Virus record (IMG/VR): IMGVR_UViG_3300010938_000034
Origin: an uncultured virus (IMG/VR IMGVR_UViG_3300010938_000034)
Taxonomy: Duplodnaviria; Heunggongvirae; Uroviricota; Caudoviricetes
Direction: 5' to 3' (one strand)
Length of the DNA stretch: 20,000 nt
Shown here: one piece after another, positions 1-20,000 of the stretch
Layout of the letters: every line of letters starts with the position of its first letter
Position numbering within the stretch: position 1 is the first letter of the stretch
The notes under the pieces: model-generated
Told to the model about the DNA's origin: nothing
The model's input: only the letters and a program-made list of their open reading frames with translations
Databases searched by the model: none
Translations under genes and position numbers: made by a program

Positions 1-35
1 AATTGAACCAGAAGAATACTAAGGGAGGTGATAAA

Positions 36-299
36 ATGAGTTTATTAAAAATTTTGCATTCTATACCTATGATGCCTATGGATTCATGGAATGATATAGT
101 AAAAAATTTAGATGCGGTTGAACTACAATCTCTTGATAGAGATGCTTCAAGTTGGGCAATTATTTATGCTATGTTTTCTGAATACCTTGCTTATAGAGGT
201 TCTGCTGGATTTGGAGACCATGGACATTATGACGCTTTAAAGCAAGCAAAAAAAATGGAAAAGAAAATTAGAAAAGCATTGGGTTATACTTATTCTTAG
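36..299 (+). CDS. hypothetical protein
   Basis: ORF track 3..299; the ATG at 36 (MSLLKIL) is preceded by the SD-like GGGAGGTG, so it is the more likely start. Confidence 0.7.
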   Translation: MSLLKILHSIPMMPMDSWNDIVKNLDAVELQSLDRDASSWAIIYAMFSEYLAYRGSAGFGDHGHYDALKQAKKMEKKIRKALGYTYS

Positions 300-309
300 G
301 AGAGCAAAA

Positions 310-540
310 ATGAAAAAAGAAAAATATCCAGCAGTTATTGTATATGAGCCTGTTTTTAATTATTTGATAGGTGCAATCCAATTAATTCACTTATCAACAA
401 AAGTTTATAAGAGAGAATGGGGGGAAACAGACAAATTTGTTATTAATAGGGTAAGAGAAATTGCCGAAGACGCACTCAAAGAATTTGAATATAGATTAAA
501 AAAGGGACATATAGTAGAAGGAGAATATTATAGATTTTAA
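310..540 (+). CDS. hypothetical protein
   Basis: 76-aa ORF with AGGAG SD, tightly packed with neighbours. Confidence 0.7.
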   Translation: MKKEKYPAVIVYEPVFNYLIGAIQLIHLSTKVYKREWGETDKFVINRVREIAEDALKEFEYRLKKGHIVEGEYYRF

Positions 541-562
541 ATAATAATGAAAGGATAAAATT

Positions 563-841
563 ATGAAGAAGACACTTAAACCTATAATAACTATGAAAGC
601 TAAAAAAGAAAATAGTAATATTTATCACATAATAGATAACAAGAAGTGTGGTCAGGTAGTTGTCGAAGCTTATGGATACCAGCAAATACCAACTGGAATG
701 GGATTTAGAGGAAAAGATTTTGTTATAGATATTTTGAAATATCCTATTTATAAAGGATACTGTTTGGGTTGTTCTAAAAAAGGATATTTTAGAACTGGTC
801 CTTATGAAATAAAAACTAAAAAAGTTAAACTTGGTAAATAA
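563..841 (+). CDS. small basic hypothetical protein (one CxxC)
   Basis: 92-aa ORF, AAGGA upstream, YCLGC motif. Confidence 0.65.
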   Translation: MKKTLKPIITMKAKKENSNIYHIIDNKKCGQVVVEAYGYQQIPTGMGFRGKDFVIDILKYPIYKGYCLGCSKKGYFRTGPYEIKTKKVKLGK

Positions 842-855
842 TAGGAGGTATAAAA

Positions 856-1407
856 ATGGCAAAGATAAGAAAACCTAAAAAAATAGTCGCAAAGAAATAT
901 GGAAAGTTTATTCATGAAATAATTACTCCAAGGGAAGAAATTCCTGAAAAAGCAAAATTCAGAACTATTAAAATGGATGCCCATAGAGTTTCAATCGCAT
1001 ATTGGGGAAAACCAGTAGCAGGGAAACATCCATTTTATGTGCTACATAAAATTCTCCACCCTAAGAAAAAAGGAGAACCTTGTAAATTAAAAGATAGATT
1101 GAAATTAATGGGAATTAAAGAGCTTGTTTTAGGAAGAGAATATGAAGTTGTAAGCAAATTACCAAAATTAACTGGCAAAAGAAGAGCAGGGAAATTGATT
1201 ACCGAAAATCCTAAACCAGTTAAAATTTATGATAAAATTTTAGCAATTGAGGCACAAAAAGGAGATAGCTCTTTATTTCCTAAACAATATTTCAGGCATG
1301 ATTTTAAAAAAGATAAAACACATGCTGAAATTTGGGGATTACCAGATGGGTCACTATTAATTAAATCGAAAAAAAGGAAAAAATTGTGGAAAAACTTTAA
1401 TTATTAA
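856..1407 (+). CDS. Lys-rich hypothetical protein, possible DNA-binding/core protein
   Basis: AGGAGG SD; very basic; ENP precedes a C-terminal domain containing YFRHDF. Confidence 0.7.
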   Translation: MAKIRKPKKIVAKKYGKFIHEIITPREEIPEKAKFRTIKMDAHRVSIAYWGKPVAGKHPFYVLHKILHPKKKGEPCKLKDRLKLMGIKELVLGREYEVVSKLPKLTGKRRAGKLITENPKPVKIYDKILAIEAQKGDSSLFPKQYFRHDFKKDKTHAEIWGLPDGSLLIKSKKRKKLWKNFNY

Positions 1408-1420
1408 TAGGAGGCAAAAA

Positions 1421-1666
1421 ATGAAAATACCAAAAGATTTAGTTTTATTACCAGACATTGATTATTTAACTGATGAAGAAATAGAACTGGTGGATAGAGC
1501 AAATTGGTTCGAAATTGATGGATGGTTATTTGCTTCTGCAAAAGAAATAAATTATCTTAGCGAAGTTCCTCCTGAAGAACTTGGAATAAATATTCGAAGA
1601 GCCAAAATACAATATATACCTCATATTTTACATAGATGGGATGAAGAAGGTTTTTATCATGCCTGA
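1421..1666 (+). CDS. acidic hypothetical protein
   Basis: AGGAGG SD, 81-aa ORF. Confidence 0.7.
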   Translation: MKIPKDLVLLPDIDYLTDEEIELVDRANWFEIDGWLFASAKEINYLSEVPPEELGINIRRAKIQYIPHILHRWDEEGFYHA

Positions 1667-1691
1667 AGATTAAATTTAAAGGAGGGTAAAG

Positions 1692-1988
1692 ATGGAAAAT
1701 ATTTCTAAAAAAACAAAGGAAATTATCAATCTGGCAAAAAAAATAAATTATGAAGCCTTGAATTATTATTATCCACATTCTCCTTCAACATTATTTCTTT
1801 GGATACTATCTGCTTTTGTCGGAGTTGATGATGAAATTGATGCTTTTAATACAATAAAATTTAAAGAGCCATTTCTTTCGTGGAGAGAAATGGAACTCCT
1901 AATAGATTGGTTGAATAGAATGTGGGAAATTTGTAAATATGATGAAGATATGCAATTATTATATAAAGCAATAATTAAAGGGAAATGA
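1692..1988 (+). CDS. hypothetical protein
   Basis: AAGGAGG SD, 98-aa ORF. Confidence 0.7.
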   Translation: MENISKKTKEIINLAKKINYEALNYYYPHSPSTLFLWILSAFVGVDDEIDAFNTIKFKEPFLSWREMELLIDWLNRMWEICKYDEDMQLLYKAIIKGK

Positions 1989-2059
1989 AGTTGATGAAAG
2001 GAGAAATGAAAATAAAAAGAAAAATTATTAATATAAAAATAGAAGGGAGGTGAAATGAT

Positions 2060-2974
2060 ATGGCAACTGAGGCTTTTTTAATTAATCCATATAAAATAAG
2101 AAGGCGAAGGCGGAGAATTGTTTTAGATAACCCTAAAGGTCTTCCTCCAGCTTTACTCTCAAGAATGATGAAAACTTATGGTAGAAGTCGTGGAATGAGA
2201 GAAGCTTGGAGACTTTACAGAATGGGAATTACAAAGAATGAACCAGAATTAAATCCTTGGGAGACTTTAACTATTCCAGAAAGGTCTTTCAGGATTTGGA
2301 GAGATTCAAGAACTGGTAGATTTGCAATTCCCCCAAGAAGAAAAAATTTAGGAGAGGAGGTGATGTTAATGAATCCAAGAAGAAGACGAAGACGCAGAGC
2401 CAGATATATTCTTGATAATGCATGGTTTGGAGACCCTGCTGGGCATAGAGCCGCAGCATTAAAAGGTTGGAGAACAAGGAGAATGAAACGTAATCCTTTT
2501 GGAGAAGAAGTGATGATTGTTGGGAATCCAAGAAGAAGAAGGAGAAGAATTAGAAGAAGGTTATTCAGAGATAATCCAAGAAGAGCAAAAGCAACAGCTT
2601 TACCTGCAATTTCTGTATCTAAACCAGCTTCTCTTTTAATGCCAGCTTTAGTTGGAACTGCTGCTTACATTGCAACAGAAAAAGTTCCATCAATGGTAAA
2701 TGTTACTTCTAATCTTCCAAGATTAGGAGTCAAAGCAGCAGTTGGCTTTGCTGGTAGTATTCTTTTATCAAGAGTTGCTAGTGGAAGAACTGCTGCTGTT
2801 TGGGCTATAGGCTCTTCAATTAATCTGGTATCAGATATTTTGAGAACCTATATTTTTAAAGGAACTGCATTAGCTGGTTTAGGTGCTTTTCCTCGTAGAG
2901 GGGTAACATACCATGCTGGTTCTCCTTTAGGAGCTTATCCTTCTGAATACCAGTTTTCAAATTATCCAATGTGA
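2060..2974 (+). CDS. Arg-rich Asn-Pro-repeat protein with C-terminal hydrophobic helices; putative membrane-anchored DNA-condensing core protein
   Basis: GGGAGGTG SD; seven NP motifs, three followed by long poly-Arg runs; three Ala/Gly-rich hydrophobic segments; LAGLGAFP near the C-terminus; lies directly upstream of the putative capsid gene. Confidence 0.65.
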   Translation: MATEAFLINPYKIRRRRRRIVLDNPKGLPPALLSRMMKTYGRSRGMREAWRLYRMGITKNEPELNPWETLTIPERSFRIWRDSRTGRFAIPPRRKNLGEEVMLMNPRRRRRRRARYILDNAWFGDPAGHRAAALKGWRTRRMKRNPFGEEVMIVGNPRRRRRRIRRRLFRDNPRRAKATALPAISVSKPASLLMPALVGTAAYIATEKVPSMVNVTSNLPRLGVKAAVGFAGSILLSRVASGRTAAVWAIGSSINLVSDILRTYIFKGTALAGLGAFPRRGVTYHAGSPLGAYPSEYQFSNYPM

Positions 2975-3075
2975 TAATCCTACCTTAAGCTCTTTGTAGC
3001 ATTTTTTTTCGTAGCCTTTGTGCTTACAAAATAGTGTTTCCATAGTGAGCAAAGATTGAAAGGAGGTGAAATGTT

Positions 3076-3189
3076 ATGCCTTTTGGACAAGCTATTCCAG
3101 CAACCCCTGCTGACCCATTACAGGCTCAGGGATTTAGAACGCAGCGTGCGGAACTTCCAGAGGATTTGTGGCAACCTTTGTATGACCGT
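3076..3189 (+). CDS. putative major capsid protein, exon 1 (38 codons, MPFGQ...QPLYDR)
   Basis: AAGGAGGTG SD; the exon ends at U3189, which forms the U.G pair of intron helix P1; joins in frame to 4300. Confidence 0.85.
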
Positions 3190-4299
3190 AAACTTTATGC
3201 GGTCAATAAATTCCATGAAGTCGGAGAAAATCCAGAACGGATAACTCCGAGCCGAGCCTAAAAGGCAGGTGTAGAGACTAAAGTATGAAGGAACTTTCTC
3301 CAAAAAGAAGATCAAAAAAAATACTTTTAGGAACTTTAATGGGAGACTCTTCTTTATTTGAAACTTCCCATAAGAAAGCTATGTTTAAAACTACGCATGG
3401 AGCAGACCAGATCCACTATCTTATGTATAAATTGAATGCTCTCTATCCACTTCTGGGAAGTTTTAGAGTTTCCTTTACAGGTGGAGGAAGTTTTGAGAGA
3501 TGGAATGCAAAGAAAAGGATAACCGCTTGGTCGTTAAGCTCTACCTATCTTAAACATATCTACGATGATTTCTATTCCAATAAAATTAAGAAGGTAAGGC
3601 TTAACGTTTTAAGAAGAATGGATGAGTCTTCTTTGGCTTTCTGGTATATGGATGATGGTTGTTTAGCAAAATCAAATGGAAAGTTTTATGGAATCCATTT
3701 AAATACTCAAGGATTCGATCTTGAGGATCAAGAAACCATCATCAAATATTTTAGCGAAACATGGAAGATAAAATTTCATATTACTGAAGAAAGAAAAAAT
3801 AATAAAACCTATTACTACTTGAGAGCGAACAAGGAAGATTCAGAAAGATTTTTAAATCTAATTAATCCTTTTATTTGCAGTTCCATGCTCTATAAAGTAG
3901 ATCCTTCATACGAAAGAATGGAACATTCCGATAGGGATGAAGATATAGTCCGAACCTTGCAGGAATGCAAGGAGATTATCAGAAATGATAATCCTTCGGA
4001 AGATTCTAAGATTGAACTAAATGGAGAAATTTTAGAGGATATATCCAAAAAAATTGAGACCAAAGGCTATTTTGTTAAAGTGAATCACTGGAGGCAGAAA
4101 ACTCCAATCATTTTTTTTAGAGTAAGTGGGGACTATGATTCATTAGAAAAAATTAAAATGGTCTTTGGTGGATGCATTTACTTTAGTAGAGTTTGGATAT
4201 ATCAAGCTACAATAAATAGTTTCAAAGAAAAAATATTCCCAAAAATTTCTCCATTCCTGAAAACAAATAAATTTAAGAATCTTCCGATGTAACATATTG
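3190..4299 (+). ncRNA. group I self-splicing intron (1110 nt) with internal LAGLIDADG ORF
   Basis: P1 TGACCGT 3183-3189/GCGGTCA 3199-3205 with U.G at the splice site; P3 TTCCAT 3211-3216/ATGGAA 3918-3923; P4 TCGGAG 3221-3226/CTCCGA 3245-3250; P7 GACTA 3276-3280/TAGTC 3946-3950, preceded by J8/7 AAGATA; P8 3924-3939; P9 hairpins with GGAA and GAAA tetraloops (3955-3972, 3974-3993); terminal G4299; P10 TTTAT 3194-3198 pairs with exon-2 GTAAA. Confidence 0.93.
3285..4292 (+). CDS. intron-encoded LAGLIDADG homing endonuclease (two-motif type) with C-terminal extension
   Basis: Motifs ILLGTLMGDSSL and SLAFWYMDDGCL, followed by LNTQGF; the ORF lies wholly inside the intron. Confidence 0.88.
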   Translation: MKELSPKRRSKKILLGTLMGDSSLFETSHKKAMFKTTHGADQIHYLMYKLNALYPLLGSFRVSFTGGGSFERWNAKKRITAWSLSSTYLKHIYDDFYSNKIKKVRLNVLRRMDESSLAFWYMDDGCLAKSNGKFYGIHLNTQGFDLEDQETIIKYFSETWKIKFHITEERKNNKTYYYLRANKEDSERFLNLINPFICSSMLYKVDPSYERMEHSDRDEDIVRTLQECKEIIRNDNPSEDSKIELNGEILEDISKKIETKGYFVKVNHWRQKTPIIFFRVSGDYDSLEKIKMVFGGCIYFSRVWIYQATINSFKEKIFPKISPFLKTNKFKNLPM

Positions 4300-4848
4300 G
4301 TAAATTACCCCAATGCTGGGACTACGCAGCTGTCGTTTTTCTCAACTCCTATGGGTCAGTCGGCAACATTAATTACAGGTGTGGGTGCGGCAGCAACAAA
4401 AGTTAAGGATTATAGGGATACCAATATGCAGAATGCTAATGTTGTTCCTACAAAACTTTTTAAATTTGTGGGAATCAGCATTGCATTCATTAATCAGATG
4501 CCAGGAGATCCAAACAATGCTGCCGATAGAGATAGGGTAAGGAACAATGCCTATCTTAGATTCAGGATTGTAGACAAGGATATTCTTTATATTCCTTTAG
4601 TCTGCATTCCCGAAGTGAATCCATTAGTTGTTGGTTCAACAACTGTTACAGCAACAACCATTTTGGGTTCTGCTGGTGGAGGTGGGCAGAATGTTCCAAT
4701 GTATAAGCTACCTATCCCTGTAACTTTGAATCCTTACGAGAACTTTAGTGTAGATATTGTGCTGTCTGCTGCTGTTGCTCTTGCAAGCAGTTCTTATAGC
4801 ATGGATATCTACATGATACTCCAAGGATTCATGAGAAGGCCAACTTAA
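4300..4848 (+). CDS. putative major capsid protein, exon 2 (182 aa; spliced product 220 aa; probable single jelly-roll)
   Basis: No SD or ATG of its own; in-frame junction LYDR|VNYPNAGTTQLSFF; beta-strand-rich, with C-terminal LPIPVTLNPYENFSVDI...IYMILQG pattern; capsid role inferred from composition and gene context. Confidence 0.7.
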   Translation, partial: VNYPNAGTTQLSFFSTPMGQSATLITGVGAAATKVKDYRDTNMQNANVVPTKLFKFVGISIAFINQMPGDPNNAADRDRVRNNAYLRFRIVDKDILYIPLVCIPEVNPLVVGSTTVTATTILGSAGGGGQNVPMYKLPIPVTLNPYENFSVDIVLSAAVALASSSYSMDIYMILQGFMRRPT

Positions 4849-4904
4849 CGAAATTATTAAGGATTTTCGTTTAGCAAGAAATTGCGAAGAGCAATTTCGG
4901 GAGG
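4847..4904 (+). promoter_or_regulatory. two tandem hairpins abutting the SD of the free-standing endonuclease gene
   Basis: AACGAAA 4847-4853/TTTCGTT 4865-4871; GAAATTGC 4878-4885/GCAATTTC 4891-4898; GGGAGG at 4899-4904. Confidence 0.5.
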
Positions 4905-4909
4905 AAGAT

Positions 4910-5707
4910 ATGGATATACCAAAAGAGGATTTAGCTTATATGGCAGGGTTTTTTGATGGTGAGGGATACATCTCCTTTTTTAAAGTAAGAGGAGAGGATT
5001 CAGTTGAATCTGGAATAACCCAAACTATTATGGAACCTTTGCTGTTATTTGCTAAATACTTCGATGGTAATATCCATAAAGGGAGAGTAACCCGAGGGGG
5101 ACTCCAGATATATAGGTTTAGAACCTCAAGTAAAGAGAATATTGGAGTCCTCCTTTCTTCCCTATTTCCTTATTTGATAGTTAAGAAATCGAAGGCTATG
5201 CTTGCGTTGAAATTTATTGGGAATGAGATACCTCAGGAGAGTGCGGATGAGAAGTTTCTTATTCCTTATATGGCTGGATTTTTTGATGCAGAAGGTTCGA
5301 TATCAGTAAGAGTTCGGAAAGAGGGCAAAAAAGTTAAAGTTTATGGTAATAAACTTCAACCATTAATTGTTATGCAACAGACCTGTATCGAACCGCTTCT
5401 TTTATTTAAAAAAACTTTTGATGGATATTTATATGAAAAAGGTTCAAAAACTCAAAAAGGTTCACCTATATTTTATTACAGACTTAACCTTTCGCAGATT
5501 CCCAGATTCTTTGAACTCCTTGGAAAGTATCTGATTGTTAAGCGTCAGCATGCAGAATTGGTTTTTAGACTTCAGCAGATAAAGTTGAAGCATAATGGTA
5601 AAGATCCAAAGATTCATGAGAAATGGGATATTGCGAAACAGATTATAGATTTGAATTCTAAGAAAGGGAATAAAGAGAATTGTAAAATTCTTCAACTTAT
5701 TAATTAA
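4910..5707 (+). CDS. free-standing double-motif LAGLIDADG homing endonuclease
   Basis: LAYMAGFFDGEGYI and IPYMAGFFDAEGSI motifs; own SD; lies between two intact genes with no intron core around it. Confidence 0.9.
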   Translation: MDIPKEDLAYMAGFFDGEGYISFFKVRGEDSVESGITQTIMEPLLLFAKYFDGNIHKGRVTRGGLQIYRFRTSSKENIGVLLSSLFPYLIVKKSKAMLALKFIGNEIPQESADEKFLIPYMAGFFDAEGSISVRVRKEGKKVKVYGNKLQPLIVMQQTCIEPLLLFKKTFDGYLYEKGSKTQKGSPIFYYRLNLSQIPRFFELLGKYLIVKRQHAELVFRLQQIKLKHNGKDPKIHEKWDIAKQIIDLNSKKGNKENCKILQLIN

Positions 5708-5733
5708 AATAAAAATTAAAGGAGGAAAATAAG

Positions 5734-6510
5734 ATGGCATGGAGAGAATATTTTATATATGGAATTAATTTTAGTAGTATAACTGCAGGTGATGGAACAT
5801 TATTTACAAGAGATATTATTAGGATGGATAGTGATTCTGATTTTGAACTTCAAAAAATAGTAGCTATAGCAACAAGTAGAAACTTAAGGATAAGAATTAT
5901 TGATGATTCAACTGGAAGGTTTTTAATAAAACAATCAGCAAGTTTGAGGGATATGGCAGGAGGTAGTATTTTAACACCTTTTATATTACCAAGACCTTTT
6001 CAGATTCTAGCAGGCTCAACATTAACAATTGAAGTTGCAGATTCTTCTGGAAAAAGTAATTCTTTAAGGCTTTATTTTCATGGTGCAAAAATAAGACCAG
6101 GAGACCCGCCTTGGGGAGTTTATGATAATGTTACTAAAAGAATAGTTATGAAAAAGTATAAAGCTGTTTTACCATTTATTTACAATACGGGAGTCCAAAC
6201 AGTTTCAGGAAGCTTATCCACTTATACAAGAATTGAAGTTGATAATGATGCACATTTTTTAATTCAAAAAATAACAGGATTTTCATCTCAGGCTATTTTA
6301 CTTGATTTCAAAGATATGCCTAGAGATATTAGCTGGCAGAATATAGCTATCCATCACGAAGCAATTTTAGGTAGCGGAGACTTTCCTAATATTTTATTTG
6401 CTAACAGATTTATACCAAGAGGTTCGGTTATATCTATAAATGTCCAGAACTTATCTTCAAGTCAAGCTACCTTTGAAATAAATCTTATAGGAGTGAAATT
6501 ATATGAATAA
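5734..6510 (+). CDS. putative capsid-associated protein made of two tandem homologous beta-sandwich domains
   Basis: Internal repeat: YFIY..MDSDSDFELQKI..PFIL..GSTLTIEV..FHGAKI versus PFIY..VDNDAHFLIQKI..PNIL..GSVISINV..LIGVKL. Confidence 0.6.
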   Translation: MAWREYFIYGINFSSITAGDGTLFTRDIIRMDSDSDFELQKIVAIATSRNLRIRIIDDSTGRFLIKQSASLRDMAGGSILTPFILPRPFQILAGSTLTIEVADSSGKSNSLRLYFHGAKIRPGDPPWGVYDNVTKRIVMKKYKAVLPFIYNTGVQTVSGSLSTYTRIEVDNDAHFLIQKITGFSSQAILLDFKDMPRDISWQNIAIHHEAILGSGDFPNILFANRFIPRGSVISINVQNLSSSQATFEINLIGVKLYE

Positions 6511-7267
6511 TATAAATTACTGTGATTGGAAGAGGATACCTCCTGATTTATGGCCAAGAATTTTAAAAGAATTAGGTGTAGTTCCTGAGGATGTAGTCAG
6601 AAGAGATAGACCTCCACAGCCCTATTTGGGAATAGGTATATATTTAGGTAAGGGGTTTCAGGGGAGAAGAATTTTAGTTACTACTACACCTACATTGATT
6701 ATACCTGCTGGACCTGCTTATCCATATATGATTTTGAATCCAACAAGAACAGTTGGTTTAACTACTTCAGGTCTTCTTTATTCTGGAACTGTAAATGCGG
6801 CTGGAAATACACAGGATAATCCTTTAGGAGTGGCAAACTATTTAAATTTGCATTTGTTTTTAAATGTTACTGCTGTAAGTGGAACTTGGGATTTTATATC
6901 TCAAGTGTATGATCCTGTTTCACTTAATTGGGCTGATTCACAAACTGTATTTAGTTCAATAAATTCAACTGGAACTTATTACGGATTTATAGGGCAGTTA
7001 GGAGTAGCTACTGATTTTGCAATAAGATGGGATCCCACAGCAGCAGGTTCGATTACATTTAGTTTATCCTATTCTTTAAAAGAAGGAACAATAGGTTCTT
7101 CTACTGGATTATCACAAACTATATTTATAGGCTCAAATAATGGAGTTACTCCTGATTCGGGATATCCGATTTTGGAAGGGCAAAAAGAAGTATTTGTAGT
7201 TGGGGAAAATGTTGAAATCTGGGCTGTCTCATATGTAAACCTTTATGTAAATATTTTCCAATTATAA
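6503..7267 (+). CDS. putative virion vertex/spike protein (beta-rich)
   Basis: Gly/Thr/Ser-rich, beta-strand pattern; TIFIG..GVT...GYPILEG resembles the C-terminal domain of 8559..9245. Confidence 0.55.
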   Translation: MNNINYCDWKRIPPDLWPRILKELGVVPEDVVRRDRPPQPYLGIGIYLGKGFQGRRILVTTTPTLIIPAGPAYPYMILNPTRTVGLTTSGLLYSGTVNAAGNTQDNPLGVANYLNLHLFLNVTAVSGTWDFISQVYDPVSLNWADSQTVFSSINSTGTYYGFIGQLGVATDFAIRWDPTAAGSITFSLSYSLKEGTIGSSTGLSQTIFIGSNNGVTPDSGYPILEGQKEVFVVGENVEIWAVSYVNLYVNIFQL

Positions 7268-7275
7268 GAGAATTA

Positions 7276-8400
7276 ATGCCTATGAAACTGAAAAAGTTTA
7301 AATTTTTAATTACATTTATTTTAATAGGATTAAGTCTATTTTTAATTAGTATAGGTATAGCTCAAATTAACAAAGTGATTTTAGGAAATGTTGCTGTGCC
7401 TTCTTATTATACATTGTCTATTATCTTTAGTGGAACTGGGACTGGACAAGTTACTGCAACCCCAGGGGGAATTTTAACAAGTTCTGGTTATTTTGAATAT
7501 CCTATAAATACAAGTATAACCATAAGTGGTTTAGGAACTGGAGGTTCTATATTTCTTGGTTGGTCAGGTGCAGGATGTTCTGGAACTTCTGATTGTAATA
7601 TTACAATGGATAGTAATAAAACTGTTTATGCTAATTTTTGGGGGCCTCCATTGGGAAGTTACTTAATAGGATGGTATAGGTTTGATGAAGGAAGCGGTTC
7701 TACTGTTTATAATAGGGCAACAAATGGTTCATTAGGTGGAGGGTTATTACCAAATCTAAATGTAGTCCAGAATGATAATGTTTTTTGGACATTCCTTTCT
7801 GGTTTTGGTTCAACAAGAGATATAGTATTTGGTGCTGGAGATGGTTTAGTTGATTTTGCATGGGCTAAACCTAACAGGACAATTGGTGGTGCTAATAAAT
7901 CATGTTTTGGAATGTTTGTAAGACCAAAATCGTCAAATTACCCTTCTGGTTCTGGCGGTATGGTAATGCGGACGCAAGATAGTTATCTTGAAAGTGGTGT
8001 AGTTGGATACCATATTTCTAATGAAAATGAAGGAGGCTCTTCATCTCTGGATTTTGCAACTAATGTTATAGATTGGTCTCCAGGAACTTCAGAACTTAGA
8101 GGAAGATGGCATTTTCATTTTGTAAATAATAATGGTCAATGGTGGATAGTTAAACCAGAAGGAGATAGAGTTTTAGGAATGTCTGGTATATCTATGGTTC
8201 AGACTATTAATTTTCAATGGATTTTTGTTGGAGTTAGGCATTCCGATTCTACAACGCCTACTAAAGGATATTATCCTGGTGGAGTTTCTTATGGAGATTG
8301 GCTGATTTATAATCAAACAGCTTTAACTGATTCACAGTGGGCTGAAATTTATGATAATTTAAGAAGTAGATATGGAATGGCAGTTAGGTCAGGATGGTAA
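7276..8400 (+). CDS. signal-peptide protein with InlB-B-repeat-like domain and LamG/concanavalin-like domain; putative adhesin
   Basis: KLKKFK followed by a hydrophobic N-terminus; YTLSI..SGTGTGQVT...FLGWSGAGCSGT..C.ITMD.NKTVYANF; LIGWYRFDEGSGSTVYN ... IYNQTALTDSQWAEIY. Confidence 0.7.
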   Translation: MPMKLKKFKFLITFILIGLSLFLISIGIAQINKVILGNVAVPSYYTLSIIFSGTGTGQVTATPGGILTSSGYFEYPINTSITISGLGTGGSIFLGWSGAGCSGTSDCNITMDSNKTVYANFWGPPLGSYLIGWYRFDEGSGSTVYNRATNGSLGGGLLPNLNVVQNDNVFWTFLSGFGSTRDIVFGAGDGLVDFAWAKPNRTIGGANKSCFGMFVRPKSSNYPSGSGGMVMRTQDSYLESGVVGYHISNENEGGSSSLDFATNVIDWSPGTSELRGRWHFHFVNNNGQWWIVKPEGDRVLGMSGISMVQTINFQWIFVGVRHSDSTTPTKGYYPGGVSYGDWLIYNQTALTDSQWAEIYDNLRSRYGMAVRSGW

Positions 8401-8422
8401 AAATTAATGGAGTTAATTTGCA

Positions 8423-8569
8423 ATGAGTGTAAAATCAAGTTTTATTTCACTTTTACTTGTAATTTTATTTTTTATAAGCTTTTTTATAATTAGAAGCTTA
8501 ATTAATGAAAATTTCAATAATGGATTAAAAATAATAAAAATCCATGTGGAGGTAAAGAATGAAAATTAA
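8423..8569 (+). CDS. possible 48-aa membrane peptide (not in the ORF track)
   Basis: GGAG at 8409-8412; MSVKSSFISLLLVILFFISFFIIRS...; fills the gap between two genes. Confidence 0.35.
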   Translation: MSVKSSFISLLLVILFFISFFIIRSLINENFNNGLKIIKIHVEVKNEN

Positions 8570-9245
8570 AAAATTAATAAAAATAAGCTCAATTCTTTCT
8601 TTAACTGGATTAGTTATAGTTCTCTTTTCTATTGGATTAATTAAATCACAGGTTCAGGAGATAGGAGGACTTGCAGTTGCTCAATCAGCTACAAAATGGA
8701 ATTTTCTAAAAGATGCAGCTGTTGGAGATGATATAACTTACGGAATAGGAGCTTTTAGCTTATATCTTTATGATGGAAATAATTTTGATCGTGCAAGAGG
8801 GGATACAACTTATGGCTTAGATGTAGATGTAACAAGAATGCCTGCTATAGTTGGTGATAAAACTCCTTCGGATTCTTATTCAAATCCAACAGATGCTATT
8901 CCAAGCTGGTCTTTTATTGGAATTTGGAATGGCTCAACTTGGGATAGAGCAAAAGGAACTGGAGGAGCATTAAATGTTAGCACTACAACTTCATCTTCTA
9001 TTTCAACTGGGCAGGTTTCTGTTGGAACTTTAGCTACAATAATTGTTGCTTCAAACTCTTCAAGGCGGTCAGTGATTATAAGAAATCAAGGTGCAACTGA
9101 TATGTATATTGGAAATTCAGGAGTTACAACCTCTAATGGTCTTCTTATAAAAGCAGGTGAATCTATCTTTCTTGATAGAAATACAGCAGCAATATATGGA
9201 ATAGTTTCAAGTGGTTCAACTACTGCTGGTTATTTACAGGAGTAA
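8559..9245 (+). CDS. putative spike/structural protein with N-terminal signal or anchor and C-terminal beta-sandwich
   Basis: Basic then hydrophobic N-terminus; repeated YDGNNFDRARG / WNGSTWDRAKG; C-terminal RRSVIIRNQG..MYIG..GVT..NG..IKAGES domain. Confidence 0.6.
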   Translation: MKIKKLIKISSILSLTGLVIVLFSIGLIKSQVQEIGGLAVAQSATKWNFLKDAAVGDDITYGIGAFSLYLYDGNNFDRARGDTTYGLDVDVTRMPAIVGDKTPSDSYSNPTDAIPSWSFIGIWNGSTWDRAKGTGGALNVSTTTSSSISTGQVSVGTLATIIVASNSSRRSVIIRNQGATDMYIGNSGVTTSNGLLIKAGESIFLDRNTAAIYGIVSSGSTTAGYLQE

Positions 9246-9246
9246 A

Positions 9247-10347
9247 ATGAAAAAGGTATATACATTATTGGCTATTTTATTTTTATTATGGGGAAGTATA
9301 GCACTTTGCTCTGGATTTCTGCACGGAAATTTTGGAATCTGGATAAGAGAGAAAATGATTTGGTCAGCTGGAGGAGGTGGTGGAGGAGGATGTCAAGGAG
9401 GAGAAAATTGGCTTACGGGTTGGGGTTATAGGAAATGTGTTACATTAAGTAGGTCATCTGGAGCTGTTACAAATTATCAGATGAGGCTCAAAGTTGGTGA
9501 AAGCTCTGGCTCTTCTGGTTATGATGTTCATTGTAACGGACATATCCTTGCAGATTTTAATGATTTAAGATTCACAAAAGCAGATGGTGCTACCCTGTTA
9601 GATTACTGGATTGAATCAATTACTGGGACATCTCCGAATAGACTTGCAACGGTTTGGATTGAATTTGATTCAATTGGAACTTCAGATACAACATTTTATA
9701 TGTATTATGGGAATGCCAGTGCAAGCTCTGTTAGTGATGGAGATGCTACATTTATTTTCTTTGATGATTTTTTGGGAAGTTCTATAGATTTGACTAAATG
9801 GGATGTAACGGGATCTGATGGTATAACTGTAAGTGGTGGAGTGGTTATTTTGACTTCAACAGCAACAGTCCCTCAGGTTAGACTATTGTCTAAGAATGCT
9901 GTGCTTCAAGATAATCAAACGGCCTATAGGGCAAGAATGAAAGTGAATTCAGTAAATCAAGATACTGGAGAAGCTGGATCTGGGGGATTTTTCGATTCAA
10001 ATAATTGTATTATATTTGATGTGAATCATAGAAATTTGACTGACCGATATAAATATGTCAATCGTTTGGCTGGAAATTCTACCAATTTAGACATTATAGG
10101 GACTATTTATGCTGACACATTTTTTACTTTTGATTTGATAAGGATAGGAAAGGCTCGTTGGTTACTGAATGATGGCAATATGGTAGAGAATACAAGCAAT
10201 TATTATACGGGAGATACTAAAATTAGATTTAGGTCTGATTATTATACAGCGAATCAGATATTGACTATTGATTGGGTATTTGCTCGAAAGTATAATTCCC
10301 CAGAACCAACTTGGGGAACTTGGGGAGCAGAACAAACACCACCATAA
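9247..10347 (+). CDS. DUF2341-like domain protein with signal peptide; putative adhesin/receptor-binding protein
   Basis: Start reassigned to ATG 9247 (AGGAG SD, MKKVYTLLAIL); poly-Gly linker; WGYRK..TNYQ..DFNDLRFT..LLDYWIE..YMYYGN..TFIFFDDF pattern typical of DUF2341. Confidence 0.75.
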   Translation: MKKVYTLLAILFLLWGSIALCSGFLHGNFGIWIREKMIWSAGGGGGGGCQGGENWLTGWGYRKCVTLSRSSGAVTNYQMRLKVGESSGSSGYDVHCNGHILADFNDLRFTKADGATLLDYWIESITGTSPNRLATVWIEFDSIGTSDTTFYMYYGNASASSVSDGDATFIFFDDFLGSSIDLTKWDVTGSDGITVSGGVVILTSTATVPQVRLLSKNAVLQDNQTAYRARMKVNSVNQDTGEAGSGGFFDSNNCIIFDVNHRNLTDRYKYVNRLAGNSTNLDIIGTIYADTFFTFDLIRIGKARWLLNDGNMVENTSNYYTGDTKIRFRSDYYTANQILTIDWVFARKYNSPEPTWGTWGAEQTPP

Positions 10348-10369
10348 GTAATACAAATGAGGTATTAAA

Positions 10370-10711
10370 ATGGCAAAGATTTTTTCTTCTTCTGTTCAAG
10401 CATTAGCTTTAATGCCTAATTTAACTTCTTTTATAATTCAAACCTTAAATGTTACTACTGCTGGAACTCCAGTTCAGCTCCCTGACATTCCTGTTCCAGA
10501 TGGAGTTGAACTGGTAATCAGAGCAAAATATTCTAATGGAAGAAATGGAATAATTTATTTAGCAAATAGTAGTGTCAATACGGCTGACCCCAATAAAAGA
10601 ACTGAATTAAGAATGGGAGAATCTATTGGCTTATTGGTTCAGAATGCAAATTTAGTCTGGATAGATGCTAATAAAAATAATATTGGTATTGAAATTATTG
10701 TAGAGCAATAG
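10370..10711 (+). CDS. small beta-sandwich structural protein
   Basis: VTTAGTPVQL..LVIRA..N..IIYLA..LRMGESI..NLVWID pattern, similar to domains in 6503..7267 and 8559..9245. Confidence 0.55.
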   Translation: MAKIFSSSVQALALMPNLTSFIIQTLNVTTAGTPVQLPDIPVPDGVELVIRAKYSNGRNGIIYLANSSVNTADPNKRTELRMGESIGLLVQNANLVWIDANKNNIGIEIIVEQ

Positions 10712-10727
10712 AAAGGAGGTGAATAAA

Positions 10728-11021
10728 ATGCAGGAAGTCAATTTTGGACAATATGCCTTACCAGTGATTCTAATGGTTATTTTGAGTTTTATCTACAAAG
10801 TTTTTGGAGAAGGAGATGGTTCAGGAGCTATTTCAAATCGAGCAAAACCTATAATTGCTATATGTGTTGGAATGGCTTTAGGAATTATTGGTTTATTTTA
10901 TAATGCGGTTGAGTTGACATTTAAAAACTTTGTAGATTATTTGCTTTATGGATTTATGACAGGTTGCTCAGCTGTTGGATTATGGGAAGGTTTTAGAGCA
11001 ACTATAAATCCACAAAAATAA
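10728..11021 (+). CDS. holin-like membrane protein (3 hydrophobic segments)
   Basis: AGGAGG SD spaced for ATG 10728; three predicted TM helices in about 97 aa; adjacent to a lipoprotein gene. Confidence 0.55.
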   Translation: MQEVNFGQYALPVILMVILSFIYKVFGEGDGSGAISNRAKPIIAICVGMALGIIGLFYNAVELTFKNFVDYLLYGFMTGCSAVGLWEGFRATINPQK

Positions 11022-11033
11022 GGAGGTTAAAAT

Positions 11034-11399
11034 ATGAAAAGAAAGATTTTTATACCGATAATGTTGGCAATGTTTTTAATTTCATGTGCAACGATTCAAG
11101 ATCAGTGGAATAAGCTTACTCCTGATGAGAAAGCAAGAATCATTATTAATGACCTTCAAACACAGCTGTCTAATTTATGGGATGTAGGGAAAGCTTATGT
11201 GGAGGCTAATCCAAAGTATCTTGATGAATGGAAAAATAAAATTGTCCCTATGTTTGATACAGCTAATAAGAATATTAAAGTAGCCATAACACTATCCAAA
11301 TTGAATCAGATAACTCCTGATATGGTTTATGAAAATATTCAACCTGCTATTAATTCAATTATTGTTATGCTTGTCCAGATTGGGGCAATTAAAAAATAA
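11034..11399 (+). CDS. lipoprotein, helical (possible spanin-like lysis accessory)
   Basis: MKRK, hydrophobic core, then lipobox LISC. Confidence 0.7.
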   Translation: MKRKIFIPIMLAMFLISCATIQDQWNKLTPDEKARIIINDLQTQLSNLWDVGKAYVEANPKYLDEWKNKIVPMFDTANKNIKVAITLSKLNQITPDMVYENIQPAINSIIVMLVQIGAIKK

Positions 11400-11414
11400 A
11401 GGGAGGTTATTTGT

Positions 11415-11594
11415 ATGAATAACAAAGATATAAATATTGAATCTGTTTTAATTCTTATAAATGGTTTAATTTCTATAGCCTTTAATATCTGGTCTTCAGT
11501 TAGACAGATAAAGGGAGAGGAAGCTATACCATCTTGGGAAGAGATTTTAAGCAAAAATATCCAACTACAAACTAAAATAGATGCTGAAAAATGA
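11415..11594 (+). CDS. 59-aa protein with hydrophobic N-terminal helix (not in the ORF track)
   Basis: GGGAGG SD at 11401; MNNKDINIESVLILINGLISIAFNIWSSVRQ...DAEK*. Confidence 0.7.
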   Translation: MNNKDINIESVLILINGLISIAFNIWSSVRQIKGEEAIPSWEEILSKNIQLQTKIDAEK

Positions 11595-11749
11595 ATGAGA
11601 AGAACTCATTTTTTAAAGATATAGATTGGGATGCTCTTTTTTATGGTTTTGTTGGTTCACTTTTAGCTGGGATAACTGTTTATTATTTTTATCAGAGAAA
11701 AAATTATGATCATAAAGTTGAAGGAGAAGAAGATGAATTATTTGATTGA
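11591..11749 (+). CDS. 52-aa single-TM protein with acidic tail (not in the ORF track)
   Basis: ATGA overlap with the upstream stop; MNEKNSFFKDIDWDALFYGFVGSLLAGITVYYFYQRK...DELFD*. Confidence 0.6.
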   Translation: MNEKNSFFKDIDWDALFYGFVGSLLAGITVYYFYQRKNYDHKVEGEEDELFD

Positions 11750-11933
11750 TTGGATTTCAGATATGCTTGCTGAAGAAGAAAAAGGTATAGAAGAATATAT
11801 AGATTTAGCTAATGAATTAGTAAGTCAGGGAATCCCTAAATCTGTAGCAGAAAAGGTATTTAGAATAGCTGAAGATGAAAATAGACATAAAAAGATTCTG
11901 GCAAGTATTTTAAAAACTATAGAAGGAGTTTAA
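11733..11933 (+). CDS. two-helix ferritin/rubrerythrin-like protein
   Basis: Start at ATG 11733 after AAGGAG; MLAEEEKGIEEY...FRIAEDENRHKKIL gives the E...ExxH half-site. Confidence 0.65.
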   Translation: MNYLIDWISDMLAEEEKGIEEYIDLANELVSQGIPKSVAEKVFRIAEDENRHKKILASILKTIEGV

Positions 11934-11939
11934 ATCTAT

Positions 11940-12473
11940 ATGGCATTTACATATTATAGATTTAAACCTTCAAAAATAGAGCAAAAAAATTTTTCAGGAT
12001 GGTGGGATGAATTCTGGGGAAGTTTGTATTCATATTTCAGAAGTATATTTTATAAAGAAGAATATACACAAGAGGAAGCTCCTTATTACTATGAAGAAGA
12101 ACCTAAAGAAAAGACAATTGATGATATTATAGAGGAAAAAAGTTTGATTTATGGAGTTCCATCTAATATTGTTAGAGCTATTATAAAAGTTGAATCTAAC
12201 TTTAATCCATATGCTGTTTCTATAAAAGGTGCTAAAGGTTTGATGCAGTTAATGGAATCTACTTTTAGATGGTTAGGTTTTGATCCAAATTACATTTTTG
12301 ATCCTGAAACGAACATCGAAGCGGGAGTTAAATATTTACGGTATTTATGGGATAAATATGGAAATTTAACAGATGCAATTGCTGCTTATAATGCTGGTAG
12401 AGTATTAAAATATATGCGGACTGGAAGATATGTTAACCAAAGTTATGTTGATAAAGTTTTAACTTATGCATAG
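11940..12473 (+). CDS. lytic transglycosylase (SLT domain) with N-terminal amphipathic segment
   Basis: AIIKVESNFNPYAVS.KGAKGLMQLM, DPETNIEAGVKYL and AIAAYNAG motifs. Confidence 0.93.
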   Translation: MAFTYYRFKPSKIEQKNFSGWWDEFWGSLYSYFRSIFYKEEYTQEEAPYYYEEEPKEKTIDDIIEEKSLIYGVPSNIVRAIIKVESNFNPYAVSIKGAKGLMQLMESTFRWLGFDPNYIFDPETNIEAGVKYLRYLWDKYGNLTDAIAAYNAGRVLKYMRTGRYVNQSYVDKVLTYA

Positions 12474-12482
12474 AGGTTTATT

Positions 12483-13499
12483 ATGTTTTTAGGTAATATA
12501 CCGCAGCAAAATTTAGGACAATTTTCATTACCAAAAGAACCTGTTGATTTGAGTATTTCAGTAGCTAAATTAGGTGTTACAGCAGGTCAGATAGGAGCAC
12601 AATATGCAGGTGGAGTTGCTTTAGGGTTAACAACTACGGCTTGGATGGGAATAGGAGTTGCACTTGCTGCTTTAGGAGCTATATATGGAATTGTTAAAGC
12701 AAAATGGAAAAAGGAAAGAGCAAAAGAAAAAGCAAGAATGGCCTTTTATAGGGCTATAAATCAAATAGGAATTGAATTAATAGACAAGGTTTATGGAATG
12801 AAGATTCCTGGATGGAAGTTTCCTGAAGTTTTAGAAGATCCAAGTAATGAGTATTACCAATTAGGTCTTTTATATTATAATTGGTCAAAAACTGACCGTA
12901 AAAATAGTTATGAAATAGCAAGTTGGATTAAATCAAAAGGACTTGAGCCAGCAAGATTTATAGGAGCTGATAATGTTCCAGAAGGTTTGTCTTTAGATTA
13001 CGATGTTGATTATATTGCTGATCCTGAAAAATACTTAATTGGAAAAGAAGCTCTTGAAGCTATGGGATATGATAAGTCTCAATTTGTTAATTTACCTGTT
13101 CAGTATTTTGTAAGACTTATTGATATAATACTTGAAATTCCTCATGCTTTTATGGAACTTCAAGCACAAATGATAAAGGCAGATTTAGAATATCACTTAA
13201 GAGAAGGAGGATTTGATCCTAAAGTAATTTTTGATAAAGTTATGCCTTCTGAAACTATACCTCCTACAATGTATGAAATTACTGTATCTCCTGAAACAAA
13301 GCAAGTGGTAATACCAAAAGAAGCTATTTCTTTAGAACCTGTTAAGCCAGAAGAAGTGATTCCGACTGGAAAAGAAGTTAAACCTTTGGAAGAAAAAGGA
13401 GAGACTATTCAAATTGCAGGTCTATCGGTTAATAAAAGTTTGTTAATTTTATTAGGAGTAGGTTTATTAATTGCTATGCTAAAAAAGAAGGAGTTATAG
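12483..13499 (+). CDS. membrane protein with N-proximal TM and C-terminal anchor
   Basis: Gly/Ala-rich hydrophobic segment at about aa 40-72; Pro/Glu-rich linker; ends IAGL...LLILLGVGLLIAMLKKKEL. Confidence 0.7.
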   Translation: MFLGNIPQQNLGQFSLPKEPVDLSISVAKLGVTAGQIGAQYAGGVALGLTTTAWMGIGVALAALGAIYGIVKAKWKKERAKEKARMAFYRAINQIGIELIDKVYGMKIPGWKFPEVLEDPSNEYYQLGLLYYNWSKTDRKNSYEIASWIKSKGLEPARFIGADNVPEGLSLDYDVDYIADPEKYLIGKEALEAMGYDKSQFVNLPVQYFVRLIDIILEIPHAFMELQAQMIKADLEYHLREGGFDPKVIFDKVMPSETIPPTMYEITVSPETKQVVIPKEAISLEPVKPEEVIPTGKEVKPLEEKGETIQIAGLSVNKSLLILLGVGLLIAMLKKKEL

Positions 13500-13500
13500 C

Positions 13501-13854
13501 ATGTTTTATGGTTTTTGGGATATAGCATTACCTGTTTTAAATACTGCTATTTCAACAGGAGGTCAAGTATATAGTGCTGTTATAAATAAGGAAGCTGCAA
13601 AAACTGTTGCGGAAATACAAGCTCAAACTGCTCAGGCTCAGTTAGCCACACAGGAGAGATTAGCTCAATTACAACTTGAAGCTTTAAAATCTTCAAATCT
13701 TAATACAGCAAGCTCTTCTGCTTATAGACCTACAACAGAATATGTTCCAGAACCAACTGTTGCTGGACTGGTAACTGGGCAGGTTGGAGGATTTCCAGTG
13801 ATTTATTTATTGTTAGGAGGATTATTATTATTTTTATTAATTAAAAAGGACTAA
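13501..13854 (+). CDS. tail-anchored virion membrane protein (paralog of 16314..16715)
   Basis: Starts MFYGFWD; Ala/Gln coiled coil; ends GGFPVIYLLLGGLLLFLLIKKD. Confidence 0.7.
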   Translation: MFYGFWDIALPVLNTAISTGGQVYSAVINKEAAKTVAEIQAQTAQAQLATQERLAQLQLEALKSSNLNTASSSAYRPTTEYVPEPTVAGLVTGQVGGFPVIYLLLGGLLLFLLIKKD

Positions 13855-13870
13855 ATTAAAGGAGGTTAAA

Positions 13871-14950
13871 ATGAGGACATTTGGTAGAATTCCTTCATTA
13901 AGAGAATTAAGAATGGCACTATCGGGTTTTGGCATACAAGAAGCACCTGTTTTAACTCAATCTTATATACCACCTGGAGCTATGTATGCAAGTTTTCCTG
14001 GATTTGAGGGCAAATGGAATGTATATGCAATGAATAGACCAATTGGAACAATGGAATTCTGGAGTGAAGGAGGTCAGTTAAAAGGAAAGTTTTCTTTTGC
14101 ATCTGATCCATTATTAGATATTATAAGTTCTTATGTATTAAGTTGGAGAAAAATCCCTATTCCTTCATTTGAAAGTGAAATTCCAATGTCTAATCTTAAT
14201 GTTGATTTTAATGCAAATAAAATAACTTTTAGATTATTAGGAAGACCATATCGTATGGATCAAAATGAAATTTGGGGATTATTCTTAGGAGAAGCTTCTA
14301 TAGCTGCTAATCAAATAATAGGTAGTTTAACCTTATATGGAATTCTTACTGGATCTGCTTCTCCTAGAGCTGAAGAACCATATGTAACAGAAAATCCAGG
14401 AGAGCCTAGATACCGTGCATATAAAAATTTATTATTTACTGTGATTGCACCTGAATTTACTAATAGTCCTTTTTTAATACAACATTTTGTAGGTGGATAT
14501 GACCTTGAGTATCAAGTGCTTTTGGGAGCATATCAATATTACATTATTAATTTTAATGCAATAAAAGAAATGGCTCCAGCTTTTACTCCAGCTTTAGTGG
14601 TTGTAAGGTCTCCTACACCTGGAGTAACAATGGAAGTTACAGTTCCTGTAGTAACTTTGCCTGAAAAAACTGAAGAGGTAAAACAAGAATTACCCACTCC
14701 CGAACCTACTCCACAGCCTACAAGCGTAAATCCTCAACCAACAGTTGCAGAAACAGTTCCTGAAGAACCCATTGTAGAAATAAAACCAAAAGAAGAATTG
14801 GTTTCACCACCTCCAACTCCATTAGCAGCTGGATTTCCTAAGTGGGCTTGGTTACTGCTTTTAGGTATAGGGGCTTTTATTCTTTTTAAACCTAAAAAAG
14901 CTCAAGAAATTTTAAAGGTAAAGCCTAAAAGAAGAAAAAAGGAGGTTTAA
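13871..14950 (+). CDS. tail-anchored protein with Pro/Glu/Thr stalk
   Basis: LSGFG near the N-terminus; PTPEPTPQP linker; AAGFPKWAWLLLLGIGAFILFKPKK. Confidence 0.7.
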   Translation: MRTFGRIPSLRELRMALSGFGIQEAPVLTQSYIPPGAMYASFPGFEGKWNVYAMNRPIGTMEFWSEGGQLKGKFSFASDPLLDIISSYVLSWRKIPIPSFESEIPMSNLNVDFNANKITFRLLGRPYRMDQNEIWGLFLGEASIAANQIIGSLTLYGILTGSASPRAEEPYVTENPGEPRYRAYKNLLFTVIAPEFTNSPFLIQHFVGGYDLEYQVLLGAYQYYIINFNAIKEMAPAFTPALVVVRSPTPGVTMEVTVPVVTLPEKTEEVKQELPTPEPTPQPTSVNPQPTVAETVPEEPIVEIKPKEELVSPPPTPLAAGFPKWAWLLLLGIGAFILFKPKKAQEILKVKPKRRKKEV

Positions 14951-14953
14951 TAT

Positions 14954-15172
14954 ATGTTTTATGGATTTGGACAAACTGCTCAACAGGAATTAGAAGAAAT
15001 TTTAAAAGCTTCTTGTCCTCCAAAAGAAGAGGAAAAAGCTTCTATATGGGAAGCTAAGCTTGCTGGATTTCCAGTGCTTTTATGGATTCTACTTGGAGGG
15101 GCTTTTTTGTATTTCTTAAGTAAAAAAGAACCAATTGAAATGAAGGAGGTGTCCGAAAGTGTTTCAAGATAA
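14954..15172 (+). CDS. small tail-anchored protein
   Basis: Starts MFYGFGQ; LAGFPVLLWILLGGAFLYFLSKK. Confidence 0.7.
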   Translation: MFYGFGQTAQQELEEILKASCPPKEEEKASIWEAKLAGFPVLLWILLGGAFLYFLSKKEPIEMKEVSESVSR

Positions 15173-15800
15173 TAAAGAAGTTAAAGATTTTTATGTTCCA
15201 GGTGAAACTTATATTCTTGATGATTCTTCTGTTGTTTTTGAGGAAATGCCAGAAGAATATTTAATGAGCAAAAAATTACTACCTGAATGGGCATATGCTG
15301 AATGGAATTTACCTAAAGCAGTAAATGGAGAAATAGGAGATGGAGCTGAAATAAGTCCATATAGACCATGGAGAAGAAGAGCCAAACAAGTAATATTTGA
15401 AAAATTAAAAATGATGCCTGAACAATCTCAGATTTATTTAAAACCAGGAGAATCGGAAGAGGTTTCAGAAATGCCTCAACCTCCTACTACTTTTCTTGAT
15501 GGAGTTCCAAATTTTGAAGAGGTTCCTCAATTCTTAGGAAATTTCTCATTTGGTCAAGTATCATCCGAAAGAGGAATTTGGGGAGAATTAGTATCTGCTT
15601 TAACAACTGCTGGAATGCAAATTCTTGAAGCTGAAAAGAAAAAATATGAAGCAGAAATAGAAGCTTATAAAAAGACTGTAACTCCAACACAAGCTCCCAA
15701 AGCAGCAGGAGAAACTACAATGAGCAAAATTTTACCTTTTGCTCTAATTGGGGGTATTTTATATTTAGTTTTGAAATCCCAAAAGAAGACAAAAAGATGA
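15159..15800 (+). CDS. tail-anchored protein with acidic N-terminal region
   Basis: GTG start after AAGGAGGTG; internal FLGNFSFGQ followed by an amphipathic helix; ends ILPFALIGGILYLVLKSQKKTKR. Confidence 0.7.
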   Translation: MFQDNKEVKDFYVPGETYILDDSSVVFEEMPEEYLMSKKLLPEWAYAEWNLPKAVNGEIGDGAEISPYRPWRRRAKQVIFEKLKMMPEQSQIYLKPGESEEVSEMPQPPTTFLDGVPNFEEVPQFLGNFSFGQVSSERGIWGELVSALTTAGMQILEAEKKKYEAEIEAYKKTVTPTQAPKAAGETTMSKILPFALIGGILYLVLKSQKKTKR

Positions 15801-16012
15801 AAAAACTGGTTTATAAAAGATTTAGGCCAAAACCTTTAATCCCTTTTGAGGATATTAATAAAGTTTTCTGGAATATAAGAGATATAGCTGATACTTATTT
15901 AAATATAAGATATCCCGAAGTGCCTGATCCTGATTTATTCATTGCAGAAATAGAAGATCAAATAGATAAATACTATACTATATATAGAAAGGAGGAAGAC
16001 CTATATGAATAA
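15797..16012 (+). CDS. hypothetical protein
   Basis: ATGA-coupled to the upstream gene; overlaps the downstream start. Confidence 0.6.
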   Translation: MKKLVYKRFRPKPLIPFEDINKVFWNIRDIADTYLNIRYPEVPDPDLFIAEIEDQIDKYYTIYRKEEDLYE

Positions 16013-16280
16013 CCAATTTAGTCAAGACTGGATGGAGTTTTATTATGATGAGAATTGGGGAGTTCCAGATTATCCATTCTCAATCAAAGAATTCCAAGCT
16101 CCAACTGCTCAGGAAGCTCAACCGACTGTTGCTCAGCCTTTACCAGCAGAAGCACAAGTTCCAGCTGTTAGTCAAGCTCCAGCTGAACTTAAAGCTTCTA
16201 TTTTGGAGAAAATACCTACTTGGGGATGGATTGCCATTGGAATAGGGGCATTTTTATTTTTTACAAGAAAAAAAAGATAA
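16005..16280 (+). CDS. small tail-anchored protein with Ala/Pro/Gln linker
   Basis: AGGAGG SD; ends IPTWGWIAIGIGAFLFFTRKKR. Confidence 0.7.
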   Translation: MNNQFSQDWMEFYYDENWGVPDYPFSIKEFQAPTAQEAQPTVAQPLPAEAQVPAVSQAPAELKASILEKIPTWGWIAIGIGAFLFFTRKKR

Positions 16281-16313
16281 TTTAATCTAAAGTTTTTTAA
16301 GGAGGTGATATAG

Positions 16314-16715
16314 ATGTTTTATGGATTAGGCCAGTATGAAGAATATTCACCTGATATGTGGAAAGGTTCTATATATGACTTAAGTTCTGTATCTACAGGA
16401 GCTCAAAGCTCTTCATCTCAAGCTCTTCCTGTTTTACAAAGTTTAATTAGTTCAGCAGGAGTTGTTTTGGGAAAATATTTTGAATTATCAGCGGTAAAGG
16501 AACAGGCCGAAGCTGCTAAAACTCAAGCAGAAATTTTGGCTAAATTAAGAACTCCAACTACGACTACAGCAATTCAACCAGCAGCAATAACTCCAACAAC
16601 AAAGATAGCTGGGGTTGAATGGCCTATACTAGCTATAATTGGGTTTGGGATTTTTGTAGTGCTTAGAGGCAGAGAAAGAAAGGAATCTGTAAGAAGAAAA
16701 AGAAGGAAAAAATAA
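16314..16715 (+). CDS. tail-anchored virion membrane protein (paralog of 13501..13854)
   Basis: Starts MFYGLGQ; ALPVL..IS..G / EAAKTQAEI shared with 13501; IAGVEWPILAIIGFGIFVVLR followed by a basic tail. Confidence 0.7.
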   Translation: MFYGLGQYEEYSPDMWKGSIYDLSSVSTGAQSSSSQALPVLQSLISSAGVVLGKYFELSAVKEQAEAAKTQAEILAKLRTPTTTTAIQPAAITPTTKIAGVEWPILAIIGFGIFVVLRGRERKESVRRKRRKK

Positions 16716-17029
16716 TGAATACAACACTAATTATTCTAAGTGTTGCAGGATGGATACTGTTAGGTATAATAATTCCTGTTTTTAGGTATATAATTAAAAA
16801 ATTATATGAAGAAATTGACTCTTTAAAAAATTGGAAGAATTCTATGGAGGAAGAAATAATGATAAAAACAGAGCATAATCAATTATGTAATCAAATACAA
16901 AAAGAAAATATTCAATTAATTTTTAATAAAATTGAACATATGATGAAAATACATAAAGAGTGGTTAGAAGAACGTTTGGGTAGATTAGAATCTGATATGA
17001 AATTATATGTTCAAAAGCAAAAGGAGTAA
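16715..17029 (+). CDS. N-terminal TM, coiled-coil protein
   Basis: TAATG coupling; hydrophobic aa 5-24, then heptad-like helices. Confidence 0.65.
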   Translation: MNTTLIILSVAGWILLGIIIPVFRYIIKKLYEEIDSLKNWKNSMEEEIMIKTEHNQLCNQIQKENIQLIFNKIEHMMKIHKEWLEERLGRLESDMKLYVQKQKE

Positions 17030-17032
17030 ATC

Positions 17033-17257
17033 ATGCAAATTAAAAAAGAGGATGATATTATTGAAATGGAGAAGGATGATAATGGAACTTATCATCCTAT
17101 AACTCCATATAGGAGACCAAAAATAGAAGTCCATATGCATAATGAGATAAAGACACCACCTGTATATCAATTTTTTGAAGGTTTCATAATCGGATTAGAA
17201 GCAATTGAAAGATTCTTAAGAGTAAGTCAGAGAATTACAAAGGATTGGTTTAAATAA
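17033..17257 (+). CDS. hypothetical protein
   Basis: AAGGAG SD; TAATG-coupled to the next gene. Confidence 0.6.
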   Translation: MQIKKEDDIIEMEKDDNGTYHPITPYRRPKIEVHMHNEIKTPPVYQFFEGFIIGLEAIERFLRVSQRITKDWFK

Positions 17258-17841
17258 TGACTGAATGGGCTGATAAAAATAAAATATTTATTTCTTTACC
17301 AACTGAACAAATATTAGCTATTACTGCATATGGAGAAGCACGTTCAGAAGGTGGAGAAGGAATGATGGCTGTTCTCAATGTAATTAAAAATAGAACTAAA
17401 GATTTAAATAGATTTGCAGATAGTGAGATATTAAGTTTAACTGGAAGCCCTTATCATGCTGTTATTCTAAAACCTTATCAATTTTCGATGTATAATCCTG
17501 GAACTTATTCAAGAGAAATAGCTGAAGATTTAGCAAATAATTTTTATGTAAAGCTTTTAAGTGATAATGAACTTCAAATTGCTTATAAATTAAGTGTTAT
17601 GCTTTTAACAGGAGATTTAGTAGACAATACAGGAGGAGCAGACCATTACCATTCGGTTACTGTTAAACCTTCATGGTCAAGCGAATTTCAAAAAACTGCA
17701 CAAATCGGGAACCATATATTTTATGCTTCGGTTCCAGGATTAGGAGTTACACTTGCAGGTTTAACTGAAAGTCCTATTTCTTTGGTTTTATGGTTAGGTT
17801 TAATAGTTGGAATTACATATAGATATCTAAAGAAAAAATAA
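17257..17841 (+). CDS. SleB/Hydrolase_2-family cell wall hydrolase with C-terminal membrane anchor
   Basis: TAYGEARSEG..GMMAVLNVIKNR, PYQFS, TGGADHYH, PSW and IGNHIFY motifs; ends LAGL...LVLWLGLIVGITYRYLKKK. Confidence 0.9.
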   Translation: MTEWADKNKIFISLPTEQILAITAYGEARSEGGEGMMAVLNVIKNRTKDLNRFADSEILSLTGSPYHAVILKPYQFSMYNPGTYSREIAEDLANNFYVKLLSDNELQIAYKLSVMLLTGDLVDNTGGADHYHSVTVKPSWSSEFQKTAQIGNHIFYASVPGLGVTLAGLTESPISLVLWLGLIVGITYRYLKKK

Positions 17842-17856
17842 AAGGAGGTTATAATT

Positions 17857-18042
17857 ATGGGAAAATTAATATTAGGCTTTGTTTTAGGATTTATCTTATC
17901 AGATGCTATTACAAATAAGTATCCTAAAGCACAGCAATTCAAAATTTCTCCTAAAACTTTGGAAAATCTTTTTCCTCCTATCGAAACAAAACAGCAAGTA
18001 AAAGGGTTTGAAAATGTCCCAAGATTATTAGTAAATTTTTAA
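17857..18042 (+). CDS. small protein with hydrophobic N-terminus
   Basis: AAGGAGG SD; MGKLILGFVLGFILS. Confidence 0.6.
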   Translation: MGKLILGFVLGFILSDAITNKYPKAQQFKISPKTLENLFPPIETKQQVKGFENVPRLLVNF

Positions 18043-18055
18043 GGAGGTGATAATT

Positions 18056-18508
18056 ATGTTTTTTGGAGCTGTTCCTCTTTTAATGAAAGGATCTAAAGGT
18101 GAAGCAGTTAGACAGTTGCAAGAAAATTTAATTGCATTAGGATTTCAATTACCAAAATATGGAGCAGATGGAATATTTGGAGATGAAACAGAAAAAGCAG
18201 TTAAAGATTTTCAATACACATGGGGACTTACTGTTGATGGAATTGCAGGCCCCGAAACAATGGCGGCAATGGATCAGGCATTAAACCTATTAGCTGAAGG
18301 ATTATGGAATCCATCCCTAGAACCATTACAGTATGTTCCTAGTGTAACTCCAACAGTTACTCCTTCAGCCATTCCAGCACAATTACCCAGTATTGTTCAA
18401 GCTATACCTCAAAAAATAGCTGGAATTGATAAAAAATGGTTTATAATTGGTGGAGCTGCTGTAGTAGGAGTAATGCTTTTATTTAAGCCCAAAAAGAAAA
18501 GACAATAA
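18056..18508 (+). CDS. peptidoglycan-binding domain (PG_binding_1-like) protein with C-terminal anchor
   Basis: SD spacing favours ATG 18056 (MFFGAVP); LMKGSKGEAVRQLQENL..LGF...DGIFGDETEKAVKDFQ...GLTVDGIAGPET; ends IAGIDKKWFIIGGAAVVGVMLLFKPKKKRQ. Confidence 0.9.
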   Translation: MFFGAVPLLMKGSKGEAVRQLQENLIALGFQLPKYGADGIFGDETEKAVKDFQYTWGLTVDGIAGPETMAAMDQALNLLAEGLWNPSLEPLQYVPSVTPTVTPSAIPAQLPSIVQAIPQKIAGIDKKWFIIGGAAVVGVMLLFKPKKKRQ

Positions 18509-18517
18509 GGAGGTTTT

Positions 18518-18871
18518 ATGAAAAAAATAAAATTTTTAATAATTATTGCTTCTATGTTTTTTATTCCTTCTGTATTGATGGCTTCTCCTTTTCTTGTATG
18601 TGATCCCTATCCACAGGGGCAAATACAACCTGATTATTTTGTATTGAATATTGATGGTAAAGATGTAATTTCACAAGCTATAATAAATCCAGATAATTCA
18701 AAACAGTTGAAATATGATATAGGATGGGTTTCCCCAGGGTCTCATAGTTTAACTGTTAAGGCTTGTATAGGGAATAACAGTCCGTGGGATTTATGTAGTG
18801 AAGCAGTCCCTTTCGATTTTACAAGACCTTTCCTGGCTGCTCCCCCATCAGGTTTAAAACTTATTAGATAG
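18518..18871 (+). CDS. secreted small beta-sandwich (FN3/Ig-like) protein
   Basis: Sec-type signal MKKIKFLIIIASMFFIPSVLMA; PGSHSLTVKAC...CSE pattern. Confidence 0.6.
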   Translation: MKKIKFLIIIASMFFIPSVLMASPFLVCDPYPQGQIQPDYFVLNIDGKDVISQAIINPDNSKQLKYDIGWVSPGSHSLTVKACIGNNSPWDLCSEAVPFDFTRPFLAAPPSGLKLIR

Positions 18872-18873
18872 AT

Positions 18874-19287
18874 ATGATAAATTTAATTAAGTATCCACCA
18901 AAATTTTATGTTCTTTACTCTAATAAAGGATATGAGCTGAGATTACTTATAAGGCCAGATGGAAGGATGTATAAAATATTTATTAAAAAAGGTAGATACT
19001 ATGATGAAGTATATGGCAATCCAAATGTTAGACCAGAAAAAGAAATGGCATTGATTGCTAAAGCTCTTGATTCTGGCAATTTAGTTTTAACAAGTGAAGG
19101 ACTTTTTGAAAAAGAGGAGATGTTTGAAAATTTGATTAGAATTTGTTGTGCTTGTGGAAAAATAATGGGAGAAAAAGAGCCTTATGAAGATAAGTCTTAT
19201 ACACATGGTCTATGCGATGAATGTCTTAGAAAAGAGCTTGAAAAAATAGAAATAATGAGAAAAGAAGGCAAAATAAAAAATGATTAA
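18874..19287 (+). CDS. hypothetical protein with C-terminal Zn-binding motif
   Basis: ICCACGK...THGLCDEC. Confidence 0.65.
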   Translation: MINLIKYPPKFYVLYSNKGYELRLLIRPDGRMYKIFIKKGRYYDEVYGNPNVRPEKEMALIAKALDSGNLVLTSEGLFEKEEMFENLIRICCACGKIMGEKEPYEDKSYTHGLCDECLRKELEKIEIMRKEGKIKND

Positions 19288-19295
19288 ATCTATTT

Positions 19296-19661
19296 ATGAA
19301 TAAATTCAGAATTAAAATATGTCCATTAGCCGAAAAAGACCATAAAAAAGACCAAAGAGCTTATGCCCATTGGGGTCATTATCCAAAAACGATATGTATT
19401 TCACAATCAATATATAGACTTCCCAAACAGGTTTCATTAGCACTTCTTCTTCATGAATTAGGTCATGCTTTATGTGATGGAGAGTATGAAGAAGAAGCTA
19501 ATAAAACAATTTACAATCTGTTTAAAATAAAAATAAAATATGCTCCAGAAACTCCATGGGGAAAAAGATTACAATATATCTTAAGCCCAGAAGTTCCTAA
19601 AGTCATTAATATCCTTAAAAAATTTATTTCTGAATCTTCTTTGAAACCTTTTCTGCAATAG
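19296..19661 (+). CDS. small zincin-like metallopeptidase
   Basis: LLLHELGHAL (HExxH) with downstream EEEAN acidic helix. Confidence 0.65.
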   Translation: MNKFRIKICPLAEKDHKKDQRAYAHWGHYPKTICISQSIYRLPKQVSLALLLHELGHALCDGEYEEEANKTIYNLFKIKIKYAPETPWGKRLQYILSPEVPKVINILKKFISESSLKPFLQ

Positions 19662-19809
19662 AAATTACTTTTTTAGCATCTTGAGCTATATTACCTAAAG
19701 CTTGAGCCGCAGTAGATAAGTTTTTACTTAAAGATTCTATTGCAGATAAACCTTCTAATAATTGATTTGAATCTTCTCTCAATATTTTAAAAATATCTTC
19801 GGGTTTCAT
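19624..19809 (-). CDS. small helical hypothetical protein, convergent with the structural block
   Basis: 61-aa ORF preceded by GAGGGG on the minus strand. Confidence 0.6.
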   Translation of the reverse strand: MKPEDIFKILREDSNQLLEGLSAIESLSKNLSTAAQALGNIAQDAKKVISIAEKVSKKIQK

Positions 19810-19879
19810 ATTTTTTCCCCTCTGTAAATTTAAAAATACCGCTTTTTTAAAGACTTTTTAATTTACCTATATATTTTTA

Positions 19880-19999
19880 TTACCTTTTTTTGCCTGTTTT
19901 TTTAAATTCTGCATATTTATAACCCCAATTGGTAATTTCATATAAAGCTGGTCTTGTCTTAGGTTTTACTTCTGTTATACAGTTGTATCGCTTTAAAAT
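19880..19999 (-). CDS. 3' end of a gene extending beyond the window, possibly a winged-helix C-terminus
   Basis: Open frame ILKRYNCITEVKPKTRPALYEITNWGYKYAEFKKTGKKR*; YxITxxG resembles a wHTH wing. Confidence 0.4.
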   Translation of the reverse strand: MLKRYNCITEVKPKTRPALYEITNWGYKYAEFKKTGKKR

Positions 20000-20000
20000 A

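Follow-up and report, generated by a model that had tools for sequence, protein, structure and literature searches.

A phage group I intron whose endonuclease frame crosses the ribozyme core and encodes a predicted third LAGLIDADG-fold domain

We analysed a 20,000-nt stretch of DNA from an uncultured bacteriophage (the window) and found in it what is probably a mobile phage group I intron, in which a LAGLIDADG_2 endonuclease gene lodged in the P7.1 loop is read on through the ribozyme core and ends in a third, P9.2-encoded domain of predicted LAGLIDADG fold. Overlap between an intron ORF and the core is already known, so the novelty lies in the folded domain predicted beyond the core. Such overlap is usually regarded as an accident that is tolerated and that gives an unimportant protein product; here the translated core would be a tether that joins a complete two-domain endonuclease to a further predicted domain from another loop. 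The arrangement is conserved, and one sequence of 1.1 kb must therefore serve as ribozyme, as enzyme and as two unusually stable RNA arms. The intron is thereby a natural experiment on whether extensions encoded by the core can gain a function. The features are collected in Table 1.

Table 1. Features of the intron and its host gene, in positions of the window
Feature	Positions	Strand	Details
Host-gene exon 1	3076..3189	+	38 codons from ATG 3076, ending ...GACCGT
P1	3184..3204	+	GACCGT 3184-3189 / GCGGTC 3199-3204; U3189.G3199 at 5' splice site
Group I intron	3190..4299	+	1110 nt, last base G4299; junction fixed by homologues
P10 partner TTTAT	3194..3198	+	pairs with exon-2 GTAAA 4300-4304
P3 5' strand TTCCAT	3211..3216	+	partner ATGGAA 3918-3923
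P4 enclosing P5	3221..3250	+	TCGGAG 3221-3226 / CTCCGA 3245-3250; P5 3230-3233 / 3239-3242
P6/P6a hairpin	3251..3270	+	
P7 5' strand GACTA	3276..3280	+	partner TAGTC 3946-3950
P7.1 arm	3283..3911	+	10-bp perfect stem GTATGAAGGA 3283-3292 / TCCTTCATAC 3902-3911 around first insert (609 nt)
Endonuclease ORF	3285..4292	+	one open frame, 335 aa, including stop TAA 4290-4292
Two-motif LAGLIDADG_2 core	3318..3851	+	aa 12-189, PF03161
3' core	3912..3995	+	P3' 3918-3923; P8 3924-3929/3934-3939, loop GATA; J8/7; P7' 3946-3950; P9 3955-3961/3966-3972, loop GGAA; P9.1 3974-3981/3986-3993, loop GAAA
P9.2 arm	3996..4287	+	12-bp perfect stem TCGGAAGATTCT 3996-4007 / AGAATCTTCCGA 4276-4287; 268-nt second insert 4008-4275
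Nested P9.2 stems	4020-4042/4233-4255; 4038-4049/4192-4203		
Third domain (predicted)	4023..4256	+	aa 247-324, predicted alpha-beta-beta-alpha-beta-beta-alpha-alpha
3' tail TGTAACATATTG	4288..4299	+	carries ORF stop TAA 4290-4292 and terminal G
Host-gene exon 2	4300..4848	+	182 codons and stop

The intron, its host gene and its ribozyme helices

The intron host is a conserved gene of 220 codons in an uncultured bacteriophage, a phage structural gene with a putative capsid role, and a ribosome-binding-site-like sequence (AAAGGAGGTG) lies upstream of its ATG. All seven of the intron-less homologues fetched (P0032-P0036, P0039 and P0043) are colinear through the junction (...LWQPLYDR/VNYPNAG..., the slash marking the junction), and exon 2 aligns with P0032 over 100% of its length at 93% identity. 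These homologues place the 3' splice site after G4299 and so bear out an earlier claim, made in a sequence-only reading, that the ORF stops 7 nt before it. A metagenome contig from the X2 run joins position 3186 to position 4321 through 24 other letters; as these are 3 plus 21 exon letters, the deletion has exactly the length of the intron. The exon-1 frame meets a stop (TAA 3259-3261) within the P6/P6a loop. No RNA sequencing runs with the intron stretch were listed in a sequencing-run search, and the two sequencing runs with relatives carry the label hot springs metagenome. According to excerpts of two reports, self-splicing introns likewise split structural genes in Cluster J mycobacteriophages (PMC3706429) and crAss-like phages (PMC7886860); neither excerpt mentions a three-domain endonuclease for phage capsid-gene introns.

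Positions 3190-4299 are a group I intron that is predicted to be self-splicing, with a U.G pair in P1, a terminal G and covarying helices P3-P9 that include the P3/P7 pseudoknot. P1, P10 and the terminal G would set the splice sites and restore ...LYDR/VNYP.... The helix names given in the sequence-only reading (P7, P3', P8, P7' and P9) were checked and proved right, and only their exact limits needed setting. Covariation was assessed across five related introns, namely this one, introns A, B and C of L081, and L080, a set in which the 3' cores of A and B are nearly the same. All helices present are fully paired, bar P7.1 of B (11/12), and changes on both sides were found in P3, P4, P6a, P7, P7.1, P8, P9, P9.1 and P9.2. 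The P3 pairs are 6/6 in 5/5 introns with both strands changed, P7 of L081 C reads GATCA/TGATC with changes on both strands, and the logic of P1 is repeated with other sequences in L081 A, B and C. The GTAACA near the 3' end also occurs in all three L081 introns and in L080, and it gives the stop codon in A and B. Pairs were counted by a script on explicit helix strands, because the MAFFT alignment of the 3' core (A4) is one column off in P9 of intron C and puts P8 of L080 in the wrong place. An unaided MFE fold of the whole intron recovered P1, P3, P4, P5, P6, P7.1, P8, P9, P9.1 and P9.2.

The related ORF-less intron L080 matches Rfam RF00028 at 88.5 bits, and its helix assignment is identical. 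On this stretch the same model gave no match at the gathering threshold, nor at E<=10. The 609-nt and 268-nt inserts break it, but the ORF-less intron C of L081 fails as well, with no group I match. The group I call is therefore built on hand-built helices, five-intron covariation and homology to L080. Weak Rfam matches (miRNA, snoRNA and similar) in this stretch or in L081 C were dismissed as chance.

An arm between P7 and P3' is present here, in L081 A and B and in L080, and is absent from L081 C. An extra P7.1/P7.2 pairing at this place is a trait of subgroup IA, in part after an excerpt of PMC3984707, and with its one arm (P7.1) this intron may belong to that subgroup. The stems that close the two inserts, at the positions claimed earlier, both pair perfectly. 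By our own estimate, about 2 stems of 10 bp and about 0.1 of 12 bp would arise by chance in 1.1 kb at 33% G+C, which puts the 10-bp stem alone within chance; however, related introns have the same two stems, with other sequences, at equivalent positions. P7.1 has the counterparts GGTGGAA/TTCCACC in L081 A and the helix with 11/12 paired in B. Short forms of P9.2 occur in L081 A, L081 B and L080 (5 bp), and L081 C has none. A repeat finder returned the stems in extended form as I9 (13 nt, 92%) and I4 (18 nt, 89%). On folding, the P7.1 arm had a z of -6.4, with 0 of 20 shuffles equally good, and the P9.2 arm a z of -6.05, with 0 of 200.

The endonuclease ORF and its passage through the core

The N-terminal part of the ORF matches PF03161 with an E of 3.7e-28 (99 bits against a cut-off of 25 bits) over profile positions 2-168 of 168, and a Foldseek search with the endonuclease model returned I-WcaI and I-SceI (E 3e-13; TM 0.72-0.74 of target; about 210 columns superposed). 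Two acidic motifs are conserved among 16 sequences, G20-D21 at no less than 90% and D123-D124-G125 without exception; from the usual motif, we take these to be the active-site residues. The product is an I-SceI-like two-motif LAGLIDADG enzyme for which site-specific cleavage of the intron-less allele is predicted, and the P7.1 arm loops its gene out at a place between P7 and P3', as the sequence-only reading had it. The two acidic motifs and the profile match are common to it and to I-SceI and I-WcaI, which are monomeric LAGLIDADG_2 proteins (PF03161); however, those proteins end after two domains, whereas here a linker of 40 aa and a third domain of predicted LAGLIDADG fold follow.

The frame continues past the first insert as a single open frame, again as proposed, and enters the second insert, in P9.2, after crossing P3', P8, P7', P9 and also P9.1. 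Having no stop in the P7.1 loop, the endonuclease gene would be read through P3', P8, J8/7, P7', P9 and P9.1 up to the TAA of the conserved 3' tail. The 84 nt of the ribozyme 3' core are aa 210-237, that is, 28 dual-coded codons. Among composition shuffles, an open frame of 98 codons arose in 3 of 20,000 (1.5e-4) and one of 126 codons in 0 of 20,000; the remaining two frames hold 8 and 16 stops. Stop codons in the core of relatives had been named as evidence that would count against the read-through, and we found the frame open in 16 of 16 ORF-bearing relatives (alignment A1) and in the two L081 introns that bear an ORF. In these two, A and B, it stays open up to the tail TAA, and in the ORF-less L081 C and L080 it is interrupted by stops. 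The core-encoded peptide is present in all 16 aligned relatives, the six without the third domain included, and it is the most conserved part of the C-terminal half in alignment A1 (R233 invariant; R223, L225, Q226, C228 and E230 at least 90%). Since relatives without the third domain also read through, the read-through is not a product of fusion. The AF2 pLDDT of the core-encoded stretch was 48-69, and as a poorly ordered linker it may tether the third domain to the enzyme.

The reach of a peripheral-loop ORF into core helices was termed 'core creep' by Edgell, Chalamcharla & Belfort 2011 (PMC3073962, in excerpt). The excerpt describes a LAGLIDADG ORF in the Synechococcus lividus LSU intron that overlaps 81 nt of P6/P7/P3/P8/P9.0/P9, much like the 84 nt of the present frame; however, in the cases it lists the ORF ends in the core, whereas the present frame exits the core and encodes a predicted folded domain in a second loop. 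The T4 td intron with I-TevI, in its excerpted account, is alike in being a phage group I intron with the endonuclease start hidden in a hairpin and the ORF end overlapping the core (20 nt). I-TevI belongs to the GIY-YIG enzymes, lies in P6 and has an overlap of 6 codons, in contrast to the 28 codons plus domain of this intron. In the td intron, ribosomes that enter the core are reported to impair splicing (PMC3073962, in excerpt). The ATG of the present ORF, at 3285, lies within the 5' strand of the P7.1 stem, and by analogy its pairing there may be a translation control that would bar ribosomes from the core until splicing is complete.

Predicted fold and conservation of the third domain

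The second insert had been likened to a degenerate single LAGLIDADG domain, and the folds predicted or compared with AF2, Foldseek and VIA agree with this; the motif itself is degenerate. When AF2 was applied to the C-terminal part alone (aa 238-335), a check proposed beforehand, it predicted a LAGLIDADG-like alpha-beta-beta-alpha-beta-beta-alpha fold with a pLDDT of 85.8 and a pTM of 0.74, a result that comes from one AF2 model family and a shallow 10-row alignment. The topology was unchanged in the full-length model. In Foldseek, all 44 matches listed were LAGLIDADG endonucleases (TMq 0.48-0.60, prob 0.90-1.00), the best E of 5e-3 being weaker than the significance line of 1e-3. LAGLIDADG-fold proteins took ranks 1-18 in VIA (Z 8.7-5.0, about 89 of 98 residues aligned) with the first unrelated row at Z 4.9, on a scale where Z values of 7-8 may come from common arrangements. 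The best structural matches to the model were I-CreI, I-MsoI and I-CvuI (Z 7.9-8.3, 89-91 residues, rmsd 2.6-3.2); compared with these, the third domain has 12-17% identity, carries neither the conserved acidic residue nor a helix face of small residues, and is no separate gene. It also matches WhiA (DUF199) with Z 7.8, in which, according to an excerpt of PMC3984707, a non-catalytic LAGLIDADG fold is a nucleic-acid-binding module; WhiA, however, is not encoded by an intron, being a cellular transcription factor that carries a helix-turn-helix domain. The nearest ESM-Atlas clusters, a lead only, are small phage LAGLIDADG proteins of 107-152 aa (0.86-0.88). At the level of prediction, these data support aa 238-335 as a third domain of LAGLIDADG fold.

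The third domain is common to 10 of the 16 aligned sequences, that is, this lineage and nine sequenced relatives, at 17-49% identity, and K54, F57, G58, G59 and Y69 are invariant in the ten sequences of alignment A3. Two variants from the X1 run differ from the window over 3939-4271 by 22 and 41 letters with 0 gaps, and the five differences listed within 3996-4289 are all synonymous by our reading. In the ten A3 sequences no acidic residue is conserved where helix 1 ends on its C-terminal side; with the register as we read it, K, N/K, R/N, H or Y stands just ahead of the first strand. Charged residues take the place of the small ones on the helix-packing face. We infer that the third domain is non-catalytic, because of this missing acidic residue and the charged helix-packing face.

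Sequence searches with the third domain returned little. Pfam gave no LAGLIDADG family match (PF00961, PF14528, PF03161) to aa 238-335 at E<=1, phmmer against PDB gave nothing at E<=10, and phmmer against 1.84 billion representatives found no free-standing relative. The 19 non-self phmmer matches are long proteins with 3-20 matched stretches and were set aside as motif coincidence (FGG...W.Y); 7 of them were run against Pfam, giving 6 Kelch-repeat proteins and 1 without a clear family. In hhalign the domain matched the protein's own domains 1 and 2 over 13 columns only, a weak test since domains 1 and 2 fail to detect each other. BLASTP found nothing significant against the neighbouring LAGLIDADG ORF (E 0.28) or the protein's own N-terminal part, and an HMM of the third domain, run on 170 proteins, recovered only its ten training rows, leaving the short tails of P0010, P0012, P0015 and P0016, possible remnants of the domain, unmatched. 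Scans of IMG/VR gave L080 and distant LAGLIDADG_2 genes only (at most 36% identity), and a metagenome scan gave 3 loci. L082 and L083 were discarded as relatives, their DNA having no ribozyme core motif and their peptide match being chance. Among the full-text literature matches examined, none describes a protein with three LAGLIDADG domains; the 'three LAGLIDADG' match among them counts genes, not domains. The window carries a further LAGLIDADG gene, 600 nt off.

Origin and role of the third domain

The sequence-only reading had explained the arrangement by two independent endonuclease invasions. Spelled out, two homing endonuclease genes would have entered P7.1 and P9.2, the second a single-motif gene of I-CreI type with its own start and stop, and the two would later have fused when the first lost its stop and was read through the core. 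Such a history would account for the single-motif LAGLIDADG fold and size of the third domain model and for its closest Atlas clusters being small phage LAGLIDADG proteins (scores <0.9). It would also suit a position in a peripheral loop of its own, where such genes usually land according to an excerpt of PMC3073962, and the presence of a second LAGLIDADG gene on the stretch. Several observations weigh against it, however: no free-standing third-domain relative was found among the 1.84 billion representatives, the head of the insert has no in-frame ATG that could be its own start codon, the acidic residue is not conserved, and neither the neighbouring gene (E 0.28) nor the N-terminal domains are similar to it. 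Moreover, all 16 relatives read through to the tail TAA, those without a third domain among them, and a separate loss of a stop is therefore unneeded. We regard two invasions as somewhat unlikely. The probable source of the third domain is another LAGLIDADG gene, from which it would have been captured with the read-through already in place, the peripheral P9.2 hairpin being enlarged by an in-frame insert in this lineage and its nine sequenced relatives.

As to its role, the third domain may be an accessory nucleic-acid-binding module, most likely serving longer DNA-target recognition and less likely as an aid to RNA folding. If it were instead an intron-specific maturase or RNA-binding module that attaches to the folded intron (perhaps to its long P9.2 or P7.1 arms), stabilises it at high temperature and does not bind DNA, several observations would fall into place: LAGLIDADG proteins can be maturases, and bI3 and I-AniI are among the structural matches; a Thermotoga LAGLIDADG protein stabilises its own intron at high temperature (PMC3984707, in excerpt); both runs with relatives come under the label hot springs metagenome; and the two insert arms are unusually structured RNA. 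Yet introns A and B of L081 manage without the third domain, as do six relatives, and L081 C and L080 have no protein at all; we judge this role unlikely. Far less probable still is a reading of the C-terminal 98 aa as a by-product that is tolerated, with the P9.2 insert selected as a stabilising RNA arm and the frame merely open. The z of -6.05 and long nested stems of the P9.2 arm, the lack of the domain in 6 of 16 relatives and the prediction, in an excerpt of the core-creep paper (PMC3073962), that extensions are often non-essential would fit, but the chance of the open frame is 1.5e-4, the predicted fold is confident and specific, residues are invariant over 10 relatives at identities down to 17%, and the listed differences of the X1 variants (n=2) are synonymous with no indels.

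We tentatively propose that the third domain could be a working recognition module and the whole protein a natural three-domain meganuclease, its extra domain recruited because the core could be translated as a linker; it might add about a half-site to the DNA target, or clamp the long arms of the intron. Were this recognition-module reading true, core creep would be a route to new protein architecture, beyond tolerated overlap. The arrangement may also suggest a scaffold in which a meganuclease carries an added recognition domain. The absence of the third domain in 6 of 16 relatives, P0011 included, makes it dispensable for persistence. P0011 is the sister (100/99) of P0008, which has the domain, and the two would form a natural pair, with and without it, in which any gain from the third domain could be measured.

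Intron limits and ribozyme structure

The limits of the intron were read from homologues of the gene that it interrupts. A search with this host gene (ATG at 3076) gave 285 homologues at E<=1e-3, 120 of them listed, and seven (P0032-36, P0039 and P0043; 210-220 aa, identity to exon 2 up to 93%) were compared across the junction. All seven contain an uninterrupted ...LWQPLYDR(V/A)NYP.... In the window, exon 1 ends with ...LYDR at 3189 and VNYP... resumes at 4300, which places the intron at positions 3190-4299 (1110 nt). With this end, the 3' splice site is 7 nt downstream of the stop codon of the intron ORF (4290-4292), in agreement with the sequence-only reading. A contig from metagenome run X2 represents an intron-less allele in DNA: in it, 3186 is linked to 4321 by 24 other letters, exactly the 3+21 exon letters, which by reading encode R-A-N-Y-P-Q-A-G. 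Contigs of both metagenome runs (X1 and X2) also skip 11 letters of exon 1 at 3158-3170, probably reflecting divergence of relatives at low likeness.

Both stems proposed earlier to close the inserts (3283-3292/3902-3911 and 3996-4007/4276-4287) proved to be perfect. MFE folding of the full 1137 nt without constraints recovered all helices except the P7 pseudoknot. The intron was not reported in an Rfam search of the window, as expected because of its 609-nt and 268-nt inserts. For comparison, the metagenomic locus L081 holds a homologue of the host gene with three related introns (A, B and C) at three different sites, none of them the window's, and the viral contig L080 carries an ORF-less related intron that is scored by Rfam as Intron_gpI (88.5 bits) and whose helix assignment matches that of the window intron. 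Each helix that is present pairs in all five introns, with the sole exception of P7.1 of intron B (11/12). Two-sided changes were seen in P3, P4, P6a, P7, P7.1, P8, P9, P9.1 and P9.2, a covariation that is qualitative, with n=5 and introns A and B nearly identical in the 3' core.

Helices, loops and inserts of the window intron and its relatives
Feature	Position	Detail
P1	3184-3189/3199-3204	GACCGT/GCGGTC; U.G at splice site
P10	3194-3198/4300-4304	TTTAT/GTAAA
P3, P4, P5, P6, P7, P7.1, P8, P9, P9.1, P9.2		other helices of the intron
P8 hairpin loop		GATA
P9 hairpin loop		GGAA
P9.1 hairpin loop		GAAA
P9.2 arm, nested stems	3996-4013/4270-4287; 4020-4042/4233-4255; 4038-4049/4192-4203	
P9.2, window		loop 268 nt
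P9.2, L081 A and B		loop ~65 nt
P9.2, L081 C		absent
P9.2, L080		5-bp hairpin
L081 introns A, B, C	940-3475 of L081	A, B: endonuclease ORFs 263/264 aa; C: ORF-less, without P7.1 and P9.2

The endonuclease frame and the ribozyme core

The ORF at 3285-4292 is one frame of 335 aa. Residues 12-189 match LAGLIDADG_2 (PF03161, E 3.7e-28) and the enzyme part superposes on I-WcaI and I-SceI (E 3e-13), while P3' to P9.1 are read as codons 210-237, a stretch that forms a poorly ordered linker in the AF2 model (pLDDT 48-69). The core-encoded peptide, (D/E)(E/D)IVR(T/S)LQxCKExxRN, is present in 16/16 aligned relatives (the best 16 of 31 homologues), where no other part of the C-terminal half is as well conserved; the RNA best accounts for this conservation. 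The frame also stays open in introns A and B of L081, up to a TAA within the conserved GTAACA tail. The ORF-less introns have stops in this frame: L081 C carries TGA in its P8 and P9.1 loops, and the P9 loop of L080, GTAA, contains a TAA. The frame that had been proposed to cross the ribozyme core was borne out, and the translated core is a family trait of the ORF-bearing relatives. One relative, P0010 (432 aa), starts with an exon-1-like peptide followed by a first copy of the core peptide preceding the endonuclease part, which suggests that it reads through an apparent ORF-less intron core and that two introns lie close together there.

Extension of intron ORFs over ribozyme sequence is named core creep in PMC3073962, and its Table 1 gives an 81-nt overlap for the LAGLIDADG ORF of a Synechococcus lividus intron. 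Core creep is a shared feature, but the ORF of the window intron additionally leaves the core and enters a second loop, where a further domain is predicted. In the literature searched, no description was found of an ORF that exits the core and goes on to encode another folded domain of LAGLIDADG type in a second loop. Introns in phage structural genes are already known.

Fold, conservation and history of the third domain

The C-terminal part of ~98 aa, here called the third domain, is common to 10/16 aligned proteins (P0001-P0009 and P0013), with 17-49% identity to the window's and invariant K54, F57, G58, G59 and Y69. AF2 predicts alpha-beta-beta-alpha-beta-beta-alpha-alpha, both in the full protein and alone (alone: pLDDT 85.8, pTM 0.74). 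All 44 rows listed by Foldseek with this model are LAGLIDADG endonucleases, the best being I-SmaMI (E 5.1e-3, TMq 0.57), with no row at E<=1e-3. When VIA-align was run against 48,161 chains, the top 18 rows were LAGLIDADG-fold proteins (among them Z 8.7 for 3uvf, 8.3 for I-MsoI, 8.1 for I-CvuI, 7.9 for I-CreI and 7.8 for WhiA), with ~89 of the 98 residues aligned and the first unrelated row at Z 4.9. ESM-Atlas neighbours, a lead only, are small LAGLIDADG proteins (0.86-0.88). Sequence methods give no LAGLIDADG call for this domain; the LAGLIDADG likeness suspected in the sequence-only reading is matched by the predicted fold in AF2, Foldseek and VIA-align. By reading of the third-domain alignment (A3), the expected catalytic-acid position holds K/N/R/H/Y and the helix face usually made of small residues is charged, from which we infer a non-catalytic, probably monomeric module.

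The chance of the third-domain frame staying open is 1.5e-4. Run X1 contains two variants over 3939-4271 with 22 and 41 differences and 0 gaps, and the five differences listed within 3996-4289 (among 40 shown of ~330) are, by reading, all synonymous. The open frame and these variants are evidence that the third domain is kept as protein.

A tree built on the shared region (23 rows, 267 columns) unites the 16 relatives in one clade (97/90). Within it, on an unresolved backbone, proteins that have the third domain are mixed with proteins that lack it; P0008, which has the domain, and P0011, which lacks it, are sisters (100/99). The third domain has been lost at least once and is dispensable. Read-through of the core is present with or without it, so read-through arose before the third domain or independently. 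As to the origin of the domain, it may have come from a separate endonuclease gene, as in the earlier proposal of two invasions fused through a dual-coding core, or by duplication or otherwise.

RNA folding and the surroundings of the intron

As RNA, both inserts are unusually structured: the P9.2 arm folds with z -6.05 (0/200 shuffles as good) and the P7.1 arm with z -6.4 (0/20). Among twelve other 292-nt coding pieces used as a control, z lay between +0.4 and -1.6 for eight and was -2.4 and -2.9 for two more. The remaining two, both from exon 2, reached -5.3 and -7.9; therefore strong folding is not unique to the intron. Exon 2 at 4400-4841 folds far beyond dinucleotide shuffles, and no long inverted repeat was found in that region. 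The start codon of the ORF lies inside the P7.1 stem, within which introns A and B have a Shine-Dalgarno-like GGTGGA or GGAGA. By analogy with I-TevI, as treated in PMC3073962, pairing of the start region in P7.1 may limit ribosome entry into the core.

Neither the host gene (3076-4848) nor the ORF after it (5734-6510) matches a Pfam or PHROG family. For the host gene, the Atlas neighbours are viral clusters without a name (0.98), and the nearest named clusters, of PRD1 P2/P3 type, are at chance level (0.75-0.77), which leaves a capsid role as no more than a guess. All window ORFs are on the + strand and include an SLT transglycosylase, a cell-wall hydrolase and a peptidoglycan-binding protein; no near-identical DNA match was found among deposited phages. 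The source looks like an uncultured bacteriophage. At 2060-2974 (+) lies a 304-aa ORF without a family match, with three or four NP...RRRRRR motif repeats and a hydrophobic C-terminal half. A second two-motif LAGLIDADG ORF (LAGLIDADG_1, 265 aa, PF00961, E 1.7e-10), without a counterpart in the homologous L081 spacer and unrelated to the intron ORF, stands free at 4910-5707 (+), between the host gene and the ORF that follows.

Follow-up and report, generated by a model that had tools for sequence, protein, structure and literature searches.

The closest described systems include viruses whose virion proteins carry a hydrophobic helix near the C-terminus. In PRD1, the transglycosylase P7/P14 is a virion enzyme held by such a helix (residues 214–243 of 265), and a block of small membrane, delivery, transglycosylase and holin genes lies downstream of the capsid gene. 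VP10 and VP13 of HCIV-1 and HHIV-2 (and A55 of STIV) are small virion proteins, each with a C-terminal transmembrane helix, that lie beneath the capsid and pentons of these internal-membrane viruses (PMC6414509). These viruses have archaeal hosts, and the relevant passages of that paper mention neither a collar motif nor modular cargo. SSIP-1, an icosahedral phage that has been cultured, is described as having an internal membrane (PMC6356626). Two proteolytic systems are also relevant. A cut by LapG at a short Ala-rich, di-alanine site releases the adhesin LapA from its retention module (PMC10990149). Among the Ala-Gly-X sequences cut by vaccinia I7L are AG/F and AG/L in G7L, and the enzyme also cuts A17, a membrane protein of the virion, close to each end (PMC1959187). 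Finally, the bacterial LPXTG, PEP-CTERM and GlyGly-CTERM sorting signals consist of a motif, a helix and a basic tail, in that order.

The DNA analysed here (the window) is a 20,000-nucleotide stretch from an uncultured virus. Its capsid protein (5734–6510) models as two jelly rolls, resembling those of internal-membrane viruses: the AlphaFold model (pLDDT 90) has two beta-barrels, and Foldseek placed the capsid chains of PM2 (P2; 2vvf_A, probability 0.99), STIV and phiCjT23 among its jelly-roll matches. The best VIA-align rows were HHIV-2 (Z 9.1), STIV A223 (8.6), HCIV-1 (8.5) and P23-77 VP17 (8.3), all spanning the second barrel, with Z values of 8–9 being only middling according to the tool's own note. 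The source appears to be a tailless bacterial virus with a vertical-jelly-roll capsid, and the capsid fold suggests that its particle is lined by a membrane. As in PRD1, membrane-protein, transglycosylase and holin-like genes lie downstream of the capsid gene, but PRD1, with a 15-kb genome, has far fewer such proteins, and P7 has neither a basic cluster after its helix nor an AG-plus-hydrophobic collar. An earlier note on this DNA considered the tails analysed below to be undescribed. We also found no description of them in the literature, although virion membrane proteins with a C-terminal anchor have been described (PMC6414509).

Nine neighbouring ORFs on the + strand (12483–18508) share a C-terminal signal with the layout [ILVAK]-[AG]-[GS]-hydrophobic, 0–8 residues, one helix with a central GxG or GG, and a K/R tail. 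AG stands 9–14 residues from the centre of the helix. All nine ORFs and tails are present as the earlier note quoted them, save for the corrections given here. The first (12483–13499) encodes a 338-residue protein starting MFLG, with an anchor (nt 13413–13499) of IAGL, 20 residues to the tail, and the tail KKKEL. It has a second, internal hydrophobic helix (residues 54–73) followed by KAKWKK, belongs to no Pfam family and matched only itself among 8000 candidates. The 117-residue protein at 13501–13854 (starting MFYGF; anchor nt 13783–13854) has a helix with a central GG and the tail KKD. VAGL, the motif originally quoted for it, does exist, but lies 8 residues upstream of VGGF, which adjoins the helix. 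The 359-residue protein at 13871–14950 has a long Pro/Thr/Glu linker and an anchor (nt 14825–14950) of AAGF, a helix with GIG and a 20-residue tail whose first 15 residues include 7 K/R. It is followed by a 72-residue protein (14954–15172, starting MFYGFGQ; anchor nt 15059–15172: LAGF, helix with GG, tail beginning KKEP) and a 213-residue protein with an uncertain GTG start (15159–15800; anchor nt 15702–15800: AAGE, 21 residues to the tail KSQKKTKR). The 91-residue protein at 16005–16280 (anchor nt 16191–16280) has KASI, the Gly-to-Ser variant already noted, a helix with GIG and the tail RKKR. The 133-residue protein at 16314–16715 (starting MFYGLGQ; anchor nt 16605–16715) has IAGV, an EWPIL helix with GFG and a 16-residue tail whose first 15 residues include 10 K/R.

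The last two ORFs carry cargo recognised by Pfam, as the earlier note had proposed. One is a 194-residue SleB-type cell-wall hydrolase (17257–17841; Hydrolase_2, E 4.9e-16), with an anchor (nt 17752–17841) of LAGL, a helix with GxxxG and the tail RYLKKK. The other is a peptidoglycan-binding protein (18047–18508; PG_binding_1, E 2.1e-19), with an anchor (nt 18416–18508) of IAGI, a helix with GG and the tail KPKKKRQ. Its frame is open from GTG 18047, and a Shine-Dalgarno site fits ATG 18056 (MFFG), the likely start. Pfam at E ≤ 0.01 gave no family for the other seven. In an all-against-all BLASTP of the nine, likeness lay almost wholly in the linkers and tails, in keeping with the suggestion that the cargo is unrelated, except that 13501 and 16314 also align near the N-terminus. 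The proposed absence of an N-terminal Sec signal was borne out: over the first 40 residues, 10-residue hydropathy peaked at 0.14–2.1 in the nine, compared to 2.7–3.1 in seven window proteins with N-terminal signal or anchor segments. An N-terminal MF..GQ motif is common to the same tail-bearing proteins.

The AG dipeptide is concentrated next to the helix. Of the 9 proteins, 8 have it in the juxtamembrane stretch of 18 residues, and 1 has it in a control stretch taken further upstream. Local shuffling gave a mean of 0.9 and a maximum of 5, and none of 2000 shuffles reached 8. The fuller pattern [LIVMAF][AGS]G[LIVMF] was juxtamembrane in 7 of 9 (shuffle mean 0.2). Over all 39 window proteins there are 42 AG dipeptides in 6307 residues, where 29.7 are expected. 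Among 18 C-terminal-helix proteins of PRD1, PM2, Bam35c and P23-77, four have AG and none has AG plus a hydrophobic residue (Fisher p = 0.0027 and 4e-5, respectively, against the window). AG is commoner here than in these other tail-anchored proteins.

The tails extend to relatives of this virus. Among 54 loci found via the capsid protein, those with enough flank have arrays of proteins ending in a helix and a basic tail. Counts drawn from the relatives' 78 tail-anchored proteins are not independent, as they come from a crude longest-ORF gene call that includes closely related genomes. An HMM of the nine tails scored 19 of the relatives' proteins over the best decoy (5.5 bits), which ties the tag to this virus group, as had been supposed. 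An HMM from tails of the 16314 orthologues placed only one of the other eight window tails above the best decoy, so that the nine do not make up a single close family in sequence. Five tail-only profile matches carry other N-terminal domains. An SLT enzyme has the tail in two relatives (G001 and L012) and lacks it in the window, and the Hydrolase_2 orthologue in G003 (51% identity to 17257) has a helix and basic tail without AG. As the SLT enzyme shows, the tail is gained and lost on orthologues, in agreement with the modular tag first envisaged.

Across orthologues, a small-[G/S]-hydrophobic motif is retained while the linkers diverge. The orthologues of 13871–14950 and 14954–15172 in locus L001 (19092–20024 and 20522–20734) keep IAGL and KLAGFP, respectively. 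Three orthologues of 16314 (41–60% identity) keep KIAG[VI]EWPI beside unalignable linkers, with G invariant in 5 of 5 sequences. In the 16314 profile family of 33 proteins (≤ about 50% identical pairwise), 23 have AG plus a hydrophobic residue and 29 the looser motif. Judging from the orthologues and this family, the collar appears to be kept by purifying selection. AG, which the earlier note made the defining element, does mark the window tails, but its strict form is a lineage-specific, local version of the looser family-wide motif.

What are the tails for? On balance, they are probably portable anchors that fasten wall-cutting and other entry or structural proteins of the virion to an internal viral membrane. 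Each anchor, of about 25–45 residues, would consist of a juxtamembrane collar (hydrophobic-A-G-hydrophobic), 0–8 interfacial residues, often including W or P, one transmembrane helix whose centre reads GxG or GG, and a terminal K/R cluster. Lacking a signal peptide, each protein would have its helix inserted post-translationally and would keep its N-terminal domain on the cytoplasmic face, which would become the capsid-facing side of the viral membrane, with the strongly basic tail facing the packaged DNA. The SleB-type hydrolase, the peptidoglycan-binding domain and the other cargo would be held at the membrane as is PRD1 P7. The AG collar most likely serves at the membrane surface, as a hinge or as a recognition element. 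The proposed topology has a difficulty: a cytoplasmic N-terminal domain would force the basic tail across the membrane, against the positive-inside rule. A plain anchor also does not explain the strict AG, the variable AG-helix distance or the shared N-terminal MF..GQ motif.

These features could be accounted for if AG-hydrophobic, and perhaps the N-terminal hydrophobic-G-Q, were processing sites of a viral LapG-like transglutaminase-fold cysteine enzyme, which would cut the proteins off their anchors during maturation or entry, or would instead cross-link the conserved N-terminal Gln. We regard this as possible, though rather unlikely. A candidate enzyme of about 178 residues with invariant Cys, His and Asp (LDCDD, HVY, FD) occurs at 14 loci (11 aligned) and in G003, and is present in every relative covering its position. 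Just downstream of its gene comes a conserved pair of genes for tail-anchored proteins. In L038 and in SSIP-1 gp34 the enzyme itself carries such a tail, and gp34 is the one protein in the phage collection that clearly matches the enzyme (30% identity, 72% of the query, E 6e-11). In L011/G002 an intein-like insert directly precedes the catalytic Cys. The best Foldseek match of the enzyme model (pLDDT 86) was LapG (4u65_E, E 2.8e-5; also 4fgo, 4fgp and 4fgq), and 4u65_E was also matched by PDB profile (E 0.056). A linear recognition site fits the variable AG-helix distance, the hypervariable flanks and the invariant Gly, and leaders of 0–28 residues stand N-terminal to FGQ. Against this, the enzyme gene is absent from the window and would lie elsewhere on the 65-kb contig, and the same enzyme is kept in lineages with other collar motifs. 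Only 2 of the 9 tails have an AAG resembling a di-alanine site, and many N-termini begin directly with MFGQ, a ‘leader’ of only 1–3 residues. LapG differs in being periplasmic, calcium-dependent and tied to c-di-GMP signalling, with its site at the substrate N-terminus. I7L offers an analogy only, with a eukaryotic virus and host; it belongs to another protease clan, and Pfam scans of the window, G003:C23 and G001 proteins found no I7L-type family. The fold also covers the archaeal-virus wall isopeptidases PeiP and PeiW and true transglutaminases, so the enzyme may be one more anchored wall enzyme.

It is improbable that the tails are alike by descent only, an ancestral small tail-anchored gene having been duplicated and its ends recombined onto new domains, with AG functionless. 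The genes do stand in tandem, 13501, 14954 and 16314 are alike at both ends and look like paralogues, a 35-nt cassette of ribosome site plus start recurs at three gene starts (69–83% identity), and tails match each other weakly by BLASTP (E 1e-8 to 1e-3 in the nine-protein database). However, AG plus hydrophobic persists in those 23 of 33 divergent representatives although the adjoining linkers cannot be aligned, and the same collar sits on unrelated cargo. Long DNA repeats between tails were not found; the best was 36 nt at 75%, so the tails have not been converted recently.

The array is preceded by a holin-like gene (10719–11021; PHROG holin families, E 7e-7), a lipoprotein-like gene (11034–11399) and the SLT transglycosylase gene. 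This setting is in keeping with a virus that contains a membrane and whose entry proteins degrade the wall. It would also suit lysis proteins that are produced late, stay tethered in the membrane of the host and are not incorporated into particles, and two of the nine bind or cut peptidoglycan, but we consider this very improbable. The other seven have no wall-related domain, PRD1 delivery and membrane genes likewise adjoin a holin gene, and SSIP-1 gp34 and gp41, which both end in a C-terminal helix, are annotated as structural proteins. Lysis proteins are not known to have long K/R tails. Hardly credible is a sorting signal, cut at AG by a sortase-, exosortase- or rhombosortase-type enzyme of the host or the virus so that the protein is attached or released. 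The three elements do follow one another in the same order, as the earlier note observed, but LPXTG, PEP-CTERM and GlyGly-CTERM need a Sec signal peptide, absent in 9 of 9, and a dedicated enzyme, and each has a curated model. No NCBIfam CTERM model matched at E ≤ 10 beyond a single sub-threshold PEP_CTERM row for one protein (E 2.6, 9.1 bits, cut-off 16). Pfam scans of the 39 window proteins and of two whole related contigs, G003:C23 (70 proteins) and G001 (92), turned up no sortase, exosortase or rhomboid family.

A tblastn search of SSIP-1 (12–36 kb) with the window proteins gave no credible match (single hit, E 0.031), and SSIP-1 tails end in one to three K only, whereas the window tails have long K/R runs. 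By eye, the tails of SSIP-1 nevertheless resemble those of the window; the tail HMM does not score them above decoys. AG precedes the helix in five of the ten C-terminal-helix proteins of SSIP-1, three of these having AGF.

The window has a G+C content of 29–37%, and nearly all of its long ORFs lie on the + strand. The nine ORFs that the earlier note had described as sharing a C-terminal tail were all present between 12483 and 18508, with C-terminal ends matching those quoted. They are named here by their start positions: 12483, 13501, 13871, 14954, 15159, 16005, 16314, 17257 and 18056 (for the ninth gene, ATG 18056 is the most likely start). In each tail a juxtamembrane motif or collar, [ILVAK]-[AG]-[GS]-[LFVIE], is separated from the first basic residue by 17–22 uncharged-to-weakly-charged residues. 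This stretch contains a single hydrophobic helix, which has GxG or GG at its centre (GxxxG in 17257), and is followed by a cluster of 2–10 K/R within the next 15 residues. The collar reads AS in 16005, and 12483 has an extra internal helix with basic residues after it. The tails quoted previously were found, but in 13501 the motif adjoining the helix is VGGF, and the VAGL that had been quoted lies further upstream.

The AG dipeptide was present in the 18-residue juxtamembrane stretch of eight of the nine tails, compared with one in nine for equal stretches further upstream. Local 30-residue shuffles gave a mean of 0.9 AG-bearing tails, and eight were reached in 0/2000 shuffles. Across the 39 window proteins, AG occurred only 42 times in 6307 residues. 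As a control, we took the proteins with a C-terminal helix among the annotated proteins of PRD1, PM2, Bam35c and P23-77. Here, AG was found in 4/18 and AG plus a hydrophobic residue in 0/18 (Fisher, window versus control, p = 0.0027 and 4e-5, respectively). AG is thus commoner in these tails than in shuffled sequence or in the control proteins, and the comparison with other tail-anchored proteins that had been proposed as a refutation of the shared tag does not refute it.

None of the nine proteins has an N-terminal Sec signal, in agreement with the earlier note, or any other N-terminal hydrophobic segment: the maximum 10-residue hydropathy over the first 40 amino acids was 0.14–2.1, compared with 2.7–3.1 for the seven window proteins in which a signal or anchor segment is present. 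In the product of 16715–17029, AG, helix and basic residues stand at the N-terminal end (SVAGWILLGIIIPVFRYIIKK), in the position of a signal anchor.

Outside their tails the nine proteins have little in common, as all-against-all BLASTP found similarity almost solely in tails and linkers. The wall-active cargo proposed previously was borne out by Hydrolase_2 and PG_binding_1 domains on two of the nine. PHROGs had no family for seven of them, the search for homologues of 12483–13499 returned only itself among 8000 candidates, and the ESM Atlas gave no usable match for 13871–14950 or 12483–13499 (query-normalised TM <0.31, feature scores <0.9). At the DNA level there were no long repeats among the tails, only short matches of 65–85% identity, and therefore no sign of recent gene conversion. 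Overall, Pfam and PHROGs named little in the window: two LAGLIDADG endonucleases, DUF2341, a holin-like protein, an SLT transglycosylase, a SleB-type hydrolase and a peptidoglycan-binding domain.

The 258-aa product of 5734–6510 is, as judged from its predicted structure, a vertical jelly-roll capsid protein. Its AlphaFold model (pLDDT 90) has two β-barrels, and two-barrel matches found by Foldseek included capsid chains of PM2 P2, STIV and phiCjT23. VIA-align, which is independent of Foldseek, placed HHIV-2, STIV A223, HCIV-1 and P23-77 VP17 at the top, through the second barrel and at Z of 8.3–9.1, a likeness to capsids of viruses with an inner membrane that is only middling. A single-protein locus scan and a phage tblastn with the capsid protein found nothing. 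Relatives were obtained only through the protein database, which held 28 homologues, and through an alignment of these homologues, which retrieved 50 metagenome loci, 3 viral loci and 1 genome locus. The window belongs to a contig of 65,027 bp, and contigs of the family range from 40 to 77 kb. One related record, G001, is 61,447 bp with inverted terminal repeats, and encodes a family A polymerase; replication modules vary widely across the family. Another relative (L054, contig G003:C23; 45.5 kb) is in a MAG labelled Woesearchaeota, and encodes SLT, a SleB-type hydrolase, a PG-binding domain, bacterial Pol III alpha, ThyX and an integrase. The peptidoglycan enzymes and the Pol III alpha of bacterial type make this label doubtful, and the host assignment that we had considered was dropped; misbinning, or a host that is a bacterium, is the likelier explanation.

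Loci with sufficient flank had similar arrays, in which several genes end in a helix plus K/R. An HMM built from the nine window tails, as the earlier note had suggested, gave 19 proteins of relatives a higher score than the best decoy from the opposite strand (5.5 bits). A tail HMM from the 16314 orthologues did not generalise: among the other eight window tails only 13871 scored above the best reversed-sequence decoy, and the tails of SSIP-1, a cultured icosahedral phage, scored no higher than decoys. A database scan with a single tail HMM, which the earlier note had also envisaged, would therefore be of little power.

The collar differs between lineages. It is AG[LF] in locus L001, whose capsid protein is 78% identical to that of the window, mostly QA[GST][MIL] in L012, [GS]MD in G003/L027, and mixed in other lineages. 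Among 78 tail-anchored proteins of relatives, a set from a crude gene call that includes closely related genomes, AG was found in 22 (shuffle mean 11.9; 3/2000 shuffles as high) and the looser [AGST][GS][LIVMF] in 47 (shuffle mean 21.0; 0/2000). These varied collars, together with the excess of the looser motif, indicate that strict AG is the local form of a family-wide motif. The presence of the tail on a given protein also varies. The SLT transglycosylase directly before the array (11940–12473) has no tail, and the corresponding enzymes of G001 and L012 do have one, a helix plus basic tail. In G003, the orthologue of the SleB-type hydrolase (51% identical) ends in a helix and basic tail but lacks AG.

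The orthologues of 16314 (41–60% identity) keep the start MF[YFL]GLGQYE and the pre-helix sequence KIAG[VI]EWPI, while their Pro/Thr linker is unalignable, and the collar G was still invariant once the orthologue from locus L002 had been added. A profile of five sequences, searched against the full library of 1.84 billion representatives (E ≤ 0.001), matched 32 proteins; the tabulated family has 33 (P0030–P0062), P0032 coming from an earlier search. AG plus a hydrophobic residue was found in 23/33 and small-[GS]-hydrophobic in 29/33, although the profile includes the tail and its matches are biased towards it. The tail consensus is approximately AGFDLGSNWPILAIIGIGAFLVLRGKK. Five proteins (P0052, P0054, P0057, P0059 and P0061) matched the profile through the tail only and have other N-terminal domains.

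A second motif is found at the N-terminus. Five of the nine tail proteins (12483, 13501, 14954, 16314 and 18056) start with MF[YFL]G, and 0/30 of the other window proteins start with MF. Over all loci, MF starts were found in 17/87 tail-anchored proteins and 24/847 others (p 1.6e-8). In the 16314 profile family, 24/33 proteins start with MF and 26/33 have [FL]G[QEI] within the first 40 residues. All five tail-only matches start with MF and four contain FG[QE] (P0052 does not), and thus the N- and C-terminal motifs are linked independently of the alignment. A hydrophobic-G-Q motif follows the MF start, sometimes behind a basic leader that can reach 28 residues, and is also present at the start of a transglutaminase-fold enzyme, the holin-like protein and the small capsid protein. 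At three gene starts (14939–14973, 16299–16333 and 18041–18075) there is a 35-nt cassette of 69–83% identity, AAGGAGGT + spacer + ATGTTTTATGG, in which a strong Shine-Dalgarno site is joined to the MFYG start.

The transglutaminase-fold enzyme (L001:592–1128) is a protein of ~178 aa with invariant Cys, His and Asp, encoded by all relatives whose sequence extends over the region upstream of the capsid genes. In these relatives its gene directly precedes a conserved pair of tail-anchored proteins, and in locus L038 the enzyme is itself fused to such a tail. In the L011/G002 enzyme (L011:1793–3322), the catalytic Cys is immediately preceded by an insert of ~330 residues that, by eye, has features of an intein and of an endonuclease. 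Pfam named the G001 copy Transglut_core. The best match to the enzyme model (pLDDT 86) was LapG, and below it came other putative cysteine proteases, transglutaminases and two viral isopeptidases of pseudomurein, PeiP and PeiW. The enzyme was found in relatives only, its gene being absent from the window; by synteny with L001, the gene of the window virus should lie upstream of the window start. A small HExxH protein (HELGH; 19296–19661) is encoded just downstream of the array and conserved in G003 (39% identity), where the copy weakly matches Peptidase_M48 (E 2.7e-4). A PDB sequence search with 19296–19661 gave one row, at E 0.18, which is not credible, and PHROGs had no family for this protein or for the transglutaminase-fold protein. 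G003 also encodes a papain-family (Peptidase_C1) protein.

Among 50,697 phage records, the sole clear match of the L001 enzyme was gp34 of SSIP-1 (30% identity, 72% of length, E 6e-11). SSIP-1 is reported to be an icosahedral phage with an internal membrane (PMC6356626). Both gp34 and gp41 are annotated as structural and end in a helix, and 5/10 of the SSIP-1 proteins with a C-terminal helix have a juxtamembrane AG, three reading AGF. In gp34, a transglutaminase-fold enzyme is fused to a tail anchor. By analogy, the SSIP-1 annotation suggests that such tails are on particle proteins, and it is the best available evidence that they are.

The most economical account, and one we judge slightly more probable than not, is that the tail is a portable anchor that would attach structural proteins, among them those for entry and wall degradation, to the inner membrane of the virus. 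By analogy with gp34 and gp41, annotated as structural, the nine proteins would be placed in the lipid membrane of the particle. The long K/R tails, with up to 10 basic residues in 15, suggest to us segments that face the DNA rather than mere topology signals. C-terminally anchored virion membrane proteins are already known, and VP10 and VP13 of HCIV-1 are a precedent (PMC6414509), as are P7 and P14 of PRD1. Like PRD1-type tail-anchored proteins, those of the window have a single C-terminal helix (12483 aside) and no signal peptide, and Hydrolase_2 and PG_binding_1 in the window, with the tailed SLT of G001 and L012, resemble the wall-degrading cargo of PRD1 P7. In PRD1-type viruses membrane and entry proteins are few, and we know of no obvious common tag on them.

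A plain anchor does not account for why AG is so strictly conserved, why its spacing to the helix varies, or why there is a second motif at the N-terminus. All three fit a short linear site that is read by a partner, most obviously the conserved cysteine enzyme. Such processing, proposed by analogy, seems to us unlikely but worth weighing. Vaccinia I7L is reported to cleave AG/X (PMC1959187), and similar AG-X sites are present in 8/9 window tails; no I7L-type (Ulp1/adenain-like) protease family was among the Pfam matches of the window, G003:C23 and G001. LapG is described as releasing an adhesin through cleavage at a di-alanine site (PMC10990149); AAG is found in 2/9 window tails, the remainder having [ILV]AG, GG or AS. 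Alternatively, the enzyme could act as a transglutaminase on the conserved N-terminal Gln. It may, however, be just another anchored wall enzyme. A complex prediction for the enzyme with residues 1–48 of the 70-aa tail protein of L001, run without controls, scored 0.00, which speaks neither for nor against an interaction. In a fuller version, which we regard as similarly doubtful, particle proteins would bear a two-ended code for address and processing, formed by an N-terminal hydrophobic-G-hydrophobic-G-Q leader and the AG-hydrophobic collar that precedes a Gly-centred helix and a DNA-facing basic tail, with both ends read by a virion-borne LapG-like enzyme that cuts or cross-links at maturation. 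If true, this would be a prokaryotic counterpart of poxvirus AG/X processing and of adenovirus adenain, within the same capsid lineage.

Kinship with the LPXTG, PEP-CTERM and GlyGly-CTERM sorting signals, which the earlier note had raised, was not supported, the likeness being in layout only. Substrates of LPXTG/sortase-type signals carry an N-terminal Sec signal peptide, which the nine proteins lack; there is no LPXTG-type pentapeptide before the helix, where the motif is [ILVAK][AG][GS][LFVIE]; NCBIfam CTERM models (E ≤ 10) gave no match to the nine but one noise row (PEP_CTERM on 13501–13854, E 2.6, 9.1 bits, cut-off 16); and no sortase, exosortase or rhomboid was among the Pfam matches of the window and of two whole related contigs, G003:C23 and G001.

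There is little understanding of how phages with an internal membrane choose and position their membrane and entry proteins. In this uncultured family, many unrelated proteins bear one portable anchor and a second, N-terminal motif, and in the relatives a cysteine enzyme of protease/transglutaminase fold is always beside the anchored proteins. Our literature searches gave no relevant account of the tag, or of a transglutaminase-like enzyme in phages that contain a membrane. Compared with the published literature found, what is new is a conserved collar that is used on many unrelated proteins and goes together with a motif at the N-terminus and a core transglutaminase-fold enzyme. The tails provide a concrete, testable handle on virion membrane targeting, and the question can be tested at the bench because SSIP-1 is cultured and has both the enzyme and AGF-type tails. 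If cleavage is real, the maturation system would be one so far undescribed in bacterial viruses. The tail could also mark membrane-containing viruses in metagenomes, or serve for membrane display.

Some further features lie around the capsid genes. The 304-aa product of 2060–2974 has several runs of 5–7 arginines and a hydrophobic, Gly/Ala-rich C-terminal third; it matched no Pfam or PHROG family and may be a DNA-condensing, membrane-associated core protein. A small capsid-type gene (region 3076–4848) is split: residues 4–42 of the L001 orthologue, which is intact, correspond to 3076–3198 and residues 40–220 to 4300–4845, with a LAGLIDADG endonuclease ORF (3285–4292) between the two parts. The arrangement resembles an intron that carries a homing endonuclease, although Rfam found no group I intron and no other family in the window or in 3100–5800 (sole row rivX, E 0.17). 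The second LAGLIDADG endonuclease gene (4910–5707) is free-standing between two genes of the capsid module.

Follow-up and report, generated by a model that had tools for sequence, protein, structure and literature searches.

A Met-aromatic N-terminal signature on predicted tail-anchored proteins of a jelly-roll-capsid virus lineage: an address label rather than an adenovirus-type cutting site?

Why do several unrelated genes of one virus begin with nearly the same short peptide? The question arises in a 20,000-nucleotide stretch of DNA from an uncultured virus (IMG/VR IMGVR_UViG_3300010938_000034; hereafter the window), in which an earlier note had recognised an N-proximal F-x-G-[FL]-G(Q) motif and likened it to the maturation site of adenain, the adenovirus protease. 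The window belongs to a lineage of bacterial viruses that has not been described before; its members are large (contigs of 39-77 kb) and apparently tailless, their capsid proteins have jelly-roll folds, and they probably have an internal membrane. The 258-aa capsid-like protein encoded at 5734..6510 (+) folds into two jelly-roll barrels (model pLDDT 95.2), has 213 homologues at E <= 1e-3 and, at Z 9.8 to 7.7, best matches in structure the capsid proteins of viruses with an internal membrane, the Foldseek list including PM2 P2 and the STIV capsid protein. A small jelly-roll capsid-like protein is encoded in two exons whose junctions were taken from alignment: exon 1 (3076..3186, +) opens an N-terminal arm starting MPFGQ and exon 2 (4300..4848, +) ends in MRRPT. 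The intervening sequence (3187..4299, +) contains a LAGLIDADG endonuclease ORF (3285-4292; Pfam LAGLIDADG_2, E 3.7e-28) and matches a group I intron below threshold (34.9 bits, gathering score 50); the related gene in relative L029 (8462-9115) is uninterrupted. Upstream, 2060..2974 (+) encodes an arginine-rich protein of 304 aa that combines NP..RRRR blocks and a hydrophobic region with a tail carrying LAGLGAFP and PLGAYP. This layout recurs ahead of the capsid genes in relatives, while direct sequence comparison with the relatives' counterpart was not significant (E 0.55).

Every string that the earlier note had listed is present at its stated coordinates, mostly within a run of nine predicted tail-anchored (TA) proteins, all on the + strand between 12483 and 18508. 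TA proteins were called by a hydropathy rule of our own making and start codons by a simple Shine-Dalgarno/ATG rule. The first, of 338 aa (12483..13499), begins with MFLGNIPQQNLGQ, which contains MFLGN..NLGQ, and has a hydrophobic segment in its middle and IAGLS..TM..KKKEL at its C-terminus; a word-based search returned no homologue, and there is a weak match to L029 18104-19129 (E 2.7e-6). The 117-aa protein at 13501..13854 starts MFYGFWD, and at E 1e-3 BLAST matches it to nothing beyond the window; the L029 gene matching it in place (20114) starts MFSDWINL. The 359-aa protein at 13871..14950 carries a basic leader, MRTFGRIPSLRELRMALSGFG, with ALSGFG at residues 16-21, and then an acidic stretch. 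The 72-aa protein at 14954..15172 starts MFYGFGQ, followed by an acidic helix-like stretch. The 213-aa protein at 15159..15800 starts at a GTG with GGAGG 9 nt upstream, giving Met-Phe-Gln, and holds an internal FLGNFSFGQ; its 222-aa homologue in L034 matches only the C-terminal 109 residues, at L034 residues 113-221, as a full-length start at 15159 predicts. The 91-aa protein at 16005..16280 is untagged (MNNQFSQ), and its C-terminal anchor resembles that of the 13871 product (E 6e-8). The 133-aa protein at 16314..16715 starts MFYGLGQYEEY..DMWKGSIY. The last two are a 194-aa cell-wall hydrolase (17257..17841; Hydrolase_2, Pfam E 4.9e-16), untagged (MTEWADK), and a 150-aa peptidoglycan-binding protein (18056..18508; PG_binding_1, Pfam E 2.1e-19) with an MFFGA start, the ATG of which lies 9 nt inside a GTG ORF at 18047; both have C-terminal anchors. 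Outside this run, NFSGWW occurs at 11940, and a 97-aa holin-like membrane protein (10728..11021, +; PHROG holin families, E 7e-7) starts MQEVNFGQ, its N-terminus being identical in L029.

The N-terminal signature is enriched in the window. Phe occupies residue 2 in 6/9 predicted TA proteins (one of the six, 15159, from its GTG start) and in 0/31 other gene models (Fisher p 2.2e-5), and [FL]GQ falls five times within residues 1-15 (600 positions) versus once in the other 5520 positions (binomial p 1.1e-7). F.G[FL]G is found twice in window proteins against 0.2 expected, a count reached by 21 of 1000 shuffles, and the strict heptad F-x-G-[FL]-G-Q is confined to two proteins. NFSGWW and LAGLGA/PLGA are at most putative members of the motif. 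The tagged proteins are not simple paralogues: the 18056 product has a PG_binding_1 middle and the others have no family, what pairwise similarity there is falls mostly on the C-terminal anchor modules, with one weaker match (E 0.002) between the central parts of 13501 and 16314, and residues 1-7 are the sole part that 14954 shares with 16314. Three of the nine (13871, 16005 and 17257) are without the tag.

We then asked whether the signature recurs in relatives, which were fetched via the 5734..6510 capsid-like protein and not via the motif. The sample comprised 453 ORFs from 22 loci, grouped in 386 clusters, and clusters of the window and of L029 were left out of the tests. Phe or Tyr stands at residue 2 in 14/39 TA proteins versus 6/222 others (OR 20, p 5.9e-9), [FLMYW]G falls in residues 2-12 in 14/39 versus 33/222 (p 0.003), and Lys/Arg in residues 2-8 is depleted (16/39 TA proteins versus 150/222). 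AT-rich relatives use TTT as their second codon, and L028, L043, L044 and G001 use TTC; as the codon varies, it is the protein on which selection acts. The glycine part is looser: outside the window neither GQ nor G.G showed significant TA enrichment (3/39 versus 9/222), none of 2100 degenerate patterns passed Bonferroni in the independent set, and the exact heptad is rarer across the lineage than a Met-Phe/Tyr start. Between close relatives just Met-Phe persists, as in MFYGFGQ versus MFYNNFGK. The N-terminal signature is not due to chance, is specific to TA proteins and is conserved at the amino-acid level across the virus lineage. Several of the Phe/Tyr starters counted among the other proteins are themselves TA proteins just below our threshold.

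The reading that we favour, at a probability of roughly 0.45, is that the tag is an address or capsid-docking label for particle building and not an adenovirus-type cutting site. On this view, viruses of the lineage possess a whole set of single-pass proteins that their C-terminal end would fix in the membrane. Many are otherwise unrelated, yet open with Met and an aromatic residue, Phe being commoner than Tyr, and continue with small Gly-/Gln-rich residues that lack basic charge, elaborated to MFYG[FL]GQ in the window; this would make a short, family-independent label. We infer a virion membrane in which the C-terminal helix would lie, leaving the free N-terminus and adjoining domain to touch the jelly-roll shell from inside, or else some partner in assembly. 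Such a contact would recruit TA proteins into the particle, including peptidoglycan-degrading ones required for entry, and would tie the shell to the membrane. An FGQ peptide resembling the tags also sits on the flexible arm of the small capsid protein, so that tags and arm may share one binding site. M..FGQ is kept in 6/9 ortholog rows of the window's clade, and residues 1-25 of the arm are modelled at pLDDT <50; TA N-termini resemble the arm slightly (mean score 13.3 versus 11.4, p 1e-4), a similarity confounded by composition. The earlier note had proposed a peptide that, with the C-terminal anchor, bridges capsid and membrane: a signature common to unrelated proteins with such an anchor, the FGQ on the capsid arm and the precedent discussed below all favour this part of its proposal, and it is the resemblance to adenain sites that finds no support.

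Could the tag have no dedicated function at all? It would then be a by-product of shared ancestry, membrane-protein genes having exchanged their end modules, or of some general need in biogenesis; post-translational membrane insertion, for example, might demand that the N-terminal tail be uncharged and the initiator Met retained. Given that the C-terminal anchors are clearly homologous as modules, those at the N-terminus may have spread likewise, and across relatives only residue 2 and the scarcity of basic residues are robust. The contrast with non-TA proteins is also in part a bias of the latter, which start mostly MK/MA/MR. We nevertheless consider this unlikely, as Phe/Tyr specifically, and not just any uncharged residue, dominates residue 2 (Phe 15, Tyr 6, n=52), a preference that persists over 33-63% GC, and as the same FGQ is also found outside membrane proteins, on the capsid protein. 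The heptad is retained between viruses without other detectable protein similarity. In G001, a 63% GC virus, a 548-aa TA protein that heads a run of TA genes starts MFYGLGQ. Most orthologs of that protein in the 63% GC clade start MR.. and retain only an N-proximal GLG.

Equally doubtful, in our view, is a maturation site, in which a glycine motif (aromatic/hydrophobic-x-G-[FLM]-G) would be cut by a virus-encoded protease and leaders removed during particle maturation, analogous to the action of adenain or T4 gp21. The motif can indeed be internal. In the L034 homologue of the 16314 product (11023-11700), FRGFGQY..DMWKGSIY is found at residues 37-43, preceded by a basic leader of 36 residues with a Met-Phe start of its own; P0007, P0009 and P0010 have conserved N-extensions of 55-65 residues ahead of G[LF].GLG; and the 13871 product and its L029 homologue, which starts MFPESILRKRYLGELG, have basic leaders of 16-21 residues ending in G[FL]G or LGELG. 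In the window, though, the motif begins at residue 2, so that a cut would remove only 4-6 residues, and the 14954 ortholog in L029, 66% identical overall, starts MFYNNFGK, the site being lost. The strict adenain consensus, (M/I/L)xGG|x and (M/I/L)xGx|G, is neither matched by MFYG[FL]G, which has Phe at P4, nor enriched in window proteins (16 observed versus 14.1 +/- 3.6 in shuffles), and many of its matches fall within transmembrane segments; among the N-proximal or flagged strings just two conform to it, LSGF|G in the 13871 product being one.

As to the protease, a Pfam search of the window found no protease family, Peptidase_C5 included, in agreement with the earlier note, which had recognised no adenain-like enzyme. 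The most plausible candidate cutter is a transglutaminase-fold enzyme of relatives: a Transglut_core protein scores above the Pfam threshold in L029 (29.9 bits versus 23) and in L030, its Cys, His and Asp are invariant in 4/4 aligned sequences, and homologues directly precede the TA genes in 6/22 loci (L026, L029, L030, L036, L038, L044). By synteny, the gene of the window's virus would lie about 4.5 kb upstream of the window. BLAST found no such gene in L027 and L028, both with 10 kb upstream. The enzyme could equally be a cell-wall endopeptidase. Its fold is also that of the pseudomurein endoisopeptidases of methanogen phages, and in G001 the enzyme is itself tail-anchored, a trait it shares with the wall degraders of the window. 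The other candidate is a 121-aa protein (19296..19661, +) bearing HELGH (HExxH), the sole protease-like motif in the window; it has homologues in G001 (E 3.5e-4) and L024 (E 3.6e-8), is conserved in both clades and retains C, H, H, C and HELGH in alignment. It fell into no family (Pfam M78 at E 0.063, weak PDB matches only, no NCBIfam match).

Were the relatives' enzyme, with its intact triad, a true transglutaminase, the Gln of MFYG[FL]GQ, MFGQ and MPFGQ might serve as acyl donor for covalent capsid-membrane links, for instance to the Lys-rich tails that end the TA proteins. Donor Gln residues often lie in flexible termini, and in several tags, as on the capsid arm, the Gly motif is indeed followed by a Gln. 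We regard this as very improbable: most prokaryotic members of the fold are thought to be hydrolases, the Gln is lost in a close relative (GQ to GK in L029) and is not significantly enriched in residues 3-8 outside the window (12/39 versus 48/222, p 0.22), and the Lys tails would lie across the membrane from the tags if the proposed topology is right. Lastly, three genes do start with identical nucleotides, as had been noted (ATGTTTTATGG, exactly three times in 20 kb and solely at those starts, including the first 11 nt of 13501; seven matches with <=1 mismatch versus 1.04 expected, reached in 0/200 shuffles; ATGTTTTTTGG at 18056, one base off), but a shared translation-initiation or regulatory element is close to refuted, since relatives encode the same residues differently, using TTC, TAC and a range of codons for Gly (ATGTTCTATGGACTGGGCCAA in G001), making the 11-mer simply an AT-rich encoding of M-F-Y-G.

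How does an address label compare with known systems? The adenain substrates pVI, pVII, pVIII, pIIIa and pre-mu also carry short glycine-centred motifs near the ends of virion proteins of a jelly-roll virus, and in adenovirus, as here, an arginine-rich core protein gene adjoins capsid genes. The differences are the Phe at P4 in place of Met/Ile/Leu, the unenriched consensus, the lack of Peptidase_C5 in the window and a candidate enzyme in relatives that belongs to another fold family, Transglut_core. A precedent for an N-terminal address label on unrelated proteins is the capsid targeting sequence (CTS) on internal proteins of phage T4, a peptide of ~10 residues, common to otherwise divergent virion proteins and sufficient for particle loading (PMC9026906). 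The CTS directs its carriers to the scaffold inside a head of HK97 fold, and the gp21 protease cuts it off. In the window, by contrast, membrane proteins bear the tag, the shell is of jelly-roll type, and no more than Met-aromatic plus small residues makes up the conserved core. For the bridging architecture, the solved precedent is that of PM2 P3 and NO16 GP18 (Vinavirales): both are small, with a transmembrane helix predicted at the C-terminus and an N-terminal domain in pockets on the inner face of the jelly-roll capsid, the C-terminus of PM2 P3 entering the membrane, and no shared N-terminal tag was found in the accessible part of the source (PMC13552765). The window's 40 proteins show no sequence similarity to them (best E 0.09), and PM2/PRD1 membrane proteins are not Met-Phe starters as a class (1/31 listed, PM2 gp l). 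PM2 P3, P8 and gp j nonetheless end in a transmembrane helix with Lys/Arg, as do the TA proteins of the window, at least nine of which are encoded in this one part of a 65-kb contig, compared with a whole PM2 genome of about 10 kb.

Nine proteins encoded within 12483-18508 (12483, 13501, 13871, 14954, 15159, 16005, 16314, 17257 and 18056, named by start coordinate) are predicted to be tail-anchored (TA), i.e. to end in a single C-terminal transmembrane helix. The topology was predicted from a 17-residue hydropathy window of at least 1.7 in the last 45 residues, followed by Lys/Arg. All strings named in the earlier note were recovered at their positions. Six of the nine TA proteins start with Met-Phe (MFLGN, MFYGFWD, MFYGFGQ, MFQ, MFYGLGQ and MFFGA, with MFQ initiated by a GTG at 15159 behind a well-spaced GGAGG), while neither Phe nor Tyr follows the initiator Met in any of the 31 other gene models of the window (Fisher p = 2.2e-5). 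Within their first 15 residues the window proteins contain five copies of [FL]GQ, against a single copy across the other 5520 positions (p = 1.1e-7); the five carriers are 12483, 14954, 16314, the holin-like protein 10728 and the small capsid-like protein 3076. The tagged proteins are not ordinary paralogues: all-against-all BLAST placed their similarity chiefly in the C-terminal anchor modules, with a weaker match joining the middles of 13501 and 16314 (E 0.002), and 14954 and 16314 have only residues 1-7 in common. A further FYGF lies internally in a 52-aa membrane protein (11591-11749), where LFYGFVG opens the hydrophobic segment.

The nine proteins also have a C-terminal module in common, consisting of [IL]AG[FLVI] or GGFP, a Gly-rich transmembrane helix and a Lys/Arg tail. 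In the 63% GC clade described below, the corresponding module is GG[VIF]PWW followed by the helix. This three-part arrangement recalls sorting signals of the sortase/exosortase type.

Single-protein searches of viral_contigs returned none for 13871 or for 5734 (the 258-aa two-barrel capsid-like protein), a word-based homologue search with 12483 returned only itself, and 12483 had no match of at least 0.9 in the ESM Atlas. Scanning viral_contigs with the back-translated heptad (F-x-G-[FL]-G-Q type) yielded 18 loci, a single one of which carries the heptad at the start of a C-anchored ORF; the others proved to be internal or chance matches. This locus (L006, hereafter G001) is a 68,222-bp contig of 63% GC encoding a 548-aa protein that starts MFYGLGQ and ends in a transmembrane helix and MRR, with two more TA genes next downstream. 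As in the window, an NP/Arg-rich protein precedes small capsid-like genes in G001. Comparison of G001 and window proteins showed no significant similarity except for a small HExxH protein, the small capsid-like protein of G001 aligns at 25% identity with that of the window clade, and Pfam detected only pentapeptide repeats among 17 G001 proteins. The 548-aa protein belongs to a set of 15 homologues, 14 of which were aligned, and an N-proximal GLG is kept in at least 70% of the rows. Most homologues have it among residues 1-13, but P0007, P0009 and P0010 have it behind a conserved extension of 55-65 residues; P0014, outside the alignment, starts MFLGN, as 12483 does. Searched exhaustively with HMMER, 5734 had 213 representative homologues at E ≤ 1e-3, which shows from this one capsid protein how widespread the lineage is. 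A small alignment of close matches led to 3 viral and 16 metagenomic loci; the closest relative, L029, is syntenic with the window and has a capsid protein 78% identical to 5734.

ORFs were called by one simple rule in 22 loci. The resulting 453 ORFs of at least 45 aa were clustered at 70% identity into 386 clusters, starts with a good SD/ATG score being retained, and an independent set was defined as the clusters free of any window protein and of all L029 proteins. In this set, Phe or Tyr occupies residue 2 in 14/39 TA proteins and 6/222 others (OR 20, p = 5.9e-9), several of the latter being TA proteins just under the TA threshold. [FLMYW]G in residues 2-12 is also more frequent among TA proteins (14/39 vs 33/222, p = 0.003), and Lys/Arg in residues 2-8 is less frequent (16/39 vs 150/222, p = 0.002). 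Neither GQ nor G.G in residues 2-14 differed significantly (each 3/39 vs 9/222). Together with the counts in the window, these results indicate that a short N-terminal peptide is common to otherwise unrelated proteins. When 2100 degenerate patterns were compared for discriminative power regardless of position, [LFM][GAS][QN] ranked best (15/56 vs 17/265), with a p of 4.1e-5 that narrowly misses the Bonferroni limit of 2.4e-5; in the independent set nothing passed Bonferroni. Close relatives keep the heptad poorly. In L029, the ortholog of 14954 starts MFYNNFGK despite an overall identity of 66%; 13501 has no BLAST match outside the window at E 1e-3, and its positional counterpart in L029 begins MFSDWINL; 12483 is weakly matched by an L029 protein whose first residues are MAFAQEPK. 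Yet the heptad reappears in more distant viruses, as MFYGLGQ in G001 and as FRGFGQY..DMWKGSIY at residues 37-43 of a 16314 homologue (L034 11023-11700), in which a 36-residue basic leader, itself starting Met-Phe, stands ahead of it. The signature appears to have two layers. One is robust, the Met-aromatic and uncharged N-terminus of TA proteins; the other, aromatic-x-G-[FLM]-G(Q), is looser and can be terminal or lie behind a leader.

All window genes lie on the + strand, with a GC content of about 33% and a GGAGG ahead of nearly every start; gene content was assessed over these 20 kb of a 65,027-bp contig. Pfam and PHROGs recognised few families: two LAGLIDADG endonucleases, a DUF2341 protein, the holin-like protein at 10728, an SLT lytic transglycosylase (11940), a Hydrolase_2 cell-wall hydrolase (17257) and a PG_binding_1 protein (18056). 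No terminase, portal, tail, packaging ATPase or protease family was detected by them in the 20-kb window, apparently a structural module, and no Rfam match reached its gathering score there. Three proteins at 7276-10347, one of them the DUF2341 protein, combine an N-terminal hydrophobic anchor with beta-rich domains and are possibly surface spikes or receptor-binding proteins. An arginine-rich protein (2060-2974; G001 60213-61370; also in L026-L030), always upstream of the capsid genes, has repeated NP..RRRR blocks, a hydrophobic region and a tail of [LFV]GA[FY]P repeats; between the window and G001 it could not be aligned by BLAST (E 0.55). The basic leader of the L034 protein contains NPSRRR, the same Asn-Pro/Arg punctuation.

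The structure model of 5734 (pLDDT 95.2) has two jelly-roll barrels. In an exhaustive structural comparison its top match was HHIV-2 (6h82_b; Z 9.8, rmsd 4.2, 115 residues aligned), followed among viral proteins by STIV A223 (4ind; Z 8.8), HCIV-1 (Z 8.3) and P23-77 VP17 (Z 7.7); non-viral or unrelated beta-sandwiches scored close to these, at Z 8.2 to 7.8. These four viral proteins are capsid or vertex components of viruses that have an internal membrane. PM2 P2 and the STIV capsid protein were also listed by Foldseek, at E 2-5e-4 but with low TM-scores. In the model of the small capsid-like protein, a jelly roll is preceded by a disordered N-terminal arm (residues 1-25, pLDDT <50) bearing FGQ; the protein's best structural Z, 7.4, is inside the range that the tool calls common. 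Its gene, uninterrupted in L029 (8462-9115), is split in the window (3076-4848), with exon 1 ending at about 3186, exon 2 starting at about 4300 and a LAGLIDADG endonuclease ORF between them (3285-4292); a group I intron match at 3794-3972 scored 34.9 bits, below the gathering score of 50. The second LAGLIDADG gene is free-standing between the capsid genes (4910-5707) and occupies the same place in L029 (9177-9974). Given the capsid-like folds, at least nine TA proteins, membrane-anchored wall-degrading enzymes and no tail genes, the most economical reading is a tailless particle with an internal membrane. The TA proteins are presumed to belong to the virion. The viruses, apparently tailless and unusually large, form a lineage that looks undescribed and is widespread and uncultured.

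What might the tag do? We favour an address or docking label, at a probability of roughly 45%. With its C-terminal helix lodged in the viral membrane, a tagged protein would touch the shell or an assembly partner through its N-terminal end. Because the capsid arm carries FGQ, the tags may occupy the binding site of that arm. The measured similarity between TA N-termini and the arm is small and confounded by composition. A complex prediction of three capsid-like chains with the 72-aa tagged protein, run without controls, returned no answer (score 0.03, mark 0.32) and bears on docking in neither direction.

A maturation cut at the tag is unlikely. The earlier note had seen in the tag a resemblance to sites of adenain, the adenovirus protease, which cleaves (M/I/L)-X-G-G↓X or (M/I/L)-X-G-X↓G. 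This resemblance is not supported: the N-terminal tags miss the consensus because P4 is Phe in MFYGFG and MFYGLG, and MFLGN, MFFGA and MPFGQ also fall outside it. Strict fits among the flagged strings are limited to LSGF↓G (13871) and LAGL↓G (2060). Nor were strict matches enriched in the 40 window proteins, which contain 16 vs 14.1 ± 3.6 in 1000 shuffles, and many of them are inside transmembrane segments. As the note had stated, no adenain-like protease is recognisable in the window, Peptidase_C5 and Ulp1-like families being absent among the 40 proteins by Pfam and PHROGs.

The relatives do encode a candidate enzyme of another fold. Transglut_core (PF01841, gathering score 23) was matched in L029 (682-1128, 29.9 bits) and L030 (26.6 bits), and C76, H109 and D125, a Cys-His-Asp triad, are invariant in 4/4 aligned sequences. 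BLAST homologues lie directly before the TA genes in 6/22 loci (L026, L029, L030, L036, L038 and L044), three of which are near-identical viruses. The gene is absent from the window; by synteny with L029, that of the window virus should lie about 4.1-4.6 kb upstream of it. The enzyme may be a maturation protease or, equally, a further cell-wall endopeptidase that serves entry. The G001 copy is itself tail-anchored, and the transglutaminase fold also occurs in the pseudomurein endoisopeptidases of methanogen phages. In L026 (1797-3326) and L036 (1793-3322) the gene has a large insertion directly ahead of the catalytic Cys, probably an intein at the active site (Pfam Intein_splicing, E 1.3e-6, below gathering score).

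The sole protease-like motif in the window is HELGH, in a protein (19296-19661) found downstream of the membrane-protein genes in both low-GC and high-GC clades (also G001 10988-11428 and L024 16948-17346; 121-146 aa, with kept C, H, H and C). By this motif it is a candidate zinc protease; searches for a family gave Pfam M78 at E 0.063, PDB profiles at E 0.1 to 1.8 and nothing in NCBIfam. A maturation reading would have a virus-encoded enzyme recognise the peptide in capsid, core and membrane proteins, either terminally or close to the N-terminus. It is doubtful, in our estimate, that the aromatic-x-G-[FLM]-G(Q) peptide is the substrate mark of a new virion maturation system of bacterial jelly-roll viruses, in which a Cys-His-Asp enzyme of transglutaminase/papain fold trims it or cross-links via the Gln; if true, bacterial viruses would have evolved an equivalent of adenovirus maturation around another enzyme fold.

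That the tag has no dedicated function, and reflects module shuffling or an insertion constraint, we consider similarly improbable. A transglutaminase cross-link through the Gln, taken by itself, is very improbable. Finally, three genes had been noted to begin with the same nucleotides, and ATGTTTTATGG does occur exactly three times, always at tagged starts and nowhere else, yet a nucleotide-level signal is nearly refuted by the variation of codon 2, with TTT where genomes are AT-rich and TTC in L028, L043, L044 and G001, indicating that the constraint acts on the protein and that the common 11-mer is a mere AT-rich codon choice.

Even for PRD1 and PM2, little is understood of how a virus with an internal membrane selects its own membrane proteins and ties the lipid vesicle to the shell. 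A portable, family-independent N-terminal label on a battery of TA proteins would be a concrete, mutable handle on this selection. If the label were sufficient for incorporation, it could load foreign proteins into particles, as the capsid targeting sequence (CTS) of phage T4 does; if the tag were instead a protease or transglutaminase site, it would represent new maturation chemistry in bacterial viruses. We found no description of the lineage or the tag in the literature covered, i.e. listings, abstract openings and cited passages. PM2 P2, P3, P4, P5, P6, P7, P8 and gp j had no match below E 0.09 by BLASTP, and none by phmmer, among the 40 window proteins. Like the window TA proteins, three PM2 proteins (P3, P8 and gp j) carry a C-terminal membrane anchor. 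As described in PMC13552765, NO16 GP18 and PM2 P3 have N-terminal domains embedded in pockets of the capsid protein and a transmembrane helix as C-terminus, an arrangement that the one proposed here, with its predicted topology, would resemble. The T4 CTS, according to PMC9026906, is by itself enough to load divergent proteins into the particle, and the proposed label would act in the same way. In T4 the prohead protease cuts the peptide off. N-terminal address labels common to several proteins, and minor capsid proteins anchored in the membrane, are already known; what is new is a family-independent Met-aromatic/Gly tag on a battery of TA proteins, in what looks like a large undescribed tailless lineage.
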